This document shows positions 1 to 64,000 of a stretch of DNA of 64,000 bases, piece after piece. Numbering within the stretch: the first letter of the stretch is position 1; each line of letters starts with the position of its first letter. The notes under the pieces are model-generated. The model had not been told where the DNA came from. It saw nothing but the letters and a program-made list of their open reading frames with translations, and made no database searches. Origin of the DNA: Trypanosoma brucei. Taxonomy: Eukaryota. Both the position numbers and the translations under genes were made by a program. Where the stretch lies: positions 448,001 to 512,000 of the forward strand of contig CH464491.1 of the NCBI GenBank assembly GCA_000002445.1, written 5' to 3'.

Positions 1-3000
1 AATGGAAATTTGTATTTTAGTTGTAAGAGTAATGATTATTATATTGCGCTCATTCATGTTACAACTATACCAAATGGACATCTTGTTATTTTGTACTTCA
101 TTCTAACTTTATAACGACATACTCTCACACACATATATTGAATAAATTATTTTGATTATCATTTACTGACAGAAATAACAAAGAAACTTTATTATAAATT
201 ATATCAGAGCGGCATCTTGAGCACCAAGTTATTACAAGGGAAATTATTTTACAACACATTACGTTTCTTGTAAATCTTTTTTTTATACTTGATACAGACA
301 GACATATATTCTCAAGCAGTTCAACGAAATTACACTGCTTCATTAAAATATTTTAACTTATTGTATTTGTTTTGTAATAACATAATTTATCCTATTACAT
401 TTCCTTTCGGAGCTATTTGAACTAACCGTTTATGAAGATGTCATACATTCTGAAGCCTCTTGTACACAAGAATGAAGTGGCGCTGTTCCAATAGAAAATC
501 TTACTTCCCTATCTGGCCTTTGTTTTGTAACGTAACGTTGGCTTGTAATATTTTATGCCCCAAGATGTAACGAACCGAGAAGAAATTTCGTTTGTTTTAC
601 AGACGCCTCCAAATAACCGCAACTGTATGTTTGTTATTTTCTGGATTGTTGAGTCGTCCCCTGCTCTTTTTGCAACATTGAAACCCATTACTTTTCTTCA
701 CTAGTGCGGAATATATTCTATGTTGATGTTTTGTTGTTACTTGGTGATATTTGCGTACCCTACTACTGTAAGATAGCGAAGTAGAAGAACTACATTTCTA
801 AGGGTCGGAGGTTTCTGTTCCTACAGAAGTAAAAGAGTGTTGTGTTTCAAGGGATGCGTGCGCGGTGTGGCAATGTTGTTGAGCAGCGATACTGTCTTGA
901 ACCCATGAAACCAAAAGGTGGAGAATATTTGGCCCCTCAAGGGTAATTATCATAGCATTCCGTGTGTTATTTTTTATAATGGAACTGAAGTGAGCCAGGT
1001 GGGTTTTTTAAATCTTCATACATGAACAGTGGTGTCAATTACCTCCTAGTGCATGCATGATACCGTCTTTCATATATGGATATTGAACCTACCAAACACC
1101 CAATGAATACGACCTTACGCCGTGCGTCACTTGTCTTCAATATTTTGAATGTTGTGTTCACTTAACTTTTCTCACCCTCAATAGTGTTGGAGGTGTGGAT
1201 AAGACTCAGAAAACGCGATACAGTTACGCTACAGAACAATGAAGTAGAGGGTAACGTGCTGATGGCAAAATTTTTACTTTCAATGCCTTTGCGGCCGGCG
1301 TCCTTTCCTCCTCGGTGAAACTCACGATTTTCCTTTCAACATCCCTGCGTTAGATGCATGGCACGCGAAAACATAACCATACCCACATGCAACCGTGTGC
1401 ATTAGGAGTGTGCATAACCGGGATGTTGGGAAAGAGCCCCCGATGCGACGCCGTATCATTTATGACTATGCCGGTGGTCGAAAACAGGGAACTTCCTCGT
1501 TCTCATTGGGCCCACCCATTCATAAGGTCTGGCGGTCGGGGATGGCCTTAATGCGACAGGTACACGTACGGCGACGCTGGAGACGGCTGCATTGTCAACG
1601 GGTAAGCCAAGTTCCTCTATGCGTCCTAATCTTTAGAGTTTTTGGCAGTCGGTTGGTTGAGAGCTCCTGTTTTGAAGAAAAGTAGCCATACCATCTGTTC
1701 TCTGAAGTGCTAAGGGTATCGCGTTTTCTTCCCGAACTCGAAGACGCACTACTTTGGGGATATATAGACTGGCTGTCATTCAGTGCGGATGTTGAGCACA
1801 ACCAAGGGTCCAAATTTTCACAGATGTTAATGAGGTGCCGGGGATCTTTCCCAGTCGAAAAGGCTCGAAATGATCGAGCATTCATGTGACTTCGAAGTCG
1901 ACTTCCACCTTCCGTAAACACAACCACGTACCGGAGTGGGCGAACACATACATTTCATGACGCCCTCGTGTTGGAATAGTATGGTTTCCCATAGGAGAAT
2001 GAACGTCCATACAGATCAGGAATAACAATGGTGCAATACAAAGTCAAAATCCTGTGGTGACCCCTCGGAGTATCAGTCACGTTTTCGCTTACAAAGAAGG
2101 TGCAAACTACGCTCGTGTGTATGCGGTCCCTGGGCCTATTCGCAGCAGTTATGTGTTGCAATCTCACTGCGGGGTCCAATGCGTATTTTAAAGGGCCAAT
2201 TAGAAAAACTTATACGTGGACTTACACAACTAATCCTTTGTCAGTTGATCCAGGTAAACTTTATCAGCAACAGGGTCATGCGGCTGTTCTTTATGGAATG
2301 TAATGGTGGGAAATAGGGGTGAGACCGTGAGGATATTTCGAAACTGCAAATCGTTAGTGAAACAGAAGGGAAAGGGAAAACATTACAGAATAAACTGGTA
2401 AGAACTGATACTCTAAATAAAGGTTGAGAGGGATCTCGCAGAACTGAGTGCAGTTTTGAGCGGTGATTGACAAAAGGCTGTCTCATTAGTTGATTGAGGA
2501 AGAAACTTACGTACCTGGTCCAGTGTGTCGCTTCCTTCTCTTCACTCTAACGGCAACATTGCATTAACTGAATTCTGCAGCTGTTGAGGGGGATGGGCAC
2601 GCAAAAGTACCTTATGTGTTTGGAGGCGCGGGCAAAACCAGGAAAAAGTAGTTCTCGTCACCCTGGTGAGTTTCACCCTCTTCCGTGCAGGTTTGTCTTT
2701 TAGCGTTTTCGGTACCGTTTTCAACATTGCTGTTGGCGCTGCTTCCACGCGGCAACTGCATCCCAATATTCAGATGTCCCTTTAATCCTGTATTTTTCCA
2801 TGTTGCCGATGATTATCGTTTCTGTGCCCGATGAAGCGTCTAAACTCACCAGTTCATTTGTTGAAACTTTTCACTCCTTCTTATTGAATATCCCTATTTT
2901 TTGCGGCGTATGAGAGCCCTCCCCCATTCGTCTTTTGCGTTTGCTTTTATACCCACCCACGGAAAGCAAATTTATTTTCTCCTCGGAATCAACATCCAAG

Positions 3001-5822
3001 GAGCTTTAAGTGTGGAGTGCACCCTGATTTTCGCCTTCGGAGCACCAGACCTCCACTGTATTCAGCCATTCAGGTATTGGATGACTTCTAGGATATTGCC
3101 GGTTTATTATGTCTGAAAAGCATCCTTTTTGGCACTTGACGTGAGGCGGTATTCCACAGCCCACTTTTTTGGTCTTTTCAAACAAATATCAGTCGTGCTT
3201 ATTTGAGCATATCTTGTTTGTTTGCGTGCGACGAAATCTCAGCAATCGTGTATGCCGACTGAGCTTCCTTGCTTTTCGCTTTCTCCCCGCTTGAAATGGA
3301 AACGGAGAACCGTAGAAATAATACCATAGTCCATCTTTGCTTAGATGGGTCGAGAGTGGAAAGCTGTCGGTGTTTCTTGGGAGTTTTGCTCAGGTGATAG
3401 CACAACTCTTGGCTTTATGAATCTTGTCGTCGCTGCCGCCGCCATTTGCCACACATAGATTGGTACCCCTTCGGTTGCCACAATGCGGCGCCAAACAGAT
3501 TTGGCGTATTGGCATCGCTCACCATTTTTCCACGACTCGTGAAAGCGCATGGCTCTCGAGTGCTCGGTCCAAGTGATTTGTACTCCACCTCCGCCGGCAC
3601 TTCCGTAAAGTGTCCCGTTTATCGCTCGGTCACAAATTACAGAACCTGCTATAACTTACCTCTAAATTCTCCTCGTCCGAATTGAGTCACTGTGAGTTCC
3701 ATTTCGTAACTGAATAAACTGTGCGCGAGTCCAGGGATCACGTTCAGTTCTTTGCCCGGTCGTCCCATCATTATGAGCCCGGACCCGACACAGACGTATG
3801 AGGAACAGTGCATGTCGACTCTACACTCCCCGATAAAGTGTTGTTTACTCCGTTTTGTTTTTGAGGGGGCTGTGAGAAGAACTGCCAAGCCCATACCCAT
3901 TGCCAAGTAATGTACAAAACTCATCGATCCCCATTTTCATACCACGGTTAAGAGAAGCGTCGCAAAGAGTGAGTTTTTGAAACGCCCACCGAACCCAACC
4001 GTCACCGCCTCCGCGCGGGAGGCAGGTTAAGGGCACTTCCACCACCTTCTTTACCGCCAGTAAATTAACTTCCATACAATTGAGGACTCGCACACTACAG
4101 AAATCCCCCTCCCAAGCAATTTTAACGGCCGGCGTTGTAGGCACAACAAAGGTTAAAATATTACTCCTCCTGCTCGTTTTCTCTTCATTCAACACAAAAA
4201 AGGCAATGTATGGACTGTTCTGCCCGTTTTTTTTTTTTTGAGAGAGAGGGATAGTGAGGCTTCTGCAGCGGTAAAATTGCGAGTCAAGTGTTACCACGCT
4301 GTGGGAGGACACGACGTATAATGAAGGAAACTTTTTTTTTGCTTGCGGGCGGTTTAAAGGGATATGCGTTTAAACCATTATATCTTGAGTGGGTGGCGCC
4401 CGAAAAAGATCGCGAAGCAGGCATGAAGCTTGCGAAACTTCTTGGGGCTCAAAGGACCAACGACACGGTGAACTTGACAAAATTTGAGGGATGTAGAAGC
4501 TACATGTTGAGGAGAGCACAATGCATTAGCACGGTTCCCTAGGGCACTGGCTTTATGGAAACGGTGGTAAGATACCCGCTGGGGAGGCGAGCCAAACGTG
4601 CATTCATTTGGTGTATGGACTGCTAATAAACAAATGTAACAGGCGGAAGTCGGAGTTGTCGCACGCGGTGAGGCACCCCGTTGAGACGGAAGTATGGACC
4701 GAAACAACCCTCACATATAAAATGAAGCGTTCGCGTCACCCCCCCCCCCCCAGCGGCAGACATTGGCATATATGCGTTCGCGCTTGCACTTCATGTCAAT
4801 TTCGCCACTGAAAGGAGCACTCCATCCTGCGTGTGTGTGTGTGTGTGCTTGCCTGTGCATCTTTTTTCGAACGCCGTTGTTTTTATGTACGAAACGGAGG
4901 GCGGGGAGGGAGGGGAATCCCAGGTGGAAGTTATATTTCATGGCAGGGGAATATTGCTGACAGAATACTGTTACCAGTGCCCCGGCTGGTGGGGTTCGCC
5001 AACACGAAAGGACAATAGTGAAAAAAAATAAGGACTGGGGGAATAAAAATTTACAGAAGTTACACAGTTAAAAACACCATGAGCAATCGACGATTTCCAG
5101 ACCCTCTAGCACCACGATTCGGAGGTATTATTACACATTCCAGAATTTGTAGAGGTTCAAATTCAAGTTCCACGGTTCCAGTAATCCATCAGCCCTCACA
5201 AAACGTGTAAAGAAGCGCCAAGTTACTTCATGAGTCTCATCCGACCCATCTCATTCACGCTTTTCAAATACATACACTACAAAAAATCTACTCCCTCCGG
5301 TCTCCACAGGACGCACAAATTTGTCAGCGTGAACCCTGGTCCATGACGTAGAAAGTGTCTTGCGCCACCCGAAATACGTGGCTGAAGGATTTCGCGGGAC
5401 GGATACAAACCCCGCTGGGTAAAAGTGTGTGGGAGTTATCGTGCCTTCCGGGACCTATCTCCACAGCACATGTTTTCACCTCAGGGCAAAACGCATGTGG
5501 CCGCCTCATGCGAAATGGCATATCGGGAACACACCGCACACAGCACATCGGATACTAGCACCTACTCGACTACAAACAAGTAGAAAACGCACATGCATAG
5601 TACATTACGCCCCAGCAACGGGGGTCCTCCCCATTGATGGACGTGATGCGTGCCGAAGAACGTGGACTGTAATTTTACCCGAGGTGTAAGCGCGATGAAT
5701 CACACCTCGGGTAAAATTACAGTCCACGAGCCTCGTCCACACGACCGGATGGGCAACTGCGTTGGAAACTACTTATGAAACAGAGTTAATAGTTTCTTTT
5801 GTTTAGAGGCGGGGGTCACACG
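1..5822. other. ORF-poor, apparently non-coding region downstream (3') of the minus-strand gene array
   Basis: No ORF longer than 155 aa in any frame over 5.8 kb, whereas long minus-strand ORFs are almost continuous from 5823 onward. The first ~400 nt are AT-rich. C13 run at 4739-4751 and (GT)n at 4831-4847. Confidence 0.45.
5661..5728. other. Perfect 27-bp inverted repeat (potential stem-loop with 14-nt loop)
   Basis: cgtggactgtaattttacccgaggtgt (5661-5687) is the exact reverse complement of acacctcgggtaaaattacagtccacg (5702-5728). The loop is 5688-5701. It lies 95 nt beyond the stop codon of the last minus-strand gene. Confidence 0.95.
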
Positions 5823-7010
5823 CTATTTTCTCAGTGGTCGAATAAGCCATCTAGGGTCTGAAATGTCCGAGAGAGGGCACACACCACTAAGTTTCATATA
5901 CCGGCGTGCGCCCCACACAGTGTGGACTTCTACAGAGCTATTCTCCAATAGACGTCTGTAGGCATTTTTCTGTTGGAAGGAAGAATCTCGAAGGGCTCTA
6001 AACCAACTTGTTTGGTTGAGATATTTGGGCATCAGGTTCCTCCACGCACTAATTGAGGTTGGGAAGTGCAAAACCACGCCACTTTCGACCGAAACACTGT
6101 GGGGATAATGAAAAAAACGCGTCTCGTAATCGAGGGATATAATTCCCCTTCGCAGCAGTAATTTTGGCTTCACATGCTTCGGCCTACTGACGCTCCATGT
6201 CAACACTATAGTCCACATAGTTTGATCACATAGCCAAATAAGGCTCTGGCGTCTCAAATTAAAGAAAACTTTCAAAGCCTCTTTTAGCGCCCACACTCTG
6301 GCTATCACGCCTCCGCCATTAAGATACGACCTTCCCGATTCATTTACCCTTAAAATATTTTCAACTCCCACACCCCTTGTTGCATCCATTGCGTCATCAA
6401 ACAACTTCTTACAGTTTTGAAACTCCGACCTCCCCTCCGGCTTCACCATGATATTCAGCTGAGGAGTAGCGCAACCCTTCTCAGCGGTAAACAACATTGG
6501 AGGTGTCATTTCTCCTCTTAAAATAGCCGTCTCGTTGAACGCTTCAGGGATTTTTGGTGTAGTGTCGAGGAAATGCTTCACTGCCTCCTCCCTAACACCT
6601 GCATCGGTGAAATAGGTATCTCCCCCATCGAACAACATAATCACATCACTTTCGCGCATCTTCTCACGCACCATGTAACTATAAATCCAGTCCCACCTCT
6701 TCACATGCCCATACCAGCCTCCCATGCCCAGTGTCGCAACCGATGCATTAGTGAGTATAGAACTTACAATCATCCTGCACCACCCCGGAGAGTACCTCGT
6801 GTGCACCACAGCATAATACACCCTCGGCGTATAATTTCTACCACTGTCTTTCTTTCTTAACAACGTCCCTGTTTCCTTGTTCCTCACGCTCATTTCTCCC
6901 AAAAACCAGAGCACAGTTAGCAGCATCACCCCCACCATCGCGGCATATAGTCTTCCCCTTGTGCCCCCATAAATTGCCCTAGCCCCTTTCAACATATAAA
7001 AACTTCGCAA
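5823..7010 (-). CDS. Type II membrane protein, putative glycosyltransferase (LH3/PLOD N-terminal GT-like), tandem paralogue 1
   Basis: 395-aa ORF with an N-terminal hydrophobic anchor (LYAAMVGVMLLTVLWFLG). The motif series TLGMGGWYGHVKRW / DVIMLFDGGDTYF / MLFTAEKGC / YLNGGGVIARVW is colinear, from memory, with TLGLGEEW / MIIMFVDSYDVI / LLFSAESFC / FLNSGGFIGF of lysyl-hydroxylase-type GT domains. Alignment to the paralogue suggests the true start is Met6 (6995). Confidence 0.8.
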   Translation of the reverse strand: MRSFYMLKGARAIYGGTRGRLYAAMVGVMLLTVLWFLGEMSVRNKETGTLLRKKDSGRNYTPRVYYAVVHTRYSPGWCRMIVSSILTNASVATLGMGGWYGHVKRWDWIYSYMVREKMRESDVIMLFDGGDTYFTDAGVREEAVKHFLDTTPKIPEAFNETAILRGEMTPPMLFTAEKGCATPQLNIMVKPEGRSEFQNCKKLFDDAMDATRGVGVENILRVNESGRSYLNGGGVIARVWALKEALKVFFNLRRQSLIWLCDQTMWTIVLTWSVSRPKHVKPKLLLRRGIISLDYETRFFHYPHSVSVESGVVLHFPTSISAWRNLMPKYLNQTSWFRALRDSSFQQKNAYRRLLENSSVEVHTVWGARRYMKLSGVCPLSDISDPRWLIRPLRK

Positions 7011-7128
7011 AAAAAAAATGGATTTACTTGGAGAAGGGTGATGCTTTTCCCCTCAACTCGGACACAGTGCGGATGCGTTTTTTTTTTTTTTAACTCTGGC
7101 GAACGGTTCGTAAAAATTCCGTGCGATG

Positions 7129-8292
7129 TTACTTTTTCAACTGCCCACTGAGCCAACTGGGGTCGGAGATGTTAGATATGGGGCATACGGTACTTAACTT
7201 AGCGTCTTTGCGGGAACCCCAGAAAGTGTACATCTCCACAGTGGAATTTTTCAGCAAACGAATGGAGGCCTCCCGCTTGGGGGAAGAATTGCTCAGTGCT
7301 CTATACCAATTTATCTCACTCAGATACTGTGGCAATGTACGCTTCCACACGTGAACTGGTCCCGCAAAATGCAGTATCATTCCACTCATAACCATCGTCT
7401 TGGATGGATAAAGGAAGTAACGCGTCTCATAGTCAAGAGATATTAGCCCCCTTCTCACCAACAGCGCTGGCTTTATATTCTCCGGCCTGGTGATACTCCA
7501 TATTAGCAAGAGTGCCCACATTGACTGGTCGCAACCCCAAACAAACTTTTTTTTTCTGAGGTTAAAGAATGCCTTCAGAGCCTCTTCTAGTGCCCACACC
7601 CTGGCAATTATTCCTCCCCCGTTGAGATACGATCTTCCCGATTCATTCGCCCTTAAAATAGAACGCAACCCTGTGCGATTGGAAACTACGAACGCCTCGT
7701 TGTACAGTTTACTGCACTGATGAGCGCGCTCGCTCTTAGGTGTCTTTACCATGAAATGACTTTGAGGGGTGAAACAGAAATTTTCGGCGGCCATCAACAT
7801 TGGAGGTGTCATTTCCCCTCTTAAAATAGCCGTCTCGTTAAACGCTTCAGGGATTTTTGGTGTAGTGTCGAGGAAATGCTTCACTGCCTCCTCCCTTACA
7901 TCCTCCCCTGTGAAGACCGTATCGCCCCCATCAAATATCACAATCACGTCACCCTCACTCATCTTCTTCTGCCGTAGGTACCGGTACAACCACAACCACC
8001 TGCTCACATGCCCATACCAGCCTCCCATGCCCACTGTGGCAACGCTCACATTAGTGAGTATCGAACTTACAATCATCCTGCACCACCCCGGCGCGTACCT
8101 CGTTTCTGCAACAAGAAAAAACACCCTTGGTATGTGATTACCGTAACTTCCATCCTTCTTCCCCTCCACGCTAGTTTCCCCACTCCCTACATTTCTTAAC
8201 CCCAACCACCAAAAAAATAACATCAGCACCAACCCCATAACATACAACCTGCCCCTTGAATCCCCATAGAATTCCCTAACACCTTTCAGCAT
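7129..8292 (-). CDS. Type II membrane protein, putative glycosyltransferase (LH3/PLOD N-terminal GT-like), tandem paralogue 2
   Basis: 387-aa ORF with an N-terminal anchor (LYVMGLVLMLFFWWLGL). It carries the same motif series as 5823..7010, with identical blocks such as KHFLDTTPKIPEAFNETAILRGEMTPPML and WCRMIVSSILTN. Confidence 0.8.
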   Translation of the reverse strand: MLKGVREFYGDSRGRLYVMGLVLMLFFWWLGLRNVGSGETSVEGKKDGSYGNHIPRVFFLVAETRYAPGWCRMIVSSILTNVSVATVGMGGWYGHVSRWLWLYRYLRQKKMSEGDVIVIFDGGDTVFTGEDVREEAVKHFLDTTPKIPEAFNETAILRGEMTPPMLMAAENFCFTPQSHFMVKTPKSERAHQCSKLYNEAFVVSNRTGLRSILRANESGRSYLNGGGIIARVWALEEALKAFFNLRKKKFVWGCDQSMWALLLIWSITRPENIKPALLVRRGLISLDYETRYFLYPSKTMVMSGMILHFAGPVHVWKRTLPQYLSEINWYRALSNSSPKREASIRLLKNSTVEMYTFWGSRKDAKLSTVCPISNISDPSWLSGQLKK

Positions 8293-8462
8293 ACAAACAG
8301 ATGTCTCTAAGAAATAAAAGGGTACGCACCCAGTGAGTGGACAACTACACGTTAAATCAAGGGAAACGAATAGTTAATGTTAAACATTAGTTTCCCAACA
8401 GTTAAGGCATGTAAATCCGGCACACCACAACACCAAAAACACATAAATATGTGCAACACCGA

Positions 8463-8526
8463 TTATCTCGGGATGCTGATGCTCCCACTCGCCTACATAT
8501 GAAGGCAGTGGGTCTCAATGCATACC
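8463..8526 (-). ncRNA. H/ACA-like (AGA-box) snoRNA candidate 2, copy 1
   Basis: Repeat copy of 9454..9517 (offset -991). ttatctcg at 8463-8470. This is the first element inside the array. Confidence 0.55.
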
Positions 8527-8617
8527 TCGTTAAATGTGAACCCAACGATAACGATATTCTGTGGGACAGATTCAAATAGATGAGACAACAGAGTAGTGTG
8601 CAGGCATTCAATACGTA

Positions 8618-8723
8618 CAACAGTCAGACCTGTTGAGTTTGATTTAGTATTCAATAAGCGCGCTCATAAAGTAAGGCATATTGACCTTCACGTACACATA
8701 ATCGTTGTTTCCATCACACTGCC
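8618..8723 (-). ncRNA. C/D box snoRNA candidate B, copy 1
   Basis: Repeat copy of 9609..9714 (offset -991). D box complement tcag at 8624-8627. Confidence 0.5.
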
Positions 8724-8966
8724 GCGTCTGTTGTGCATTCCCCCCATTTTCTTATCCACCTTCCCACCCAGATACCACAAACAAACCGCATGATCTCTCT
8801 TACACTTTCGAGCCAATACCGTCACCGAAAGTATACTGACAGGCAGCCAGACAGGGTAAGATTTGGTTCTAATGACATAATGCTGCGTAGAGCAAAGGTA
8901 GTGGGGGGGGGGAAAAAAAAGGATGTGGAGAGGGATGGAGGAAGGAAGGGAACGAGCTGCATAGCA

Positions 8967-9070
8967 GGCCATTGCTCAGCCGAAAGGTGATTTTTGATGT
9001 TCCGTTATCAATGCATCGCTCAAACTGTTTGGACCTCGAACAACAATTATGCATCACAGCATCAGTGGCC
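8967..9070 (-). ncRNA. C/D box snoRNA candidate C, copy 1
   Basis: Repeat copy of 9957..10060 (offset -990). ggcc starts at 8967. Confidence 0.4.
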
Positions 9071-9195
9071 AAAAAGAAAACTAGTAGCACACATATACAC
9101 ACACACGAACATAAACATAAACATAAACATAAACAGGGATGAATGACCTATGAGGAAGAGGGTGGATAAAAACAAAATAATAAGGATGGATGATA

Positions 9196-9290
9196 CTCGA
9201 TTCAGTGTGAGCTGAGTTAAAAATTATGTCTTCAAAATGGCTCTACTGCCGTCAGGCTGACAGGAAACTATTGACTGTCATCATTAGAGG
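9196..9290 (-). ncRNA. C/D box snoRNA candidate A (guide to conserved LSU rRNA GUGA*GCUGGGUU)
   Basis: Minus strand: CCUCUA-AUGAUGA(C box, 9278-9284)-22 nt-CUGA(D')-17 nt-UGAAGA(C')-23 nt-CUGA(D box, 9202-9205)-AUCGAG. The flanks CUC/GAG can pair. The 12 nt upstream of D (AACUCAGCUCAC) pair with LSU rRNA GUGAGCUGGGUU, including one G.U. Confidence 0.75.
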
Positions 9291-9325
9291 GGAAGATAAT
9301 GCATTTGAGTGCCAAAACTACAAAT

Positions 9326-9400
9326 GGCTCTCGCGCAACAGGACAGGGGCCACATCCCCACGGCATTAAATGGTTGCCACTGGCCCAAGGGATGCTGCGC
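9326..9400 (-). ncRNA. H/ACA-like (AGA-box, single-hairpin) snoRNA candidate 1
   Basis: Minus strand, 75 nt. Lower stem GCGCAGCA/UGUUGCGC (8 bp, one G.U). Pocket UCCCUU / CUGUCC. Upper stem GGGCCA/UGGCCC (6 bp) with a 28-nt apical region containing GGCA/UGCC. The hairpin is followed by G-AGA-GCC. AGA lies 15 nt from the top of the pocket and 3 nt from the predicted 3' end. Confidence 0.6.
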
Positions 9401-9453
9401 TGTATTGTTTCAACAGCACATAAGCAAAAACACATAAATATGTGCAACACCGA

Positions 9454-9517
9454 TTATCTCGGGATGCTGATGCTCCCACTCGCCTACATATGAAGGCAGT
9501 GGGTCTCAATGCATACC
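9454..9517 (-). ncRNA. H/ACA-like (AGA-box) snoRNA candidate 2
   Basis: Minus strand, 64 nt. Lower stem GG(U)AUGC/GCAUCC. Pocket AUUGAGA / AGCAUCA. Upper stem CCCACUGCC/GGC(G)AGUGGG (9 bp, one bulge) with a 10-nt loop. The hairpin is followed by CG-AGA-UAA. AGA lies 15 nt from the top of the pocket and 3 nt from the predicted 3' end. Confidence 0.55.
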
Positions 9518-9608
9518 TCGTTAAATGTGAACCCAACGATAACGATATTCTGTGGGACAGATTCAAGTAGATGAGACAACAGAGTAGTGTGCAGGCATTC
9601 GATACGTA

Positions 9609-9714
9609 CAACAGTCAGACCTGTTGAGTTTGATTTAGTATTCAATAAGCGCGCTCATAAAGTAAGGCATATTGACCTTCACGTACACATAATCGTTGTT
9701 TCCATCACACTGCC
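9609..9714 (-). ncRNA. C/D box snoRNA candidate B (guide to conserved LSU rRNA CCUGUUGAG)
   Basis: Minus strand: GGCAG-U-GUGAUGG(C-like box, 9702-9708)...UUGAAUA(C'-like)...CUCAACAGGU-CUGA(D box, 9615-9618)-CUGUU. The 5-bp terminal stem GGCAG/CUGUU has two G.U pairs. Guide positions 2-10 upstream of D pair perfectly with CCUGUUGAG of the conserved LSU motif GACCCUGUUGAGCUUGAC. Looser complementarity continues to ~22 nt. Confidence 0.5.
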
Positions 9715-9956
9715 GCGTCTGTTGTGCATTCCCCCCATTTTCTTATCCACCTTCCCACCCAGATACCACAAACAAACCGCACGATCTCTCTTACACTTTC
9801 GAGCCAATACCGTCACCGAAAGTATACTGACAGACAGCCAGACAGGGTAAGATTTGGTTCTAATGACATAATGCTGCGTAGAGCAAAGGTAGTGGGGGGG
9901 GGAAAAAAAAGGATGTGGAGAGGGATGGAGGAAGGAAGGGAACGAGCTGCATAGCA

Positions 9957-10060
9957 GGCCATTGCTCAGCCGAAAGGTGATTTTTGATGTTCCGTTATCA
10001 ATGCATCGCTCAAACTGTTTGGACCTCGAACAACAATTATGCATCACAGCATCAGTGGCC
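9957..10060 (-). ncRNA. C/D box snoRNA candidate C
   Basis: Minus strand: GGCCA-CUGAUGC-U-GUGAUGC (two overlapping C-like boxes)...UGAUAA(C'-like)...CUGA(D box, 9966-9969)-GCAA-UGGCC. The 5-bp terminal stem is GGCCA/UGGCC. I did not recognise an rRNA target, and a 4-nt spacer separates the D box from the stem. Confidence 0.4.
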
Positions 10061-10179
10061 AAAAAGAAAACTAGTAGCACACATATACACACACACGAAC
10101 ATAAACATAAACATAAACAGGGATGAATGACCTATGAGGAAGAGGGTGGATAAAAACAAAATAATAAGGATGGATGATA

Positions 10180-10274
10180 CTCGATTCAGTGTGAGCTGAG
10201 TTAAAAATTATGTCTTCAAAATGGCTCTACTGCCGTCAGGCTGACAGGAAACTATTGACTGTCATCATTAGAGG
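10180..10274 (-). ncRNA. C/D box snoRNA candidate A, copy 2
   Basis: Repeat copy of 9196..9290 (offset +984). C box complement tcatcat at 10262-10268. The sequence appears identical. Confidence 0.75.
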
Positions 10275-10309
10275 GGAAGATAATGCATTTGAGTGCCAAA
10301 ACTACAAAT

Positions 10310-10384
10310 GGCTCTCGCGCAACAGGACAGGGGCCACATCCCCACGGCATTAAATGGTTGCCACTGGCCCAAGGGATGCTGCGC
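10310..10384 (-). ncRNA. H/ACA-like snoRNA candidate 1, copy 2
   Basis: Repeat copy of 9326..9400 (offset +984). Confidence 0.6.
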
Positions 10385-10437
10385 TGTATTGTTTCAACAG
10401 CACATAAGCAAAAACACATAAATATGTGCAACACCGA

Positions 10438-10501
10438 TTATCTCGGGATGCTGATGCTCCCACTCGCCTACATATGAAGGCAGTGGGTCTCAATGCATAC
10501 C
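10438..10501 (-). ncRNA. H/ACA-like snoRNA candidate 2, copy 3
   Basis: Repeat copy (offset +984). ttatctcg at 10438-10445. Confidence 0.55.
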
Positions 10502-10592
10502 TCGTTAAATGTGAACCCAACGATAACGATATTCTGTGGGACAGATTCAAATAGATGAGACAACAGAGTAGTGTGCAGGCATTCGATACGTA

Positions 10593-10698
10593 CAACAGTC
10601 AGACCTGTTGAGTTTGATTTAGTATTCAATAAGCGCGCTCATAAAGTAAGGCATATTGACCTTCACGTACACATAATCGTTGTTTCCATCACACTGCC
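10593..10698 (-). ncRNA. C/D box snoRNA candidate B, copy 3
   Basis: Repeat copy (offset +984). Confidence 0.5.
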
Positions 10699-10942
10699 GC
10701 GTCTGTTGTGCATTCCCCCCATTTTCTTATCCACCTTCCCACCCAGATACCACAAACAAACCGCATGATCTCTCTTACACTTTCGAGCCAATACCGTCAC
10801 CGAAAGTATACTGACAGGCAGCCAGACAGGGTAAGATTTGGTTCTAATGACATAATGCTGCGTAGAGCAAAGGTAGTGGGGGGGGGGGAAAAAAAAGGAT
10901 GTGGAGAGGGATGGAGGAAGGAAGGGAACGAGCTGCATAGCA

Positions 10943-11046
10943 GGCCATTGCTCAGCCGAAAGGTGATTTTTGATGTTCCGTTATCAATGCATCGCTCAAA
11001 CTGTTTGGACCTCGAACAACAATTATGCATCACAGCATCAGTGGCC
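10943..11046 (-). ncRNA. C/D box snoRNA candidate C, copy 3
   Basis: Repeat copy (offset +986). ggcc starts at 10943. Confidence 0.4.
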
Positions 11047-11166
11047 AAAAAGAAAACTAGTAGCACACATATACACACACACGAACATAAACATAAACAT
11101 AAACACGGGATGAATGACCTATGAGGAAGAGGGTGGATAAAAACAAAATAATAAGGATGGATGATA

Positions 11167-11261
11167 CTCGATTCAGTGTGAGCTGAGTTAAAAATTATGT
11201 CTTCAAAATGGCTCTACTGCCGTCAGGCTGACAGGAAACTATTGACTGTCATCATTAGAGG
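11167..11261 (-). ncRNA. C/D box snoRNA candidate A, copy 3
   Basis: Repeat copy (offset +1971). D box complement tcag at 11173-11176. Confidence 0.75.
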
Positions 11262-11296
11262 GGAAGATAATGCATTTGAGTGCCAAAACTACAAAT

Positions 11297-11371
11297 GGCT
11301 CTCGCGCAACAGGACAGGGGCCACATCCCCACGGCATTAAATGGTTGCCACTGGCCCAAGGGATGCTGCGC
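11297..11371 (-). ncRNA. H/ACA-like snoRNA candidate 1, copy 3
   Basis: Repeat copy (offset +1971). Confidence 0.6.
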
Positions 11372-11424
11372 TGTATTGTTTCAACAGCACATAAGCAAAA
11401 ACACATAAATATGTGCAACACCGA

Positions 11425-11488
11425 TTATCTCGGGATGCTGATGCTCCCACTCGCCTACATATGAAGGCAGTGGGTCTCAATGCATACC
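11425..11488 (-). ncRNA. H/ACA-like snoRNA candidate 2, copy 4
   Basis: Repeat copy (offset +1971). Confidence 0.55.
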
Positions 11489-11579
11489 TCGTTAAATGTG
11501 AACCCAACGATAACGATATTCTGTGGGACAGATTCAAATAGATGAGACAACAGAGTAGTGTGCAGGCATTCAATACGTA

Positions 11580-11685
11580 CAACAGTCAGACCTGTTGAGT
11601 TTGATTTAGTATTCAATAAGCGCGCTCATAAAGTAAGGCATATTGACCTTCACGTACACATAATCGTTGTTTCCATCACACTGCC
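11580..11685 (-). ncRNA. C/D box snoRNA candidate B, copy 4
   Basis: Repeat copy (offset +1971). Confidence 0.5.
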
Positions 11686-11926
11686 GCGTCTGTTGTGCAT
11701 TCCCCCCATTTTCTTATCCACCTTCCCACCCAGATACCACAAACAAACCGCATGATCTCTCTTACACTTTCGAGCCAATACCGTCACCGAAAGTATACTG
11801 ACAGGCAGCTAGACAGGGTAAGATTTGGTTCTAATGACATAATGCTGCGTAGAGCAAAGGTAGTGGGGGGGGAAAAAAAAGGATGTGGAGAGGGATGGAG
11901 GGAGGAAGGGAACGAGCTGCATAGCA

Positions 11927-12030
11927 GGCCATTGCTCAGCCGAAAGGTGATTTTTGATGTTCCGTTATCAATGCATCGCTCAAACTGTTTGGACCTCGAA
12001 CAACAATTATGCATCACAGCATCAGTGGCC
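11927..12030 (-). ncRNA. C/D box snoRNA candidate C, copy 4
   Basis: Repeat copy (offset +1970). ggcc starts at 11927. Confidence 0.4.
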
Positions 12031-12155
12031 AAAAAGAAAACTAGTAGCACACATATACACACACACGAACATAAACATAAACATAAACATAAACAGGGAT
12101 GAATGACCTATGAGGAAGAGGGTGGATAAAAACAAAATAATAAGGATGGATGATA

Positions 12156-12250
12156 CTCGATTCAGTGTGAGCTGAGTTAAAAATTATGTCTTCAAAATGG
12201 CTCTACTGCCGTCAGGCTGACAGGAAACTATTGACTGTCATCATTAGAGG
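12156..12250 (-). ncRNA. C/D box snoRNA candidate A, copy 4
   Basis: Repeat copy (offset +2960). D box complement tcag at 12162-12165. Confidence 0.75.
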
Positions 12251-12285
12251 GGAAGATAATGCATTTGAGTGCCAAAACTACAAAT

Positions 12286-12360
12286 GGCTCTCGCGCAACA
12301 GGACAGGGGCCACATCCCCACGGCATTAAATGGTTGCCACTGGCCCAAGGGATGCTGCGC
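12286..12360 (-). ncRNA. H/ACA-like snoRNA candidate 1, copy 4
   Basis: Repeat copy (offset +2960). Confidence 0.6.
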
Positions 12361-12413
12361 TGTATTGTTTCAACAGCACATAAGCAAAAACACATAAATA
12401 TGTGCAACACCGA

Positions 12414-12477
12414 TTATCTCGGGATGCTGATGCTCCCACTCGCCTACATATGAAGGCAGTGGGTCTCAATGCATACC
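12414..12477 (-). ncRNA. H/ACA-like snoRNA candidate 2, copy 5
   Basis: Repeat copy (offset +2960). Confidence 0.55.
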
Positions 12478-12568
12478 TCGTTAAATGTGAACCCAACGAT
12501 AACGATATTCTGTGGGACAGATTCAAATAGATGAGACAACAGAGTAGTGTGCAGGCATTCAATACGTA

Positions 12569-12674
12569 CAACAGTCAGACCTGTTGAGTTTGATTTAGTA
12601 TTCAATAAGCGCGCTCATAAAGTAAGGCATATTGACCTTCACGTACACATAATCGTTGTTTCCATCACACTGCC
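12569..12674 (-). ncRNA. C/D box snoRNA candidate B, copy 5
   Basis: Repeat copy (offset +2960). A sixth copy at 13558-13605 is truncated by the array boundary and lacks the C box. Confidence 0.5.
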
Positions 12675-12915
12675 GCGTCTGTTGTGCATTCCCCCCATTT
12701 TCTTATCCACCTTCCCACCCAGATACCACAAACAAACCGCACGATCTCTCTTACACTTTCGAGCCAATACCGTCACCGAAAGTATACTGACAGGCAGCTA
12801 GACAGGGTAAGATTTGGTTCTAATGACATAATGCTGCGTAGAGCAAAGGTAGTGGGGGGGGAAAAAAAAGGATGTGGAGAGGGATGGAGGAAGGAAGGGA
12901 ACGAGCTGCATAGCA

Positions 12916-13019
12916 GGCCATTGCTCAGCCGAAAGGTGATTTTTGATGTTCCGTTATCAATGCATCGCTCAAACTGTTTGGACCTCGAACAACAATTATG
13001 CATCACAGCATCAGTGGCC
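12916..13019 (-). ncRNA. C/D box snoRNA candidate C, copy 5
   Basis: Repeat copy (offset +2959). ggcc starts at 12916. Confidence 0.4.
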
Positions 13020-13144
13020 AAAAAGAAAACTAGTAGCACACATATACACACACACGAACATAAACATAAACATAAACATAAACAGGGATGAATGACCTAT
13101 GAGGAAGAGGGTGGATAAAAACAAAATAATAAGGATGGATGATA

Positions 13145-13239
13145 CTCGATTCAGTGTGAGCTGAGTTAAAAATTATGTCTTCAAAATGGCTCTACTGCCG
13201 TCAGGCTGACAGGAAACTATTGACTGTCATCATTAGAGG
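13145..13239 (-). ncRNA. C/D box snoRNA candidate A, copy 5
   Basis: Repeat copy (offset +3949). D box complement tcag at 13151-13154. Confidence 0.75.
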
Positions 13240-13274
13240 GGAAGATAATGCATTTGAGTGCCAAAACTACAAAT

Positions 13275-13349
13275 GGCTCTCGCGCAACAGGACAGGGGCC
13301 ACATCCCCACGGCATTAAATGGTTGCCACTGGCCCAAGGGATGCTGCGC
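13275..13349 (-). ncRNA. H/ACA-like snoRNA candidate 1, copy 5
   Basis: Repeat copy (offset +3949). ggctct starts at 13275. Confidence 0.6.
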
Positions 13350-13402
13350 TGTATTGTTTCAACAGCACATAAGCAAAAACACATAAATATGTGCAACACC
13401 GA

Positions 13403-13466
13403 TTATCTCGGGATGCTGATGCTCCCATTCGCCTACATATGAAGGCAGTGGGTCTCAATGCATACC
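13403..13466 (-). ncRNA. H/ACA-like snoRNA candidate 2, copy 6 (variant)
   Basis: Repeat copy (offset +3949). It carries a substitution (gctcccattcgcc versus gctcccactcgcc) that creates a C/A mismatch in the predicted upper stem. Confidence 0.45.
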
Positions 13467-14826
13467 TCGTTAAATGTGAACCCAACGATAACGATATTCT
13501 GTGGGACAGATTCAAATAGATGAGACAACAGAGTAGTGTGCAGGCATTCAATACGTACAACAGTCAGACCTGTTGAGTTTGATTTAGTATTCAATAAGCG
13601 CGCTCTTTTTTTTTGGGAGAGGGTTACTTCTATTTGCTATATTATTTTTCTTGAACTGCAATGCCTTGCGTGAAGAAAATTATGAGGTGAAAAAAAAAGG
13701 TGTCAAGTTTTTGCTGTTATGGAATTGGTTTTTTTAATGCTTACTTGCTAAACTTTTTTTTTTTGGAGCAGAAGTGTTTACACATTTTCTTTTTTTCAAC
13801 TCATCATCCTGTCTTCCATTTTGTTATGTAACTGATCTTTATACAAATAAGAATGGATATTTGCAATGGAGAACGTATCGGTAGGATGGATGTGAGTTCT
13901 GACCCTTTATTCTGTGATCAGTTGTGGGATTTGCAATATATCTCTCGTGCGTTTTTTTAGAAAAAATATACCAAAGGATGAACAACTTAATGGTAAACGT
14001 TGGATCTTTTCTGCCGAATTTTTTCTTTCTTTTCTTCCATAACTTTTTTTTCTTGGAAGGTGGTTCTTTTCTTAACTTCTACCAAAGCATCGCCGCGTTA
14101 TGCAGTGCAAAGAGGCGAGTTTTTTTTATGTCGATCGAACCACCCTTTAAAAACAAGCAAAACCACGGATACGTAAACGTGTTAATGAGGTTGAGTGATA
14201 GCTTTTGTGACCAATCACCTCACGTGTGGTAACGGTAAGTAAAACAAAACGATGTAAAATGCGGCAAGGCAACAACGCATATGCGCAGTCACTTATATAC
14301 GAACAAATAACGAAATGACATATATATAATGGCAATTCATAAAAAGTGAGAGTAACCATGCCTTTGCAGTTGTGGAATCGTTGTTTTCCCTATTTCATCG
14401 ATTCCCTTGGTGGTTTGCCTTCATATGAAGCTGTGTCGGGCGCTTTCGACATACCCATCAATGCAACAATTCAAACTTGCACTCAGTCACTTTTTCCTTT
14501 TCCCCGTATCGGCGTGAGCTCTACGCTATTTCTCCTCCACTCTGTAGATATTGAGACGCTTGAACGATAACGTATATGAAATGCCCAGCAGTTGCAACCG
14601 CAAGCTTACACATGGATCACTGGACCTTTCCCATGCATAAAGCTAAATGCCATCTCCGAGGCAAGGCAAGAGAGTCGTGAAATACATGATCAAACGAAAA
14701 AATACGAAATGAGGCGACAAACGGCGGACTTCGCTCCGCCCAATAACTCAAATAAATAACACGCACCATATCCTGATTGCTTTACATAACATCCATCTCG
14801 CCACCCCTCGTCAGAACAAACAATTC

Positions 14827-16101
14827 TTAAAGACTGTTGATCAAATCTTTCGTAATGTTCTTGTGATGTGCCTCGAGTGTGCCGCCGCCGATCTCAAGCA
14901 ACTTCGCATCCCGCCACAGCCGCTCCACCGGCATATCACGCGCATATCCCATACCACCCATAACTTGCATGGCGTTGTCAGCCGCCCGCTTCGCAACAGG
15001 CGCTGCAAACAATTTTACCGCATCGCTCCCCAGGCGGTTGCAATTTCCTGGCGCCACACTCCTGCTTACAGCATATGTAAGTGATTTGGCCGCCTCCGTT
15101 TCTGCAAACGTCTCGGCAATGTAGCGCTGAATCTGTCCATAATTCCAAATGTGTTTACCAAACGTCTTACGCTCATTGGCATAACACGTCATGAGTTCCA
15201 CGCAACGATCAGCAATACCCACCGCCATTGCGGCCAATGTGAGACGCTCAACCTCCAGGTTACGCATCATTGCCACAAGCCCTTTCCCTTCAGTGCCGAG
15301 CAGATTCTCCTCTCCAAGCACCACATTATCGAAGAAAAGTTGACACATGTGAGACCCACGCATGCCGCACTTGTCAATCTTCTTCCCCACAGAAAACCCC
15401 GATGCACCCTTCTCTACAACGAACGCGGTGATTTTGCCGTCAACCTTTGCATACACAAGAACAAGGTCAGCAACGGTACCATTTGTCACCCACGTCTTGC
15501 CACCGTTAAGAATATACTTTCCATTACTTTCTTTTGTCGCAGTGGTCAGCATACCAAGAACATCTGTACCCGCACCGGGTTCCGACATGCCCATTGCACC
15601 TATGTGCTCGCCTGTAAGCACTTTGGGGAGCCACCGCTCCCGTTGTGCCGCTGTGGAAGCATGATAGAAGTTGTTCACAAAAAGCATCGAGTGAGCCAAG
15701 TAGGCGAGACAAAAGCCTGGATCCACTTTGGAAAGCTCGTGGTGGATAACAACCGCTGCCGTGGCGTCCATTCCAGCACCACCGTCTCCCTCAGGAATGG
15801 TTACACCGAGTACACCAAGGTCACCCAACTCGCGTAGGAGATCAACATTAAAATGCATGTCAATATCGCTCTGTTTTGCCTGCGTTTCAACCCGCTCCGC
15901 TGCGAATCTTTGAACCGTTTCACGCAGCATCTTGTGTTCAGGTGTTGGGTTTAAAAGATAATCCAAGTTAACGGTCGTCGAAGGAGAGAAAAAACGGAGA
16001 CCACATGGTGCTACCAGCGCAGTGTAGTGTCGTCTAATAGACGCTAAACGATACGAGCGCATGCTCAACAGGGGGAAATGAAACAAAACGCTCAAATTCA
16101 A
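14827..16101 (-). CDS. IVD: Isovaleryl-CoA dehydrogenase (acyl-CoA dehydrogenase family), mitochondrial
   Basis: 424-aa ORF with ACAD signatures GMSEPGAGTD and GGKTWVTNG. It has the IVD-type arrangement: Glu in NLEVERLTLA (compare DLERLVLA) and EIGGGTLEAH (compare YEIGAGTSEV). An Arg-rich presequence suggests the real start may be Met14 (16062). Confidence 0.85.
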   Translation of the reverse strand: MNLSVLFHFPLLSMRSYRLASIRRHYTALVAPCGLRFFSPSTTVNLDYLLNPTPEHKMLRETVQRFAAERVETQAKQSDIDMHFNVDLLRELGDLGVLGVTIPEGDGGAGMDATAAVVIHHELSKVDPGFCLAYLAHSMLFVNNFYHASTAAQRERWLPKVLTGEHIGAMGMSEPGAGTDVLGMLTTATKESNGKYILNGGKTWVTNGTVADLVLVYAKVDGKITAFVVEKGASGFSVGKKIDKCGMRGSHMCQLFFDNVVLGEENLLGTEGKGLVAMMRNLEVERLTLAAMAVGIADRCVELMTCYANERKTFGKHIWNYGQIQRYIAETFAETEAAKSLTYAVSRSVAPGNCNRLGSDAVKLFAAPVAKRAADNAMQVMGGMGYARDMPVERLWRDAKLLEIGGGTLEAHHKNITKDLINSL

Positions 16102-16838
16102 TAAGGCTCCTGTTTTCCCCCTCTTTTAATTCCCCACAAGTACAAGTTTCTTTTTCGATAATACCAACGAGATGCCGCAACAATCCACTACCCTCCCGGT
16201 AGTGTCAGCAGTTTCCCCCTTAATTTTCCACTTCCCCCACGATTATCCTCTACCCACCAGTTGGCTGCGCAGCGTCTAAGCACAGCACAAACAGTCACCG
16301 GCGCGTGAAAAAAAAAAAACTTATTCTGTCAAAGGTTTGTCGTCCGATGGCCTCCCGTTTTCGCTTGTTTTTATCCCTACTACTTTTCCCTTCCCTTCAA
16401 TTTTTTTTCAGGCACTGCGTATTTTGGGATGCAACGATGTGTGCAGACACTATCGAGGGAAGAACGAAAGATAGGAAGAAGGCTACAAAACAACAAGTGT
16501 ATTACTAAAAGTGAAGCAGAAGCAAATCCACAGCAAAAAAGGGAGCTCATGTAAACCTCCCCCCCCCTTCTTTTACAGGAAGCCACAAAGTGAGGGGAGC
16601 GATGCGGTCAGCTCACGCTTGCACAAGATCAAACAACAACAACCACAACAACCGACAAATAAGGTAGCGACACTTCCCTTCCTCGAACCAATCCTTCGTC
16701 CCTCTTCTCCAGCTCAGTTTCCAACCACTTTGCCGTTACCGAACCCGACAATATACCTCAAAACCGACACAAACAATATCAGGGAGAACGTACCGCCGTA
16801 GTTTTAAAACATACAAACTGCTTTATGCCATCAGCCAT

Positions 16839-18413
16839 TCATTTTACACCTCCATCGCAGACTCGCACATCTGCAACTGCTTGCTTCTCGGGATGAAAGC
16901 TCATGAAAGTAATCTTCCCATCCTCACTCTCCAAGAACCTCATGTGTCGCACCTGCAGCAGGTCCTGCTCCGCAGCAGTCAATTCATCCACCTTCACCTG
17001 AGACATTAAGCGACGCGTTTCATCCAACAGGAACTCTGAAGAGAAAGAGTTCGTCAACTTTTCACCCTGGTTAACGCTCTCCTCTTTTATTACCATGTGA
17101 ATTGGAGAAGAAAAGCGACCACGGAGCCCCAATACAGCAATGCATTGTTCCAACGGTGAAAAGCACGGTAGAGGGGATTCCGACACGGGTCGGATCTTTC
17201 CTAACAATCCCTTAACGTGCGATGCTCCCTTCAGCATCCCCGCTGTCGGTTTCTTCGTATGTGCTCGAAATTTGTAATCGTAGCACTGACCGGCCACGAT
17301 GGATCTGAGAGCCCACACTGCACCTTTCAACAGCTCCACACCTTCCTCTATCGCCTCCCTCGAGAGTGGGGACTCCTTCATTGTCATTTGTTTAATTTTA
17401 GACATGTACTTGGCCGGTGAACTGACGTCTTTCACTGCCATTACGGCGCGCAGAAACTCAATATCCACATCGAAACCCTCTCCACGTATGAGTGATCTCT
17501 TAAAATAACCACAGTGGAGACGAAGTTCTCTGTAACGACGCCAGAAAACAAGAGCCACCTTTCCAATTCCCTCAAACCAGTCGCCTCCACTAAGCAGCAT
17601 TAGGAAGACGAAATCAATACGATACGACGGTAACAAATCGGGTCGTATTTGATTCCCCGGTGAAGACGACCCCCAGTGTTTGAAAAGTTCACCAACATCG
17701 GTCAGAGCGTAGTCTCGGGGATCCACTATGGTGAATTTGGTATATGGAGTGCAGGCAACACCAACTAGCACCAAGTCGGAATCATTTCCGACGACTATAA
17801 TTTCATCATCTCCCGTATATGTTTGTGACTTCCGTTGCTCCAGCCAGATGGTACGCAAGACACAAACCACTTTTAGCTCGCCTTCACCACCTTCAGCGCA
17901 GCCACTCATAATAATTGTGTAATTCCTTCCCTCTCCCGGTGGCACACAAAATTCACCACCAATCCCAAATGCACATCTCACCGCATCTTCGCACGCAAGT
18001 AAAAATTCAGACCCCGCGATAATTTCTTCGCGTGAAAATGAGATTTCCTGCCCAATGTAGTCGTGATTGTATCTTAACTCGAGCGAACTTGTACACTCGC
18101 TACTGTGTCGCTTGTTATACGATGCACGCCGGGTCTTCTGTGTCTGAAGTTTGGCGCAAGGCGCAACCCCGTCAAAGAGAATCACAAGGGTTTCACTGGG
18201 GGGAAATGCGGAAATGAGCTTCTGCACAGCCTCAACTACTCCTTCAATCACTGACTTGGTGGTGAAAACATTGGTTGGCACGATATAATGAACAATGGCA
18301 TTCATATCTAAAAGCAGGTGGTTGGTCCTCTTGACGACACCGTCCCTGCCCCTGCTCGAACTTCTGACGAGACCATGTTTCTCGACATAATTTCGTAGCC
18401 CCTTGGTGCCCAT
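16839..18413 (-). CDS. Compact, divergent XRN-family 5'-3' exoribonuclease-like protein
   Basis: 524-aa ORF. Its motifs match XRN N-terminal motifs: LLLDMNAIVHY (LYLDMNGIIH), LFDGVAPCAKLQTQKTRR (DGVAPRAKMNQQRSRR), EGGEGELKV (PGEGEHKI) and GNDSDLVLVG (GLDADLIML). All catalytic acidic positions appear to be retained. Confidence 0.65.
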   Translation of the reverse strand: MGTKGLRNYVEKHGLVRSSSRGRDGVVKRTNHLLLDMNAIVHYIVPTNVFTTKSVIEGVVEAVQKLISAFPPSETLVILFDGVAPCAKLQTQKTRRASYNKRHSSECTSSLELRYNHDYIGQEISFSREEIIAGSEFLLACEDAVRCAFGIGGEFCVPPGEGRNYTIIMSGCAEGGEGELKVVCVLRTIWLEQRKSQTYTGDDEIIVVGNDSDLVLVGVACTPYTKFTIVDPRDYALTDVGELFKHWGSSSPGNQIRPDLLPSYRIDFVFLMLLSGGDWFEGIGKVALVFWRRYRELRLHCGYFKRSLIRGEGFDVDIEFLRAVMAVKDVSSPAKYMSKIKQMTMKESPLSREAIEEGVELLKGAVWALRSIVAGQCYDYKFRAHTKKPTAGMLKGASHVKGLLGKIRPVSESPLPCFSPLEQCIAVLGLRGRFSSPIHMVIKEESVNQGEKLTNSFSSEFLLDETRRLMSQVKVDELTAAEQDLLQVRHMRFLESEDGKITFMSFHPEKQAVADVRVCDGGVK

Positions 18414-19678
18414 AACAATTTTCTCTGTGGCACCTTCCCTTCAAAAATAAACAAATAAATAAACGCAGTTTAGGGTAGCGTAGAGTAGTGTAAACGGGAA
18501 GAAAAAGTAAACTCAGCACTGGAGCAACGGCCCTTGCATGCGAAAACAAGTGCACTGAGGGAAAGAAAAGGTGCTATTTCTTTAGGAACCGGAATGTAAA
18601 TTACAGCATCTGAGTAAAAATTCGGGCAATCAGTAAAACCGCAGAACATCGAAAAGAGGCGGTTATTTCACGGAGGAAATGGCACACAGATTATGATAAG
18701 GCAATGTTTTCCGTGGTTCCGCCACAAGCGCGCACCACCTAGTGGGAGACACGGTGAAGTTGAATGTCAACACGACAATTTATAAAATTCTCATTCCGAA
18801 AAGTTCTATAAACGGTCATCACATTCACACGTTGCTCCTCTGACAATATGAAAACTGATTGAGCCGCATTAAACATCATTTCATGTACATCTCTCACCTT
18901 AATCACTTATTTACTGGATTCTCGGTAGTAAAGTCGCTCCATGTTTTGCGAAGATGCCTCCACACACACACGCACACACGCCTACAGTAGCACCAAATTG
19001 CATGAAACATTTCTGAATGTAATGAGTCATTAAGACATAAAAACATATGAACATATAAATATATATATATTTATATGTTTTTATGGGTGTACGGATGAAG
19101 TAACACCACGACATTTGTGCTCGCACCACCGCAAGCAGATTCAACCTTAATGATTTTCACCAGCTCTGGATTTACAATCATCAGCACCTGCTTTACTGTA
19201 TTAATGCACCGTTAGGCGAGCTAAACGTATGCACACACATTTCTCCCCTTCTTTATGGTATTTTTTTTCTTTTCGGTTTTGACTCAACAGAAATGAATAC
19301 CTTGTATACCTTTACTCTTCAACATTACCGAAAGTGATGAAAGTGTTGAATTATTATTATTATTATTTTGACGGTTGTGCGCGTATGTCCGTACGGCATC
19401 TGTCCACTTTCCCCCATCTAAAAAAAAAAAACAGCTCAACCTTGCCCACTTTGTTTTTTATTTCCTCCACAACCACTCCATCCTTCCCCACTCGAGCAAA
19501 CCACATCCCTTCCAGACATACTTTTTCTTTTTCTTTTCATGCCTTTGTCCATGTGGTGATGATAATTGTTATTAGCGTAAAATAACAAGACGTAAAACAT
19601 GAAAAAATAAATAAATAAAAATAAAGATAAAAATGAAGATAAAAAAGGAAGCGTGGAAAGGCATCACCTGAATTACAA

Positions 19679-20716
19679 CTACAATTTCTCCACCCACTTC
19701 TCATAACCCTCCCAGGGAGTGGACTCTCTGCAAATATCTTTTAATCCGCCCTCGCCCTGCTGGAACACCATAAAATGAGGAATTCCAGTCACCTTAATGA
19801 ACGGATGCGTGCGGTAGAGATATTTTGGGTTACCCAAATATACGGAGCGTTCAACATTGCATTGCACATAAACGACGCGGCGCTTCTCCTTCGCTGCCTT
19901 CACTGCGCGCTGCACCATTGGCTCTGCAAGAACACACGGAGGACACCACGACTTGTGGGTTTTGGGATGCGACACACCTTTTATAAGCACCACAAGGATA
20001 TCACCGGGTTGCAGTGCGGCTTTGACCTTCTCAAGTGTAGCATCGAAGTCCCTTGGATTTTTTACCAGAATGTTATCTGTATCATTCGCTGGGCCCATCG
20101 CTGTTTCGACTGGCGGATTGTTAATAAAAAACATGTGCTCCTCATGCGCTTCCACCGCTTCCTTGACAAGTGCTTCGGAAAGTCCAGCGGTGTCACGAGG
20201 AATGGGGCGAAAGGTTTCTGCGCGTCTGAAAAGACGGAGGCAAGTGGCGGGTCCCGAGTTGGAAGAAACAACTCGATGATACATTCCGGGGGGGAGAACA
20301 ATCACGTCACCCATTTTCCCCTCAATGCGTACCCACTCATCCTTCTCATTGCGCACATCCACATAAATAATACCACTTTCCACAATTCGCATTTGTTCAT
20401 CCACGTTAAGGTGTTCCATACTCTCATCCTTCGACGGTGTGGTAAACGTAACCTTCTCCAGTGTTTTGTAACCGAGGTTCCAAATGAGTCGCTGGGCGTA
20501 CGTACGGCCTTCATCGTCATCGGGGTGGCGTTCGTGAAGTGTTGCGACATCTATGCTGCGACTATAAACAAGAAATGTTTCCAATTGCACATCCGTCACG
20601 GGGACGTCTGGTGAGCAGTGACATGGTGCAGTAATATCACCCTCTTGTGTGTTCAATAACCAACTGCTCGGCATTGTTTGATTCTTCCGTTTTGTTTTCT
20701 TTTTTCTTTTTTGCAC
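19679..20716 (-). CDS. Fusion protein: acireductone dioxygenase (ARD cupin) N-terminal domain + TRP14/TXNDC17-like thioredoxin-fold C-terminal domain
   Basis: 345-aa ORF. The N-terminal half is colinear with ADI1 (GIIYVDVRNEKDEWVRIEGKMGDVIVLPPGMYHRV versus [33 protein letters not shown]). The C-terminal half matches TXNDC17 (HKSWCPPCVLAEPMV versus GKSWCPDCVQAEPVV, and VVYVQCNV...GIPHFMVF). The likely true start is Met15 (20674), because the first 14 codons are a Lys-rich translation of an A-rich tract. Confidence 0.8.
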   Translation of the reverse strand: MQKRKKKTKRKNQTMPSSWLLNTQEGDITAPCHCSPDVPVTDVQLETFLVYSRSIDVATLHERHPDDDEGRTYAQRLIWNLGYKTLEKVTFTTPSKDESMEHLNVDEQMRIVESGIIYVDVRNEKDEWVRIEGKMGDVIVLPPGMYHRVVSSNSGPATCLRLFRRAETFRPIPRDTAGLSEALVKEAVEAHEEHMFFINNPPVETAMGPANDTDNILVKNPRDFDATLEKVKAALQPGDILVVLIKGVSHPKTHKSWCPPCVLAEPMVQRAVKAAKEKRRVVYVQCNVERSVYLGNPKYLYRTHPFIKVTGIPHFMVFQQGEGGLKDICRESTPWEGYEKWVEKL

Positions 20717-20822
20717 CTTTAATTAACTTACCTGCACGGGTTTCGCAAAAGTTGACGATGTCTGTAACCTCGATGGGCCCCTAATTAAAGTCCACGATAT
20801 CGGGAACGGGAAGGAAGAGGAG

Positions 20823-20824
<2 letters not shown>

Positions 20825-20878
<54 letters not shown>
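20825..20878. repeat. (CA)27 microsatellite
   Basis: 54 nt of uninterrupted CA dinucleotide in the intergenic spacer. Confidence 0.98.
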
Positions 20879-20879
<1 letters not shown>

Positions 20880-21808
20880 CCAAGGAAAGAAAAAAAAGGA
20901 AAGGAAAGGATAAAAAGATTTTTAAAATATATTTCAAGAATGGTTAAAAAACGTATTGAACAGTGATTGGGAAGAGCTCACAAAACAAAATGATGTTATT
21001 AACTCTCACAAAGTTTTCCCCACTTTTGGAGTCCACATGAATGAGCTGAAGTATACCGCGCAGATTTGTGGTTTCACACATCTCCATATTTTGGGGGAGG
21101 GGGGATCGAAACCGAACCACAGTTAAATGTCGTGTCGCATCATTTCAACAGGACCCGAATGTTTGCCGTCACTTGAAATGTATTTTGACATGCCTCTCAT
21201 CCGGGTGATGTTAAGGGAAAAAGGGAAAGGCAGTAAAACAAAAAACAAAAAAACAAAAAGAAAAAAAATAATAACAACAACAAACAAAAAATAAATACCA
21301 ACTACGCGTGAGAAGGCGAAACTTAAAATGTTATGATGATCTGGACATAAGCCGTCCAACCAGCCCCCGTACAGTTATGGGTTGATTTAATATGTGAAGA
21401 TGCCAATTTTTTTTTGTAATTGCGGCCACATTTAAGTGTTATACCCAATTTATTACCATTCTTAACACCAAATAAACGTCGACTAAACAACATATATAAC
21501 AGTCAAAAATAATTTAGAAAAGAAAAATATAAAACAACTTTTATATACGTTACGGAAGTGGACAGGGGGATCGAAATAAGCTTGCGGTGTGCGTGGAGAG
21601 GGAGGGGAAAGGAACAATAATAACAGTGAAACAAGAAAAAAAAAAGGAAAAAGGTCCGGAGCGAAAAAAAAAAACAAATAGAATTAAAGTGGCCCAGCTA
21701 TGCAGAAGTTATGGAACGGTACGAAAAATATTAAACAGGAGTAATGCACAAAGAGGGGGAGAAGGGAAGATGGCACGACATAAAGTACTGACGCGACTTG
21801 CGCCGACG

Positions 21809-23227
21809 TCAGGTCTTTCCGAAAGTGCGTTCATTCATCACTGCCATTATTTGATTCCTCAGACTTCTTCTTATGATGGGCTTGATGATGAAGAATATCA
21901 AGTTCGGAATGAAACCAGAGAAATCGGCACCGATGGAGCCGATCTTTAAGTTATCGCACCTGCGATATATGGTCACAAACCCACCACCTGCTAGTAAAAT
22001 AATGAGATCAACCTTCAGGGCACAATTCTCTACCTTTAGGTCAACAGTGCCGTGCGTGAAATCAGCCGACTTGTTCTTAGCATTGCGATACGAATACGAC
22101 AGCGTCTCCAAGACAATCCGGCGCAAATTTAAACATATTCTCAGGTATTTTCCCCCTTCCTCCAGTGAAGCATAATTGTGGCTCAACTCCACTGTTTTCA
22201 TCTTGATGGGTCCAAGTTTCACTTCGTATTCCCTGCGTAGGAAGCAACTGACAAAATGTGTGGGCTCAGCCACCAGCTCCCGGCCACACAGCTCCTGCTC
22301 CATCAAACTAAAACACGAGGTAATCAAATCAGGGAGAATGGGGGCCATGTTGTTGCACTTCAAAACAATCTCTCTAAGCACAAAGCATCCGGAGCTGCGG
22401 CTAAAGACATCCGCCCATTGTCGCATCATATTCTTTAGGTTCACACATTCACGTTCCTTTGCCACGGTAAACTCAAGGAGGTCCATGCAGCCCACGGAAC
22501 TACCGCTTATGTTGCAGCTTTCATGTCTCTCCTTACCATCAAACCTGAGGCCTTTGGTACCATCTTCCGAAGCGGTGGCGCAGTTTCGCTCAATACCCAC
22601 ACGATGCACACCAATTCTTGCGACACCAATTTTCGGCATTGCTTTCAGCCGTTGCGCATTCCCTGATGTGTTTGTTGTTTGTTGAGGCTTGGAGTCGATG
22701 GTACTCCCCTCTTCCTCGCGTTTTGCTTCACGTAAAGCAGTAATGTTAGCCCACGGGAGAGTTGGTGTCCGGGTGGGGCCGCCCCGCCGCAACATTTCAT
22801 CATCCTCCTCCGGTAACAACAGGGGCTGCGAGGCAGCGGGGTGTGGTGCAACAAATGGAGGGATGAATTTCACATCCCAAGAAGAAGTATCCACCGGGAA
22901 GGCAATGGCAACTTCGTTATACGCATCATGCTGCGAAACGTTGCTAAGTGGTTTACTCTTCATTTTTTCTATTTTGGCGGCAGCCTCCGCGGACAACGTT
23001 TCTTCTTGCTCATTACACCTCCTCACTGGTTGCGTGTCCTCTACGGATTGTATAAGGTACTTTCCGCAATGCGGCGCCAAGTCCACTTTGCTGTGCACGA
23101 ACCGCACAGCGTCCTCCACATCTTTGTTAAACTTGAGTGCGGCAGCAAAGTATTTTTTTCCAGCATATGGGAAGAGGGCCTGCAACAACAACATGTTGCC
23201 CTCCTCCATAGCACTTCCATTATTCAT
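21809..23227 (-). CDS. Hypothetical protein (possible N-terminal CUE-like helix bundle)
   Basis: 472-aa ORF in the polycistron sense. The N-terminus LLLQALFPYAGKKYFAAALKFNKDVEDAVRFV resembles the CUE pattern (xFP ... Ax..L). No other domain was recognised. Confidence 0.7.
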   Translation of the reverse strand: MNNGSAMEEGNMLLLQALFPYAGKKYFAAALKFNKDVEDAVRFVHSKVDLAPHCGKYLIQSVEDTQPVRRCNEQEETLSAEAAAKIEKMKSKPLSNVSQHDAYNEVAIAFPVDTSSWDVKFIPPFVAPHPAASQPLLLPEEDDEMLRRGGPTRTPTLPWANITALREAKREEEGSTIDSKPQQTTNTSGNAQRLKAMPKIGVARIGVHRVGIERNCATASEDGTKGLRFDGKERHESCNISGSSVGCMDLLEFTVAKERECVNLKNMMRQWADVFSRSSGCFVLREIVLKCNNMAPILPDLITSCFSLMEQELCGRELVAEPTHFVSCFLRREYEVKLGPIKMKTVELSHNYASLEEGGKYLRICLNLRRIVLETLSYSYRNAKNKSADFTHGTVDLKVENCALKVDLIILLAGGGFVTIYRRCDNLKIGSIGADFSGFIPNLIFFIIKPIIRRSLRNQIMAVMNERTFGKT

Positions 23228-23852
23228 TTAAAAGCGACTACACACTTGTGATGATGAAGGGAAGAAGTCTGAGAAGGAAATGATAGACGCGCCTCCACAC
23301 ACAACCATAAGGCGGGTGTCACCGTTTGTTCAAAGCACCGCGCCAACTTAATGCGTTAACCAAGTGAACAAAAACAAAAACAAAAAGGAAAGTAACCCTA
23401 ACCACAAATAATCAAAAAATAGTAAACGTAAACATGAATCTAAGAAAAAGGTATAGGAAACGAAGGTATAGAAAGAAAGGTAATCTTTTACACAAAAAAG
23501 ACCCATTGTTCAACTATCACACTGTATGAGAAAATTACCCTCCTCCCACACACTTCAATAAAACCAAAAAGATAAAACAAAGTAATGCGTGAGGTCACGA
23601 GGATAGAGTGCACCCAATGACATTTAAAAGGTAAAAAAAAAATGAGTGCGCCTAAAACACACGGCATACACACTTCACAAAAAAAAAAGCAAAAAATAAG
23701 TAAATAAACAACAACCAAATACTCAGCTGAAGTACTAGCAATGTTATAAAAGAATAAGTCACCATCTATGGCATCTTTAAAAAAAAAAATGCACCACTAG
23801 CGCTTCCATTTGACAAATATATATATATATATATATATATGTATACGCCCTC

Positions 23853-26800
23853 TCAAGTAGACTTCAAACAGCGCCGAACACGGGCTGCAATACATGGAAA
23901 CGTGGGTTCCCACATCTTTAGGCACTCCGCCTCACGATGCAGCACTTCATCCAACACACATGTTATCCGCCTATCCGTATCAGACACGAGACCGGGGTTA
24001 CATAAGTTAAACCTGCGCTCCATTGCCTCACGGAGGTGCAACGCCACAAAAGTTTCCGGCGCTGGACGCTTGCGGCGCAATGGAGGGGTGTAATCTGACA
24101 CCATTAACACAATGCGGGATGCAACTGCCTCAGCTGCTGTAAGCCATTCCGCGCCCACGCCATCGCTTTCCCGCGGGATGCATCGGTAACGGATGAAACA
24201 GGTTAAAAGTAAGAGAGACCAAAGAAGAGTGTTGCGCGGGTGAGCGATAACCATGTCATCCTTCATACCGTTCAAACAGGGACGGGACACGGAATCGTTA
24301 TTTCCACACAAGTTACCGGTGGAAAAAACTTTACTGTGGCGGAATTCTTCAATCCAGCGACCGGTAGAACTGCACAGTGATGTAATGCATGTCAGAGAGT
24401 CCCAAACAACGTCATGCAACGCACAGAGGTTACGCCTGAATTCTTTGCACTGCCCAAACTCATCGAAAAACTGCGAGAGGAAAAATGTTATCTCCTTGTA
24501 CCCCACATTATGGGTAGTATGCGCATTACGGAAATCAGCATGCGTCATTTGTGCATAAGGCACCGTCTTCACGTCGTGAGTGACCTGCCCAATATCAGAG
24601 CCAACCATGGGGCGAATGGCAATGTTATGAAACAACTCCCCTATAAACAATGGAACAACGCGGAGAAACACACTATTGCGCATGAACGTCTGACGCTCCG
24701 CACAAGCAGCTTCTTTCATAGCGTCCATACTGTTTGGTTTTGTGTTGCTCCTTTCCAAAGCCTCACACTGCGCTTCCATGTAAAACCCCACAAGAACCGC
24801 CCGTCGTAGAGAAGCATTCAGTCGTGGGAGATCTTCCAGTAGACTTGAAACGATATTTAGAAGTTCAGCATGAGGCTGCCGGATCTCGTGCACGTCTGCC
24901 ACAACGCCTTCCACGCCGCCTTCGTTACGAAGGCGGGTTCTTTGGATCGCTGCGTACCGAAATGCACCCAACCAGACAAAAAAATCCAAAATATTGCAAC
25001 GCAGTGCACAATTCACACAAGTGTCATATTTCAGCTCTTGCTCTTTGCCACATTCACCACAGCACTCTTCTGACTTGTCATCACTGTCGGGAGCGGGCGT
25101 CATTGACGTCCGGCACAAGTCTGTGAAACGGCTTTGCAAGGCGCACCGCTCCGCCACACTTTTCGCTGGAAGAAAAAGAGCCGAGTAAAAGTTGTCAGAA
25201 CCGCTGCTTCTCACCCCCGCACGGTTCAAAATTACCCCCGTGGCGAGGCTTCTACAGTTATGGAACAGCCTCTTTACAATGCACAGCACTCTGCACGAAC
25301 GTGGAATGCACACAGCAAAAATATCGACCCCTTCACCTCCGCGAGCACTCCTCCGCTCAATGGGACAGATCACCGTCAACAGAGAAAACATAGTGATAAA
25401 GTAAGCAGAAGAACCAGCAGTGTTTTTCACGGCTGCCATTGCTACGCATAACCACGAGGCTGCTGTGGAAAGCCTCTCTGATTCCACAATAGATTCATAC
25501 CACTTCCTGCTACACCTGTTCTTTGTATCGGACAGAAGCATGCGAAGTACATGCACTAAAGGCTCAATGCTATCGCTTGACAAACTTCTTCGCCGGCAAA
25601 TGTTGGGAAGAACGACGTCGATTACGGATAGGCAAGTCCCCCTTTGAAGAGACGAATCCTGTAGCATAGTGCACAAGCATATAAGATCCGCATCGTGAGA
25701 ATAGCCCTGTATGCCAAAAAAATTTATGGCACGGATCTCATACCGCTCAAGTGCTTCCAAAAGCATAAACGCACACCCCTTTCTAGAAGAATTTGTTGAT
25801 GTCCCCACCCGCACTGCAAGCAACTCCTTGAGCGGCCCGATAACCTTGTGAAGTTGCCGCACGGAAGATATGTGAGGAACCCCATCGCCAATGTACAACT
25901 CCCCCAATATCTTGCACGTAAGATTGCAAAGGCCTTCGAACGACGGCGTGTAAGGCTCACCCGTGTCGTTACTTCGCCCTTCAATGGACATAAACCCGTA
26001 GTGACACAGGGAAATGAGCGATCCCGCCTTCTGCCAATTGGTATTCATCGCCTCAACACTGCGCATACTCTTTCCTCCACGCCCCTCTTCACTCTTTTGC
26101 AACATGTGAAATACGGCAACTAGGGAAATCTTAGTTCGTATTGCTGTCGCGTGTATTTTAGTAAATGAATCCCCCTCAGCCATGTCACCCCACAACATCA
26201 ACCCACCCTCAGCGACAGTCCTGATTTGGTTTAAAGACAAGGACGCCCCTTCCAAATGAGTCCTCAATCGGTTCATAGCATACAAAAGTTCTCCTTCAGC
26301 TCCCTGCTTGCCCGTGTGATCCCCGCGAAGATGATGCGCATACCGCAGTAGTGTGATGATTTGGTCAATACTCAACTTCACAAAGGGAGTACTGCACGAG
26401 CGAAAGCATTGCACTAAACGATATATAAGGCGCCTCTGGCACCTGCTCATTACCGTGCCGTGCTGCAGAGATTCCCAACGCGACGGCTGCTGATTCAGGG
26501 AAATTAGCAAACTCACAGCAAGGTGGTGATGCAGCCGATCCACAAGCGGCTCAAGGTATGCATCCACACGTTCTAAATGGACTGCTCCACCAAGTGCAGG
26601 ACAGAAGAACTTTAAAAAAAGTAGCAGAACGAAAAAAACGGGATCTCCTCCACCTTCCATGCACCCAAACCTATCCACAACCAGTCCGTCAGCGTTAGCG
26701 CCGCTTCCGGAATTAAAGCAACTGTTGTCTTGACGATATGTGCCTCTAATGCCGCAAGGAGGGGACAGGTCGCAACCCTCTTGCAGAAATTTCTCGATGG

Positions 26801-27266
26801 ACAAAAATAATCCTCGTATAAGCTGCACTGAGTACCCATACATATACAATGTCTGTAGAATAGACACAAAGGAGGCGAAGAATGAGTCCCTGTGGTCCGA
26901 CGGGAGACAAATAACTTGGGCCTCACCTTCAACAATCTCCTTCCCTCGCCCACGGACTGCACCACCGCGGTAACAGCGGAGAAAGATTTTCAGAAGATGT
27001 GCAGTTAGAACGGGGTGACGCACATTTAACCCTGATAGTCCCTTAAGAAGGTGGGCAACATGTTTCCCCCGATGAAAGTTCGGGAGCGCTGTTAGAAATG
27101 ATAACACAAATGCATGGACGTCGCGTGGAGGTATGCGCAACTCTCCAAGGGAAAGTACGGTGGTGCTTATCGTGTCCGCATCGTAGAAATGGAGGGAGCG
27201 GTATGCCTGCCGGGCCAATGCTGCCAAAACAGGGACACACTTAGAGAGTGAAGAAAAAGCTGGCAT
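23853..27266 (-). CDS. Large hypothetical protein (1137 aa), no recognised domain
   Basis: Uninterrupted 3.4-kb ORF in the sense orientation. Helical, Leu/Cys-rich composition. Confidence 0.85.
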   Translation of the reverse strand: MPAFSSLSKCVPVLAALARQAYRSLHFYDADTISTTVLSLGELRIPPRDVHAFVLSFLTALPNFHRGKHVAHLLKGLSGLNVRHPVLTAHLLKIFLRCYRGGAVRGRGKEIVEGEAQVICLPSDHRDSFFASFVSILQTLYMYGYSVQLIRGLFLSIEKFLQEGCDLSPPCGIRGTYRQDNSCFNSGSGANADGLVVDRFGCMEGGGDPVFFVLLLFLKFFCPALGGAVHLERVDAYLEPLVDRLHHHLAVSLLISLNQQPSRWESLQHGTVMSRCQRRLIYRLVQCFRSCSTPFVKLSIDQIITLLRYAHHLRGDHTGKQGAEGELLYAMNRLRTHLEGASLSLNQIRTVAEGGLMLWGDMAEGDSFTKIHATAIRTKISLVAVFHMLQKSEEGRGGKSMRSVEAMNTNWQKAGSLISLCHYGFMSIEGRSNDTGEPYTPSFEGLCNLTCKILGELYIGDGVPHISSVRQLHKVIGPLKELLAVRVGTSTNSSRKGCAFMLLEALERYEIRAINFFGIQGYSHDADLICLCTMLQDSSLQRGTCLSVIDVVLPNICRRRSLSSDSIEPLVHVLRMLLSDTKNRCSRKWYESIVESERLSTAASWLCVAMAAVKNTAGSSAYFITMFSLLTVICPIERRSARGGEGVDIFAVCIPRSCRVLCIVKRLFHNCRSLATGVILNRAGVRSSGSDNFYSALFLPAKSVAERCALQSRFTDLCRTSMTPAPDSDDKSEECCGECGKEQELKYDTCVNCALRCNILDFFVWLGAFRYAAIQRTRLRNEGGVEGVVADVHEIRQPHAELLNIVSSLLEDLPRLNASLRRAVLVGFYMEAQCEALERSNTKPNSMDAMKEAACAERQTFMRNSVFLRVVPLFIGELFHNIAIRPMVGSDIGQVTHDVKTVPYAQMTHADFRNAHTTHNVGYKEITFFLSQFFDEFGQCKEFRRNLCALHDVVWDSLTCITSLCSSTGRWIEEFRHSKVFSTGNLCGNNDSVSRPCLNGMKDDMVIAHPRNTLLWSLLLLTCFIRYRCIPRESDGVGAEWLTAAEAVASRIVLMVSDYTPPLRRKRPAPETFVALHLREAMERRFNLCNPGLVSDTDRRITCVLDEVLHREAECLKMWEPTFPCIAARVRRCLKST

Positions 27267-27827
27267 GAATAGAATGTCTCCTCTTTTTTAATATATATAT
27301 ATATATATATATAAGCAACAATTAGAGCTGAAAAAGAAAAAAAAAGTCGCAATTGATTTTTTTTTAAAAAAGAAAGTTCAAAAGGTTGAGTGCACATATT
27401 CACAACCCTGCGGATTCGTATCATTAGCTCATCATGTATTGTAAACACCACTCAGGCTGAAGAGTCGGAACCAATGACATGTCCCTTGGATAGTCCCACG
27501 TACCACATGAAAAGGCACAGAAAAACATTTAAAGAAACAATGAGTCGCCGCCGCCGTGCTTGTCTTGGGATAATAAAAAGGCAACCAAACAAACACCCAA
27601 CCAATGCCACGCGCTCACACAAAGATGCGCAACGGATCAAAAGGAGATTGCCAGAGCGTCTTCTCGCAGATGTCACAAACAAGAGCAGGCACATAAGAGT
27701 CATAACTTATAATAACAAAAAAAAAAAGCAAAGGCATGTCCAGCAGTAAAACGGACAAAAGCCCTAGTCGATGTCCATACCGGCTTGGTTTGCGCACTCA
27801 GTTTCTAATATTACAGAACATCTTGCG

Positions 27828-28571
27828 CTACTTTACTCGCGCCAACACCAGCGTCCCGCAGGGCACGTCTATTCTGTTGTAAAACCACAGCGCATTCTGT
27901 GCCCTCCGTTGGCCGCGTGCATCATCTGCCGTGACTCCCACGGATGAGTGCTTCAGCAAACTCGCCACCCCGCTACCACTCAATGAATTTGAACCACTCC
28001 CGCTAAGTAAAGGCGACTTGTTAGAACGATTGATACCAACATTGTCACCACTAACCGCTTTGTCAACCTCACCGGATGACTGTTCGTCACTCCTCTCGCA
28101 GAGATGTACCACAACGCGGTTACTCATCGACTCCCTGCCGCCATTTATTTCGGATACTTGACACCACGTGCCTTCAAACACCAACTCGCCAAATTCACGA
28201 GTCCGCAACCGCACTATTGGATGCGGAGTCTCCAGCGTGTCTGCATCAAACCTAAGCGCCTCAGGGGCAAATTTGGTTTCCATCCCCGAGGTCCCACCCT
28301 TAGATGCGTCTTGAGCTGAGTTACATAATGTTTCACATATATGCGCATTGCGGAAGAAATCGAGGCAGGGAAAACGGAGGAGAATTGTTCGTTTTTCCTC
28401 CACTGTTAGAATCTCCTCCACGAAAGATTCCTCAGTGTCTTTGCGTTCGGAGTCATCTTCTAACTTAAAATCCTTCTTATCCTCGTTGTGCCTCAGGGAC
28501 CTCGAGGTGGCCGACCGCCCGCGCTTCATCAAGTAGAGGGTTGAAGAAAGAGGTACAGCGGTTCCTTTCAA
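27828..28571 (-). CDS. Hypothetical protein (247 aa)
   Basis: Sense-strand ORF with a Ser-rich, low-complexity C-terminal half. Met15 is an alternative start. No domain recognised. Confidence 0.6.
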   Translation of the reverse strand: MKGTAVPLSSTLYLMKRGRSATSRSLRHNEDKKDFKLEDDSERKDTEESFVEEILTVEEKRTILLRFPCLDFFRNAHICETLCNSAQDASKGGTSGMETKFAPEALRFDADTLETPHPIVRLRTREFGELVFEGTWCQVSEINGGRESMSNRVVVHLCERSDEQSSGEVDKAVSGDNVGINRSNKSPLLSGSGSNSLSGSGVASLLKHSSVGVTADDARGQRRAQNALWFYNRIDVPCGTLVLARVK

Positions 28572-28875
28572 TTATCACAATTGCTCTTCCCTTTCTTTAT
28601 TCACTTTCCCCCGTTCCCTCCCCCTCCTTCTTTATTAATCTTACTGATGTTGCACCGTAAATATATGGTGAAAGAGAAACCGACAAATAAGATTAAGTCA
28701 GAGCGCTAGCGCTTCTTGTGAAACGGGAATGCACGTAACGGTGAATGAAGTAAGTAAGCCCATTACACGGTTCTTTAGAGTTGACATGAACAAAGAAGTA
28801 TAAGAGGGAATAAGTTGGTTGTTAAACTGGGGAAAAGAAAAACACCACAGGTCGCGGCAACCAATATGCCTAAAC

Positions 28876-30102
28876 TCAGATGTGAAACACCTCAACACAT
28901 GTTTGGTAGAACTGTTCTTGGGCTTCCTCCTCTGTAATATTTGCAAGAAAGGCATCCCCCCTCTCTTCCCCCATTGTTCTCACCGTACCAACGTAAGCTT
29001 CGAGTACCTGCCGCAAGTGGCAAGGCTCGGTGCGGCGCTCACTGCAGAGCGTCGGATCAAACGGCTTTCCCCTCCGATTGGTGGGAAACTGAGTTCGAAG
29101 GAAGCGGGCACCATAGTGCTGTTGCCTAATGTCGCACCATGGTGCATCGGTTTCCAGCATCAGCCGATCGCGCGGAATGCTACAAACCTGCTCAGAACGT
29201 TCCTTTTCCCTAAACGCACTGCCGTTTATGCTGAAATAAACACCTGGAATGGCGAGAAGCCGCTCCTGCTCCTCAGGACTCCCATTGTAGCTATGCACAA
29301 CACCTACGAATGGGGTTTCAGATGTCCACGAACGCACCTCCTCTTCAATTAGTTCAACGAAATCCATACCACAATCACGCGAGTGAAGTATGAATGGGAG
29401 ACCCAAAGTCCTGAGAACCCGAAACTGTTGAATAAAGTATTCCCTCTGTACCTCCTTTGGGCAGTAGGAAAGCTCTGCGTAATCCAAACCAATCTCCCCT
29501 ACAGCAACCACAACATCACGATTCTCATTCACCAATTCCACAAGTTTCTCCATACGCTCGTCAGAATGGTGTAGTGAGTCATCGGAATGTTCCCCTGCAG
29601 AGTAATAAGGTACTTGGATCGAAACATCATCTTCTGCTGCAGCTTCAATAGCCTTCCAATCCATCGGCCGTGTCATCTCCGCGCAATGCGCAGGGTGCAC
29701 CCCAACCGTGCAACGAAGGACAGATGGATAGCGACGGCAGAGACGTATCGCCTTTACACACTGCGGAAGGCTCGTACCAGTGATGATGATCTTCCCTACG
29801 TTGTGTTCCACTGCGCGACGCATCACCTCGTCAAAGTTATCATCATGAACACGTCGACCCTTCCAATCAACGCCACGGAAGACGCAATCGGTGAGGTTTA
29901 CCGCAATGTCGACTAAACAAGGAACGGAAGATCCCCTCATGTCGTCTCTAAACGTTGGGTTTATCGTATAATTAGGGGAAAAAATAAGGGAAGGGTCAGA
30001 AGGTGTACAACTACCTACGTCTAAAGACATACGAGAGCTTCCGAATAGACTCAAACTCCCACCGCGGATGAAGTCACGTTTGCACGTAACGTTGTGGTGC
30101 AC
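28876..30102 (-). CDS. TatD-family metal-dependent deoxyribonuclease/hydrolase
   Basis: 408-aa ORF with TatD motifs in order: VDIAVNLTD, VGVHPAHC, AVGEIGLDY, LPFILHSRD, GVVHSYNGS, YFSINGSAF and LMLETDAPWC. The N-terminal ~55 aa may be an over-extension (internal Met25 and Met55). Confidence 0.88.
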   Translation of the reverse strand: MHHNVTCKRDFIRGGSLSLFGSSRMSLDVGSCTPSDPSLIFSPNYTINPTFRDDMRGSSVPCLVDIAVNLTDCVFRGVDWKGRRVHDDNFDEVMRRAVEHNVGKIIITGTSLPQCVKAIRLCRRYPSVLRCTVGVHPAHCAEMTRPMDWKAIEAAAEDDVSIQVPYYSAGEHSDDSLHHSDERMEKLVELVNENRDVVVAVGEIGLDYAELSYCPKEVQREYFIQQFRVLRTLGLPFILHSRDCGMDFVELIEEEVRSWTSETPFVGVVHSYNGSPEEQERLLAIPGVYFSINGSAFREKERSEQVCSIPRDRLMLETDAPWCDIRQQHYGARFLRTQFPTNRRGKPFDPTLCSERRTEPCHLRQVLEAYVGTVRTMGEERGDAFLANITEEEAQEQFYQTCVEVFHI

Positions 30103-30511
30103 TCAAATACACTCAAATATAATATGCCGATGCAGCCTGTGAGCAAATGTGTGATGTCGCTCATGTTAATAAGCAAAGTCCAAGAAAATAGAAAAAACGG
30201 AGACGCACAAAATAGCTGGCACACAACCGAAACAAGTGTGCCTTCACTTCGCACCAACCATAAAACATAACTCATGCAAAAGGTGAGGAAACCCTCATCG
30301 AAGCATACAGAGTTGCAAAGAAAAAAAAAAGGAAGCAAAAGATTAACACTTGCCTGATGGCACGAAAAAAAAAAAGACAGAGAAAACGAAAGCGCTGTGA
30401 AAGAAACCAAGTACACGAAAGGTAAGAGCGCACGTAGAGCGTTTATGTAACTTCCTATGGCGTCCACCATTCCCCTCCTTTTTCCATTATACACATCCTT
30501 CACAGCTGCGC

Positions 30512-33139
30512 TTACGTGTCTAAAACGCTGGCGAGGGTAACAACTTCAACAGAATCCCTCCTAGGAACCAATGGGGCAGGTGGGGACTTTGACTTCACAG
30601 CTGTCGCAGCGTCCGCTAGCCGCTTTTCTTGCTCAGCCTTTCGTTTCTCTTTCTCCATCTTTTGTCGTTTCTGTTCAGCCTTCTTGCGCTTTTTCGTGGG
30701 ACTCGAGCTGAATAACCCTCCTTTCTTACCAATGTCAGCTAAGGAACGGTCGAGCATACCAAAGAAGGAAGGCATTTGCTTCCAACCCGTTGTTGGTTTG
30801 TCGTCAGCGTCGCGTCTCTGGTGAGCAATGCGTTCATCCCACAAAGCTAACATGGAATTGCATGTATCCTCACCAATCTCTTTCTTGCGCGATAGTAACA
30901 AGAAACGCACAACAAATGTTGGGCAATCACCAAAGTCGTCAAGAAGGTCCTTCTGCACGATAAAATCAAAATCTACCGGTTTTCTCACGGCAAGAAGGTT
31001 CTTGACTAGTTCAAGCGCCTTATTCACCTTACTGATAAGCTTACCACGACTATCCGAAATGCGTGCCTTCCACATATCAATTGTTATGACAATGTCACGT
31101 ACAAAACAGTTCACAAACTCATTCCAGTCCTTTGCGGCTTTACTAGACGGATGCCGAACGGCATCTCCGAGAAACTCCATAAGCTCGGTCAAGAATTTCT
31201 GAATGTACCTTTGCATCATGCGATGCGTTACCGTGTGTAGCTGTGAAGCCTCGAAGGAACAGCTGAACTCCTCGTCGATAAAGTCCGCCATAGTGTCGAG
31301 GATTATTCGCGTTGGACTATCCTCTCCCTCATACCAACCTTTTGAGCGGAATACGTCCGGCCACTGCCCCTCGACCATTCGCTCCACATGCAATATAACC
31401 TCATCAATGTAGTGGGAAGCATGATCTACCAGAACATCCTGAGTCTGAATAAACGGTGAGTTGTCTTCAAGGCCCTCTTCCTCGTTCCAATAAGACACAA
31501 ACACGAGCTCAACCGTGTCCATGTTGCGCTCAATCACTGAACAGTCATTGCAAAAGGCATACAAAAACGCAAGTCGTCGCATCTTCCACTCCTCATTGCC
31601 GCTATTTCCACCAGATTTTTGCCTTTGCTCCATCTCCTCCCAACGGTCGTAATCAATTAACAACTTACATTCCGAAAAGTAGCTCTCAATTGCAGCTGCA
31701 CAGGCCCTGCCTATCTGTCGCATGACGTCGACTTCGATCGCCGTTGAGAGACCGGCAAGAGTTTGCTGCAGTACGGCAAACATGTCTTTTGGCCCGGTTG
31801 TAACAGGCAGACCACTAGAGCTCCGAAACGGTTTATTTCCATCCTCCAGGACAGTTCTAGCACATACCTTACATAGTTGCACAAGATGCATCATGAGCCC
31901 GTCCACAGCACCCGCCGTCATGCAGGCCGACAGTTTGTCCAGTGCAGCGATATCAACATGAGATGAGTAGTTTCCATCCTTCAACATCTCCTTGTACCAT
32001 CGCACGAAGTCGGAGGCGGCGATGAGGTCGTTTGCTTTCGCCTCCAACCCCGGGTCCGCATAAATTTCGAGCGATTTCACCACCTCCCCATGCAAGGAAA
32101 CCACTACAATAGGAAATAGAGATAACCTGCTCGAAAGAGGAATCAATGTCATTTCAAGAGCCGAAAGAATCGGCGCTATCTTCTTCATACGATCCAAATA
32201 GGCAACGCCCTGCGCAACAGGATTGGTGAACTCCGCCATCACGTCGTCCACCCACAACTTTTTTGCGCAAGCGGCGACAGCTTCGAATATTTTGGCCTCG
32301 GTGATGAGCGGCTCCCCATCTGCAGAGTACAAGAAACCTTTATCCTCAGTTATCTCAACGGCGCACAACTGCACGCATTCCTCTAATTGCGTAAACTCGG
32401 GTATGGACTGCACCACCGCCCCCATTCGCGGTGGATCCTTAAGCGCCTTTTGGATCGCAGCGGGCACTGAAGTTTCTCTAAAAAGTTTGTAGACACCTTC
32501 AACAAACATCGTCTGCACTAACTCCAGCTTTTCAAAGTAGGGGTCAAACGAGTTTTGGTGTGCTTTGGGGTAGCTGTGCAATTCCTCTGTTACAGTCTGA
32601 CGTATGAGCTGCAGCCGGCACAGCCGTTTGTACACGGCGGCGAACTGTCGCTGCTCCACAAGCCTGTACATGTCTGTGTAACGCAATTCGTTGAGTACTT
32701 CAACCCATTCGATGACAGAAGTAACATTGCTTCGAAGATAATGCAGCTCACGTAGCTGTTTGTAGCTTCCCGAAGTCACATTCATCTGAGCAATGATACT
32801 ACCCTGCTTGATAAAAAGCTCGCGGAGGTCCTGAATTCGCTCCCCACTTTCTTTCACAATCTGCACGGCTCTATGTCCCTCCAACATCTGTGAGGAGGCC
32901 ATTGATTTAATTGCACGCCGGAGTTCCTGTGCTTCTGTCGTACAGGCACGTAGGAGTCGAGGTATAACTGCTTCCAAATCTTCCGCATGCGCCAACTCGT
33001 GGTTTATGGCTGTGTTGACCTCCTCCGCCAGGACCACGCGGTCAGTTTCGGAAAGATAAGGCCAAAGCTCCTCTGCAGTGTAAAATTGTGAAGAATCAAG
33101 CTCACCCAACGCAACATTAGACTGATGTGGGACCGGCAT
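30512..33139 (-). CDS. Large helical protein, possibly exocyst Sec6/EXOC3-like tethering subunit, with Lys-rich C-terminal tail
   Basis: 875-aa ORF. It has loose colinearity with EXOC3 as I remember it (N-terminal coiled-coil region, and C-terminal DCPTFVVRFLLLSRKKEIGEDTCNSML versus DIRDDHIGALLAVRGDASRDMKQTIM). The tail is PTKKRKKAEQKRQKMEKEKRKAEQEKR. The product call is weak. Confidence 0.6.
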   Translation of the reverse strand: MPVPHQSNVALGELDSSQFYTAEELWPYLSETDRVVLAEEVNTAINHELAHAEDLEAVIPRLLRACTTEAQELRRAIKSMASSQMLEGHRAVQIVKESGERIQDLRELFIKQGSIIAQMNVTSGSYKQLRELHYLRSNVTSVIEWVEVLNELRYTDMYRLVEQRQFAAVYKRLCRLQLIRQTVTEELHSYPKAHQNSFDPYFEKLELVQTMFVEGVYKLFRETSVPAAIQKALKDPPRMGAVVQSIPEFTQLEECVQLCAVEITEDKGFLYSADGEPLITEAKIFEAVAACAKKLWVDDVMAEFTNPVAQGVAYLDRMKKIAPILSALEMTLIPLSSRLSLFPIVVVSLHGEVVKSLEIYADPGLEAKANDLIAASDFVRWYKEMLKDGNYSSHVDIAALDKLSACMTAGAVDGLMMHLVQLCKVCARTVLEDGNKPFRSSSGLPVTTGPKDMFAVLQQTLAGLSTAIEVDVMRQIGRACAAAIESYFSECKLLIDYDRWEEMEQRQKSGGNSGNEEWKMRRLAFLYAFCNDCSVIERNMDTVELVFVSYWNEEEGLEDNSPFIQTQDVLVDHASHYIDEVILHVERMVEGQWPDVFRSKGWYEGEDSPTRIILDTMADFIDEEFSCSFEASQLHTVTHRMMQRYIQKFLTELMEFLGDAVRHPSSKAAKDWNEFVNCFVRDIVITIDMWKARISDSRGKLISKVNKALELVKNLLAVRKPVDFDFIVQKDLLDDFGDCPTFVVRFLLLSRKKEIGEDTCNSMLALWDERIAHQRRDADDKPTTGWKQMPSFFGMLDRSLADIGKKGGLFSSSPTKKRKKAEQKRQKMEKEKRKAEQEKRLADAATAVKSKSPPAPLVPRRDSVEVVTLASVLDT

Positions 33140-33705
33140 TAGTTCCTTACTTTATTTATTGGTTGCTCGGTTGGAAAAGTCCTACAAACCTGCAGCAACT
33201 GCGGCAGCCTTCACTACACGGAAAGGAAAAAAATAGGTGATATGTAGAAAACAAAAAGAAAAATACAGATACTATTTGATAGAACAGTTGCAAAGCTATG
33301 ATAATGATGCTATGGGACGTGAAGTTGCAAATACCTCCAATATAACGTGCACGTGCGAACGAACAAACCTGTACAGATTTCCGCAAAACAAAAAAAATGT
33401 TTTTTTTTTAAATACTGTAAACACAAATAATATGAAACGGAGGTAACGGGGAAAATGGTAGCCGCTTCTAAATGGGAAAAAATCCCTGCTGAAACATTTA
33501 CCACTCATCACAGACCCCCCCCCTCCACAATCTCGTTATCGACATATATCACTCACCCTCACGCTGAAATGGCCATGGGCCACACGTCAAACATCCAAAT
33601 CCTTTGAAATCACGGTACGAGGTCTTAGTACAACCCATGCACAATAAATGGAAAAAAAAAAGAAAATTCAAGCGCTTCATTCCCGGACACTACGCATCTC
33701 CGTGC

Positions 33706-34284
33706 TTATTCCTTCCCGACGGCTTGCCGGCGTTTTTCGTAGGCTTCCACGAGCGCATCCACCTTTTCATCCAGTGGCATATTATTTAGATCATTCTTTC
33801 GTGCCTCAATCGCCTCTGCCGAGGTTGGAAGAAGCTCAAACTTCCTGCGCTGGAGCGCCTCCACCTCGCGCGCATAGTCGGGGATTTTAAAGTTGTATTG
33901 CTCGTCCATCTTCCGCGTTTCCACAATGGCACTGTCAATGGTATTCACAACGTGACTTAAGTTACGAGCGTTGTGAATACCGAGCGCTGCTTTACCACCA
34001 AAATAGCCTCCTGCCAGCGAAATCCAACTCGCATAGCGCTGGAGCAGTGGCAAGCGCCCGCTCAGCGAAAGACAGATGGCCATCGTTGTTACCATGGAGC
34101 CACCCATATAACCGTAGTTCCAATACGCACTATCAGCAACAGCTTGGTATTGCTCCATAGACTTGAGCACACGCATCCGATTACCTTCAATGAACACATT
34201 AGCCGTGATAAGGGCTTGGGCATCTTTATCAGCGGGACTAATTTTTGTTGTCTGCTTCTGGAGACTAAGCTGTTGCGCCCACAT
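33706..34284 (-). CDS. Hypothetical small membrane protein (192 aa) with Gly-zipper segment
   Basis: Sense-strand ORF. Hydrophobic and Gly-rich segments GGSMVTTMAICLSLSG and WISLAGGYFGGKAALG, followed by a charged helical C-terminus. Confidence 0.65.
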   Translation of the reverse strand: MWAQQLSLQKQTTKISPADKDAQALITANVFIEGNRMRVLKSMEQYQAVADSAYWNYGYMGGSMVTTMAICLSLSGRLPLLQRYASWISLAGGYFGGKAALGIHNARNLSHVVNTIDSAIVETRKMDEQYNFKIPDYAREVEALQRRKFELLPTSAEAIEARKNDLNNMPLDEKVDALVEAYEKRRQAVGKE

Positions 34285-34828
34285 GTTTCTTTACTTCTTT
34301 AACCTGCACACCCTACAGGTGTTGTTGTTTACCACAGGGTGATAAGTATTTTATTGACGCTGGCGTGCACTGAAAAACAAAAGAGCTACAAGATGAGCCC
34401 CCGGTTGCGTGCTCACGTATCTTGCCTCCCCCCCCCCCTGCTGCTAGAAACGGTCACGCAGTCGTCCAGAGCTTACGTACGCACAGAACGTGATTAACGC
34501 TTATGGGCACACTGCAATGCTTCTTAAGTAGACAAATGAGGGCGCCCAACACACATTTAAAGTGTCAAAACAAAGGGAGGAAATATGGAAGTGAGGAAAA
34601 CAAAAAGGTGAGGCGACAAGGTTTGAAACGGCGAAACACAAATACAAGTGGACGCAATAGAGCGGATATTCGTTGCAGAATGTACAGCAGCGGCATGAGA
34701 CCCTTACGTGCAGAGGATGTGTGAAGTAATGAATCAAACTAAACCGGATTCTCCAAAACAACACCTTCGCTCAACCAACTCCCCTCCTCTGCGGTTCCTT
34801 GTGAAGGAACCAGATCAAGAAAACGATA

Positions 34829-37324
34829 CTACTCTGCCTCAACGGTTGTTTCACCCAGCATCCACGTTTGAAGCGGGTGATACGGCACTTGCGGGTGGTC
34901 GGGAGTATACACGCCAAGTGCACGCCAGTCATGTTTGAGTGCACCGCGACTAAATCCGGGAGCAAGATTTCGCGCGGTAACATGATACTTGTCAAAGAGT
35001 GGTTTGTCCCTTCGATACACGAAACGGGCACGTATGGGATTGTAGTACTGTAGGGTGCACTTACGGTCGCGTACCGGTGTCCTGAGTCGAACGTTATGAG
35101 TCACCAACCTCAGTTCCTTGCTGTGAAGTGAACTCAGTAAAGGCGCACCCTTGTCATAGAGGGAGCGGGATGAAACTAGTAGATTATGTCCACCTTTGAG
35201 AAAACGATAAGGGGTGCGCGCAGTGCAGTTACTGTGCATCAACGTATGAACCTTCACTAACGGCAACTCACGGGCCAAGAACGCGGCAACTGTCCAAAGC
35301 ATAAGGTCTTCATCACAATATGCACCGGCATCATGTAAAAGTATCTCCTCGCTAAACGGAAGGAGAACAGCGCGACCCTTCTCCAACTCGTAGCTGACTA
35401 TCTCGAGGGCGCGGGCGCATGCAATACGTTCCTTCATGCTGGGGCTCGTAAGGGATTTCACTGAAAGTGCTCGCAGGCACGACATGGTGACAATCAAACT
35501 GTCCTTCCCGCTAGGCAGGCGCCGCACGGCGGACACGAGCTGATCGGTCGATGTTGCCATTAGGGACGAGTGTAAAATAAACACAGAGTCAATGCTATTC
35601 AAATACTCTAGCTGAGAGAGCATTGTCATGAGCGGGCGCTTCAGTTTAGGAGCGGTGGCAATCGCTCCACTGTTCCCGGGGAGCGATGAGGTCAAAGGGT
35701 TCAAAGCATTTCTCTCGTTGCTCATAAGCATCTGTACCTGCACATCACGTAACGACGAAGGAATGCGCGAGGTAATCACAGACTGTTCCACACGCAGGCG
35801 ATCGGCCACAAGAGAGCAGTGAAGAAAGGAATTCAAAATGCGGTAGTCAAACAAATTCTGTGTGGCAAACGTATGAGCCACCCCTTTGTCAACCAACGAA
35901 AGGAGAAACTCAGAGCCACTCTCTAGTAGGCCTAAAAGGGTAACTTTATCAGCCTTCACAGAAGCATTGTCAATGGCCTCCTGCAACAAACAGAGCGCTC
36001 TCTTCTTTGTGGGAGTATCCTTAGTGCGGGAAACAGCGGCAAAGAAGTCTGGACCACGGGGAGACGCTGTATCCGACAAAAGGAGCTGCAGAATTTCGTT
36101 GTTACCCGCGTCGCACAACACAGTTACGAGATACATGCGCTCCACGATGGCCCAGTCATGCGCACCCCACGACCCCGAAATGTCATTGCGCACGCGGCGA
36201 AGAAAGGCGTCTGTTATGGTCTTAAAAACATCACCAACAGCCTTTCCGCCGGGCATCACCCCACAAAACCCACTGAGGAGGTCAACCATTTGCTCCCTAG
36301 TACACAAATCAAGCATTGTAGGGATCCGGCCGTCATCCTCCACTCGCAATAGTTCCACCATGAAATCATAAAGCTCCTCCCCGGTTCCCCAGAACGCTGT
36401 GGAGTGGTTAACCCCTATCGCATGTCTGTAATCAGCCCGATTGGAAGGGGCATGATCGGAAAACGTGAACCATTTATTTGGTTCAAACACTTTAATAAGT
36501 GCCATGAACTGAAGTACCTGGATGAACAATGCTGGACTAGCAGACAGTCGCCACGGTTGCTCCCGCACCAACGCTATTGTTGTCGCGTCCACCAGGTTGA
36601 CGTAGGCAGGAAGTAGAGAATTGGGGACGTAGTACGGCCTGCCAAACTTGGAAACCTTCACGGTTAGGAAATTAAGTCCCCGTCCGTCCACAGAAAAAGG
36701 GGCACTAATGGCTGTGAACATCCGTAACAGCTCCTCATCGCTGCGGAAGGACACAGTGGAAGCCATGTCCGCTAGAGCCGCCACCCGCGATTCTATTTGC
36801 GGACGATCTTCAAACTGGGCCACAAGCTCCTCAATAGAACGCGTGCAATGCAGACGATCTATCAAAGGGTAATCTCTTGATACTACGTAGCCCCTCATCT
36901 CCTCCTCATGAGAACATGGACTCATCGTTTGTGATGGAAACCTTGAATCCGCTGCCGGGGTTGTAACATCCTCGGTGTGTCTCTCTGTGATAGCTATTGC
37001 CATGTTACCGTCCCCTTTGCCACTGGTGGCAAATTGATTCTCTTCTTGTAAGGTTTCCTGCAGCAAAACCTCAGTAGCGGCCAACCTACTCCCACGCCGC
37101 CGCTCCTTCGCCGCCTCAATGTCGGGAATGTTCCGCAACCTTACGGGCCCGTACTCCAAGCTTTCGTCGAACTTCGGCAGAGGAAAGGGAGTAAAGTTGT
37201 CTTCCAGATGTTTGGGCTGCATGCTCTCCGGTATTGGTCTATAGCGCACGGTGTTGTGTCCTGAGTCCCGCTCGAACCGCAAACGCAGCGCCACGCTCGA
37301 CGTGAGGGCAAAGCGTCGTAACAT
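34829..37324 (-). CDS. Hypothetical protein (831 aa), probable mitochondrial presequence
   Basis: Uninterrupted 2.5-kb sense ORF. The N-terminus MLRRFALTSSVALRLRF resembles a presequence. No domain recognised. Confidence 0.85.
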   Translation of the reverse strand: MLRRFALTSSVALRLRFERDSGHNTVRYRPIPESMQPKHLEDNFTPFPLPKFDESLEYGPVRLRNIPDIEAAKERRRGSRLAATEVLLQETLQEENQFATSGKGDGNMAIAITERHTEDVTTPAADSRFPSQTMSPCSHEEEMRGYVVSRDYPLIDRLHCTRSIEELVAQFEDRPQIESRVAALADMASTVSFRSDEELLRMFTAISAPFSVDGRGLNFLTVKVSKFGRPYYVPNSLLPAYVNLVDATTIALVREQPWRLSASPALFIQVLQFMALIKVFEPNKWFTFSDHAPSNRADYRHAIGVNHSTAFWGTGEELYDFMVELLRVEDDGRIPTMLDLCTREQMVDLLSGFCGVMPGGKAVGDVFKTITDAFLRRVRNDISGSWGAHDWAIVERMYLVTVLCDAGNNEILQLLLSDTASPRGPDFFAAVSRTKDTPTKKRALCLLQEAIDNASVKADKVTLLGLLESGSEFLLSLVDKGVAHTFATQNLFDYRILNSFLHCSLVADRLRVEQSVITSRIPSSLRDVQVQMLMSNERNALNPLTSSLPGNSGAIATAPKLKRPLMTMLSQLEYLNSIDSVFILHSSLMATSTDQLVSAVRRLPSGKDSLIVTMSCLRALSVKSLTSPSMKERIACARALEIVSYELEKGRAVLLPFSEEILLHDAGAYCDEDLMLWTVAAFLARELPLVKVHTLMHSNCTARTPYRFLKGGHNLLVSSRSLYDKGAPLLSSLHSKELRLVTHNVRLRTPVRDRKCTLQYYNPIRARFVYRRDKPLFDKYHVTARNLAPGFSRGALKHDWRALGVYTPDHPQVPYHPLQTWMLGETTVEAE

Positions 37325-37982
37325 CGTTCTTCTCCTACTTTCCTTTTTATCGCTTTACTTCTCACCTTCTTCTTCACCCCTTCTCACCAGCCACACACTC
37401 TTTCACCTGTAAATAGAGAAAAAAATGTTTGGCCGCCTTCACTTAAGGAATCGCAGTCCCCACCAAAACGCACAAACAAGGTTTGAAGAGGCAACAACAG
37501 CAGTAAATGCAACAGCAACAGCAACAGCTCGTACATATTGAAACGAAGACATATAAAGCTTAGGCAAAGAAGAAGCGATAAGCGAAACTAGGAATAGGAA
37601 CGCAGAAACGAGAACACGCGAATCGTACCGCGACTGCCTTCTTATACAGGCTTTTTTTTTTTGAATACAATCCCTCCGGGTGGGAAAGGGAAGGGAATAT
37701 GGAATATGGGCAAGCACACGCGTCATCCACCCCTTTGGGAACCTTTTACCTTCTCATTCCCAACACGCATAGGCACTCGTAGCGGAGCCCGAGGGTGAAA
37801 CGTGTGCACCCTCTAACTCAGTGCAAACACCCTGCACACACCTCAAAAAAGGTCCGCCATTTTAAAAAAACAAAAGCAAACAGAAGCGTCAACGACAACG
37901 ACAACACGAATTCGCATAAACTCAAATGGCCATAAATGAACACACCGCGGCGGTGGCACTGGGAAAGTGCGGTGCAGTGCGC

Positions 37983-39131
37983 CTACGACAACCTGCGGTA
38001 TAATACAACAAGGGCAAGTAATGCAACAGCAACAATCACCCGGTTCCCCAGCAAGCCGCCAAGGAACACTCTGAAAAACGGTAGCAAATCTTTTGAGTTC
38101 GCTTCCGGACCGTCCCCCGCACCCAAATAAAACCCTGTCTTCGTGAGGGTAAATTTTTGACCCTGACGATGCTTTGGTGTCCGCTCCTTTTTTTTGCTAC
38201 TGGCATTCCCGACTCCAGTTTGAGGGCCAGTAGTCACCTTCTTGTGATCATGCACATGTCGCTCAAACCATTCAACCTCCTCCTTAATTAAACGCACTAA
38301 ATTTGCCTCATACGCCACATGCTCCTCCAAAAGGAATTTGATGTCCTCCACTGGCCCGGGGTACAAAATTCGACTGTGCAGCTGCTTTATACTTCCATCG
38401 CACAACTCAGCTAACTCCTCCACATGCAATTTAGCCTCCTTCAAGGCAGCGGCAGACCGCTGGCTGTCGGATCCCATGAGTTTTCGTGCTTCGTTTGCCG
38501 CCATGAGGTGCTGGTCCACGAGAGAGGCAGTGAATAACAGACTTTGTCGGTTGTCGTGTTCAATCACCTTAGCCGCATACTGCGCCTGCTTTGCAGACAG
38601 CATGAGAAAAAACATAAAGCACAAAAAAAAGAACAGGAATATCAGTATGCCCGTAACATGCCACTTCTGACAAACACCAAACACTGTTCCAGGTATGGAA
38701 TTTGCAACCCGCAGAAATGCATCACCACAAGCCGCTAGTTTACCCATAAAACTCGATGAGTCCTCCTCCTCGCCCACATCGCTATCACCTTCAGGCTGTT
38801 CAGCAGCCGTAACAAGCTGCCTCATTCCGTTTCTTCCATCAGAAGAGCCTTCCTTCTCGCTTTCGCTATCGTCTGTACGCACGTATAGTGTCTTCGTACC
38901 ACCACCACGTCTGCGCCGCTGCACACGTGGGGGACTTTGGTACTGTTGGTTGTACCCCGATTGCGGCAGAACCCGGGGGGTTGGATCCGTAAACGTTAGC
39001 GGGGCCTTGACGTACAATACCTCACGCTCGCCCTGGTTATTGTCAACGATATCATTTGTTCGGGGTCGCCTGGAAACCGCCTCTACGGGGGCATCACGCA
39101 AAGAGTTGCGCTGTCCACTCATTTCTAACAC
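37983..39131 (-). CDS. Hypothetical membrane protein (382 aa), two predicted TM segments
   Basis: Sense ORF with a central TM segment (GILIFLFFFLCFMFFLMLS) and a C-terminal tail anchor (VIVAVALLALVVLY). The N-terminal region is acidic and Ser-rich. Confidence 0.75.
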   Translation of the reverse strand: MLEMSGQRNSLRDAPVEAVSRRPRTNDIVDNNQGEREVLYVKAPLTFTDPTPRVLPQSGYNQQYQSPPRVQRRRRGGGTKTLYVRTDDSESEKEGSSDGRNGMRQLVTAAEQPEGDSDVGEEEDSSSFMGKLAACGDAFLRVANSIPGTVFGVCQKWHVTGILIFLFFFLCFMFFLMLSAKQAQYAAKVIEHDNRQSLLFTASLVDQHLMAANEARKLMGSDSQRSAAALKEAKLHVEELAELCDGSIKQLHSRILYPGPVEDIKFLLEEHVAYEANLVRLIKEEVEWFERHVHDHKKVTTGPQTGVGNASSKKKERTPKHRQGQKFTLTKTGFYLGAGDGPEANSKDLLPFFRVFLGGLLGNRVIVAVALLALVVLYRRLS

Positions 39132-39900
39132 GCTGCACCTTTGCTCTCGACCCCTTTACGTCACCTTGCGTTCACACGCTCTTGAGTGACTTCTTCTCCG
39201 CTTTACCCTTTTCCCTACAATTCTTATCCCTTCTTCTGTCCGTTTCGTACCGGCCGTGCCGGCAACCTCACTGCCGCAAAACGTACGACACCGTACGTGC
39301 ACCGTTACAACTGGTGCGGTCCAGTCGGACTGCGGACACTTAACAGGAAAAAAAAAGGAAACAAAAGAAAAAAGGGAGAGTTGAGGGAACATTCACTTTA
39401 CTTACGTGAAGAAACAAGTTTAGACAAAAGAATATATATATGCATATACGTGCATACGCCAAGGTATTATTGAACTTCCACTTAACACCAAACAGATGAA
39501 GGGGCCAAGCGTGCCTTTACACGAAATCATAAAAAGCTTATTTCAGAAGCCGATACGACTATGAAATGATAAAAAGCTTATGAATGTAAGGACGGCAAGC
39601 ACTTCGCCGAGGTGGTCCAAAACAATTCGAAGTGGCCATATTATTTGTATTCCCGTCCGTGCGTTATATGTATGTCTCCTCCCATGTTCCATTACAACTA
39701 ACGGAGTATCAATAGCGGAAGGTACTCATTCCTTAACAACACACCCCCAGACGCCTGAATTCCCACTTGTGCGATACAAAATATAAACTACGTTCATCAG
39801 GCAACAAAAAAAGAAAAGGAACAAAGGATCCGAGACGCGTGTGGTGGAGGGCCCACAACGTGCAATGTACCAACAACGACGTGCAGTGAACGCCCCGCTG

Positions 39901-40317
39901 TCATTCCTCACACTCTTCCTCTAAAAGACGCTGCGCGCGACGCCGAGCACGGTGAGCAGCGTCAATAAGCGGCTTGTAGCCGATGTCGACAACTTGGCCA
40001 TGTTCATTCCGCACGTACGTATATTGCGCGGCCCTTTGTGCGATATCTGAGTCCGAGTCGCGAAAATACATTACGTAAACCAAATAACTTGAAAAGGAGA
40101 GAGCACTACCAAGCCATATGCCCTGCAGCAACTTCCAGCGCCAGCCATACTGCCAGGCTGGGGGAAGATATGGTCGGAGTTGACGGAAAAAATAACCCCC
40201 TGCACTTTTCGGCAGATCAGGCATGCGTGAACGAGTCATTTGTTGCCCTTTTCGCCGGCGTCGCTCAACCTTCGGCAGTGCTGCCCAAAAAGTCGAACAC
40301 CGGAGCATGGTGTGCAA
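39901..40317 (-). CDS. Hypothetical small single-TM protein (138 aa)
   Basis: Sense ORF with a basic N-terminus, one hydrophobic segment (GIWLGSALSFSSYLVYVMYF) and an Arg/Glu-rich C-terminus. Confidence 0.55.
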   Translation of the reverse strand: MHTMLRCSTFWAALPKVERRRRKGQQMTRSRMPDLPKSAGGYFFRQLRPYLPPAWQYGWRWKLLQGIWLGSALSFSSYLVYVMYFRDSDSDIAQRAAQYTYVRNEHGQVVDIGYKPLIDAAHRARRRAQRLLEEECEE

Positions 40318-40995
40318 CTCCGATAGAGAAATATACGCGTGAATTCTCAGATGCCTGAAGAAAAAACGGAGGTGTGTTCCCCTCCTACAGTCTTAACAGA
40401 GTACCACGGGGAGTAGAGGAACAGAAACCAAGGTGTACGCAAGTTTTCTCTTTCGGCAAAACGGTACCTCTCACCTAATCCCCCATGCATTAACAGACGG
40501 CAAAGAGGGGCAAGATATGTTACCTCCTCTCACAGCGCCTTCTCAACTAACGGCGAGACAGGGAAACAATCAACGGATGAAAAGGGGTCGGGAAAAATTG
40601 ATGGTGCAGAAATTCTTGGAAACCCTGGTTGTGTTGGCACAGCGTCGAAGATCAACAGTGCTAGATGGAACGACAAAGGAGCAAGCAATCAACGCCCTCT
40701 TTAATATACTTAACCCTAACACGTAATGCGGAAAGGGGTGATTCCAGCGAGAGTGAATGGATACGCGGCACTTTCCCCCACCTCCCCCCCCCCTCTTCCC
40801 CTGACCAGCGTTTGTAAAAAATGGAATGGTAACTTTAGCGGAACTTGTGATTTGCAACTCTCTGGGGCATAAGAGGATGAGATAACTACCGGGGGACACG
40901 CCACCCACTTCATAAACCAGAGCTACCGCCTAATCTTCCCCATCCGGTCTCTTCGTTAAACCATCATGAGGAAGAATAGCGCCTTCTCATAATTT

Positions 40996-43146
40996 TCAGC
41001 AAGGGCCCTTCGCATCTCGGGCCAGCTGCTTGTGCAGTATTTCATAATCCATTCTGTCCTTTGCTGAAACAGATGGCTTGACTTTAGACATGCTGACTTC
41101 GAAGTCCTCCATGGTAACGGAGGGCAGCTGCGCATTCGCCACTGCCTCACCACTGGCGTCTCGTTCCATTTGCTCCAGCATCTCCTCGGTGGCGCCACGG
41201 TAGATATTCTTTAGCGCATGCAAGGAGGCCTCCCGCATAAGTGCGGCCAAGTCGGCACCACTAAACCCCTGGAGGCGCTCATCGCGGGCAATACTCGGGA
41301 GATCCACCGACGCGTCAATTGGATAACGGCGTGCATGTGTTTCTAGAATAGAGGCACGCTGCTCCACGGAGGGAAGTGGAACATACAGCATTTTGTCCAG
41401 GCGCCCAGGACGAAGCATAGCCGGATCAATCATATCTGGACGGTTAGTAGCCCCAATGACATACACACTTTCACGTCCCTCCACACCATCCATTTCTGTC
41501 AGCAACTGGTTTACAACGCGCTCACTGCTTGGGTTTGCCCGATCGGAGCCGCGCCGTGGAGCGAGGGCATCCAGCTCATCAAAGAAGAGAACACAAGGAG
41601 CACTTGCACGACCACGAGCAAAAACCATGCGCACACTCCGCTCACTCTCACCAACAAATTTATTCAGCAACTCAGGTCCTTTAATGGATATAAAATTGGC
41701 GCCTGACTGGTTGGCTATAGCCTTTGCCACCAGTGTTTTGCCACAACCTGGCGGGCCGTAGAGCAGCACACCAACTGGATGATCCAACCCAAACCGTCGG
41801 TGAAGCTTTGGCGACCGAATTGGCTGGAGAATGCTGGTGATAAGCTCTTCGCGAACATCCTCAAGAGCACCAATATCATCCCATGTTACGTTGGGGATCG
41901 TCGTGAAGCCCTCCCTCATTGCGCTTGGCTGCACGCGCTTGACGGCCTCCTTCATATTGTCACGTGTCACGACAAAAGACACGAGTTCCTCGGCGTTGGG
42001 ATCGTCCAGTTTATTCTTTTCCTCCAGTTCGTTGTGCTTCTGCCGGATTGCAAGAATGCATGCCTCTTTGACCAGCAGGTGAAGATCTGCACCAACGTAA
42101 CCGGGTGTCATGTTCGCCAGTTCGAAAAAGTCCACGTCCTCTGCCAAATGAAGCTTCTGACAAATTATTTTTAAGATACTGTGCCGTTCGTCGATGGTGG
42201 GGATGCCAAGAGAGATTTCACGATCGAAACGTCCCGCACGGCGCAAGGCGGTATCAAGTGCCTCTGGACGATTCGTAGCCCCCATTACACAAACAACTTT
42301 GTTATGTTGCCGCCACGCCTGGGCAACCTGATCCATGCATGTCAGAAGTTGTCCGACGATGCGGCTTTCCATACCCCGCTGCGCTTGATCGCGACGACCT
42401 GCAATGGTGTCAACCTCATCAATGAATACAATGCTTGGAGCCGCGCTTATGGCATCTAGAAAAAGGTTACGCAGTTTGGCCTCGCTATCACCGCTGATGC
42501 CAGAGACAATTTCGGGAGCGGACACGAAAAAGAGTGGGACTTGCAGGGACCCTGAAATGGCATGCACAAGCTTCGTTTTCCCGCACCCCGGTGGTCCATG
42601 GAGCAGCACACCGCAGGGCGGATCGGCGCCTAAGCGGCTGAATAAATGGGGAGAGCGGATGGGCAATTCAATTAGTTCTTTAATTATTGGAATTTCTCTT
42701 GCAAGCCCGCCCATGTCATCGAGGGTAATACCCGGGATGACGCCGAGCCTTTCGGGTGTGTCTTCCTCACCTCCATCATCGTCTTGTTTGGTTTCCGCAC
42801 GTTTCCGTTTCCTGGAACCCTCCAATCCGTTATCGTCACCACCATTTCTTCGACTACGTTCTGTGAAGTTGCTCTTTTCCCCGCGATCCCTTTCATGGAT
42901 GCCATTTCCCCGTTGAGAAGAGCCATGGAAATACCGGTCGCTTTGCCGTCTCTTCTGCCTGAGCCGCCGCATCTGGTCAGACATATCCCACAGCGGGAAA
43001 TATTTTCTAACAGTCACCGTAACAGTGACCAGCGGTAAATTAAAAATAAGTAAATAAATGTGATATACGGTAAAGGCATATAACCACAACAAAGAGGTAG
43101 ATGAAAGGCCCTCCATCGCGGCGATGGAGGGGTTCGCCAGACGCAA
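40996..43146 (-). CDS. Type II AAA+ ATPase, NVL/Rix7-like (two AAA domains)
   Basis: D1 motifs: GVLLHGPPGCGKT, APEIVSGISGDSEAKLRNLF, IVFIDEVD, RIVGQLLTCMD. D2 motifs: GVLLYGPPGCGKT, LFFDELDAL. These are very close to NVL as I remember it ([31 protein letters not shown]). The N-terminal region is basic and NLS-like. The first 54 codons look non-coding, so the likely true start is the ATG at 42984 (MSDQMRRLRQKRR). Confidence 0.85.
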   Translation of the reverse strand: MRLANPSIAAMEGLSSTSLLWLYAFTVYHIYLLIFNLPLVTVTVTVRKYFPLWDMSDQMRRLRQKRRQSDRYFHGSSQRGNGIHERDRGEKSNFTERSRRNGGDDNGLEGSRKRKRAETKQDDDGGEEDTPERLGVIPGITLDDMGGLAREIPIIKELIELPIRSPHLFSRLGADPPCGVLLHGPPGCGKTKLVHAISGSLQVPLFFVSAPEIVSGISGDSEAKLRNLFLDAISAAPSIVFIDEVDTIAGRRDQAQRGMESRIVGQLLTCMDQVAQAWRQHNKVVCVMGATNRPEALDTALRRAGRFDREISLGIPTIDERHSILKIICQKLHLAEDVDFFELANMTPGYVGADLHLLVKEACILAIRQKHNELEEKNKLDDPNAEELVSFVVTRDNMKEAVKRVQPSAMREGFTTIPNVTWDDIGALEDVREELITSILQPIRSPKLHRRFGLDHPVGVLLYGPPGCGKTLVAKAIANQSGANFISIKGPELLNKFVGESERSVRMVFARGRASAPCVLFFDELDALAPRRGSDRANPSSERVVNQLLTEMDGVEGRESVYVIGATNRPDMIDPAMLRPGRLDKMLYVPLPSVEQRASILETHARRYPIDASVDLPSIARDERLQGFSGADLAALMREASLHALKNIYRGATEEMLEQMERDASGEAVANAQLPSVTMEDFEVSMSKVKPSVSAKDRMDYEILHKQLARDAKGPC

Positions 43147-44110
43147 AAATGGGTAAAACAGCTGCGCGACTGGGAATCTCTTCCACTCGAAGTAATAAGT
43201 TATAACTGAAGAAAAATATTACGACTGGGGGCACAAACGTTTCACAAGATTGCTCTCAGCAATAGTGGTGTGTGCATGAAAACGTGCACATGTAAAAAGA
43301 AAAAAGAGTTGGGTTACAAACCCTCGCTTACAACGTAAGGAGTGTCTTGGCCCGAAACGATGTCTTGGTTGGAAAGGTACAACCCAATTTTCTTTTCCTT
43401 TTTTTTTTCCGATCGCTGAGAAAACTAACACCTCTTACAGTCCACCTCGTGACTTAACCAAACAGACGAAAAAAAAAAGAAAAATGTCGTAACCCCTAGA
43501 ACACTGGGGGCAACGGAATCATCGCTATTCAAAACTTGAAGCGCACAAAACTGCAGAAAGTAAAGAAAACAGCCGAAAGGCATGTGTACTACACTCCCGT
43601 AAGAAAGACCTCCATTACAGGAGTAGGAAATTTTAAAACAGTGATAACACAAATGTGCGAGGAGCAATAACCCGCACCTCACCTTCCCTTTTGCACATGC
43701 ACCCGAGAAATGAGGAGCCAGACATACTACACAGCTATGAAGCGGTGACATGAACTCGGAAGTTAAAAGATTTCCCTACCCGTGTCCTCCACACCAAAAA
43801 ATGGAGGAAAGAAAAAAAAACACGACGAACACGTATCAGCACTTCTCCTACGCTTACTTCTCCTCCTCTTCACAGTCCACTGGTCGTTAGTCGCCTCATC
43901 GGTATCCTTTCCCTGTATCATACAAATTTAACTTCCATCACTACAACAGAAAAAATGATGAGAAGCAAAACCCTAAAAAAAAAAAAACAGACATGTCACT
44001 GTCCGTTTGCGCTTCCCTTGTTGTACTGTTTTTAATAACAGTGGTTTTAACAATGGTATGAAATGATTCAACACCAGCGCTCTCTCATCACTCCTTTGAG
44101 AACCAGAAGA

Positions 44111-45424
44111 CTACCGCCACTCCACGTCTTTAAGGCTCTTTCCTTCCATCAGCAAGTCCCACAGTGGCGACATTTCACGCAACCTTTCCACAGTGCGGGC
44201 ACACTCCTCAACCGTAACATCCACCTCTCGCTCAGTAGTGAAGCGACCGATACCAAATCGAATGGAGGTGTGTGCATTCTCAGCATCAATACCGAGTGCA
44301 CGCAAAACATAACTTGGCTCTAGAGAGGCGCTTGTGCATGCACTTCCACTCGAGACCGCTACCTTCTTCATGCCCATTAGTAAACTCTCACCTTCCACAC
44401 AGGCAAAGCTAATGTTAAGGTTTCCGTGAAATCGGCGCTCAACATCACCATTGAGTGTGATGTGTGTTAAGCGCTTCTGCAAACCCTCCCATAATCGCTT
44501 ACTAAGTTGGGCGATGCGCTCTGAATCACGCTTCATCTCTACCTTTGCTAGCTCACACGCTGCACCCAATCCCACTGCAAGTGGTGTGGCTATAGTGCCG
44601 CTACGCACACCACGCTCCTGTCCACCACCACTCACTGGTGATCGCACACGGACGCGCGGACGGCGTCGCATGTAGAGGGCACCGCAGCCCTTCGGTCCGT
44701 ATATTTTGTGCGAGGATACTGACATGAGGTCAATGTTATCCCGATCCACATCAATATCCAACTTTCCCACCGCCTGCGCGGCGTCAGTATGAAAGAGGAC
44801 CTTCTTTTTCCTGCATATCTTCCCGATTTCGCCAATGGGTTGAATCACACCAATTTCATTGTTCACATACATGCAAGAAACGAGCGCTGTTGTGGGACGG
44901 ATAGCTTCCTCAAGTTTCTGTAGGTTCACAATCCCATTTTTTTCAACGGGAAGGTACGTTACCTCGAAACCCTCCATTTCCAAGTAGCGGCAGGAGTCCA
45001 AAACACACTTGTGTTCTGTTTGAAGGGTTATGAGGTGGTTTTTCTTTTCTTTGTTGTAGTTGGCTACACCTTTTATGGCAATATTGTTGGACTCCGTTGC
45101 GCCGCTAGTAAAAAAAACACCCTTGGGACTCGCTCGAATTAAATCTGCCACTTGCGTCCGCGCCTTCTCAACGGCCTCCTCAGCAGTCCAACCATAACTG
45201 TGTGTACGGCTGTGTGGGTTGCCATACATTTCAGTCATGTAAGGCAGCATCTTATCGAGTACCCGTGGATCTAACGGAGTTGTTGACTGCAGATCCAAAT
45301 ATAGCGGTCGTGGATCCCTTTTAAAAGGCCTTCCAGCGGAGCCTCCAACCGACGAGACTCCCTGACTGATGGCTGATGCGGAGCCACAAGCCGCGCAAAG
45401 AAGTACGCGAACACCACTAAACAT
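44111..45424 (-). CDS. NFS1: Cysteine desulfurase (Nfs1/IscS type, PLP-dependent), mitochondrial
   Basis: 437-aa ORF with SSHKIYGPKGCGALY (PLP-Lys), GGGQERGVRSGT, SSGSACTSASLEPSYVLRALG (catalytic Cys loop) and an N-terminal presequence. Confidence 0.93.
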   Translation of the reverse strand: MFSGVRVLLCAACGSASAISQGVSSVGGSAGRPFKRDPRPLYLDLQSTTPLDPRVLDKMLPYMTEMYGNPHSRTHSYGWTAEEAVEKARTQVADLIRASPKGVFFTSGATESNNIAIKGVANYNKEKKNHLITLQTEHKCVLDSCRYLEMEGFEVTYLPVEKNGIVNLQKLEEAIRPTTALVSCMYVNNEIGVIQPIGEIGKICRKKKVLFHTDAAQAVGKLDIDVDRDNIDLMSVSSHKIYGPKGCGALYMRRRPRVRVRSPVSGGGQERGVRSGTIATPLAVGLGAACELAKVEMKRDSERIAQLSKRLWEGLQKRLTHITLNGDVERRFHGNLNISFACVEGESLLMGMKKVAVSSGSACTSASLEPSYVLRALGIDAENAHTSIRFGIGRFTTEREVDVTVEECARTVERLREMSPLWDLLMEGKSLKDVEWR

Positions 45425-45987
45425 TTCTTTTTAGACGATGCTTTTGGTTCTTTATATATTTTTTTTATTTTTATTTTTATTTTTTAAGGATGGAGGAAAA
45501 ATTGTTGCGGGCAAGGTGAGAGGTTGCGAAGACTGTATCAAGTAAAAAAAAACCATAAAGAAATTATGGTCACTAGGGAAGGACACAACAACAGAGACAC
45601 AAATAAAAACCGCAGAGAGGGGGAAGCATACGAGAAAAAAAAATAGAAATCAGAGTGGAACACGAGGGGGCGGCCAGCAAGCTCCCACGCAAAAAAAAAA
45701 AATTATGTTGAATACACCGAACCCGCCTCCATAGCGGCGCACAAAGCGGGGAAGCCATCGCCTTAAAAACTGCGAATAGGGCGGCATGTGAACGATACTT
45801 CGCTAACGACACGAAGAAACAACGGGGAAATAACGCGGGTGAAAACAACAATAACAACGCATTATGTTGCTGGGTCAACTGATCCATCGAACACGCCACC
45901 TTCACGCACGCCCCAACGCACCTTTCCCTCTTTCCTCCTCCTTCTACTCTCCCTAATCTATCATGCAGATATTCCCACTAAACTGCC

Positions 45988-48654
45988 TCAGTACATTTCC
46001 TCCCCGTGAATGGAACCATCGGCGTTCAAAACACCATCGAAAGCGTCTGATATGCCCATTTCCGATGCAACGTCCCTAATCGCGGCAGCCAACTCCGCCT
46101 GTTGACTCTCCGTGAGAACCGGGGGTGAGTGATGATCTCCCCCACTTCGCTGCGGTCCTCCTTTGGTGAAAAGCTCGTTAAGTGAAGAATACAAAGAGGT
46201 TTCCAAACTCTCAGCCTCACCCGTTGAGGTGGTTTCGGCAGTGCGATGATGCTCTTCATGCGCCCTCCACAAGGCAAGATCAGTGATGCGTAGGAATTGA
46301 CGATAAGTTAGTGATGTGGGGTACGCACGAACCACTTCATTCGGCAGTTTAGCCGTCTGAGGAAGGATACCATAGTGATGAAGCAACTTAAGGACGCCCT
46401 CGCGGCGAATAGGCTGAAGGTTGAGCCTTACATCGTACTCCACTGAACCCAGAGCACCCTGAAGAACCTCTTCCTCAGCTGTAGTAATGATCAACAATCG
46501 CTTCCTTCGAGGCTGAGACACATCCCACTCACTGTGAGGGAACAACCCGGAACTCGACACCGACTTGAACTCGTTAATAGCAGACCTCAATGCATCCGCT
46601 GCACCCGAGTCACCACTGCGAACGTACCGTTCAACATTGTCAACAACTAAACAGTAATCCCCTTTAAAGGCACCGGCGTCACGGAGTGCATCGATGACCT
46701 CCTGGATGTCCCTCGCGGCTCGCCCGCTGAGCTCGCGCCCTGTGAGAAACTTCGTCACGCTAAAGCGAATGCTGCTCACCACATTTCTTGCAAACACAGT
46801 CTTTCCTGAGCCGCTGGAGCCATGAATAACAACTACAGCCGCATTTGTAATTTGGCTGTGCTGAATACTACGCATCAACCGCCGAACTACACCCATCCCG
46901 CGAGATATCGTTCCGTCAAAATCCACAAGCTTATCAACAGCGTTATCCAGTCCCTTACCGTCGCCGGCGAGATCTTGACCACCGTTTACCTGCGCCTTTG
47001 AGTCCCATACATCCCTCAACGCAAGTTGAAAGTCGCTATTGGTAACTTTAAAATGCTCAGTCGCTGCGCCAGAGAGTTCATCCTCAATACCAATATCCCC
47101 GGTGGGGATGCTTGTGTTGAGAGAACTATCGCGGAACCGTAACAATGCGTGACTGACCGCCGCACGAACCGTGCCAGCAACATCGGCACCAGAAAATCCA
47201 CCTGTTCGCTCTGCCAGTATATCCAAGCTGACATCTTCTGCAAGAAAATCCTTATCCCGTAGTTCCCGTGTGTGGATAAAAAACATCTCTCTTCGACCCT
47301 TAACGTCAGGTAGGGGAACCTCAATGACAACTTCAAACCGACCTGGGCGGAGAAGTGCACGGTCAATAGCATGTAACCTGTTCGTCAATCCAATAATAAG
47401 TATATTCCTTGCTTTATTCACGCCGTCCATGATGGTTAGAAATTGGTTAGTTAGTCCATCATACACAGCTTTCGTGGAGCTTTCCTCCCCCAAATCTGCA
47501 CGCCGTTTAAAGAGTGCATCGAGTTCATCCATAATGACAATGTGCAAGCTCTTGCTGTTTGCAGTTTCTTCATCAGCACCAGAAGCATGTCGCGTTCCCC
47601 CGTGCTCATCCTCATCATCATCATCGCCCCACATGTTGTTAGCGTCAAATAGCCTCCGAAGGTTCTTTTCGGAGTCACCAACGTACTTGGAAATAATGTC
47701 AGCCGCGTTGACAATAGTTACCCTCGTCCCTTTACCTTCCAGCTTGGCAATCATACGAGCAATAAGAGTCTTACCGGTTCCCGGCGGCCCATGGAGGAGT
47801 ACTCCACGTACAGGCGGAATATTAAGTGATTCCACCACCCCACGGAGTTGCCGCGTCCTACTCAAGAAAACGCGACGGAAAAGCTCATGTAGTTGCTCAC
47901 TTAATCCTCCAATACCAAGAGAAACCCACTCATCATTCATTGCAGAGTGTCGGACTCTACGGAACATATATTCTAAGGGGTCTTCGGCATCCTCCTCTTC
48001 ATCCTCCTCACCGCCCGAGTGCGATCCATTGCCATACGGCGTGAGGTCCAACTCCACTGCACGGGGGACGGAGGCAAGCGTAACAATTGTAGTCTTGTTA
48101 GAGTTGTCACTCGTTACAGTTTGAAGCAATTTCAGGTTCATCCAAGTGCTCCGTGTGGTCAGCCGTTCCAACCACAGCGGTTTATGCCTCAAACTATCCA
48201 TGGGATTAAGAAGGGTACACGACAAGATCTGCCGCGGGAACAGACTAGAGGGCCTCACATGAAGACACGGCATGGAAATTAAATCAAGATCCTCCTCACC
48301 TCCATGATGTGGTATTGGTGTGTGTTCCTCCAGAACTATGCTTAAGTTCCCCAGCTGTGGGAAACCGCGCCCCCGAACGGTGAGTTGTACCGGATGATAT
48401 GAATTCAAGTCAGAGAAGCACGAAATCGTCTGGCGACCCCTTTCCGTTAGCACAGGCCTAGTGCAGCCGGTAATCCACAATATCTCTAATCTTTGATAAT
48501 TGCTATATTTTGCAGGACCGCCGGGATGATATGAAGCCGCACCCAGATTAACGCTGTAGAGACACGCCACGCACGCGCAAAGAAGAAACAGTGATGAAAG
48601 CGGATTTAGCGTGCGAAACGCTTGCCTTTTGCTAACTGTGGTCTTGACTATCAT
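45988..48654 (-). CDS. NSF-like two-domain AAA+ ATPase with hydrophobic N-terminal segment
   Basis: 888-aa ORF. D1 motifs: GVLLHGPPGTGKTLIARMIAK, SKYVGDSEKNLRRLF, IVIMDELDAL, IIGLTNRLHAIDRALLRPGRFEVVIEVPLPDVKGR (compare NSF [35 protein letters not shown]). D2 has GSSGSGKT and a degenerate Walker B (VVDNVE). The N-terminus carries LSSLFLLCACVACLYSV. Confidence 0.8.
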   Translation of the reverse strand: MIVKTTVSKRQAFRTLNPLSSLFLLCACVACLYSVNLGAASYHPGGPAKYSNYQRLEILWITGCTRPVLTERGRQTISCFSDLNSYHPVQLTVRGRGFPQLGNLSIVLEEHTPIPHHGGEEDLDLISMPCLHVRPSSLFPRQILSCTLLNPMDSLRHKPLWLERLTTRSTWMNLKLLQTVTSDNSNKTTIVTLASVPRAVELDLTPYGNGSHSGGEEDEEEDAEDPLEYMFRRVRHSAMNDEWVSLGIGGLSEQLHELFRRVFLSRTRQLRGVVESLNIPPVRGVLLHGPPGTGKTLIARMIAKLEGKGTRVTIVNAADIISKYVGDSEKNLRRLFDANNMWGDDDDEDEHGGTRHASGADEETANSKSLHIVIMDELDALFKRRADLGEESSTKAVYDGLTNQFLTIMDGVNKARNILIIGLTNRLHAIDRALLRPGRFEVVIEVPLPDVKGRREMFFIHTRELRDKDFLAEDVSLDILAERTGGFSGADVAGTVRAAVSHALLRFRDSSLNTSIPTGDIGIEDELSGAATEHFKVTNSDFQLALRDVWDSKAQVNGGQDLAGDGKGLDNAVDKLVDFDGTISRGMGVVRRLMRSIQHSQITNAAVVVIHGSSGSGKTVFARNVVSSIRFSVTKFLTGRELSGRAARDIQEVIDALRDAGAFKGDYCLVVDNVERYVRSGDSGAADALRSAINEFKSVSSSGLFPHSEWDVSQPRRKRLLIITTAEEEVLQGALGSVEYDVRLNLQPIRREGVLKLLHHYGILPQTAKLPNEVVRAYPTSLTYRQFLRITDLALWRAHEEHHRTAETTSTGEAESLETSLYSSLNELFTKGGPQRSGGDHHSPPVLTESQQAELAAAIRDVASEMGISDAFDGVLNADGSIHGEEMY

Positions 48655-49016
48655 CCTACCAACAATCCCGCCCCTTTGTTGAACTCTAGGTGGGTTGGAG
48701 TACGAAGGAAAGGGAGGGGGAAAAACAATACCTCAGCGCAAGCGGCAAAGGATCAAAGAACAACATGTGCGTGCGTATTCACATAAATTTTCCTAACCAA
48801 GTGCTATCACAAGATGTGAGCTCGTGAAAGACCCAATATCAGAGCGCGATCCCGAGCAAAGTATTCTCATTTTCACCCCCGAATAAGATTTGAAAAAAAA
48901 AATGTCAAAAATAACGATAGTGGAAATTGAAAGAAATGACAAAGCCTGCGTCACAGCATAAAAAATAATAATGATTATGATGATAACGATCATATTCCAA
49001 GTCGAAACCAATCATG

Positions 49017-49583
49017 TTATTTATTTTTTCTCTTTTTTGGCGAGTTGTCTCCCGAACCAGGGGAGCCTGCCTGGGAAAGGGATTGTAAACATCGGATCGC
49101 AGTGAAAAATGGCGCAATTATCCACACCGAGCTCGGCAAAAGAACCATCAGTAACTTATCCAAATAGCCGATATGCCTCGTGTATTCCCCACCCTCCACG
49201 AAATCCATCACGAAGTACAGCAGAGTTTTACTGAAAGTCATAACGCTAACGACCGCTGCCAACTTGATAGCCGACTTCCAGTACCCGCTAAAGGAAAGAA
49301 GGAGGGCAAGTAAGCCAAGAGTGACTTCCAACAAATTCATCCAACTCTGCGCCACAACGAAGGCATCTTCATTCGGGGCGTAACGTCGGTCGTAAGTGGC
49401 GTAAACCGTCCACGGCTGAAATAAAACTAATTCGCCTAAAGGGTGTGGTGTATCAGGTGTTTTAGGGCGGTTAAGGACAAAAACAGCATCAAGCAACACA
49501 ACAGGTGCTGTCAAAAGCAACCAAGCCGTTGCGACCGTAGGGAGGCGCGGTTTCTCCATCGTCGTCATCTCCCCCTCGACCAA
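49017..49583 (-). CDS. Four-TM membrane protein (188 aa), family not identified
   Basis: Sense ORF with four hydrophobic segments (AWLLLTAPVVLLDAVFVL, LLEVTLGLLALLLSF, LAAVVSVMTFSKTLLYFVM, LLMVLLPSSVWIIAPFFTAI) and a basic C-terminal tail. Confidence 0.7.
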   Translation of the reverse strand: MVEGEMTTMEKPRLPTVATAWLLLTAPVVLLDAVFVLNRPKTPDTPHPLGELVLFQPWTVYATYDRRYAPNEDAFVVAQSWMNLLEVTLGLLALLLSFSGYWKSAIKLAAVVSVMTFSKTLLYFVMDFVEGGEYTRHIGYLDKLLMVLLPSSVWIIAPFFTAIRCLQSLSQAGSPGSGDNSPKKRKNK

Positions 49584-50137
49584 TTCCTCACAACTTACCT
49601 AATACAAACTGTTACAATGACCAAAGACTACTGCAACCGGGAGTAACCTGAAAAGGAAAGTGACTAGCAGAATGAGTAAACGGCATATTAAAAAAGAAAA
49701 AATAGCCGAGAGACTAGAAACGAATTCACCGGGAGGCAGAAGTCCAGTATGAACACTTTTATTGTAGAATGGTCAGGTATGTGAATGGGCCCCAGAAGGC
49801 TGCATTTTCCCCCATAATTTTTTCAAAGGGAATGAAAAAAAATGCGCAACTGGGCGGGGGTTCCCGCATCCCGCTTCCGCTGCATTACCTCCATTTCACA
49901 TTATCTCTAAAATCTCTCAAGTTACCTCCATCTGAATGCCTCAACTCGCGTCTTGTTAACGTCGTTATCTTGCCCTCCTCTTCACCTCCAAGTTAGCACA
50001 CGAAATTTTCTAAACAACCCATGTATTTATAATGGAGTAGCCCCTTGCAGCGGCTAACGAATTGTAGCCTTCCTCCAACAACGAAAGCGCCTCGCGTCCC
50101 TCCGCCACCACCGAGCCACCTCGGTTCATTACTACCG

Positions 50138-51850
50138 TTAGTTATGTTCATCATCATCATCGTCGTCGTCATCATCATCATCATCGTCATCGTCATCCCC
50201 AGTGTCGTCATCAGCGTAGTTTCCTGTGTCGTCATCATCATCCCCAGTGTCGTCGCTGCTAAGGGTGGTGTGATCATCATCACTCTCACGGTCATCCCCC
50301 CTACGACCGTACATGGTAGAGCTCTCGCTGTCGCATTCATCTTCGCTGTCCTCACCCTCGCCATCTTTATCGCTGTTATCATCTTCATCGTTGTCATCAT
50401 CGACAGGATCGTGATCGTATATGGAAACCTCGTCACTGCTGTCGTCGCCATCGCTGCTGTCTTCTTCACTGCCGTCACTGTTATCATTACTGTCACCGTC
50501 ACTGTCACCGTCACTCTCGTCATCAACAGGATCATCATCACGCGTAGAGGGTTCGTCGTCACTGCTGCCATCATCGTCCGAATCGTCGGTTTCGCTATCG
50601 TCACTGTAGGACGAGCTGTAAGACCCACTGCCATCATCAGATGAGGCAGCCGAAGAGCTTTCGTCGTCATCTTTCGCATGTCCTGAGGTTGCTTCGAAAG
50701 CGTCTGCTCTGGTTTCGACCTCCATATCGCTGCTCGACCTACCAGAATTCATTCTGAAAGTACTGGCCGCGGCGGAGGCAACCGCGGCGTGAGCGATAGC
50801 CGAGCCCACGGCGCTTGCCCCGGCGGTAGATCCTACAAATCGTTTAGGCGGGGTACGAGTGAGGGATGAAGCACGAACTGGAGCAGCGACCGTACGTTCT
50901 CCCCTCACCATCAACATTTTTGACACCCCTTCCCCACGCGCTTTCCTTGAGAAAGAGTCACCACAACTATCCTCCACGGCAACCGTCTCATCCACCTCCT
51001 CCATACTTCTATAGCGGTGCTCCTTTTTAGTGGTCACCTTTTTCTTTTGTTGAAGGGCATATATAGCCATCTCCCGCTTCACAAGTAGCTCATTCGTTAT
51101 ACGGGCATGGTATTGATGCTGGATACCGAACATATCCCCTAATACCGCGTCCAGGTATTTCATCACAAAAACGAGATTTTCCTCCTCGATGGTGGCGTTG
51201 AAACTTCGCCGATCATCCAAGTTGTACTTCGTCGCTGCCCCTCCCGCGTTCGCAGCATCATCATCCTCATCCTCATCGTCCAGTAGATTGGATCCATCCT
51301 CTGTGTTCTTCGGGCCTGCGGTCACCACTTTTGCAGTTACTTCACCTGCAAGCGCAAAAGCCGATGGTAGTGCAGGGAAGGACTTGCCTTCACGTGCACC
51401 AAAGCCTCCACCCTCCCCTCCTTGCCATCTAGGTATTGGCTTCAAATGTAGCGAAGAGTGTTGTTTTTCCATCGACACGTGCCGCATCTTACCCTCGAAC
51501 GCAGCCAGGAGTGATGCAACATCATAAGGCCGGAGAAAAATACGACCAAAAAAGTAGTCCCCCGTGATATCAGTACTCACTTTACCTCCATTTGGGGCTG
51601 TCCTGTCTTCAGAAATCATCTTCGCTGCCGCCTCCGGTGCCATTCCCACATGACTGTCGGGAGACTGCACACTTAGTACAAGGTGCCGCTGACGGTTGCT
51701 CTTCCACCGCCACAGCAACACAGCCGGGTACTCGACCTCTCCCTTCGCAATGCTTACGGGAGTGCGCAGATCCCGCACAAAAACACTGCGACCACCCGCC
51801 TTGAGAAAGACGGCAGAAGCAAAAGTTACGGCGGAGATGCGGCGCCACAT
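50138..51850 (-). CDS. MRP1-related (Whirly-like) protein with long acidic D/S/E-rich C-terminal tail
   Basis: 570-aa ORF with a presequence-like N-terminus. Three blocks are colinear with the adjacent MRP1 ORF: LVLSVQSPD/LLLISQYPQ, IFLRPYDVASLLAAFEGKMRHVSMEK/VRLRHVDLAYLVGVCKERVPRHRMET, and VFVMKYLDAVLGDMFGIQHQYH/VTLEHFLESALDESFGFRQHYA. The C-terminal ~170 aa are almost entirely D/S/E and end in poly-Asp. Confidence 0.8.
   Translation of the reverse strand: MWRRISAVTFASAVFLKAGGRSVFVRDLRTPVSIAKGEVEYPAVLLWRWKSNRQRHLVLSVQSPDSHVGMAPEAAAKMISEDRTAPNGGKVSTDITGDYFFGRIFLRPYDVASLLAAFEGKMRHVSMEKQHSSLHLKPIPRWQGGEGGGFGAREGKSFPALPSAFALAGEVTAKVVTAGPKNTEDGSNLLDDEDEDDDAANAGGAATKYNLDDRRSFNATIEEENLVFVMKYLDAVLGDMFGIQHQYHARITNELLVKREMAIYALQQKKKVTTKKEHRYRSMEEVDETVAVEDSCGDSFSRKARGEGVSKMLMVRGERTVAAPVRASSLTRTPPKRFVGSTAGASAVGSAIAHAAVASAAASTFRMNSGRSSSDMEVETRADAFEATSGHAKDDDESSSAASSDDGSGSYSSSYSDDSETDDSDDDGSSDDEPSTRDDDPVDDESDGDSDGDSNDNSDGSEEDSSDGDDSSDEVSIYDHDPVDDDNDEDDNSDKDGEGEDSEDECDSESSTMYGRRGDDRESDDDHTTLSSDDTGDDDDDTGNYADDDTGDDDDDDDDDDDDDDDDEHN
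50147..50660. repeat. Trinucleotide-biased low-complexity DNA (GAY/TCN/GAR codons on the minus strand)
   Basis: Runs such as catcatcatcgtcgtcgtcatcatcatcatcatcgtcatcgtcatc. The region is open in several frames on both strands, which produces the spurious ORFs 49993..50679(-) and 50045..50644(+). Confidence 0.9.
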
Positions 51851-52614
51851 TATTCTCTATGACGTACAATTAGAGCACTATGCACGCTTTTAATGTTGTT
51901 CTTCCCTCACTCCCCGCTTGTTTCGTTCCTCCTTCCAATGAACAACGATGATGAGAATAAACTCAAACGATATATGTCTATATATGCGTGTGTATGTTGG
52001 TGTCACTCGCGACAGAAGGATAAATGTCCAAAAAGATCTCCTACGAAGAAAAATACCCACAACCGGTCAATGAAAAGTAATCAAAAAAAGATTTAGGATG
52101 TGTGGTGGTGCAGCCCCAGGGATTAATGAACCAATGGGCCACAGTACCAGTCGATTACTGTCGGACGGTAGAGAAAAAACGAAGGCGGAAAGAGAAAGAG
52201 AAGTATCCAGCAATGTGTACATAAAAAGAAACAAGAGGTTCTTCAAACCTTGATAGGGCCAGGTAAACACGTAATAGCCTGGAGGCAGTGAAAGGAAGGG
52301 ATTTTTCTTTCTTGAAGGAGATTAAAGGGTTGGGGGGAAAAGTCGGATGCGGAAGGAAGACGCAAGAAGTTCCAAAGCGGGTTCAACCCAACACCACTAA
52401 ACCAAACAAATAGACGGTAGGTGCTCACTTGCATTGCACCAAACATCTTGGTACTCAATTCCTTCCAACAACACATCTGTTGTCTATCCTACACAAAAAT
52501 ACAAACACATACGTACGACCTCATCCCTCAACCTTTCCCTTTTCTTCTTTCTTCTTTCTGTTCCCTTCCTTTCCTTTTCATTCGTTCATTTACACACCCA
52601 CTTCCTTCATATCG

Positions 52615-53235
52615 TTAATGGTATCGCGATGTGTCACTTACAGATCGCTTCCGCCTTGCGCCTCCCTCCGCTGAAGATGTCGCTGCAATTTTCTCCCCTC
52701 CCTCTGCGGCCCGCGTGGCATAGTGCTGACGAAACCCGAAGCTCTCGTCCAATGCACTCTCCAAAAAGTGCTCCAACGTCACGGCGAAATGGTTATCAAA
52801 TTTAACAGACCAGTCCTCCATCCGCTGCGAGGCCACGCGATGCACCTTCCCGTGAAGGTGATACCCCTGTGCAGACTTCTCAAAATCGAGCGTATACGCC
52901 TTTGTTTCCATGCGATGACGTGGCACCCGCTCCTTACATACGCCGACAAGATACGCAAGGTCTACATGACGCAGCCTTACGGAAATGCGACGGTCCGCAT
53001 CAAACTGAGGACTTAAATCATTTGGATCCACTTTGCGTGGGCCCAGTTGTGGGTACTGAGAAATGAGAAGCAGCTTCCCATCAACGGCAACACGCGTCAT
53101 TGTTCCGAGCGCAGGGTCATCCCGCACGTCGTGAATTTCAAATTTAGGCAGTGACTGAACGCCGGAAAAAGTAGAAGCGCCACGGGACCAGGCTGAGCGC
53201 ATGGCCGGTCCACGCAGGCATGCGAGTCGAATCAT
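52615..53235 (-). CDS. MRP1: Mitochondrial guide-RNA-binding protein MRP1 (gBP21)
   Basis: 206-aa, Arg-rich ORF with a presequence (MIRLACLRGPAMRSAWSRG). Its size, composition and position relative to IFT88 and Nfs match my recollection of T. brucei MRP1/gBP21. I did not check it against a database. Confidence 0.7.
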   Translation of the reverse strand: MIRLACLRGPAMRSAWSRGASTFSGVQSLPKFEIHDVRDDPALGTMTRVAVDGKLLLISQYPQLGPRKVDPNDLSPQFDADRRISVRLRHVDLAYLVGVCKERVPRHRMETKAYTLDFEKSAQGYHLHGKVHRVASQRMEDWSVKFDNHFAVTLEHFLESALDESFGFRQHYATRAAEGGEKIAATSSAEGGARRKRSVSDTSRYH

Positions 53236-54226
53236 GGCTTTTCTGTGTCAGAATAAAAAAACAAGGGAAAATCACAAGAAAGACAAAAAAGGAAACAAAA
53301 ACGCACCTCGCACCCTATATGGACGGTTCCCTTAGCTTACTGTATCCCCCTTCTTCCCCTCTCTTACGCAGTGAAGAGTGGTTCTTCTGTGAAACTCATA
53401 TAGAGTGTGTGTAAAAATGGGGGAAAATGAGATGAGCAAATATAATATATTTATTTATATTTATACCAAGTATTTAATTCCGGTTAGAAGTAGTGCTACA
53501 TCACAATATCAATGCAGCACCTCGCTTATCATTCCCCCCCCGCCGTACAAACTCATTTCCTTTTGTTGCGACTGTTAACGTGATCCATTCTTGTGGATGT
53601 CAACTACTCAAAGTGGCTCAGCACAATAATAAGCATTCAAAAAGGTGGCATGGGTCTCAGATTTGCTTTCTTTTTTCCCTTTCTTTTCTTATAAATGTCC
53701 TTCCTCTGTTCCTTACGCCCCCTCCCTGTTGTTATAACGACCTCTTGCTGCTAAGAAACAAAAGCAAACAAAAACAAATAAGGAGGAGTACGGACATAAA
53801 GAAGGGTCAAGAAAATAAAACGATTTAAACGTTACAAAGCGAAGAAAAAAAAAGAAAATAAAGCCACGACAGTCCACAATGAATTATTGCCGTACAGTCC
53901 ACACACACACACACACACACTAAACACGTGAGTGGAGGTAATGGGATCTGATGAAGACGTGCAAGCAGCAAAACCAGTTCGTAAAATTGGGGTGAAGTGG
54001 CAGAAACAACTGTGTGACGAAACCAACACCACTAAATTCACAGAAACGTGAGCACACCGCCGTCGTCACCTATTTATTGCATGCTTCAGAGAGTAAGGGG
54101 AAAGGGAAAGGTAAGAAAATCAGTCAAATAACAAGGAACAGCTTACCTTGAGATACCGTTTAATCGAAGCTATTATTTGTTACTATTATTACTATTATTG
54201 TGTTGTGGTTCCCCACGACGCCACAT

Positions 54227-54871
54227 TCAATTCCGCACAACACACCACCCATCGGCATCCCGTTCGTACGCGTTCTTTCTTTTCTTACTCCTCCGTTTCT
54301 TCCGTTGCTCACTTTCCTCCACCTCATCCTTCATATCTAATCCGTCGCCCATTGTCTCCATTTCCTCTTCTTCATTCCCAACTACACCATCGTAAGTGTT
54401 GCTCATGGCTCCAGCACCAGCGAGTTCGTCCTCATCGTCCGCGCCGCCAACATTCATGGAGAGTTGCACGGGATTTACACGACGGTAAACCTCGAGACTC
54501 GCTACGTACCGCTCAACGGTGCTAAAGTCATTTTGGCAACATCTGCAGTACATGTCATGTAAGACGTCACCGACTTCCTTCATACTGTCATCCTCTACAA
54601 TAACCGAGCGAGCTTCACCAAAAAAGTTTTCAAAGAATATCTCCAAATCATCCGAGTACACTTCACCATCCTTCTGAAACCATGACACCAGCTCACGATA
54701 CATTGACGTAAGTGCTGAGAGATCGCAGTGCTGCGAAACAAGATGTAACGCCGTCCATTGATTTAGCACCGCATCCAAACCGACAATAAACCGTTGAAAC
54801 TGCTCCGCTGTGGCGCGATACGGCTGCCGCATTAACTGGAGTCCTACTGGTACTTGTTGTTGCTGCTGCAT
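54227..54871 (-). CDS. Pre-rRNA processing protein TSR2-like
   Basis: 214-aa ORF. FIVGLDAVLNQWTALHLV..., then LEIFFENFFGE...VEDDSMKEVGDVL, then an acidic C-terminus. This follows the TSR2 family pattern (W.aL..A, led.L...m..eF....eD.S..ev) as I remember it. Confidence 0.6.
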   Translation of the reverse strand: MQQQQQVPVGLQLMRQPYRATAEQFQRFIVGLDAVLNQWTALHLVSQHCDLSALTSMYRELVSWFQKDGEVYSDDLEIFFENFFGEARSVIVEDDSMKEVGDVLHDMYCRCCQNDFSTVERYVASLEVYRRVNPVQLSMNVGGADDEDELAGAGAMSNTYDGVVGNEEEEMETMGDGLDMKDEVEESEQRKKRRSKKRKNAYERDADGWCVVRN

Positions 54872-55286
54872 GAAGTGCTGTAAGGTGAAACCAAACGATG
54901 AAAAAGCAAAAAAAGGGGGAAAACTGGCCTTTTCAACGTTTTTCGGTCAAATGTAGTCCAAAGAAAACGGTAAGTTGTCCTCTTTATTACTTTTGTTGTT
55001 GTGTTTCCCCTTCGTTTGTTTCTTTCCTTCTCAAGTTTACACTCCCTCTCCCCCTTTACCTGAAGGAGTAAATGAAGGAGGAGAAAATGAAGTTGATGCT
55101 CCTTACCACTCTTCACACATATAATGATAATAGTGACAACAACAAACAAAAGTCAGTACAAGGAAAAGCAGTCACCACAGCGGCAGAGAAGACCTTTCAT
55201 CGTATGATTAAGAAAAGAAAATTATACTCCTCCCTCTCCCCAGCGCTGGATCCCCTTGTTGCCACCCGAGAAACAAACACAAGCAC

Positions 55287-55307
55287 ACATACATACACAC
55301 ACATACA

Positions 55308-55342
<35 letters not shown>
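55287..55342. repeat. (ACAT)n microsatellite
   Basis: Nine perfect ACAT units from 55301 to 55336, flanked by imperfect units. Intergenic. Confidence 0.95.
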
Positions 55343-56239
55343 GTGTGCATTCCTTTCTCCTTCATAACGCCAATAAATGAAGATTTTAACAACAATAATA
55401 ATAACGGCTGCAATGCGAGCCACGCCATTTCTGATCGTTTTAGTTTCTGTACGCCGTAGGCGTGGGGACAGTGCAAAATGTCAATGAGGAACAATAGCAT
55501 TAGGAACGCATTTCATAGGAACCAAAGTAACAGCAAAAAGGGGGAATAAAAGGCACTCTCTTAACGCTGCTATCGCTGCCGCACGCGCATCATCGGATCT
55601 TTTTCTTTTTTCTGTTGGAGGGAAGGGGGGTTCCATTTGCTGCAGTATGAGGGAATTCCACCACAACTTCTCTTGTCACTTTATTGGTGATCTCCCCATC
55701 TCCCCTCACCCGTGCCCGCGCCCGTATTGTACGTGTTGGATTTTTTTCTGTTGCTTATTCATTTATTACTCGACATGCTAGAGGAACACAAGCAAGTAAA
55801 AGAAGAAGCAAAATAAAGATTCTTACTTGTTTAATTATTGAACTCATTTGGATTGGCTGTCGGCTCCCTTCTCTCCCTTCGCCAACTTTCGTATACCCTT
55901 TTATCAGTTCATCCAAGTTCTGTTTTCCTGTGTGTAACGTCCTGCCTGCGTAAGCACAAAGACTTACGGGAACGGGGGAAAACGAAAAAGACATGAGGAA
56001 ATGGATTGTATGAAGTTGTGTGGGTAAGTTCATAATTTAAAACATAAAAAACTACCTCGCAAGCATGTGCTTGCACCTACACACACAGGTTCCTTCCTTC
56101 TCTGTAATTAAACGGCATGATCCATTACCAGCACCATAATTGTAAAGATTTAAAAAAACGAGTGAAATAAAACAAAAAAGCGAATGAAGTCGAGACAATT
56201 CTTAGAAATACCACGACACCACGCCACATGTTCACACAA

Positions 56240-57112
56240 TCAATCGCTCTCATCACTTTCACAATCCACAAAAGGTTGCAGTGGATACACGACTTCAGGT
56301 TCGTCCCCTGCAACGAGGCTACTGATGTAATCGCCTAAACGCTCTGCCACGCGACGAAGTATTCCTGTCTCTGCGCGGCAGCACCTGTACAAATTGCCAG
56401 GTTGATTGCGACGATCCGAATGTATAGGACAGCGTTCTTCCATATTTGGGCTGGCTCGCTCTTCCGCGTCAACAAGCGGGCTACACGCGGGAATTATGTC
56501 CTCAATCGCTTGCACGGTGTACAACATGGAGTCATCAGGTTGTTGGCTTAACAACCAATGAATAGAAACGCGCGCCATGTTCAACGTATCGCGTGTCGTT
56601 AGAAAAACAACAGCGCCAGTGCGGAGGGGAGTTGCATGTCTGTATCTAAAACTTTGGACAGCATCCATAGCTTCGAATAATTGTTCCACAAGTCTATCTG
56701 GATTGCCCCTGCACGGCAACCAGTTCTTGTCACCCTTCTGCTGAGCCTCCAGGAAATTTGTCTGCGCCTTCTTTATTCCACTAAAATCTTTTAACTTTGA
56801 TATATCCTCTTTCCCTATGTTTGGCGCAATGCCGTGAATATATTTCACCCTCCGCATCCAATCCTCCACAGACTTCTTCTGGCAGCAGAAATCACGGCAG
56901 GAAGGCATGTAAGCAAACCCACCATCGTAAAGAATTTCATTTTGATTTGGTGGTCCCCATGGATGACCGATAGCAAGGTAATGGCCCTCGACGGGGACGT
57001 GGCTTCGTACATTGTCTATGAAACCCACACATTCCTGCGATAAAAGTGTTTGAAATGAGACAAATATCACCGCCGCCTCCGCATCTTCGTCATGAAACTG
57101 GAATTCGCACAT
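56240..57112 (-). CDS. Hypothetical protein (290 aa), Cys-rich, acidic C-terminus
   Basis: Sense-strand ORF with no recognised domain. Confidence 0.7.
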   Translation of the reverse strand: MCEFQFHDEDAEAAVIFVSFQTLLSQECVGFIDNVRSHVPVEGHYLAIGHPWGPPNQNEILYDGGFAYMPSCRDFCCQKKSVEDWMRRVKYIHGIAPNIGKEDISKLKDFSGIKKAQTNFLEAQQKGDKNWLPCRGNPDRLVEQLFEAMDAVQSFRYRHATPLRTGAVVFLTTRDTLNMARVSIHWLLSQQPDDSMLYTVQAIEDIIPACSPLVDAEERASPNMEERCPIHSDRRNQPGNLYRCCRAETGILRRVAERLGDYISSLVAGDEPEVVYPLQPFVDCESDESD

Positions 57113-57562
57113 GAAGCGATTGTCTCACGACGCAGGCTCAGCAAATTTGGCTATAGCCTACAAACAGAGAAGTGGACACTACACGTAAACAAGAAGAAAA
57201 GGGAAAGAAAAAGAAAAGATTCAAAAAAAAGAGAAGAAGGGGAAGTAATCATAACTAAAAATGCTAACGAGAGAGAAATAAAAACAGTGGAAGAATCCAA
57301 ACATCACACAACCTGTCGTTTATGGTTTGCTAATGTTGCCGCGTGTATGTACTTTCTTGCCCTCGCCACTGAAGAGCTAAACACCATCTTGCAAACGGAA
57401 GTTTTCTCTAAACAAAGATTGATTTATTGGCAAATGTATCATATGCCCTGTTCACATATTTCTTGTATGTCTGCTCGTATTCCTCCTCTTCCTCCGTTCA
57501 GGCTCTATGTGACACTCAAACCCAAAATGCGCGGCAGTATATTTGCGAACATAAGTGTGGGT

Positions 57563-57647
57563 CGCATGGTTGGATATGAAGCAGCTTGGAGTTCCACATA
57601 CTCAAAGAGAAAAAGATAACTGCATCTGCTTCATATCCAACCATGCG
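57563..57647. other. Perfect 22-bp inverted repeat (41-nt spacer)
   Basis: cgcatggttggatatgaagcag (57563-57584) is the exact reverse complement of ctgcttcatatccaaccatgcg (57626-57647). It lies in the spacer between the IFT88 stop codon (58339) and the next gene start (57112). Confidence 0.95.
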
Positions 57648-58338
57648 CCTTTTTCTTTCTCTCTCAGTCCTGTCAGACACATACACAGCTCCGTCGGGTG
57701 TGGAGGAGTTTCCCGGGCACACGGCACTGCGTCAAACCCACAGCGGCAACAAAAAGAGAAGGAAAAGCAGACTGTGAGTGAAAAAAAAAAAAGCGGCACG
57801 GCGCATTTGCTCAGCAAAACCAAAGGGAAAGGGGGACCTTTGTTTATCTTATTCACTACGTATGTATACGCATATATATATATATATATATATATAATGA
57901 ATAAAATGAAAGGGAGGAGAATTCAGACAAAATTTAAATGCACCAGCACCAACCCACTGTACGATCAGCAACAACACAAAACACTACCAAACGCTGGTAT
58001 GCCGGAGGGACAAGCGAAGCAAGTATGACCACGATTTTCTCCTGGAAGTTTTCAAGTCCTTGATCGTGATTCTTTTCTTCATTAATTCTAAAGAAATGAT
58101 GACCATAACTATTTTTTTTTCTCCAGTAACACTATTCTTTTTTTTTCTTTTCCTTTGCCCTCCTCCACTAAAGCGAGCACACGTATCATTGTCGTCTATA
58201 TATATATATATATATATATTTACATATATATGTACAGGCGTATATGCAAACACTTCAATAAATCCCCCCTTGGCCAACGCAGGCACCAGTTCGTATGTGT
58301 TTCCAACCCCTTTTTGTTCCTCTACGAGCATATCCTTT

Positions 58339-60741
58339 CTATATTCCCGGGAGGTCAATTTCATCTCCACTGCTTTGCACCGCCTTTTTTCGGGCCACCG
58401 AGGACTGCGACTCACCCACGATGTCGTCCTCATCGGCACCTGACAAGGTCGACTTATCGCCCAGCCCAACTGTTGCGCGTCGTCCGGCGGTGGCTGCACC
58501 GGGGGCCGCGCTAGTGGGTGAAACCGTCTTTGCACCGTCATCGTCGTCAGCGCCGCCACTCACGGCACTGTCTTCCACCTGGCGGCGCTCTTCTAATTTC
58601 TTTACTTTCATGAACCACTCATTTGCTTCATCGATCAAACCAGCATCCTTACATAGGTGAACCAGATACCGCAAGCACTCAAGGTTCTCCGGGTACTTAC
58701 GGTGAAGCGCCTCGTAGAGTCGCTTGGCCTGCACGTAATCTCCGCGGCGGCGATGACACGAGGCGACCATGAGTTGCCACTTCACCTCCTGTGGTTGAAT
58801 TTGTGAGGCACGCTCAAAGAATTGAATGGCCTTGTCGTACACCTCATTCTTCACAAAGTAAGCACCAAGCCAAGAGATAACATCCATATTCACCTGGAAG
58901 TAGCGATAAGCCTCCAAATAATAATGGAACGCTTGACTGTCGTCCCCTTCGCGAGCGTAGAGGGAACCCATACGTGCCAAAATATTAGGATCGGTCGGAA
59001 CACGGCCAACAAGCCTATTAAACCACTCAGAGGTGGCAGGACTGCTCACTAGATCGCTGATATCAGCAATCTGATATACAATTTCATGGCTATCAACTAG
59101 CGACTGGCCCCGCTTGAACATCTTCAAGGCTTCCTCGTACAAGCCAAGCCGCTTCGCTGTGAGTCCGAGGTTATATATAGCTTCAATGTTGTCGGCCTCA
59201 ACGGCAAGCGCATCATTGTAGTAAGTTCGTGCCTTTTCATAATCAGCTTTGATGAAGAAGAAATTTCCCTTGTTAACAAGCGCTCTTGCATTGTAACGGT
59301 TTGCTTCAAGACTCATATCGCTATACCTCTCGCCACTTTCATAATCCCCTTCCAGGAAGTACAAGTATGCTAAATTCGTTGCCGCTCGCGCCCGCAGTAA
59401 CTTATCCTTCTTCTCGAAAGCCTTCAGTCCCTCGGTAGCTTCCTTGTAACTGTTATGCTTCAGGTAGTAGAGGCATTTGCACATCTCCAATTCACTTGCC
59501 AAATGCGACGAGGAGTCACGCATCTCGTAATGGCGGAGACGTTCAATTAAGTAATCATACCCAGCACGCCAATCCTTTTCGATGACGGGGGCAATCAACC
59601 GAGCAGCCGTCATAATACAGTAAAGAAAGTGTGTACGTTCCTCCTTAATCTTCTCCCGCAAAGAGTCGTCTACGAGAACATCCTTTTCCCCCTCCTCGAT
59701 TTCGTCTTCCCCTTCCGCACCGAGTGTTTTAAATGTTAACATCTTCTGGAATGTCCGCTTCATCCGCTCGGTTTCACCCAATGCATAGTAACACAAAAGG
59801 AGGTTAAAGGCCGCGTCGATGTCACCGTTCCCTTCCATAATGGCTTCGTAACTGCTCACCGCATCGCGATACTGCCCAAGTTTCACAAACGCATTGCCAA
59901 CGTTTCTCATAAGTTTATAGCGCAGTTCCTTGGAAGCCGACGGAGTCTCGTCCAACGTCATTCGGTACATTTTAATGGCAAGCAAATACTTATTTTGTGC
60001 GGCGTAAATATTTCCCATATTTACCCGAAGCCGTGAAGCATATGGAAACTGCAGATTGCGGATAATTAAATTATATGTGTTCAGTGCCTCGGTATACATT
60101 TGGTGGTTCTGGTACTGAACCGCTAGGTTAAAGTGCACGGCGTAAGTGAGGTCAGAGTTGATTTGATCCGCAAGGCCCAAGTTCTCACGCTGCTTGCAGA
60201 GGAAGCGCTCCTTCTTACCGGCTTCTTTCGCCTTCTCTAATGCGCCTCCGTAGTCTTTGCGCAGTGCCAATACAGCGCTCTCCTCAATGAGTTTGTGCGT
60301 CATTTTTTCAATTTCCACGCACTGCTCCTCGGGGCTGTTCTCCCCCCGCTTCTTGAGTGGTGGTGCCGGCCCCATTGCCATTGCCGTACGGCCCTGTCCT
60401 GTTGGGTCAAACACTGCACCATTAACATTGCGTCCCTTCGCTGCATTAAAGCCAACTCCGCGGTTGGACGTCATGGGTCGGGCCGCAGCTCCGCCAAAGT
60501 TTTCTAAGCGGCTACCGGGAACGCCCCACGCTGAGCCACCGCTCTCTCCACCCCACTTTGACGGAGGCGCCTGCATGAGCGGGTTCTTCACTCCTCCAGG
60601 ACCTCCATTGGCACCAGCTGGCATGCCTCGTGGGAAGCCCTGAGTCCCGCCCTGCGCCATGTCACCGAACGCATCTTGCATCTCCGGTTCAAATGAAGCA
60701 TAAATATCTTCCTCCATGCCGTCACCCTGTTGTAAGTCCAT
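58339..60741 (-). CDS. IFT88: Intraflagellar transport protein IFT88 (TPR repeat protein)
   Basis: 800-aa ORF. ALNTYNLIIRNLQFPYASRLRVNMGNIYAAQNKYLLAIKMYRMTLDETPSASKELRYKLMRNVGNAFVKLGQYRDAVSSYEAIMEG is colinear with human IFT88 ALNTYQVIVKNKMF...MNMGNIYLKQRNYSKAIKFYRMALDQVPSVNKQMRIKIMQNIGVTFIQAGQYSDAINSYEHIM (from memory). TPR repeats occur throughout. Confidence 0.92.
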   Translation of the reverse strand: MDLQQGDGMEEDIYASFEPEMQDAFGDMAQGGTQGFPRGMPAGANGGPGGVKNPLMQAPPSKWGGESGGSAWGVPGSRLENFGGAAARPMTSNRGVGFNAAKGRNVNGAVFDPTGQGRTAMAMGPAPPLKKRGENSPEEQCVEIEKMTHKLIEESAVLALRKDYGGALEKAKEAGKKERFLCKQRENLGLADQINSDLTYAVHFNLAVQYQNHQMYTEALNTYNLIIRNLQFPYASRLRVNMGNIYAAQNKYLLAIKMYRMTLDETPSASKELRYKLMRNVGNAFVKLGQYRDAVSSYEAIMEGNGDIDAAFNLLLCYYALGETERMKRTFQKMLTFKTLGAEGEDEIEEGEKDVLVDDSLREKIKEERTHFLYCIMTAARLIAPVIEKDWRAGYDYLIERLRHYEMRDSSSHLASELEMCKCLYYLKHNSYKEATEGLKAFEKKDKLLRARAATNLAYLYFLEGDYESGERYSDMSLEANRYNARALVNKGNFFFIKADYEKARTYYNDALAVEADNIEAIYNLGLTAKRLGLYEEALKMFKRGQSLVDSHEIVYQIADISDLVSSPATSEWFNRLVGRVPTDPNILARMGSLYAREGDDSQAFHYYLEAYRYFQVNMDVISWLGAYFVKNEVYDKAIQFFERASQIQPQEVKWQLMVASCHRRRGDYVQAKRLYEALHRKYPENLECLRYLVHLCKDAGLIDEANEWFMKVKKLEERRQVEDSAVSGGADDDDGAKTVSPTSAAPGAATAGRRATVGLGDKSTLSGADEDDIVGESQSSVARKKAVQSSGDEIDLPGI

Positions 60742-61424
60742 CTGCAGTAACTCACCACGAACTTACTCGAATAAATGTATAATATATGATGATGAATAGG
60801 CCTGTCCTCTCTTACCTTGTACCCTCCACTTCAAGCAGTAAAGAACCCCTCTCTGATATTGCTGTCGGTGACGGCGTTGCAACAAATGATAATAAAAAAT
60901 ATTCTTTTCTTTATTTCGACTCAAATTCCTCCAACTTACCCTCTCAGCTAACTGGCTCTCTCCTACTTTTTGCGTTGTTCTTCAAATTCCCACTTGGAAT
61001 CTACCAACGTGGAAAAAAAAAGACGAAAAACAAGGAAGAAATAGGGGGAAATGCTAAAGTGAAGTTAGGTAGCTCCGCCAAAATGAGTAAACGTAACAAC
61101 AAAAAATTGATTCAAACCCCACCTCAACCCATACACTTGAGGAGGACTCGGGAAAAGTGGTTGTTCGTACATGTCGGAAACGAAAAGCACCATCATAAAA
61201 ATTCTCAGAGAGCAAAAAAAAAAGACACGTATAACCTGACAAACACGTATCGACATATTTTATCGGCGTAATGTTCCTCCAGCAACCCCCACACTCAACA
61301 GCACTACTTTCCCCGCATATCTTAATTTCCCTGTCTCCGAACACTCCCTCGCTCCCCACACAAACGCAAACCCACACACACACACACACACACACACTTA
61401 ATTTAAGGTTGGTCTTTTAATGTA

Positions 61425-62408
61425 TTAGAAGGTTGGGGGCGGCAGCTGCCATTGAGTTTGGTTGCTATCGGGGTTCAATGGCATATGGTTCCCACCACTT
61501 GCCACACTTGCTATAGGATGATGAATTGCTGAAGGTTGCTGAGATTGATAACTAAATTGTTGTTGGTATGTGTGTTGCGGTGATAATGGTGGTTGTTGCA
61601 CTGTTGGTGGATGCGGTACACTTTGCGGGTACATCTGCTGGGGAAACGGACTACATCCTAAATTAGTTGTATTCACCATGTCTGAACCATAAGGTGGCTG
61701 CTGCGGACCACTGGAAAAATGTTGTTGAGCAACCTGAGAGTAAGATTCGGGACCCGGCGTCGGTGCTGAAGTCGTAGCGAAGTAGTCCGGAAGGGCGTAC
61801 TGCGGCCGGTGAGGAATATTCCCAGTAGATCGCTGCGTACCAAATGGACCATGACCATACGAACCCGGTTGCTGCGACAGACCAGAAACAAATGGCTGAC
61901 CACCTTGGTTCACACGGGACAGTGGCGCCCCCACAAAAGACGATGACCCGCGTTGCATTGGTGGCGGTGGCGGCAGCGGAACGGCCTTTTCCCCTGAACG
62001 CTCAAGTTCCTCCTCCTGCAAGCGCTGCTGGAACTCAGCCTTTATACTCTCCGGTGCATCGGGGCTCACGTTCCAGCGATTTAGCTCCTTATCAAAGTAG
62101 TACCAGTTCTTCGACACGGGGAGACCGTTTTCGTCCAACTCTACCTTATCACTGTTACACGCACTGTGGGCACCACTGTTGCATGCCCCACTGAAAGGAG
62201 CGTCCAAACCGAGGTTTCCCACACCCCCGTGGCTGTTATCACCGGAACCAAAAACAACATCCGTCAATTTGTGCAAGCATGTGTCTATCCTTGACGCACC
62301 AGCGGATCCTGGACGAGATTCTAACGTGGAACCATCTCCAGAGGCTCCGCGGCCGCCAATGTTAATGCCAAGTTTTGTGCTCAGCCAGCCAACAGCTTGC
62401 AGAGACAT
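61425..62408 (-). CDS. Q/P-rich low-complexity protein (about 328 aa)
   Basis: The ORF extends to 62720, but codons 1-104 translate a polypyrimidine/AT-rich spacer. The first plausible start is the ATG at 62408 (MSLQAVGWLSTKLG), 35 nt downstream of a polyY-AG signal. The C-terminal 200 aa are rich in Q, P, S and Y. Confidence 0.7.
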   Translation of the reverse strand: MSLQAVGWLSTKLGINIGGRGASGDGSTLESRPGSAGASRIDTCLHKLTDVVFGSGDNSHGGVGNLGLDAPFSGACNSGAHSACNSDKVELDENGLPVSKNWYYFDKELNRWNVSPDAPESIKAEFQQRLQEEELERSGEKAVPLPPPPPMQRGSSSFVGAPLSRVNQGGQPFVSGLSQQPGSYGHGPFGTQRSTGNIPHRPQYALPDYFATTSAPTPGPESYSQVAQQHFSSGPQQPPYGSDMVNTTNLGCSPFPQQMYPQSVPHPPTVQQPPLSPQHTYQQQFSYQSQQPSAIHHPIASVASGGNHMPLNPDSNQTQWQLPPPTF

Positions 62409-62442
62409 ACGCTTAGAGTCGGTAGTTTCTATTCCAATCTTG

Positions 62443-62495
62443 CTACATGTGGGGTACAAAAAAAAAGTGTAAGGAAGGGAGGGAGGGAGGGGTGA
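62443..62495 (-). promoter_or_regulatory. Polypyrimidine tract + AG: candidate trans-splice acceptor for the 61425..62408 gene
   Basis: The minus strand reads cccctccctccctcccttccttacactttttttttgtaccccacatgtAG. The AG is at 62444-62443 and the ATG at 62408. Confidence 0.55.
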
Positions 62496-63709
62496 TAAAA
62501 ATAAATAATTCGGCTGGTTAGCCAACCCAGCAGTAATGATATTCCCGAGAAAGAAAATATAAGAAAAAATGTCCAAAAACAAATAACAATACTTTATGTG
62601 AAATAATAGGAACTCTGCAGACTGCAGTAAATAGTTCAGTACACTACACAATCCACTGCTCACGCACATGCACACAGACAACAGTGCAAGATTAGTTTCA
62701 ACAAACCGCGTGACATACAAAATTCGCCCTCAGGCAAGAACTGTTAGGGAAACTTTAATTATGCTGGCCTCTAGCCTTCACCACTGCGCGAAACCATTGT
62801 CTTTAGTGCGTCAACCCCATTCATCTCACCCCCTTGTCTTTCATGAAAGGGGAGTAAACTTAAGAAAAAAAAATAGTTTTAAAAAAAGGGAAATAAAAAC
62901 CTTCCACACAGGCTCCTCGTACCAAAAAAAGGCTACGCCCATAGCAACGGTCACGCATAGGCACGAAACAGCAAAAAAAAAACGGCACCTGCACACCCGA
63001 ACAAAAATACAGCGATCACACGAGCATATGGGGGGAAAAAAAAAGCATTCATATCAAAAGGACTCATTTAATCAACACCAACACGCAGGTCCAGGCACAT
63101 GCGAGGTAGCTCATATGGGGCCGCATCTGCGCCATGACAACCGCTGCATGCTACCCAGTTAACGGTATTTCACTCGTAAACTCACTATGTGTTCAAACAA
63201 ACAAAACTGATCCCAAAATATCAAAATAAAAATGAACAGAGAACAGGAAAAGGTCACCCCTCAGCTGTGTCAACGCATGTGAAGACCTTGTAAAACATAA
63301 ACATCGACAGAAAGTAAATAAGTGGAACAAAAAACGCCCCAACTCCCGCAAATACATCACTGGGGTGCACATACACAAAAAATCACCAGGAGTTCCAAAG
63401 AACAGCGGACAAGCGCCAGCAAATGTGAGGGCTGAGGAGGGAAAAAGACAAAGAAATGCGCGTGTGGTCATAAAATAGCTAGTGGTGGTGTCAACCCAAC
63501 CATCCAATACGATGAATGTAAGGAAAAAAAGAAAACGCAGCAAAGAGACCTCGTTTTTTGCAGATAGCGCCAATCCACACAAAGAGGGAAGCTGTGAGAA
63601 CACAGCAAAGCAGCGAGTCTTTACACAGAGTCACGTTTGTAGTTTGATAGTGGCTGACATCAAACCATTACCCAATAGACAATCGTCTTTTCGCATCGTA
63701 AAAGATGTG

Positions 63710-64000
63710 TCACCCCCTCACGCAGTGAGCAACACGCATTTCCGTTTCGTTCACTTTTCCTAAGCACAACTCGATAAGTCGCCGTACATTATCTCCTTCA
63801 GCGGTGGTTGGGCCCGACGACCGGAGTACCTGCAGCCGATATACTAGAAAACTACGAATGCACCCGAAGTTCCAGTTTGTCCCACCCATTAGTAAGTTCT
63901 CCACATGGTCGTGCCACGCACCAACATCATCACCAAATAACGTCAAACGCACCTCATCTCCCAGAAGCATCCAAAGTCGATTTGCGTCCCTACAGAAGGC
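63710..64000 (-). CDS. C-terminal fragment of a hypothetical protein (ORF open to the window edge)
   Basis: The reading frame has no stop from 64000 down to the stop at 63710 (AFCRDANRLWMLLGDEVRLTLFGDD...). It is in the sense orientation of the polycistron. Confidence 0.45.
   Translation of the reverse strand, partial: AFCRDANRLWMLLGDEVRLTLFGDDVGAWHDHVENLLMGGTNWNFGCIRSFLVYRLQVLRSSGPTTAEGDNVRRLIELCLGKVNETEMRVAHCVRG

Follow-up and report, generated by a model that had tools for sequence, protein, structure and literature searches.

What does the 5.2-kb tandem array near one end of this 64-kb stretch of Trypanosoma brucei DNA (the window) encode? A first-pass annotation had placed the array at 8430-13605 and explained it as a snoRNA cluster with five RNAs per unit, leaving it undecided whether the RNAs were already catalogued. 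They are, as TB11Cs4C1-C3 and TB11Cs4H1-H3, with published expression and targets (PMC4855143, PMC9283944). The genes, their structures, their conservation across species, and their complementarity to rRNA come from this analysis; expression, modified sites, and NOP1 dependence are taken from the same publications. We put the probability that the array is the T. brucei snoRNA cluster TB11Cs4, with six guide RNAs per unit of ~988 bp, at about 97%. This cluster (C1-C3, H1-H3) was reportedly described by Liang et al. in 2005 (RNA 11:619). The array is thus real but ordinary, and already catalogued.

Organization of the Array

The array extends from ~8434 to 13605, nearly the coordinates first proposed, and consists of five units of 991, 984, 987, 989, and 989 bp plus a partial sixth (Table 1). 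A repeat search of the window returned the same start-to-start spacings, matching the unit lengths given earlier; the array is missing from the TRF output because the longest TRF period is 500. Homology stops at ~8434 on the low side and at 13605, within a truncated C/D gene, on the high side. Alignment of the five full units revealed 19 variable columns out of 992, and the differences are mostly in a (TATGTT)n microsatellite, one homopolymer, and a few SNPs. On the minus strand the gene order in each unit is H3-C1-C2-H1-C3-H2. The polypyrimidine tract noted previously at ~9889-9945 was found at 9894-9946 and recurs in all five units (52-64 nt, minus strand).

The window has 18 non-nested ORFs of at least 250 aa, and every one is encoded by the minus strand. 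The minus strand is therefore the sense strand of the surrounding polycistron, as had been proposed. Upstream of the array is an isovaleryl-CoA dehydrogenase gene with 100% identity to that of T. brucei equiperdum, and an ORF of 387 aa borders the other side. A reiterated trypanosomatid snoRNA cluster has been defined as a tandemly repeated unit in which C/D genes are interspersed with H/ACA-like genes, in the sense orientation of a Pol II polycistron (PMC3273796). The array has this organization: a tandem, mixed C/D and H/ACA-like unit on the sense strand.

Table 1. Positions of array features in the window.
Feature	Position	Strand	Basis or remark
Whole snoRNA array	8434..13605	-	truncated C3 + H2, then 5 x (H3-C1-C2-H1-C3-H2)
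Truncated C3 copy	13564..13605	-	sequence; same partial copy in locus L001
TB11Cs4H2, sixth (5'-most) copy	13406..13468	-	Rfam 67.3 bits
TB11Cs4H3 (H/ACA-like, AGA box)	13275..13350	-	Rfam 90.2 bits
C1 copy	13147..13237	-	boxes AUGAUGA (C), CUGA (D'), UGAAGA (C'), CUGA (D)
C2 copy	12914..13019	-	C/D snoRNA
Polypyrimidine tract between C2 and H1	12854..12905	-	
TB11Cs4H1, A allele (first pair of upper stem)	12745..12815	-	Rfam 82.5 bits
C3 copy	12575..12675	-	C/D snoRNA
TB11Cs4H2 copy	12417..12479	-	Rfam 73.1 bits
TB11Cs4H3 copy	12286..12361	-	Rfam
C1 copy	12158..12248	-	
C2 copy	11925..12030	-	
Polypyrimidine tract	11865..11916	-	
TB11Cs4H1 copy	11756..11826	-	Rfam 82.5 bits
C3 copy	11586..11686	-	
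TB11Cs4H2 copy	11428..11490	-	Rfam
TB11Cs4H3 copy	11297..11372	-	Rfam
C1 copy	11169..11259	-	
C2 copy	10941..11046	-	
Polypyrimidine tract	10869..10932	-	
TB11Cs4H1 copy	10769..10839	-	Rfam 80.7 bits
C3 copy	10599..10699	-	
TB11Cs4H2 copy	10441..10503	-	Rfam
TB11Cs4H3 copy	10310..10385	-	Rfam
C1 reference copy (read in detail)	10182..10272	-	
C2 reference copy	9955..10060	-	GGCCA/UGGCC terminal stem; weak Rfam snoZ196/R39/R59 match
Polypyrimidine tract (noted previously)	9894..9946	-	
TB11Cs4H1, T allele in bulge	9785..9855	-	Rfam 77.8 bits
C3 reference copy	9615..9715	-	
TB11Cs4H2 copy	9457..9519	-	Rfam
TB11Cs4H3 copy	9326..9401	-	Rfam
C1 copy	9198..9288	-	
C2 copy	8965..9070	-	
Polypyrimidine tract	8894..8956	-	
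TB11Cs4H1 copy	8794..8864	-	Rfam
C3 copy	8624..8724	-	
TB11Cs4H2, 3'-most array gene	8466..8528	-	Rfam

H/ACA-like Genes

By definition, trypanosomatid H/ACA-like RNAs have one hairpin, not two, with an internal-loop pocket and, in place of the H and ACA boxes, an AGA box near the 3' end (PMC3273796). Two AGA-box hairpins per unit had been recognized initially. The Rfam covariance models, a search the first-pass annotation had recommended, identified three, TB11Cs4H1, H2, and H3, each full-length in every unit (16 matches, all on the minus strand, 67-90 bits, E ≤ 4e-12). TB11Cs4H3 (RF01541) is present in five copies (90.2 bits), TB11Cs4H1 (RF01539) in five (77.8-82.5 bits), and TB11Cs4H2 (RF01540) in six (67.3-73.1 bits); all are aligned from model position 1 to the end and score above the gathering scores of 40, 45, and 50, respectively. 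No matches to these models were detected in the window outside the array. Since three AGA-box hairpins and three C/D genes were found per unit, the interpretation as a reiterated mixed cluster holds, while the count rises from five snoRNAs to six.

In the Rfam structure lines and alignments, H1, H2, and H3 all show a lower stem, pocket strands of 6-7 nt, an upper stem, and (G)AGA, with the top of the pocket 14-15 nt upstream of AGA. Complementarity to rRNA was scored on surrogates for T. brucei rRNA: a complete eukaryotic rDNA unit (L145, a contaminant in bacterial MAGs), which served for the pockets, and one metagenome contig. In each case the pocket pairs with rRNA in two parts, one on either side of an unpaired U. 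The H3 pocket pairs at LSU 2644 of L145 (5+6 bp), a result matched by none of 300 shuffles, and the H2 pocket at SSU 1762 (6+7 bp; matched by 1.3% of shuffles). The H1 pocket pairs at LSU 3372 (3+7 bp), which is weak alone as 25% of shuffles reach it. The subunits agree with the published targets, SSU for H2 and LSU3 for H1 and H3 (PMC4855143 Table S1). The same source reports RPKM in the thousands for all three RNAs in both life stages, and discrete minus-strand species of snoRNA size in strand-specific RNA-seq.

C/D Genes and Their Targets

Three C/D genes per unit, as previously proposed, are interleaved with H1-H3, and their boxes and conserved guides are present. Box C/D snoRNAs associate with fibrillarin/NOP1, NOP56/58, and SNU13, and methylation depends on the snoRNP. 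The boxes of C2 are GUGAUGC (C), UUGA (D'), UUGAUAA (C'), and CUGA (D), and those of C3 are GUGAUGG (C), AUGAGC (C'), and CUGA (D); C1 is given in Table 1. The C boxes of C2 and C3 and the D' box of C2 are slightly degenerate. TB11Cs4C1-C3 have no Rfam models; the box C/D layout is present in all three genes, and their boxes are unchanged in Leishmania major and T. theileri.

The guides form duplexes of 12-16 bp on L145, with the target opposite the fifth position. The fifth-position nucleotides are A and A, 12 nt apart, for C1 (LSU 3341/3353), U and A, 11 nt apart, for C2 (LSU 820/831), and G for C3 (LSU 2688). The adjacent target pair of C2 was also detected in a metagenomic LSU rRNA fragment (L015); a search with the merged C1 target pattern yielded eukaryotic LSU rRNAs exclusively, and the pair is present in L144 and L145. 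Taken singly, no guide gives a duplex score on L145 better than the best shuffles; the weight lies on the paired 11- and 12-nt spacings and on the match to published sites. Sites mapped by RiboMeth-seq are LSUb_1388 A and 1400 A for TB11Cs4C1, LSUa_916 U and 927 A for TB11Cs4C2, and LSUb_672 U and 673 G for TB11Cs4C3 (PMC9283944 Table 2). The target nucleotides and spacings predicted here for C1, C2, and C3 equal these sites. Upon NOP1 silencing, Nm was significantly lower at LSUa_916 and at LSUb_672, 673 (from 0.76 to 0.27), and 1388, with no significant change at LSUa_927 and LSUb_1400 (PMC9283944 Table 2). The C/D genes are assigned to TB11Cs4C1, C2, and C3 from their place in the cluster and from the nucleotides and spacing of their predicted targets.

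Related Clusters and Alternative Explanations

The published T. brucei TB11Cs4 cluster is at the same locus and shows no difference in kind from this array; its numbering fits the gene order C1-C2-H1-C3-H2-H3. The same cluster is found in the same place in T. b. equiperdum. As here, the clusters of L. major Friedlin (FR796423.1; L006 16150-21233) and T. theileri (L002 13350-13980) are downstream of the isovaleryl-CoA dehydrogenase gene, although in both species a DUF1295 gene, absent from the T. brucei window, lies in between. Orthologs of all six RNAs were identified in L. major, with identical C1-C3 guides and Rfam scores of 93 bits for H1, 84-86 bits for H2, and 26 bits, below the gathering score, for H3. 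The L. major order, C1-H1-H3-C1-C2-C3-H2 with sub-repeats of ~600 and 1073 bp, is unlike that of T. brucei. C3, H2, H3, and a partial C1 were seen in T. theileri. Conservation of the C/D genes in these syntenic clusters is limited to boxes and guide elements. Between T. brucei and L. major, blastn leaves only blocks of 15-18 nt at the D' and D guides (nt 21-35 and 74-90 of C1, 38-53 and 80-97 of C2, and 92-108 of C3), the rest of the genes and the spacers having diverged. In C3, L. major and T. theileri share a conserved 5' domain that has diverged in T. brucei.

The array could also be a decaying or silent pseudogene repeat, with the functional TB11Cs4 RNAs made at another locus. The 5'-most unit is truncated, its C3 being a 3' half (C' box remnant, D guide, and D box) without a C box; in its H2 copy a G to A substitution breaks one stem pair (67.3 bits versus 73.1 for the others), and the T. 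b. equiperdum assembly has one full unit only. However, the five full units are near-identical, with full-length structures and intact boxes and guides in all 30 of their genes, synteny links the locus to the clusters of L. major and T. theileri, the family names themselves point to a chromosome-11 cluster, and the published RNAs are abundant (PMC4855143 Table S1). We regard this explanation as very improbable.

Still less probable is a tandem small protein-coding gene with a product of 135-138 aa from the plus strand or 137 aa from the minus strand. ORFs of 135-138 aa do occur in some units, but they begin with GTG and are missing or shorter in other near-identical units. Array ORFs do not exceed 138 aa, vary from copy to copy, and gave no Pfam match above the cut-off, in line with the earlier view that the array is not protein-coding. 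Most are antisense to the transcription unit, they overlap RNA genes of 67-90 bits, and conservation across species follows the snoRNA boxes and guides, not the ORFs. A small-protein array is effectively refuted by these features.

Tandem repeats of T. brucei can yield siRNAs. The idea that the plus strand makes the functional transcripts (for example, as an antisense lncRNA or a repeat giving rise to siRNAs), with incidental snoRNA-like features, found no support and is just as improbable, given that no Rfam match above noise was detected on the plus strand, that boxes, hairpins, and rRNA complementarity work on the minus strand only, that the window as a whole forms a minus-strand transcription unit, and that discrete minus-strand species are published for H1-H3 (PMC4855143 Table S1).

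Predicted Function of the Cluster

The array lies within a polycistronic unit transcribed by RNA polymerase II in the minus-strand sense. Trypanosomatid snoRNA clusters are transcribed polycistronically and individual snoRNAs are processed from the precursor (PMC3273796). From the literature on such clusters, the five copies would be co-transcribed as one precursor and then cut into individual snoRNAs, and the polypyrimidine tracts may be used for trans-splicing and polyadenylation of the precursor. C1-C3 are predicted to pair with LSU rRNA through 10-16 nt just upstream of the D' and D boxes and to guide 2'-O-methylation by fibrillarin/NOP1 at the nucleotide that faces the fifth position. The likely targets are LSUβ A1388 and A1400 for C1, LSUα U916 and A927 for C2, and LSUβ G673 (with U672) for C3. 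The H1-H3 hairpins would guide pseudouridylation of rRNA, each presenting its target uridine to CBF5 in the pocket of the internal loop, at 14-15 nt upstream of AGA, H2 probably acting on SSU rRNA and H1 and H3 on the 3' half of LSU rRNA. Most plausibly, reiteration serves gene dosage.

The C2 guide is directed to a conserved site of LSU rRNA, CCGAA*AG, which may correspond to yeast 25S Am807. C2 resembles snoZ196/R39/R59 (RF00134; plant and yeast, snR39/snR59 lineage) in box layout and has the same D-box guide, ...CUUUCGG|CUGA. Because its score of 27.3 bits is far under the gathering score of 55, its guide is 3 nt shorter, and its D' guide is trypanosomatid-specific, C2 is not a member of that family by the Rfam criterion; it is a functional analog or distant homolog.

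In the literature searched, the five full copies with the truncated C3/H2 leader, the H1/H2 allelic differences, and the exact coordinates were not found. At its 5' edge the array ends in the truncated C3 copy. Small allelic differences occur among the H1 and H2 copies; an example of a copy-specific SNP is G/A at 9839 in H1.

Gene content of the array

The ~988-bp tandem repeat on the minus strand of the window (hereafter the array) is the catalogued T. brucei snoRNA cluster TB11Cs4 and is therefore already known, with six RNAs per unit. The cluster was reportedly catalogued by Liang et al. in 2005. The whole window was scanned with Rfam models at curated gathering thresholds, a check proposed in the first-pass annotation; 16 matches were obtained, each of them covering the whole model, on the minus strand and within the array. 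They belong to the H/ACA-like AGA-box hairpins TB11Cs4H1, TB11Cs4H2 and TB11Cs4H3 (H1-H3), whose families are named for T. brucei chromosome 11 snoRNA cluster 4.

Features of the array and of the surrounding locus (window positions unless a locus is named)
Feature	Position	Strand	Description
Truncated C3	13605-13564	minus	without C box; 5'-most element of the array
H2, 5'-most copy	13468-13406	minus	slightly degenerate, 67 bits; G to A change breaks one stem pair
Five copies of H3-C1-C2-(polypyrimidine tract)-H1-C3-H2	ending ~8434	minus	read 5' to 3'
TB11Cs4H3		minus	RF01541; five copies; 90.2 bits
TB11Cs4H1		minus	RF01539; five copies; 77.8-82.5 bits
TB11Cs4H2		minus	RF01540; six copies; 67.3-73.1 bits
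Candidate 1	10272-10182	minus	AUGAUGA ... CUGA ... UGAAGA ... CUGA
Candidate 2	10060-9955	minus	GGCCA stem, GUGAUGC ... UUGA ... UUGAUAA ... CUGA, UGGCC stem
Candidate 3	9715-9615	minus	GUGAUGG ... AUGAGC ... CUGA
C3 5' domain	9715-9660	minus	compared with L002 (T. theileri) 13357-13400 and L006 (L. major) 16972-17010
Polypyrimidine tract	9894-9946	minus	present in all five units, at 52-64 nt
Gap without long ORF	13606-14826		1.2 kb
Dehydrogenase gene	14827-16062	minus	upstream of the array
DUF1295 gene			L002 11898-12857; L003 (T. vivax) 12293-13255; L006 13348-14274
387-aa ORF	7129-8292	minus	just downstream of the array
395-aa ORF	5823-7010	minus	tandem paralog of the 387-aa ORF

The interpretation as a snoRNA cluster in the first-pass annotation was thus right in kind, but its count of five RNAs per unit was one short: it had two AGA-box hairpins where Rfam gives three, so that each unit holds three C/D and three AGA-box genes. 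In total, 31 gene copies are intact and one is truncated, and exact coordinates were obtained for all of them. Alignment of the units showed that the H1 copies represent three alleles. One substitution (9839 G/A) improves the lowest pair of the upper stem from G·U to A-U; the other (9834 C/T) is located in a bulge.

The value of this result is mostly correct annotation: the six RNAs are part of the well-studied rRNA-modification machinery of T. brucei, and published work already documents their targets, their expression and a dependence on NOP1 and CBF5. A trypanosomatid snoRNA cluster was recognisable to a reader working from the DNA alone.

C/D genes and conservation of the locus

The C/D members have no Rfam models of their own and were examined separately by boxes, conservation and guides, reading the minus strand of one unit (10420-9413). 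The sole Rfam signal among them was a weak match of one gene to snoZ196/R39/R59 (27.3 bits; gathering score, 55). Syntenic loci were collected via the dehydrogenase gene, and in both L. major and T. theileri the cluster lies downstream of it. A blastn comparison of T. brucei with L. major gave identical blocks of only 15-18 nt, each ending at a D' or D box (candidate 1, nt 21-35 and 74-90; candidate 2, nt 38-53 and 80-97; candidate 3, nt 92-108), and found no conservation in the spacers. In alignments of the C/D genes the boxes and guides were invariant and the remainder had diverged, a textbook pattern for C/D guide RNAs. The three C/D genes per unit of the first-pass annotation therefore stand, with boxes present and with guides and boxes conserved to L. 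major.

The product of the upstream gene was 100% identical to the isovaleryl-CoA dehydrogenase of T. brucei equiperdum in a homology search, confirming that the window is from T. brucei, and the same RNAs occur at the corresponding position of the equiperdum genome. There (CM010682.1, locus positions 12460-13650) the leader of truncated C3 and H2 is accompanied by only one full unit, compared with five in the window, reflecting either assembly collapse or a real difference in copy number. The L. major cluster (L006 16150-21233) contains all six RNAs, as in T. brucei, although its H3 (16561-16627) reaches only 26 bits, under the Rfam gathering score of 40. Unlike in T. brucei, the order in L. 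major is C1-H1-H3-C1-C2-C3-H2, with nested sub-repeats of ~600 and 1073 bp. Between the dehydrogenase gene and the cluster region, L. major, T. theileri and T. vivax have a DUF1295 gene; it is absent from the T. brucei window, where tblastn found no trace of it at any position. The T. vivax contig stops short of any cluster, and in T. cruzi the dehydrogenase gene is followed by RHS genes; neither locus is informative on the cluster. Decay of the array into pseudogenes is unlikely, since all 30 genes of the five full units are intact (30/30) and the locus is syntenic across genera.

The two tandem ORFs just downstream of the array are 58% identical to each other; each carries a hydrophobic segment near its N-terminus, and neither matches a Pfam family. 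In T. b. equiperdum this place holds a single such ORF, 84% identical to the 387-aa and 72% to the 395-aa ORF. They look like a variable, lineage-specific gene family.

Strand, repeat structure and coding potential

Each of the 18 non-nested ORFs of at least 250 aa found across the 64 kb of the window runs on the minus strand, which is therefore the sense of the polycistron, and no support was found for a function of the plus strand of the array. A repeat search placed the copy starts at 8422, 9413, 10397, 11384, 12373 and 13362 (spacings of 991, 984, 987, 989 and 989 bp); TRF, with a maximum period of 500, is blind to a period of 988 bp. Homology ends at ~8434 and at 13605, and the next ORF begins with a start codon at 8292. 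When the five full units were aligned with MAFFT, only 19 of 992 columns varied: a (TATGTT)n tract and a single C/G homopolymer account for part of the variation, the rest being two SNPs in the same RNA gene and a handful of SNPs in spacers or positions at the edges. That the array codes for protein can be ruled out: its ORFs are at most 138 aa long, begin with GTG or TTG, come and go among near-identical copies, are unconserved and mostly antisense, and gave no Pfam match above the cut-off. The first-pass annotation had anticipated the position and unit lengths of the array, its lack of coding capacity, the polypyrimidine tract (recovered here in all five units) and the sense of the surrounding polycistron, and each of these was borne out.

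Predicted rRNA targets

Taking the modified nucleotide as the fifth upstream of D or D', the guides predict A and A for candidate 1, U and A for candidate 2, and G for candidate 3. The merged predicted targets were searched in public collections; the rRNAs obtained were foreign eukaryotic ones, not those of T. brucei itself. In a metagenome scan the candidate 2 pattern gave 17 matches, one of them an rRNA: contig L015, which contains CUGUUUGGACCCGAAAGGUGA and is the 5' part of a eukaryotic LSU rRNA according to Rfam. The other 16 were chance matches arising from the N{1,3} gap. Just two contigs, L144 and L145, matched the merged pattern for candidate 1 (CTGACAGGRAAC..TGAGCTGRGTT); both are eukaryotic LSU rRNA mis-binned in bacterial MAGs. 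Rfam scores for these contigs were 1401 and 2045 bits (LSU_rRNA_eukarya) and 1290 bits (SSU_rRNA_eukarya), and L145 is a complete SSU-5.8S-LSU unit. In GTDB the contigs (L144, PKDX01000031.1; L145, RXJO01000217.1) sit in genomes labelled as 'Bacteroidetes bacterium' and 'Curvibacter sp.' MAGs; their rDNA is eukaryotic contamination of bacterial bins. Of the viral-contig scans for the C1 and C3 targets, one gave no matches and the other only chance 15-mer matches.

On L145 the best duplexes were at LSU 3341 (A) and 3353 (A) for candidate 1, 12 nt apart; at LSU 820 (U) and 831 (A) for candidate 2, 11 nt apart; and at LSU 2688 (G) for candidate 3. On this foreign rRNA the real score was equalled or exceeded by the highest of 200 shuffles for four of the five guides, and weight was therefore placed on the two independent pairs of sites, spaced 12 and 11 nt apart, and on published sites. 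RiboMeth-seq assigned LSUb_1388 (A) and 1400 (A) to TB11Cs4C1, LSUa_916 (U) and 927 (A) to TB11Cs4C2, and LSUb_672 (U) and 673 (G) to TB11Cs4C3 (PMC9283944, Table 2), with a significant drop upon NOP1 silencing at four of the six sites (U916, U672, G673 and A1388; PMC9283944). The predicted nucleotide identities and spacings equal these sites exactly, and candidates 1, 2 and 3 are thus identified, indirectly, as C1, C2 and C3. Read from C1, the order C1-C2-H1-C3-H2-H3 fits the published numbering.

In H1, H2 and H3 the top of the pocket is 14-15 nt upstream of the AGA box. On L145 the H3 pocket forms 5+6 bp around a U at LSU 2644 (reached by 0 of 300 shuffles), and the H2 pocket 6+7 bp around a U at SSU 1762 (1.3% of shuffles). 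The H1 pocket, with 3+7 bp around a U at LSU 3372, is weak alone (25% of shuffles); this site is 19 nt 3' of the C1 D-guide site. Published targets are SSU (two sites) and U3 Ψ107 for H2, and LSU3 for H3 and H1, and for all three RNAs the RPKMs are in the thousands both in procyclic and in bloodstream forms (PMC4855143, Table S1).

C3 5' domain and precursor processing

The 5' (D') domain of C3 is conserved between T. theileri and L. major (…UUUUGUGCGCGAG…) and has diverged in T. brucei. A search for rRNA targets of this domain in the three species gave only G·U-rich 10-13-bp matches at unrelated sites, none of them convincing. It has been noted that the 5' part of C3 lacks a predicted interaction domain, and a non-rRNA methylation substrate has been the subject of speculation (PMC9283944).

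Gene structures, boxes, guides, rRNA complementarity, conservation, strand and reiteration were observed directly; expression of the RNAs and modification of the predicted sites are taken from the literature. The polypyrimidine tract of each unit probably serves trans-splicing and polyadenylation, and reiteration most likely provides dosage. It is rather improbable that part of the unit goes beyond the catalogue, with the C3 5' domain guiding non-rRNA methylation, or with the polypyrimidine tract defining per-unit trans-spliced, polyadenylated precursors, the processing of which would determine how abundant the six snoRNAs are relative to one another.

The interval between C1 and C2 (10062-10180, minus strand), like its equivalent in each unit, holds a second pyrimidine-rich stretch and, after it, (TATGTT)n and (GT)n microsatellites; the units differ in few respects, of which the length of (TATGTT)n is one. 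Elsewhere in the window, an intergenic (CA)27 microsatellite is present at 20825-20878, and TCA/TCG-rich imperfect repeats (50148-50282) within a 570-aa minus-strand ORF (50138-51850) would encode an acidic/serine-rich low-complexity stretch.

What the first reader, a model, noticed from the sequence alone, without database searches (positions are those of the whole stretch)
9196..9290. C/D candidate A carries a 12-bp guide to a conserved LSU rRNA methylation site (GUGA*GCUGGGUU)
The candidate has a canonical C box (AUGAUGA) and D box (CUGA) 72 nt apart, plus internal D' (CUGA) and C' (UGAAGA) boxes. Positions 2-13 upstream of box D (AACUCAGCUCAC) pair with the conserved eukaryotic LSU sequence GUGAGCUGGGUU, which lies within GGGAACGUGAGCUGGGUUUAGACCGUCGUGAGACAGG. 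The duplex includes one G.U pair. The +5 rule selects the A of GUGA*GC. Counting from yeast Um2921/Gm2922 in my recalled sequence, this is A2946, a known Nm site. The same count places C2948 and C2959 on C residues, which is a useful self-check. The D' guide (CAGUCAAUAGUUUCCUGUCAGC) matched nothing I could recall.
Basis: partly seen in the sequence, partly recalled or inferred. Interest (0 to 1): 0.5.

Follow-up and report, generated by a model that had tools for sequence, protein, structure and literature searches.

The report
Known trypanosome rRNA-methylation guide TB11Cs4C1

Summary
The RNA lies on the minus strand: C box 9284-9278, D' box 9255-9252, C' box 9234-9229 and D box 9205-9202. 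Five identical copies sit in a ~985-989 bp tandem repeat.

It is not new. The window is Tb927_11_01_v4:448001-512000, and the candidate coincides in position, strand and copy spacing with the annotated C/D snoRNA TB11Cs4C1 (window 9199-9288).

The 12-nt D guide (AACUCAGCUCAC) has one full match (one G.U) in each complete eukaryotic rRNA repeat tested. That match puts position +5 on the A of GUGA*GC. Published RiboMeth-seq data assign LSU-beta Am1400 (and Am1388) to TB11Cs4C1. Am1400 corresponds to yeast A2946, the snR71/U29 site.

It is most likely not. Its 12 nt next to D' (GUUUCCUGUCAG) are invariant from Leishmania to T. brucei while the flanking spacers diverge. Its +5 position falls on the A 12 nt upstream, which matches Am1388. 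The two guides therefore tile 24 contiguous rRNA bases.

I could not obtain a trypanosomatid LSU sequence, so the D' duplex is inferred rather than read.

Verdict: already known, low interest.

The parts
9199..9288 (-). TB11Cs4C1 gene, copy 1 (Tb11_snoRNA_0005); this is the candidate in the finding
   Evidence: PMC3091756 supplementary file 1 gives Tb927_11_01_v4 457199-457288, strand -1. The window offset of 448000 was checked against the Rfam H1/H2/H3 coordinates. Sequence read.
9278..9284 (-). C box AUGAUGA
   Evidence: UGAUGA is invariant in the five aligned orthologues.
9257..9268 (-). D' guide GUUUCCUGUCAG (positions 2-13 upstream of D'). The inferred target is LSU-beta 1385-1396, with +5 on A1388.
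   Evidence: Invariant in T. brucei, T. conorhini, T. melophagium (both paralogues), T. theileri, L. major and Leptomonas pyrrhocoris, while position 1, position 14 and the 5' spacer vary. Table 2 of PMC9283944 assigns A1388 to TB11Cs4C1.
9252..9255 (-). D' box CUGA (CCGA in L. major)
9229..9234 (-). C' box UGAAGA (UGAGGU in L. major)
9207..9218 (-). D guide AACUCAGCUCAC (positions 2-13 upstream of D). It pairs with GUGAGCUGGGUU, with +5 on the A, which is LSU-beta A1400 / yeast A2946.
   Evidence: Single 12-bp match in eukaryotic rRNA. Invariant in four orthologues. Published site assignment; register check.
9202..9205 (-). D box CUGA
10183..10272 (-). TB11Cs4C1 copy 2 (Tb11_snoRNA_0011)
11170..11259 (-). 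TB11Cs4C1 copy 3 (Tb11_snoRNA_0017)
12159..12248 (-). TB11Cs4C1 copy 4 (Tb11_snoRNA_0023)
13148..13237 (-). TB11Cs4C1 copy 5 (Tb11_snoRNA_0029)

Best explanation
Window 9199-9288 (minus strand) is one of five identical copies of the T. brucei box C/D snoRNA gene TB11Cs4C1. It belongs to the tandemly repeated cluster TB11Cs4, whose order on the transcribed strand is C1-C2-H1-C3-H2-H3.

From established knowledge, I infer that the RNA assembles with the C/D core proteins (NOP1/fibrillarin, NOP56, NOP58, Snu13) and acts as a double guide.

- The 12 nt upstream of box D pair with LSU-beta 1397-1408 (GUGAGCUGGGUU; 11 Watson-Crick pairs plus one G.U at position 10). This places A1400 at the fifth position, where it is 2'-O-methylated. 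A1400 is the equivalent of yeast Am2946 / human Am4493, in the 3' strand of helix 90 of the peptidyl-transferase centre.
- The 12 nt upstream of box D' pair with the immediately preceding rRNA segment, 1385-1396. That segment is expected to read CUGACAGGGAAC or a close variant. This places A1388 at the fifth position.

Together the two guides cover 24 contiguous rRNA nucleotides.

What is shown here: the anatomy, the gene identity, the conservation, the D-guide match on eukaryotic LSU sequences, and the register of the published sites.

What is taken from the literature: both adenosines score as Nm by RiboMeth-seq and are assigned to this snoRNA.

What is inferred: the exact T. brucei sequence at 1385-1396, the protein partners, and that this snoRNA is the only guide for these sites.
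For: - **Organism and locus.** Rfam finds TB11Cs4H1/H2/H3 around the candidate. The flanking ESAG protein is 100% identical to a T. b. brucei TREU927 protein on a 5.26-Mb contig.
- **Identity.** The TB11Cs4C1 coordinates in PMC3091756 are 457199, 458183, 459170, 460159 and 461148, strand -1. After subtracting 448000 they equal the five copies found, with the same spacings of 984, 987, 989 and 989.
- **Anatomy.** The boxes and their spacing are as described.
- **D guide.** It has one 12-bp match in each complete rRNA repeat, and 0.4% of shuffled guides do as well.
- **Published sites.** LSUb_1388 (A; 0.42) and LSUb_1400 (A; 0.77) are both assigned to TB11Cs4C1.
- **Register.** Nine of nine published LSU-beta sites match in nucleotide identity when U1375 is set to the A-loop U. 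A1388 and A1400 then fall exactly on the two +5 positions.
- **Conservation.** Both 12-nt guides are invariant between Trypanosoma and Leishmania, while the spacers, position 1 of D' and the internal loop diverge.
- **Naming cross-check.** The other two C/D genes in the repeat match the published C2 and C3 coordinates. The C2 gene gives a weak snoZ196/R39/R59 hit, and PMC3542256 pairs TB11Cs4C2 with snR39/U32A.
Against: - No trypanosomatid LSU rRNA sequence could be retrieved. The D' duplex and the T. brucei copy of the D target were therefore never read directly. The ten eukaryotic LSU loci that show the D' match were selected with a pattern derived from the guide, so they are not independent evidence for the D' pairing.
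- In Table 2 of PMC9283944 the A1400 score does not fall when NOP1 is silenced (0.77 to 0.77). The fall at A1388 is not significant (0.42 to 0.23, p = 0.12).
- PMC3542256 lists no T. brucei homologue for the snR71/U29 site.
- No depletion of this particular snoRNA was found in the accessible literature.
- The primary papers (Liang 2005, Rajan 2020) are not held.
Confidence: 0.9

Rival explanations
1. Single guide with an orphan D' element. Only the D guide acts on rRNA (A1400). The D' spacer has no rRNA target, or it targets another RNA class.
For: The full 22-nt spacer has no continuous complement in the rRNA proxies; pairing stops after 13 nt. A1388 is only about 40% methylated. The authors of PMC9283944 discuss possible non-rRNA targets for other C/D snoRNAs.
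Against: The 12 nt next to D' are invariant across six trypanosomatid species while neighbouring positions vary. Their +5 position coincides with a published Nm site assigned to this very snoRNA, 12 nt upstream of A1400.
Confidence: 0.07
2. Mainly a folding chaperone or processing factor. The 24-nt contiguous pairing clamps the helix 90-92 junction during LSU assembly, and methylation is secondary or supplied redundantly by another guide.
For: A1400 methylation is unchanged after NOP1 silencing. A second, non-methylating base-pairing role was recently proposed for a Leishmania C/D snoRNA (abstract of PMC13487219).
Against: Both guides obey the box+5 rule exactly at two mapped Nm sites. The boxes are canonical. 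Stable pre-existing rRNA can explain the lack of change after NOP1 silencing. No processing phenotype is known from the material I could read.
Confidence: 0.03
3. A chance constellation of box motifs inside a repeat, not an expressed RNA.
For: Short motifs such as CUGA and UGAUGA are common by chance.
Against: There are five identical copies. Syntenic orthologues keep the boxes and guides but have diverged spacers. The locus is annotated as a snoRNA gene and appears in RiboMeth-seq tables as a guide.
Confidence: 0

Closest known systems
TB11Cs4C1 (T. brucei C/D snoRNA, Tb11_snoRNA_0005/0011/0017/0023/0029; Liang et al. 2005, Doniger et al. 2010, Rajan et al. 2020/2022)
   Same: It is this gene. 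Chromosome, strand, coordinates, copy number and copy spacing are identical. The published targets, LSU-beta A1388 and A1400, fit the two guides.
   Different: Nothing differs.
Yeast snR71 / human SNORD29 (U29) / Plasmodium PFS2 / Entamoeba Me-Eh-LSU-A3089
   Same: All guide 2'-O-methylation of the same conserved adenosine: yeast 25S A2946, human 28S A4493.
   Different: There is no detectable sequence homology outside the guide and boxes; no Rfam C/D family matched the candidate at E <= 10. The trypanosomatid RNA also carries a second guide for the A 12 nt upstream. From memory, no equivalent methylation is known in yeast or human at that position, but I did not check this. PMC3542256 did not list a T. 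brucei counterpart.
Other trypanosomatid double-guide C/D snoRNAs with neighbouring targets (for example TB11Cs4C2 at LSU-alpha 916/927 and TB8Cs3C1 at LSU-alpha 1608/1620)
   Same: One snoRNA is assigned two Nm sites 11-12 nt apart. This is the spacing expected when the D' and D guides pair with adjacent rRNA segments.
   Different: The targets differ. I verified the tiling geometry only for TB11Cs4C1, and there only by inference.

Membership tests
Box C/D methylation-guide snoRNA | C box (RUGAUGA) near the 5' end and D box (CUGA) near the 3' end | tested here: met
   AUGAUGA at 9284-9278 and CUGA at 9205-9202. Both are conserved in orthologues.
Box C/D methylation-guide snoRNA | Internal D' and C' boxes | tested here: met
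   CUGA at 9255-9252 and UGAAGA at 9234-9229. The same columns are kept in orthologues, with degenerate CCGA / UGAGGU in L. major.
Box C/D methylation-guide snoRNA | Short terminal stem bringing boxes C and D together | tested here: inconclusive
   Read by eye. T. brucei has CUCUA...AUCGAG (4 bp with one mismatch). T. conorhini and L. major have 3-bp GC stems from different sequence. The stems are short, as is usual in trypanosomatids, and no statistical test was run.
Box C/D methylation-guide snoRNA | At least 10 nt of complementarity to the target, ending next to box D/D', with the modified nucleotide opposite the fifth position | tested here: met
   D guide: a single 12-bp match on eukaryotic LSU, with +5 on the A of GUGA*GC. 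D' guide: 12 bp on LSU variants with CUGAYAGGGAAC, but those loci were pattern-selected. The T. brucei rRNA itself was not available.
Box C/D methylation-guide snoRNA | The predicted nucleotide is 2'-O-methylated in vivo | tested here: met
   From the literature only: RiboMeth-seq scores of 0.77 for LSUb_1400 and 0.42 for LSUb_1388, both assigned to TB11Cs4C1. Register confirmed.
Box C/D methylation-guide snoRNA | Methylation depends on this snoRNA and on fibrillarin/NOP1 | not testable with these tools
   NOP1 silencing left A1400 unchanged, and the fall at A1388 was not significant. No snoRNA-specific depletion was found.
TB11Cs4C1 (named gene) | Same genomic position, strand and copy structure as the annotated gene | tested here: met
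   the offset is exactly 448000, with five copies on the minus strand and identical spacings.
Rfam C/D families for the same site (SNORD29/U29, snR71) | Significant covariance-model match | tested here: not met
   No C/D family matched 9196-9290 at E <= 10 in an Rfam 15 scan of 8400-9900. The relation is functional (same target), not demonstrable homology.

The most novel reading that the evidence does not exclude
Because the D' and D guides pair with 24 contiguous nucleotides at the helix 90-92 junction of the peptidyl-transferase centre, the snoRNP might act as a folding clamp or hand-over device during LSU assembly. Methylation at A1388 and A1400 would then be sequential read-outs of that binding rather than its main purpose. 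The stable A1400 score after NOP1 silencing does not exclude this.
Probability: 0.07. Interest if true: 0.4.

Novelty: already known. Interest (0 to 1): 0.08.

Why it matters
It matters little beyond quality control. A tool-free reader correctly recovered a real C/D snoRNA and its conserved target in the peptidyl-transferase centre. The gene, its five copies and both target sites are already in the T. brucei snoRNA catalogue and RiboMeth-seq maps.

Two small additions come from this work:

- An explicit reading of the D' guide as the guide for Am1388. The two guides tile adjacent rRNA segments, and both 12-mers are invariant from Leishmania to Trypanosoma.
- A side observation that the T. theileri / T. 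melophagium lineage carries a paralogue whose D box has moved 2 nt. This would retarget methylation to the position of yeast Cm2948.

Tried and rejected
- **Primary papers.** Liang et al. 2005 (tried as PMC1370749 and PMC1370750) and Rajan et al. 2020 (DOI and PMC7549662) are not held.
- **Supplements.** None are held for PMC13487219 or PMC3273796. Those of PMC9283944 and PMC4855143 give no target for this snoRNA and no sequence of the target region.
- **Full-text search** for the guide or target strings found only unrelated primers.
- **Attempts to obtain a kinetoplastid LSU rRNA:**
  - The metagenome scan with GYTGAYRGGRRRYGTGAGCTGGGTT gave four non-kinetoplastid eukaryotic LSUs. The leading G in that pattern was a mistake, because position 1 of the D' guide is not conserved.
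  - The relaxed pattern gave six eukaryotic rDNA contaminants in bacterial MAGs and nothing in viral contigs.
  - A protein search with a hypothetical spurious ORF across the target returned two unrelated ORFs.
- **One protein search** went to the downstream gene, which turned out to be a T. brucei-only ESAG family member. It confirmed the organism but gave no orthologous loci.
- **No cluster in range.** The T. cruzi (L005, L006), T. vivax (L009), environmental kinetoplastid (L019) and Logan Leishmaniinae (L020) loci contain no TB11Cs4C1 orthologue within reach.
- **Tool failures.** An Rfam call on six loci at once failed internally. The first shuffle script timed out.
- **Rejected ideas.** The whole 22-nt D' spacer is not the guide; only 12 nt are conserved. 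Alternative D' boxes (CUGU) would place +5 on a C, not on a published site.

Full report
**1. What is in the sequence**

The reverse complement of window 9202-9284 reads as follows:

AUGAUGA / CAGUCAAUAGUUUCCUGUCAGC / CUGA / CGGCAGUAGAGCCAUUU / UGAAGA / CAUAAUUUUUAACUCAGCUCACA / CUGA

Box positions in window coordinates are:

| Element | Window coordinates (minus strand) |
|---|---|
| C box | 9284-9278 |
| D' box | 9255-9252 |
| C' box | 9234-9229 |
| D box | 9205-9202 |

The 83-nt core occurs five times without a single mismatch, at 9202, 10186, 11173, 12162 and 13151, all on the minus strand. No shuffle produced a match.

**2. Where it sits**

Rfam places TB11Cs4H1, H2 and H3, the trypanosomatid H/ACA snoRNAs of cluster TB11Cs4, on the minus strand throughout 8.4-13.5 kb, with a period of about 985-989 bp. 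No Rfam family matches the candidate itself, even at E <= 10.

The gene just downstream, 7129-8292 (minus strand), is 100% identical to an ESAG protein of T. brucei brucei TREU927 on a 5,261,801-bp contig. The gene upstream, 14827-16101 (minus strand), is isovaleryl-CoA dehydrogenase.

**3. Identity**

Supplementary file 1 of Doniger et al. 2010 (PMC3091756) lists TB11Cs4C1 as a C/D snoRNA on Tb927_11_01_v4, strand -1. Its five copies are at:

- 457199-457288
- 458183-458272
- 459170-459259
- 460159-460248
- 461148-461237

Subtracting 448000 reproduces the Rfam coordinates of H1, H2 and H3. For example, H3 at 457326 becomes 9326. The same offset puts TB11Cs4C1 at window 9199-9288, 10183-10272, 11170-11259, 12159-12248 and 13148-13237. 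These are the five copies found, with identical spacings of 984, 987, 989 and 989.

The other two C/D genes in the repeat also match the table: C2 at 8973-9069 and C3 at 9612-9712. The C2 gene gives a weak snoZ196/R39/R59 hit. That agrees with PMC3542256, which pairs TB11Cs4C2 with snR39/U32A.

The candidate is therefore the known gene TB11Cs4C1.

**4. The D guide**

Positions 2-13 upstream of box D are AACUCAGCUCAC. They have exactly one 12-bp match (11 Watson-Crick pairs plus one G.U at position 10) in each of two complete eukaryotic SSU-5.8S-LSU repeats obtained from metagenome and MAG contigs, L004 and L016. The match is at GUGAGCUGGGUU, and position 5 lies opposite the A. Only 18-21 of 5000 shuffled guides find any such match. 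The same target string is present in all ten eukaryotic LSU loci fetched.

**5. The published sites**

Table 2 of Rajan et al. 2022 (PMC9283944) gives RiboMeth-seq stoichiometry in procyclic T. brucei. It assigns two sites to TB11Cs4C1:

| Site | Nucleotide | Control | CBF5 silenced | NOP1 silenced |
|---|---|---|---|---|
| LSUb_1388 | A | 0.42 | 0.27 | 0.23 |
| LSUb_1400 | A | 0.77 | 0.57 | 0.77 |

To connect these numbers to the sequence, I threaded the nine published LSU-beta sites between 1245 and 1435 onto nine unrelated eukaryotic LSU sequences. The sites are G1245, G1247, C1264, G1269, U1375, A1388, A1400, C1413 and U1435. I set U1375 to the A-loop U of GGAUUGUUCACC. All nine nucleotide identities match in every sequence long enough to test.

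In that register, A1400 is the A of GUGA*GC, 25 nt after the A-loop U. A1388 is the A 13 nt after it.

From memory, the yeast Nm sites G2791, G2793, G2815, U2921, A2946 and C2959 lie at a constant offset of 1546 from six of these sites. PMC3542256 independently gives 25S A2946 / 28S A4493 as the snR71/U29 site, and G2815 (snR38) as the TB11Cs1C2 site.

**6. The D' guide**

Comparative data show that only part of it is a guide.

I used the isovaleryl-CoA dehydrogenase orthologues as anchors to fetch syntenic loci. Rfam finds TB11Cs4 H/ACA members in the T. theileri and L. major loci. Orthologues of TB11Cs4C1 are present in:

- T. conorhini
- T. melophagium (two paralogues)
- T. theileri (truncated by the assembly)
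- L. major (nine copies)
- Leptomonas pyrrhocoris (interrupted by an assembly gap)

In the alignment of the five full-length sequences, three blocks are invariant or nearly so:

- the boxes;
- the 12 nt GUUUCCUGUCAG at positions 2-13 upstream of D';
- the D guide AAC(U/C)CAGCUC...

By contrast, position 1 upstream of D' varies (C, C, A, A, U; also A in the T. theileri and Leptomonas copies). Position 14, the 5' part of the spacer, the D'-C' loop and the flanks also diverge.

By the +5 rule, the U at position 5 selects an A in a target of the form CUGA*CAGG(A/G)AAC. If that segment lies directly 5' of the D-guide target, the two modified adenosines are exactly 12 nt apart. This is the published spacing (1388 and 1400), and both sites are A.

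Eukaryotic LSU variants with CUGA(C/U)AGGGAAC at this position do exist. On the CUGACAGGGAAC type the D' duplex has 11 Watson-Crick pairs and one G.U, with a duplex energy of -21.0 kcal/mol. The D duplex scores -20.9 kcal/mol.

These loci were retrieved with a pattern derived from the guide. They show that the pairing is plausible, but they are not independent proof.

I could not obtain a trypanosomatid LSU sequence by any route available. The T. brucei sequence at 1385-1396 remains an inference, supported by the published assignment of A1388 to this snoRNA.

**7. Mechanism**

TB11Cs4C1 is a double-guide C/D snoRNA whose D' and D guides tile 24 contiguous nucleotides, LSU-beta 1385-1408. This stretch spans the linker after the A-loop helix (H92) and the 3' strand of helix 90. 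That helix assignment is by E. coli numbering worked out from memory, giving A2565 and A2577.

The D site is the pan-eukaryotic Am (snR71/U29). The D' site is sub-stoichiometric at 0.42. From memory, it has no counterpart in yeast or human.

Eleven- to 12-nt spacing of two sites assigned to one snoRNA recurs in the same table: TB11Cs4C2 at LSU-alpha 916/927 and TB8Cs3C1 at LSU-alpha 1608/1620. Adjacent tiling therefore looks like a common trypanosomatid arrangement rather than a peculiarity of this RNA.

Whether one snoRNP can engage both segments at once is not addressed by any data here. Sequential or independent binding is the conservative assumption.

**8. Caveats**

- A1400 does not drop on NOP1 silencing, and the drop at A1388 is not significant. 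This is compatible with stable pre-existing ribosomes, but it means that fibrillarin dependence is not shown for these sites in that data set.
- PMC3542256 lists no T. brucei homologue for the snR71/U29 site. This conflicts with the later table and is probably an omission.
- No snoRNA-specific knock-down was found in the accessible literature.

**9. Verdict**

The D' guide changes from orphan to the probable guide for Am1388. The feature is an already catalogued gene with already mapped targets, so novelty is nil and interest is low.

Noticed in passing
L010 13743-13820, 14878-14955, 16001-16078, 17132-17208 (T. melophagium); L007 about 13911-13975 (T. theileri, truncated): These loci carry a paralogue of TB11Cs4C1 with the same D' guide but the D guide AAACCCAGCUC-U-CUGA. 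Box D lies 2 nt closer, so +5 falls on the C two nt 3' of the A. That is the position of yeast Cm2948, or LSU-beta 1402, which is not listed as methylated in T. brucei. The U that makes the G.U pair is replaced by C. This looks like retargeting by a 2-nt deletion after duplication.
   Followed up: partly
L008 16203-20706 (L. major, FR796423.1): The TB11Cs4C1 orthologue is present in nine copies, with alternating spacing of about 474 and 600 nt. It has a non-canonical D' box (CCGA) and C' box (UGAGGU). The locus gives H1 and H2 hits but no TB11Cs4H3 hit.
   Followed up: partly
window 8973-9069 (-) and 9612-9712 (-): The two other C/D genes of the repeat are TB11Cs4C2 and TB11Cs4C3. TB11Cs4C2 gives a weak Rfam snoZ196/R39/R59 hit, and its D guide puts +5 on an A in GAA*AGGUGA. 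The TB11Cs4C3 D guide puts +5 on the G of CCUG*UUGAG, which fits the published LSU-beta U672/G673.
   Followed up: partly
window 9108-9135, 12068-12095, 13057-13084: An (AACATA)x4.7 microsatellite lies between C1 and C2 in three of the five repeats only, which accounts for part of the 984-989 bp length variation. H1 copies also differ slightly between repeats (77.8-82.5 bits), whereas the C1 copies are identical.
   Followed up: no
window 5823-8292 (-); loci L007, L008, L010, L011, L012: In T. brucei the snoRNA cluster directly follows the isovaleryl-CoA dehydrogenase gene and is followed by two ESAG-like genes found only in T. brucei. In T. theileri, T. melophagium, T. conorhini, L. major and Leptomonas, a DUF1295 gene lies directly downstream of the dehydrogenase gene; where the cluster orientation is clear (T. 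theileri, T. melophagium, T. conorhini, L. major), that gene sits between the dehydrogenase gene and the cluster. In T. cruzi, RHS genes occupy the position and no cluster is in range.
   Followed up: no
L013-L018 (GTDB MAG contigs): Six contigs filed under bacterial MAGs (Proteobacteria, Bacteroidetes, Patescibacteria, Curvibacter, Desulfobacterales, Desulfobacterota) carry the eukaryote-type LSU rRNA target region. For the two that I scanned with Rfam (L014, L016), eukaryotic rRNA genes were confirmed. These look like mis-binned eukaryotic contamination.
   Followed up: partly

What the first reader, a model, noticed from the sequence alone, without database searches (positions are those of the whole stretch)
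19679..20716. ARD cupin fused to a TRP14-like thioredoxin fold with a WCPPC motif, and with two ARD metal ligands replaced
The N-terminal half aligns along its length with acireductone dioxygenase. However, the canonical metal-binding EHLHxDDE reads EHLNVDEQ here: the second His is Asn and the Glu position is shifted or replaced by Gln. The distal His (GMYHRV) is kept. The C-terminal half is clearly TXNDC17/TRP14-like but carries WCPPC, the motif typical of tryparedoxins, instead of WCPDC. A methionine-salvage cupin fused to a redox domain suggests either redox-coupled chemistry or a repurposed, non-dioxygenase cupin.
Basis: partly seen in the sequence, partly recalled or inferred. Interest (0 to 1): 0.55.

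Follow-up and report, generated by a model that had tools for sequence, protein, structure and literature searches.

The report
Metal-site-degenerate ARD–thioredoxin fusion paralogue in Trypanosoma
This trypanosome gene encodes a methionine-salvage dioxygenase look-alike that has lost two of its four metal-binding residues but keeps an intact thioredoxin-type redox domain, so it is probably not the dioxygenase that databases call it.

Summary
One minus-strand ORF encodes a 331-aa protein. Its real start is the ATG at 20674, not the GTG at 20716. Residues 1-160 are an ARD cupin and residues 206-331 are a TXNDC17/TRP14-like thioredoxin domain.

Against human and mouse ADI1 the metal quartet H88/H90/E94/H133 reads H88/N90/Q94/H133. 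The redox motif is WCPPC.

The fusion itself is not special. It is the usual form of ARD across Kinetoplastea (Bodo, Apiculatamorpha, Leishmaniinae, Angomonas, Phytomonas). There the ligands are canonical (HHEH) and the motif is mostly WCPDC.

The distinctive feature is a Trypanosoma-wide paralogue, "type A", seen in eight named species plus this window. All copies have HNQH and WCPPC, and the copy shares gene order with the T. grayi type-A locus. T. grayi and T. theileri also keep a canonical "type B" copy at a second locus that is shared with Leishmania and Phytomonas.

In type A about 16 of 39 conserved ARD-domain (cupin plus C-terminal tail) positions have changed, but only 3 of 18 linker/thioredoxin-region positions.

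Best reading, which is inferred: type A has lost ARD chemistry and works through its thioredoxin domain, with the cupin kept as a binding module. This is a new variant of a known kind, of moderate interest. It is not Tb927.4.360.

The parts
19679..20674 (-). Complete CDS, 331 aa plus stop codon (stop at 19679-19681; ATG at 20672-20674)
   Evidence: All eight named Trypanosoma orthologues (seven full-length at 328-334 aa; the T. theileri model, 313 aa, is partial) start at this Met.
20675..20716 (-). Not coding: A-rich 5' leader that the bacterial ORF caller read as an N-terminal extension from a GTG
   Evidence: No orthologue has this extension.
20195..20674 (-). ARD-like cupin domain (aa 1-160)
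   Evidence: Pfam PF03079, E=2e-16. ADI1 alignment. Foldseek hits to 1VR3 and 4QGN.
20384..20419 (-). Degenerate cupin motif 1, MEHLNVDEQMRI (aa 86-97): H88 kept, H90 changed to N (20405-20407), E94 changed to Q (20393-20395)
20276..20278 (-). Codon of H133, the retained distal His ligand (GMYHRV)
20060..20194 (-). Inter-domain linker (aa 161-205), including the long helix at residues 167-185 and the conserved PP.ET..GPAND.DN segment
   Evidence: Model secondary structure. Alignment A1.
19682..20059 (-). TXNDC17/TRP14-like thioredoxin domain (aa 206-331)
   Evidence: Pfam PF06110, E=4e-13. PDB TXNDC17 chains at E=3e-9.
19934..19948 (-). WCPPC redox motif (aa 243-247)
19778..19780 (-). Codon of P299, which aligns with the cis-Pro of TRP14 (VPT there, IPH here)
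   Evidence: This column is Pro in 100% of family members.
20802..20900 (-). Upstream polypyrimidine tracts flanking a (TG)26 run on the coding strand. Plausible trans-splicing signal, inferred only.
   Evidence: read directly from the sequence. No transcript data.

Best explanation
The gene encodes the 'type A' paralogue of the kinetoplastid ARD-TRP14 fusion protein.

Shown: kinetoplastids ancestrally carry acireductone dioxygenase fused to a TXNDC17-like thioredoxin domain, with the normal 3-His/1-Glu metal site.

Shown: the genus Trypanosoma has a second copy at a different locus, the one in this window. In it, two metal ligands are replaced by their uncharged look-alikes (His to Asn, Glu to Gln, one base change each), and about a dozen further family-conserved cupin residues have changed. 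After that burst of change the domain became conserved again. The thioredoxin domain keeps almost every conserved residue and has CPPC in place of CPDC.

Inferred: type A no longer binds Fe/Ni as an ARD does and does not carry out the acireductone dioxygenase step.

Inferred: it acts as a thiol-disulfide (TRP14-class) oxidoreductase. Trypanosomatids lack thioredoxin reductase (from my own knowledge), so it would be recharged by the trypanothione/tryparedoxin system. The tryparedoxin/nucleoredoxin-type CPPC motif would suit that.

Inferred: the remodelled but conserved cupin pocket serves as a ligand- or partner-binding module.

The pattern looks like complementary degeneration after duplication of a bifunctional gene. 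Type A keeps the redox half. Type B keeps the dioxygenase half, and in T. theileri type B has lost the thioredoxin half altogether.
For: Architecture and ligand states.

Genus-wide conservation: eight named species plus the window share 56-76% identity, and N90, Q94 and WCPPC are invariant.

Canonical fusions with HHEH occur in Bodo saltans, Apiculatamorpha (Prokinetoplastina), Leishmania, Leptomonas, Porcisia, Lotmaria, Angomonas and Phytomonas.

Two loci. The window order Sec6-TatD-p247-p1137-p472-ARD-XRN-ACAD matches the T. grayi type-A locus L010. The canonical copy sits in a protein kinase-ARD-...-glutaredoxin(107 aa) block in L. panamensis, Phytomonas, T. grayi and T. theileri, with PIN_4 genes just downstream in the two Trypanosoma loci.

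Asymmetric change. About 16 of 39 conserved ARD-domain (cupin plus C-terminal tail) columns changed, against 3 of 18 linker/thioredoxin-region columns. ARD-domain identity to bodonid-like relatives is 30% for type A and 43% for type B. Thioredoxin-domain identity is 42% for A and 36% for B. Within type A the figures are 65% and 70%.

T. theileri type B ends at a real stop codon with no thioredoxin remnant downstream.

TXNDC17 has CPDC and nucleoredoxin has CPPC (PMC6928294). TRP14 is a cystine and persulfide reductase (PMC11217419 and PMC4737208, abstracts listed).
Against: No biochemical data exist for any type-A protein.

Asn and Gln side chains can coordinate metals. The replacements are near-isosteric and strictly conserved, so the site clearly still matters and could hold a metal. 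R96, H88, H133, D92 and much of the barrel are kept.

I could not read the coordinates of the model, so the geometry of the site and the position of CPPC relative to the cupin mouth are unknown.

I could not test whether T. brucei or T. cruzi keep a canonical type-B gene. If they do not, type A might be under pressure to keep some salvage role.

The timing of the duplication is unresolved, because the sister group of clade A is unstable in NJ bootstraps.

The CPPC-trypanothione link is an analogy and was not tested. Angomonas type B also has CPPC.
Confidence: 0.55

Rival explanations
1. It is still a metalloenzyme. A 2-His plus Asn/Gln site binds a different or more weakly held metal (for example Mn, Zn or Mg) and catalyses ARD-like or other oxygenase/isomerase chemistry, perhaps coupled to the fused thioredoxin domain.
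For: N90 and Q94 are invariant in all type-A proteins and are isosteric mimics of the lost ligands. H88, H133, D92, R96 and the barrel are kept, and the domain is 65% conserved within the clade. From my own knowledge, Gln is a zinc ligand in the cupin phosphomannose isomerase.
Against: Both replacements remove strong ligands, including the only anionic one. Another roughly 14 family-conserved ARD-domain positions also changed (G103, F105, A129, F135, F149, W155, Y171 and others). A canonical copy coexists in T. grayi and T. theileri, so type A is not needed for the salvage step there.
Confidence: 0.22
2. It is a wholly non-catalytic adaptor or regulator. Both domains serve only as protein-interaction surfaces, as described for moonlighting ADI1 and as the title of a T. 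cruzi study suggests ('enolase ... inhibited by its interaction with ... a putative acireductone dioxygenase').
For: Reference found (Quintero-Troconis et al. 2018, PMID 29530564). The T. cruzi orthologue P0004 carries the same database name. The cupin active site is degenerate.
Against: The paper could not be read, so it is unknown which T. cruzi ARD-like gene was studied. Both Cys of the CxxC, the Trp before it and the cis-Pro are invariant, and 15 of 18 conserved linker/thioredoxin-region positions are kept. That pattern is typical of an active redoxin.
Confidence: 0.18
3. It is an artefact or a decaying gene: two neighbouring genes joined by an assembly or frameshift error, or a pseudogene drifting after loss of methionine salvage.
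For: KEGG-based reports describe the salvage pathway as incomplete in T. brucei (PMC3846528).
Against: The same uninterrupted 328-334-aa ORF is found in seven named species (the T. theileri model is a 313-aa partial), in three independent Logan assemblies at 99% identity, and in the T. grayi genome. The fusion is also present in Bodo and Leishmaniinae. Clade-specific residues are fixed, not drifting.
Confidence: 0.02

Closest known systems
Mammalian acireductone dioxygenase ADI1/MTCBP-1 (PDB 1VR3, 5I8S, 4QGN)
   Same: Same cupin fold (Foldseek E about 1e-14 to 1e-15, target-normalised TM 0.77-0.78). Residues 3-160 align, and residues 85-160 align without gaps and with identical numbering. H88, D92, R96, H133 and R134 are kept.
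   Different: H90 is N and E94 is Q. About 14 further conserved positions are changed. Identity is only 24-26%. It carries an extra C-terminal thioredoxin domain.
Canonical kinetoplastid ARD-TXD17 fusion proteins (Bodo saltans CUG89762.1; Angomonas deanei U5KL61; L. panamensis, L. martiniquensis and Leptomonas 'acireductone dioxygenase'; T. grayi XP_009310662.1)
   Same: Identical two-domain architecture and linker motif, and a similar length of 332-357 aa.
   Different: These have HHEH ligands and mostly WCPDC. They are 30-34% identical to the window protein. Where gene context was examined (L. panamensis, Phytomonas, T. grayi, T. theileri), they sit at a different, conserved locus (kinase ... 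glutaredoxin).
TRP14 / TXNDC17 (PDB 1WOU, 7XQ3, 22FG)
   Same: Pfam PF06110 member. The W-C-x-x-C, the cis-Pro and the TRP14-specific segment after beta3 all align.
   Different: The motif is CPPC instead of CPDC. The domain is fused to a cupin. Its mammalian reductant TrxR1 is absent from trypanosomatids (from my own knowledge).
Tryparedoxin / nucleoredoxin
   Same: They share the WCPPC active-site motif (nucleoredoxin CPPC: PMC6928294; tryparedoxin WCPPC from my own knowledge).
   Different: They belong to a different thioredoxin-fold subfamily. No tryparedoxin-type Pfam family appears among the hits at E<=1; only PF06110, plus a weak, sub-threshold PF00085 hit.
Tetrahymena MtnBD (MtnB-ARD fusion)
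   Same: Another protist ARD that is fused to a partner domain (PMC3698126).
   Different: The partner there is a salvage-pathway dehydratase and the ARD half is catalytically active. Here the partner is a redoxin and the ARD half is ligand-degenerate.

Membership tests
ARD/ARD' (Pfam PF03079; acireductone dioxygenase, EC 1.13.11.53/54) | Sequence and fold membership: a match to the ARD profile above the curated cut-off, and a cupin barrel like ADI1 | tested here: met
   60.9 bits against a cut-off of 27. ADI1 chains at E=2e-16. Foldseek to 1VR3 and 4QGN at E about 1e-14 to 1e-15.
ARD/ARD' (Pfam PF03079; acireductone dioxygenase, EC 1.13.11.53/54) | 3-His/1-Glu metal-binding quartet (H88, H90, E94, H133 in ADI1) | tested here: not met
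   The quartet is H-N-Q-H here and in all Trypanosoma type-A proteins. It is HHEH in 339 of about 360 ARD domains.
ARD/ARD' (Pfam PF03079; acireductone dioxygenase, EC 1.13.11.53/54) | Fe- or Ni-dependent oxidative cleavage of acireductone | not testable with these tools
   Requires a biochemical assay.
TXNDC17/TRP14-like thioredoxins (Pfam PF06110) | A match to the TXD17-like profile above the curated cut-off | tested here: met
   49.4 bits against a cut-off of 23.1. PDB TXNDC17 chains at E=3e-9 to 1e-6.
TXNDC17/TRP14-like thioredoxins (Pfam PF06110) | W-C-P-D-C dithiol active site and a cis-Pro loop | tested here: met
   Both Cys, the Trp and the cis-Pro are present and invariant. The Asp is replaced by Pro (WCPPC) in all type-A proteins.
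TXNDC17/TRP14-like thioredoxins (Pfam PF06110) | Disulfide, cystine or persulfide reductase activity with a dedicated reductant | not testable with these tools
   Requires an assay. The reductant in trypanosomes is unknown.
Tryparedoxin | Tryparedoxin-type thioredoxin-fold domain with WCPPC | tested here: not met
   Only the pentapeptide is shared. The domain scores as PF06110, not as a tryparedoxin-type family.
Kinetoplastid ARD-TXD17 fusion family (defined in this study) | A single ORF with an N-terminal ARD domain, a helical linker with the ..T.LG...DN.. motif, and a C-terminal TXD17-like domain | tested here: met
   Alignments A1 and fam.aln. About 25 representative clusters in the 1.84-billion-protein library reach E<=1e-30, most of them full-length fusions (the rest tandem-ARD or ARD-only proteins).

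The most novel reading that the evidence does not exclude
The dead-looking cupin may be a metabolite sensor. It would still bind an acireductone-, KMTB- or MTA-derived ligand, or a metal, and gate the attached TRP14-class reductase. That would couple sulfur and methionine salvage status to trypanothione-dependent cystine, persulfide or protein-disulfide reduction.

More broadly, the ancient ARD-TRP14 fusion is a 'Rosetta stone'. It points to an undescribed functional link between TRP14 and the methionine salvage pathway. That link was resolved into two specialised genes in Trypanosoma.
Probability: 0.12. Interest if true: 0.7.

Novelty: new variant of a known kind. Interest (0 to 1): 0.4.

Why it matters
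[quoted passage not shown] If the cupin is not a dioxygenase, metabolic reconstructions that use it to close the methionine salvage cycle in trypanosomes are wrong for this gene. That pathway has been considered as a drug-target area (PMC5738077; PMC3846528).

It is also a clean natural example of a fused bifunctional gene that duplicated and then degenerated in a complementary way, domain by domain.

Finally, it flags a TRP14-class redoxin with a tryparedoxin-like CPPC motif in organisms that lack thioredoxin reductase. The ancestral fusion hints at a TRP14-methionine salvage connection. I found no paper mentioning both.

Tried and rejected
1. Link to Tb927.4.360. [quoted passage not shown] I first suspected it was this gene and then rejected that. 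Tb927.4.360 has an 843-nt CDS and 52 nt from the stop to the next ATG (PMC3973304, supplementary file 9). This gene has 996 nt and 14 nt. The window also carries the TB11Cs4 snoRNA cluster, a chromosome-11 name. Those localisation data must not be transferred to this gene.

2. Exact-sequence look-up of the window protein found nothing on record. The T. brucei gene ID could not be obtained. Searches for neighbouring Tb927.4 IDs and for DUF953 found nothing.

3. Quintero-Troconis 2018 (T. cruzi 'putative ARD' and enolase) is not held. Which paralogue it concerns is unknown.

4. The AFDB Foldseek library was unavailable. Model coordinates are not exposed, so the site geometry was not examined.

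5. NJ phylogenies on the whole protein, the ARD half alone and the thioredoxin half alone. Clade A is monophyletic at 100% bootstrap, but its sister group is unstable. The environmental protein P0029 was sister in 38-66% of bootstraps. The age of the duplication is therefore unresolved. The first tree attempt with Biopython timed out.

6. Contigs of P0027 and P0032, possible further divergent paralogues, were too short to give gene context. P0090 (HHQH) could not be traced to an organism.

7. A second ARD copy in the window: none found by tblastn. Neighbouring genes show no functional link. This is as expected for trypanosome polycistrons.

Full report
**1. What is in the sequence**

The window is trypanosomal. 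All long ORFs lie on the minus strand, as in one polycistronic unit. It carries a tandem array of the trypanosomatid snoRNAs TB11Cs4H1, H2 and H3. The nearest named orthologue of the target protein is from T. congolense at 76% identity, and unnamed Logan assemblies reach 99%. I infer a T. brucei-group genome, chromosome 11. The chromosome assignment rests on the snoRNA nomenclature, which I know from memory.

The flagged ORF 19679..20716 (-) is real. Its GTG start is an artefact of the bacterial ORF rule. Every orthologue begins at the Met encoded at 20672-20674. The CDS is therefore 19679-20674, encoding 331 aa. Upstream on the coding strand lie polypyrimidine tracts and a (TG)26 run, which is compatible with a trans-splice acceptor region. 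That is inference only.

**2. Check of the observation**

- Pfam gives ARD (PF03079, residues 9-153, 60.9 bits against a cut-off of 27) and TXD17-like_Trx (PF06110, residues 209-306, 49.4 bits against a cut-off of 23.1).
- phmmer against all PDB sequences aligns residues 3-160 with mouse and human ADI1 at E=2e-16. From residue 85 onward the numbering is identical.
- EEHLHLDEEIRY (mouse; EEHLHLDDEIRY in human) aligns with SMEHLNVDEQMRI. So H88 is kept, H90 is Asn, E94 is Gln, and H133 (GIYHRF against GMYHRV) is kept.
- Read directly from the DNA, the codons are CAC (H88), AAC (N90), CAA (Q94) and CAT (H133). Each replacement is a single base away from the canonical residue.
- The C-terminal half aligns with TRP14/TXNDC17 chains at E=3e-9 to 1e-6. 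WCPPC lies over WCPDC and IPH over the cis-Pro VPT.
- An AlphaFold2 model (mean pLDDT 77.5, pTM 0.73) has the expected cupin barrel, a long linker helix (residues 167-185) and a thioredoxin fold. Foldseek ranks 1VR3 and 4QGN first.

**3. The fusion is ordinary for kinetoplastids**

A profile search of 1.84 billion representative proteins and two word-indexed searches recovered about 25 clusters of full-length ARD-TXD17 fusion proteins. Named members are:
- Bodo saltans
- Apiculatamorpha spiralis, a prokinetoplastid
- Angomonas deanei
- Phytomonas
- Leptomonas
- Lotmaria
- Porcisia
- several Leishmania species

A related monothiol form occurs in a Difflugia (Amoebozoa) transcriptome. Diplonema has an ARD with no fused domain.

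In all of these the ligand quartet is HHEH and the redox motif is mostly WCPDC. Databases already record the two Pfam domains and name these proteins 'acireductone dioxygenase'. So the fusion on its own is neither new nor a sign of unusual chemistry. No paper in the held library mentions acireductone together with TXNDC17, TRP14 or DUF953, so the fusion appears not to have been discussed.

**4. What is special**

The window protein and its orthologues in T. congolense, T. vivax, T. cruzi, T. melophagium, T. grayi, T. conorhini, T. rangeli and T. theileri all read EHLN[VIL]DEQM and WCPPC. I call this clade 'type A'. It is monophyletic with 100% bootstrap support.

HNQH occurs only in this clade. 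Other deviations are isolated singletons or pairs.

**5. Type A is a paralogue, not simply the Trypanosoma version of ARD**

T. grayi also encodes a 357-aa fusion with HHEH and WCADC (P0020). T. theileri encodes a 188-aa HHEH protein (P0035). These two are sisters (98% bootstrap) and group with the Leishmaniinae, Angomonas and Phytomonas proteins (76%). I call this group 'type B'.

Gene order separates the two types:
- Type B lies in a block of large protein kinase, ARD, two or three unannotated genes and a 107-aa glutaredoxin, with PIN_4 genes downstream in the two Trypanosoma loci. This holds in L. panamensis, Phytomonas, T. grayi and T. theileri.
- Type A in T. grayi lies in the order Sec6-TatD-...-1083 aa-449 aa-ARD-398 aa-XRN_N-acyl-CoA dehydrogenase. 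tblastn shows the same order in the window: Sec6 30512-33139, TatD 28876-30102, 1137 aa, 472 aa, the target gene, XRN-like 16839-18413, and ACAD 14827-16101.

T. theileri type B ends at a genuine stop codon with no thioredoxin remnant downstream.

I could not determine whether T. brucei, T. cruzi and the other species keep a type-B gene. The searches that could have shown it are not exhaustive, and no eukaryote genome collection was searchable.

**6. Pattern of change**

I took the columns that are at least 85% conserved among 45 canonical sequences.
- Type A has changed about 16 of 39 in the ARD domain (cupin core plus its C-terminal tail). The changes include H90N, E94Q, G103, F105, A129, F135, F149, W155, R168 and Y171.
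- Type A has changed only 3 of 18 in the linker and thioredoxin region: D246P, F269Y and T300.

Measured against bodonid-like relatives:
- the type-A ARD domain is 30% identical, against 43% for type B
- the type-A thioredoxin domain is 42% identical, against 36% for type B

Within type A, both domains are well conserved, at 65% and 70%. Twenty-seven clade-specific residues are fixed, many of them on the metal-site strand (E84, N90, Q94, M95, E99, S100).

This is the signature of a burst of change followed by renewed constraint. It points to a change of function in the cupin, not to decay, while the redox domain stayed under continuous constraint.

**7. Most likely mechanism**

The following steps are shown:
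- the architecture
- loss of two of four ligands
- paralogy
- asymmetric conservation of the two domains

The following steps are inferred:
- Loss of an imidazole and of the only carboxylate ligand, together with remodelling of the pocket, makes Fe/Ni-dependent acireductone cleavage unlikely.
- The intact W-C-x-x-C and cis-Pro apparatus suggests an active redoxin of the TRP14 class. In mammals TRP14 reduces cystine, persulfides and selected disulfides (PMC11217419, PMC4737208).
- Trypanosomatids lack thioredoxin reductase (from my own knowledge). The electron source would therefore be trypanothione, with or without tryparedoxin. The Asp-to-Pro change creates the CPPC motif of tryparedoxin and nucleoredoxin.
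- The cupin is retained as a ligand- or partner-binding module.

The complementary states of the two copies fit duplication followed by domain-wise subfunctionalisation. Type A has a degenerate cupin and a conserved thioredoxin domain. Type B has an intact cupin and a thioredoxin domain that is relaxed or lost. I put this reading at about 0.55.

**8. Rival explanations**

(a) An altered metalloenzyme, about 0.2. Asn and Gln are isosteric, invariant and able to coordinate metals, so the site clearly still matters.

(b) A purely non-catalytic adaptor, about 0.2. The title of a T. cruzi paper reports that a 'putative acireductone dioxygenase' binds and inhibits enolase. The paper was unreadable and the paralogue it studied is unknown.

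(c) An artefact or pseudogene, about 0.02. This is excluded by the intact ORF across species and assemblies.

**9. A trap avoided**

T. brucei Tb927.4.360 carries the same product name. It is reported to be axonemal and to associate with outer-dynein-arm IC1. It is a different gene, for three reasons:
- its CDS is 843 nt, against 996 nt here
- its stop-to-next-ATG distance is 52 nt, against 14 nt here
- it lies on chromosome 4, whereas this window carries a chromosome-11 snoRNA cluster

Trypanosomes therefore have up to three ARD-like genes, and data attached to the shared name must be assigned with care.

**10. Verdict**

It is a new variant of a known kind: a genus-wide, ligand-degenerate paralogue within an already annotated but undiscussed ARD-TRP14 fusion family. 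Interest is moderate (0.4). It corrects a likely misannotation in a pathway of chemotherapeutic interest. It offers a tidy case of domain-wise subfunctionalisation. It also points to an unexplored link between TRP14 and methionine salvage. The function remains untested.

Noticed in passing
window 8466-13468 (-): A tandem array with a period of about 990 bp and five to six copies. It holds the H/ACA snoRNA cluster TB11Cs4H1/H2/H3 (Rfam RF01539-RF01541, 67-90 bits). It fills the 6.5-kb stretch that has no long ORF. The family names point to T. brucei chromosome 11.
   Followed up: partly
literature: Tb927.4.360 (T. brucei chromosome 4, not in this window): This is a different ARD-like gene with the same product name. 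It has an 843-nt CDS and is annotated as the orthologue of LmjF34.4600. Its translation is up-regulated in procyclic forms, and it is reported to be axonemal and to co-purify with ODA IC1 in a PIH1D1-dependent way. Its ligand quartet is unknown. P0090 (287 aa, coiled-coil N-terminus, HHQH) might be of this type.
   Followed up: partly
L009 10001-10567 (T. theileri NBCO01000014.1): The canonical type-B ARD of T. theileri is a stand-alone 188-aa protein. A real stop codon follows it and no thioredoxin-domain remnant lies downstream. So the ancestral fusion has been undone in this lineage.
   Followed up: yes
L010 11541-12737 (T. grayi) compared with window 18414-19678: T. grayi has an extra 398-aa gene between the type-A ARD gene and the XRN-like gene. 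The window has no room for it and no counterpart.
   Followed up: no
window 16839-18413 (-): A short (524 aa) XRN_N-domain 5'-3' exonuclease homologue lies immediately downstream. It is 52% identical to the T. grayi neighbour.
   Followed up: no
window 20826-20878: A (CA)26 microsatellite, (TG)26 on the coding strand, sits between two polypyrimidine tracts just upstream of the gene.
   Followed up: no
window 19775-20614 (+): A 279-aa antisense ORF lies entirely inside the gene. It is a shadow ORF and no evidence suggests it is coding.
   Followed up: no
hit lists: ARD is a promiscuous fusion partner in protists and fungi. The lists include tandem ARD-ARD proteins (chytrids, poplar), ARD-RidA (PF01042), ARD-GST/EF1B-gamma (chytrids), MtnB-ARD (PF00596, Symbiodinium), and monothiol WCPDA/WCPDV variants of the thioredoxin fusion (Difflugia and environmental sequences).
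   Followed up: no
P0140/P0281, P0034/P0280, P0027, P0142: Other fusion or ARD proteins also have degenerate quartets: HCIH, HGEH, HHTH and HNHH. Loss of ligands has therefore happened independently several times in this family.
   Followed up: no

Follow-up and report, generated by a model that had tools for sequence, protein, structure and literature searches.

Extraction of misfolded proteins from the endoplasmic reticulum (ER) is credited to cytosolic Cdc48, and in the prevailing view no ATP-driven unfoldase of the Cdc48, NSF or Clp type works in the ER lumen, such luminal motors being very rare. The known luminal AAA+ proteins are the torsins of the metazoan ER and nuclear envelope. These are single-ring ATPases related to Clp/Hsp100 that lack both the aromatic pore loops used for substrate threading and an arginine finger, and that need the activators LAP1/LULL1. 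Precedents for a two-ring, pore-loop-competent AAA+ unfoldase that is routed by a signal peptide to a site topologically outside the cytosol are Plasmodium HSP101 of the PTEX translocon and the symbiont Cdc48 of complex plastids. Here, we describe a kinetoplastid-conserved NSF paralogue from Trypanosoma brucei that is probably ER luminal, or luminally oriented and membrane tethered, and that, judging from its sequence, would act as a protein-remodelling hexamer and not as a SNARE-disassembly enzyme.

The DNA analyzed (the window) is a stretch of 64,000 nucleotides from T. brucei contig CH464491.1. The ORF under study begins with ATG, and its end coordinate includes the TGA stop. Its product matches XP_828257.1 / Q386Y6 of T. 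brucei TREU927, named "vesicular-fusion protein SEC18, putative" in the databases, at 888 of 888 positions. We infer that the gene is Tb927.11.1680, because the product name is shared and the ORF adjoins the cysteine desulfurase gene Tb927.11.1670. Homologues across trypanosomatids match with E values between 1e-233 and 1e-106, and because the family is conserved to this extent, the features noted at first reading and the NSF-type core are not due to chance. Databases list the family as SEC18 or vesicle-fusing ATPase, with GO terms assigned by transfer. A literature search for the protein as an NSF-like, vesicular-fusion ATPase-like or torsin-like trypanosome protein found no paper describing it.

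Table 1. Features of the ORF and its upstream region, in window coordinates, from the upstream end of the gene
Feature	Position	Strand	Residues	Remarks
Whole ORF	45988..48654	-	888 aa	Equals XP_828257.1 / Q386Y6
Polypyrimidine tract, then first AG (48687-48686), the predicted trans-splice acceptor	48686..48728	-		Read from sequence
Signal peptide or type II signal anchor (predicted)	48532..48654	-	1-41	Hydrophobic in 33/33 homologues; flank charge
IPT/TIG-like beta-sandwich N-domain	48046..48492	-	about 55-203	Cysteines C64, C79, C130, C146
Disordered acidic linker, IPT domain to D1	47974..48045	-	about 204-227	...GGEEDEEEDAEDP; pLDDT, alignment
D1, NSF-type AAA domain and lid	47110..47922	-	about 245-515	Pfam AAA E 2.5e-38 and AAA_lid_3
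Acidic low-complexity insertion	47557..47640	-	339-366	Loop before Walker B strand
D2, degenerate NSF-type AAA domain	46225..46932	-	about 575-810	D2-only PDB search, alignment, Foldseek
Helical extension at the C terminus, with a disordered acidic tail	45991..46224	-	811-888	

Two tandem AAA modules make up the core: Pfam AAA matches in two stretches, accompanied by AAA_lid_3, and the full-length model contains two alpha/beta modules. Alignment to NSF runs in a single stretch across D1 and D2 (query 234-678, NSF 207-612). D1 scores 208 bits against Sec18 and 200 bits against NSF, each in one stretch, compared with about 128 bits per domain against VAT/Cdc48. When D2 alone was searched against the PDB, the sole matches were the D2 domains of Sec18/NSF (E 6e-7 and 2.5e-3). 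The top 50 Foldseek matches of the full model were all Sec18/NSF, with a best E of 2e-32 and TM scores of 0.62-0.70 to NSF D1D2 chains. The D2-only search and the per-domain bit scores already set NSF apart from Cdc48 and Pex1/6, and the AAA core is NSF-derived.

The motifs of D1 are those of an active motor. Walker A (GPPGTGKT, residues 289-296), the pore loop K323-Y-V-G326, Walker B (D376/E377), sensor-1 (N425) and the Arg fingers (R436/R439) are all present, and the catalytic and pore-loop motifs are invariant or nearly so among 24 homologues. D2 retains its P-loop (GSSGSGKT, residues 612-619), although the most distant clade in the same alignment no longer has the P-loop Lys. It is without a catalytic Glu, since its Walker B reads VVDN (D671, N672). 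The sequence-only reading had called D1 and D2 NSF-type, with a degenerate Walker B in D2, and PDB searches, Foldseek and the motif alignment all agree with it.

The same reading placed an acidic insertion just ahead of IVIMDELD. That position is correct, with NMWGDDDDEDEHGGTRHASGADEETANS directly preceding LHIVIMDELD, but the insertion is not a defining feature of the protein. Across the family, the loop before Walker B ranges from 11 to 62 aa, the most distant clade having about 15 aa, and only in Trypanosoma is it acidic; residues 340-367 have pLDDT values below 50. Distant homologues have AAxxDAQRNGAAAGLHVIIFDE at this position, which we take to be a near match to the NSF loop. The insertion is a disordered, lineage-variable loop expansion with no conserved role. 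The C terminus varies as well: T. brucei ends in ...GEEMY and orthologues in ...[DE]E[LVI]x-W, the T. brucei TGA stop sitting where orthologues have the terminal Trp codon. No KDEL-type retrieval signal was found at the T. brucei C terminus (GEEMY) or in the [DE]E[LV]xW ends of most kinetoplastids; the endings -LDL and -LFL of some distant homologues are no more than suggestive of a retrieval signal. A C-terminal docking motif of the HbYX type fits GDEVYW of some Trypanosoma but fails on ELLW of Leishmaniinae, and we rejected it as a family feature.

The most informative part of the protein is the region ahead of the motor, where the N-domain of NSF is absent and an IPT/TIG-like domain with four cysteines stands in its place. 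This replacement had been missed when the architecture was first read from the sequence. All four cysteines are invariant in the 24-homologue alignment, and the T. cruzi clade has an extra Cys pair in this domain, both members of which were gained together. The fold is enlarged by two short additional helices and by an extended hairpin at its C-terminal end, and the Pfam TIG model (PF01833) gave no match to the domain at E ≤ 0.01. Among the architectures looked at, fusion of an IPT domain to an AAA+ module occurs only in this family. The linker that follows has pLDDT below 50 for residues 209-227 and ends in a conserved PLE(x)(L/M)(F/Y) motif. NF-kB, EBF and Sec5 are examples of cytosolic or nuclear proteins that also have IPT/TIG domains.

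The protein opens with a basic stretch, after which comes a hydrophobic segment of 17 residues, as had been noted at first reading. The n-region carries a charge of +4 (K4, K9, R10, R14), and the h-region LSSLFLLCACVACLYSV (residues 19-35, nt 48550-48600) stands alone in hydrophobicity, no other segment of the protein reaching 1.8 in a 19-residue Kyte-Doolittle window. Conservation of this N terminus among orthologues had been proposed as a check, and all 33 homologues proved to have a hydrophobic N terminus once two truncated gene models were extended, the missing stretch being found in-frame upstream of both. The C-minus-N flank charge difference is negative in 29 of the 33 and positive in none (-2 in T. 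brucei), values that favor a predicted N-in orientation. In many homologues the h-region is only 11-15 aa long, lies at the extreme N terminus and is followed by small-residue motifs, an arrangement more like that of a cleavable signal peptide than of a transmembrane helix; the c-region of the T. brucei protein contains the small-residue sequence NLGAAS, and orthologue c-regions are AxA-like. TriTrypDB fields for Tb927.11.1680 give SignalP as N/A and one TMHMM transmembrane domain (Table S3, bioRxiv 10.64898/2026.04.03.716285). Because there is no SignalP call and one transmembrane domain, the protein may be membrane tethered and not soluble.

Published proteomics places Tb927.11.1680 in the ER by hyperLOPIT in both life stages, with a reticulated TrypTag pattern (Table S3, bioRxiv 10.64898/2026.04.03.716285). 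In procyclics it is significantly enriched with both BiP-TurboID (log2 6.40) and BiPN-TurboID (log2 6.30), and in bloodstream forms BiP-TurboID enrichment is log2 2.9-3.0, which is not significant (bioRxiv 10.64898/2026.04.03.716285). In TrypTag, the label "Cytoplasm[reticulated]" is given to mitochondrial patterns also, and the BiP-TurboID dataset includes obvious cytosolic contaminants such as EF1-alpha. The main text of the preprint leaves the protein uncommented, and the name "Sec18" appears only in a figure legend (bioRxiv 10.64898/2026.04.03.716285). In principle, even a protein with its bulk in the cytosol might be biotinylated through a short luminal N terminus that carries K4 and K9. 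The AAA sequence contains one Cys in 644 aa, compared with 2.09% Cys in 20 neighboring ORFs (binomial P 1.8e-5). Taken with the invariant cysteines and the paired Cys gains of the IPT domain, this depletion points to an oxidizing compartment as the probable residence of the protein. N-glycosylation sequons, which the T. brucei protein has at N103, N186 and N209, are no evidence either way, because no sequon column is common to more than four of the 24 homologues. The sequence-only reading had raised a membrane-anchored or secretory-pathway NSF paralogue; the conserved N termini, the N-in charges, the hyperLOPIT assignment and the luminal TurboID label now speak for it.

Could the hydrophobic stretch be 5′ UTR, with translation starting at an internal Met? 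This had been offered as the alternative to a secretory NSF paralogue, and we regard such an annotation artefact as scarcely credible. The first Met after the initial one is M128, which falls within the conserved IPT domain, and because a start there would delete invariant residues (E57, G63, C64, C79, G95 and L108), we rejected it. The hydrophobic N terminus shared by every homologue, including those with short models, also stands against it. Ahead of the first ATG come a polypyrimidine tract and its first AG, the predicted acceptor, which is 32 nt away with no other ATG between; this layout fits use of the first ATG. A Logan contig with a 99% homologue, examined for a spliced-leader junction, is genomic DNA and stays collinear with the window in the region preceding the ATG. 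The hydrophobic N terminus is genuine coding sequence. Nor is the current annotation, a SEC18/NSF orthologue disassembling SNARE complexes in the cytosol, easily sustained. The NSF-type D1-D2 core, the database names and the transferred GO terms favor it, but the SNAP-binding N-domain has given way to an IPT fold, a secretion signal is conserved, and the ER assignment with luminal TurboID label is neither cytosolic nor Golgi. Moreover, T. brucei has a separate NSF orthologue, Tb927.1.1560, RNAi of which causes a severe growth phenotype (PMC2443814). We hold the annotated function to be highly improbable. The GO terms that the family carries in TriTryp genomes (SNARE disassembly, Golgi transport) are very likely wrong.

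The remaining alternatives concern the compartment and the side of the membrane. A mitochondrial AAA+ protein of the inner membrane or intermembrane space, its N terminus serving as a bipartite presequence with a basic stretch before a hydrophobic sorting signal, would account for the long, basic n-regions of T. brucei and T. vivax, for the name "putative mitochondrial" of the Leptomonas pyrrhocoris orthologue, and for a reticulated TrypTag label. The n-regions of most orthologues, however, span only 2-10 residues without an amphipathic presequence, and hyperLOPIT in both life stages, like the luminal ER TurboID label, argues for the ER, so that we judge a mitochondrial site very unlikely. An ER-anchored ATPase facing the cytosol is unlikely but deserves more weight. 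In that case an N-out reverse signal anchor, as in Msp1/ATAD1, would leave the IPT domain and both rings to remodel proteins at the cytosolic surface of the ER, where ATP is plentiful. One transmembrane domain without a SignalP call suits such an anchor, cytosolic IPT/TIG domains exist, and the hyperLOPIT and TrypTag data fit it equally well; even the BiP-TurboID label might be explained if a luminal stub of ~18 residues with two lysines were within reach. Against a cytosolic orientation stand the flank charges (N-positive in 29/33, C-positive in none), the many h-regions resembling cleavable signal peptides, the cysteine pattern indicative of an oxidizing compartment, and the strength of the luminal TurboID enrichment (log2 6.4).

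We therefore return to the luminal NSF-derived motor. Because a conserved secretion signal is combined with a disulfide-type IPT domain that replaces the SNAP-binding domain, the bulk of the protein is probably inside the ER. The signal peptide or type II anchor would insert N-in, and the rest of the chain would be translocated into the lumen, a step predicted from the sequence and supported by published proteomics. There, the four invariant cysteines would form two disulfides that stabilize the IPT/TIG-like domain, which may serve as a substrate- or adaptor-recognition module in the place of the SNAP-binding N-domain. By homology with NSF and from its motifs, D2 would be an ATP-bound, nonhydrolyzing ring that holds the hexamer together. 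D1, given its motifs, would grip a polypeptide by its Tyr-Val-Gly loops and pull, the targets of this unfolding or disassembly being proteins or complexes of the lumen. In its full form, this describes a kinetoplastid hexameric unfoldase or segregase of the ER lumen, pore-loop competent, that recognizes its clients by means of a disulfide-bonded IPT domain and, at the expense of luminal ATP, separates or unfolds proteins or complexes of the lumen; we advance it tentatively, as a proposal that may well not hold. Possible jobs for such an enzyme are the clearance of aggregates, the delivery of misfolded GPI-anchored or surface-coat proteins to retrotranslocation, and the recycling of luminal cargo-receptor complexes. 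Surface coat protein is produced by T. brucei in very large quantity. According to the preprint, the organism is without a canonical unfolded protein response (bioRxiv 10.64898/2026.04.03.716285).

If the luminal reading is true, mechanical protein remodelling in the ER lumen exists in at least one eukaryotic lineage, and the question of luminal remodelling becomes directly testable in a genetically tractable parasite. A luminal unfoldase would be, as far as is known, the first classical-clade AAA+ translocase shown at the luminal side of the ER. As a kinetoplastid-specific ATPase that may matter for proteostasis in the secretory pathway, it is a potential drug target. The analysis also supplies an explanation for a BiP-TurboID hit that had passed without comment, and it marks the SEC18/NSF name of Tb927.11.1680 as an annotation needing correction.

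Several described systems come close. The N-domain is comparable to the IPT/TIG domains of Met, RON and plexin ectodomains (Pfam PF01833, an E-set Ig-like fold); it differs in being unmatched by the Pfam TIG model at E ≤ 0.01, in carrying the extra helices and hairpin, and in its fusion to an AAA+ motor. Tb927.11.1680 resembles torsins in having an N-terminal signal into the secretory pathway and, as proposed, in residing in the ER lumen and using luminal ATP. In contrast to torsins, it belongs to the classical clade, with two rings, a YVG pore loop and no motor motif missing, and the Pfam Torsin model matches it over the P-loop only, where the score of 21.7 bits stays below the cutoff of 27, which leaves it outside the torsin family. 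HSP101 and the symbiont Cdc48 differ from it in belonging to the ClpB/Hsp100 and Cdc48 families and to other lineages, in working in the parasitophorous vacuole or periplastid space, and in having no IPT domain. The closest relative is NSF/Sec18, which is the best PDB match by sequence and by structure for D1, D2 and the whole core, and which shares the D1-D2 arrangement, the active-type D1 motifs (Walker A/B, YVG, Arg fingers) and a D2 without catalytic Glu. The P-loop of NSF has a Cys (GPPGCGKT) where D1 of Tb927.11.1680 has Thr (GPPGTGKT). Unlike NSF, Tb927.11.1680 has an N-terminal secretion signal and an ER rather than cytosolic location, a four-Cys IPT/TIG-like domain instead of the SNAP-binding double-psi-barrel/alpha-beta-roll N-domain, and, added at the C terminus, a helical extension whose acidic-aromatic tail is conserved. 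Tb927.11.1680 is not the NSF orthologue but a second NSF-derived two-ring AAA+ ATPase of T. brucei.

The NSF-like ATPase ORF, which opens with an ATG, lies in a one-directional gene array of the kind typical of kinetoplastids; every large ORF of the window is on the minus strand. Its product is identical at 888/888 residues to T. brucei brucei TREU927 XP_828257.1 (EAN79145.1; UniProt Q386Y6), named "vesicular-fusion protein SEC18, putative," and 99% identical to its T. b. gambiense counterpart. Because the downstream neighbor is an Aminotran_5 cysteine desulfurase, as is Tb927.11.1670 (so named in a preprint), and because Tb927.11.1680 carries the identical product name, we strongly infer that the ORF is Tb927.11.1680. 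The Ser-rich ORF antisense to it is a mechanical ORF, unsupported as a gene. The ORF immediately upstream encodes several hydrophobic segments and a Lys-rich C terminus (…SPKKRKNK), and had no Pfam match at E ≤ 1e-5; ORFs of 177 to 199 aa occupy the equivalent position in T. grayi, T. vivax, and the environmental kinetoplastid-like contig L003.

Features at the NSF-like ATPase locus (window coordinates)
Feature	Position	Strand	Remark
Double-AAA protein, 716 aa, Vps4_C-like end	40996-43146	-	gene-order trio
Cysteine desulfurase (Aminotran_5)	44111-45424	-	gene-order trio
NSF-like ATPase, 888 aa	45988-48654	-	gene-order trio
TGA stop of the ATPase ORF	45988-45990	-	
Codons of the last residues, …GEEMY	45991-46005	-	
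Ser-rich ORF, 317 aa	47171-48124	+	antisense within the ATPase gene
First AG upstream of the ATG	48687-48686	-	32 nt before the ATG
Upstream neighbor ORF, 188 aa	49017-49583	-	

The assignment of both AAA rings, D1 and D2, to the NSF type, made in the sequence-only reading together with that of a degenerate D2 Walker B, was borne out. In a PDB sequence search, NSF and Sec18 spanned both rings in one stretch (query 234–678 to NSF 207–612); Cdc48/VAT matched domain by domain only, and their whole-protein scores are higher because two domains are summed. D1 alone aligned in a single stretch to Sec18 (208 bits) and NSF (200 bits), against ∼128 bits for the best single domain of VAT, and D2 alone (residues 561–801) matched only Sec18 D2 (E 6e-7) and NSF D2 (E 2.5e-3) in the PDB. 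When the AlphaFold2 model of the full-length ATPase (mean pLDDT 71.8) was compared with the PDB using Foldseek, the best 50 matches were all Sec18 or NSF (best E 2e-32; TM up to 0.70, for D1D2-only chains; identity 28–30%). The D1 motor is complete: Walker A (G289/G292/G294/K295/T296), the pore loop (K323-Y-V-G326), Walker B (D376/E377), sensor-1 N425, and R436/R439 are invariant or nearly so among 24 homologues. In D2, Walker B reads VVDN in T. brucei and lacks the catalytic Glu, which is never present in the 24 homologues; the P-loop is retained in trypanosomatids. The D2 Walker A Lys (residues 612–619 of the window protein) is replaced in the most distant clade (homologues P0028–P0032 and P0042–P0048; GSGTS, GSGTT, GAGLT, NSGRS), where D2 may have lost nucleotide binding, beyond the degeneration of NSF D2. 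The literature gives T. brucei NSF as a separate gene, Tb927.1.1560, with a severe growth phenotype on RNAi (PMC2443814), which makes the gene studied here a second NSF paralogue that has diverged.

The ORF begins, as had been described, with a basic stretch (K4, K9, R10, R14) followed by a 17-residue hydrophobic segment (LSSLFLLCACVACLYSV, residues 19–35). In a set of 33 homologues, strong hydrophobicity is confined to the N-terminal segment, and deposited gene models include it in all but those of T. grayi and T. vivax (31/33). These two models begin at an internal ATG, and in-frame upstream Met codons add MSYTLWRLCIATFALLILQFPLP in T. grayi and MNWRRSLHPFGKQQATLPHFLIVLVLFAVG in T. vivax (L005:1432–1500 and L006:1411–1500, respectively). 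Both models appear to be N-terminally truncated; with them extended, the hydrophobic N terminus is therefore present in 33/33 homologues, the conservation that the sequence-only reading had proposed to look for. The signal carries an N-in charge bias: flank charge, C minus N, was negative in 29 of the 33, zero in four, and positive in none, so that by the positive-inside rule N-in insertion is predicted, with the remaining chain translocated. Several homologues have a short h-region (11–15 aa) at the extreme N terminus followed by small residues (…AAVSVRTSP, …ALASAVSLSPP, …VVAAVSADMQ), the pattern that cleavable signal peptides show; in T. brucei and T. vivax the n-region is longer, and the segment may stay uncleaved as an anchor. 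The alternative of an internal start, with the hydrophobic part belonging to the 5′ UTR, is excluded, since no further Met occurs before M128 and starting there would delete the invariant residues E57, G63, C64, C79, G95, and L108. Upstream of the ATG there is a ∼40-nt polypyrimidine tract, and between its first AG and the start codon lies no other ATG, the arrangement expected for a trans-splice acceptor, which is predicted here.

Residues ∼55 to 203 stand in place of the NSF N-domain. Modeled from a 20-sequence alignment (pLDDT 83.6, pTM 0.76), they form a beta-sandwich with two short helices, likened to the IPT/TIG domains of EBF and CAMTA; a Pfam scan did not recognize the domain. Its profile, searched against 1.84 billion representative proteins, returned only 44 matches at E ≤ 1e-3. 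Some 20 of these match in one stretch and belong to proteins roughly 770 to 1240 aa long; Pfam found AAA domains in all six unfamiliar ones scanned. Most others match in several stretches and are larger proteins; P0129, the one scanned, has eight PF01833 TIG stretches (E 1e-84). Here, fusion of this N-domain to an AAA+ motor was seen only in this small family. Four cysteines of the IPT-type domain (C64, C79, C130, and C146), overlooked along with it in the sequence-only reading, are invariant in 24 sequences and lie on neighboring strands in the model. Proteins P0005, P0007, P0008, and P0009 (T. rangeli, T. cruzi, T. conorhini) share a loop with two extra cysteines (RCxEGxxEC). The two seem to have arisen together in the T. 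cruzi clade, which would fit a third disulfide. The AAA part has one cysteine in 644 aa (0.16%), compared with 2.09% pooled over 20 other window ORFs (binomial P 1.8e-5) and 1.26% in the neighboring cytosolic-type double-AAA protein; orthologues have 0 to 5 in this region. Paired structural cysteines with scarce free ones are the usual signature of folding in an oxidizing compartment, so the pattern suggests such folding here.

The acidic insertion reported just upstream of the D1 Walker B is likewise present (NMWGDDDDEDEHGGTRHASGADEETANS, residues 339–366, directly before LHIVIMDELD), in the loop from the helix after the pore loop to the Walker B strand. Across the family this loop spans 11 to 62 aa; it is acidic in Trypanosoma only, reaches its greatest length in T. 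theileri, T. melophagium, and T. vivax, and is disordered in the model (pLDDT < 50, residues 340–367). Members of the most distant clade have a loop of ∼15 aa, reading AAxxDAQRNGAAAGLHVIIFDE, a near match to the NSF loop. We prefer to read the insertion as low-complexity sequence that expanded in particular lineages rather than as a hallmark of function.

Named orthologues come from Trypanosoma, Leishmania, Leptomonas, Novymonas, Porcisia, and Angomonas. More distant members (28–34% identity), from environmental or other assemblies, lie on contigs with tightly packed, same-strand, intron-free genes that partly keep the window gene order, features that point to other kinetoplastids as their probable source. 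The full trio order recurs in L003; T. grayi and T. vivax keep the ATPase and desulfurase genes adjacent and in that order; and on contig L002 one gene separates the NSF-like gene from the double-AAA gene. Trypanosomatid members end in [DE]E[LV]xW. The T. brucei TGA falls exactly at the terminal Trp codon position of nearly all orthologues (…GDEVYW, …DELLW, …EEVLW; T. vivax ends …SEETYL), and it looks as though a TGG-to-TGA change in the T. brucei lineage cost the conserved acidic-aromatic tail its last residue. Distant homologues end in -LDL (P0030, P0032, P0042, P0046) or -LFL (P0028, P0029). The -LDL ends resemble the xxDL ER-retrieval signals of trypanosome BiP (MDDL) and PDI (KQDL), and the differing C termini may reflect differing retention strategies by lineage.

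Published data support ER residence of Tb927.11.1680 and its being within reach of a luminal biotin ligase. HyperLOPIT assigns it to "endoplasmic reticulum" in bloodstream and procyclic forms, TrypTag gives "cytoplasm[reticulated]" for both tags, TM is 1, and there is no SignalP call (all in Table S3, bioRxiv 10.64898/2026.04.03.716285). In that study, luminal baits in procyclics enriched it significantly (log2 6.40 with BiP-TurboID, 6.30 with BiPN-TurboID); enrichment in bloodstream forms (log2 2.9–3.0) was nonsignificant, and the BiP-TurboID dataset contains cytosolic contaminants. Its main text mentions the protein once, undiscussed, as "Sec18" in a figure legend.

The conserved N-terminal signal, ER hyperLOPIT, and luminal TurboID labeling support the secretory-pathway NSF paralogue that had been entertained from sequence. 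The bulk of the ATPase would be ER-luminal, either cleaved or type II-anchored. D2 would keep the hexamer together, as in NSF, and D1 would thread and unfold or disassemble luminal clients that the IPT domain, or a partner docking on it, selects; the acidic-aromatic tail may bind a cofactor. We consider the whole package, from luminal bulk and D2-held hexamer to D1 threading motor and IPT-selected clients, reasonably probable. ER assignment by itself leaves topology unfixed, and the main rival, an ER anchor with the ATPase facing the cytosol, strikes us as rather unlikely. What probability remains is shared among a mitochondrial destination, the SEC18 annotation as it stands, translation from an internal Met, and unconsidered alternatives. 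The SEC18/SNARE-disassembly annotation should be treated as wrong.

The gene is already known and annotated; our literature search found no paper recognizing that Tb927.11.1680 derives from NSF, belongs to the secretory pathway, and carries an IPT domain. To our knowledge, the only other luminal AAA+ proteins are the torsins, which are not threading motors. The signal-bearing AAA+ unfoldases that we know of, Plasmodium HSP101 and plastid Cdc48, differ from the window ATPase in both family and compartment.
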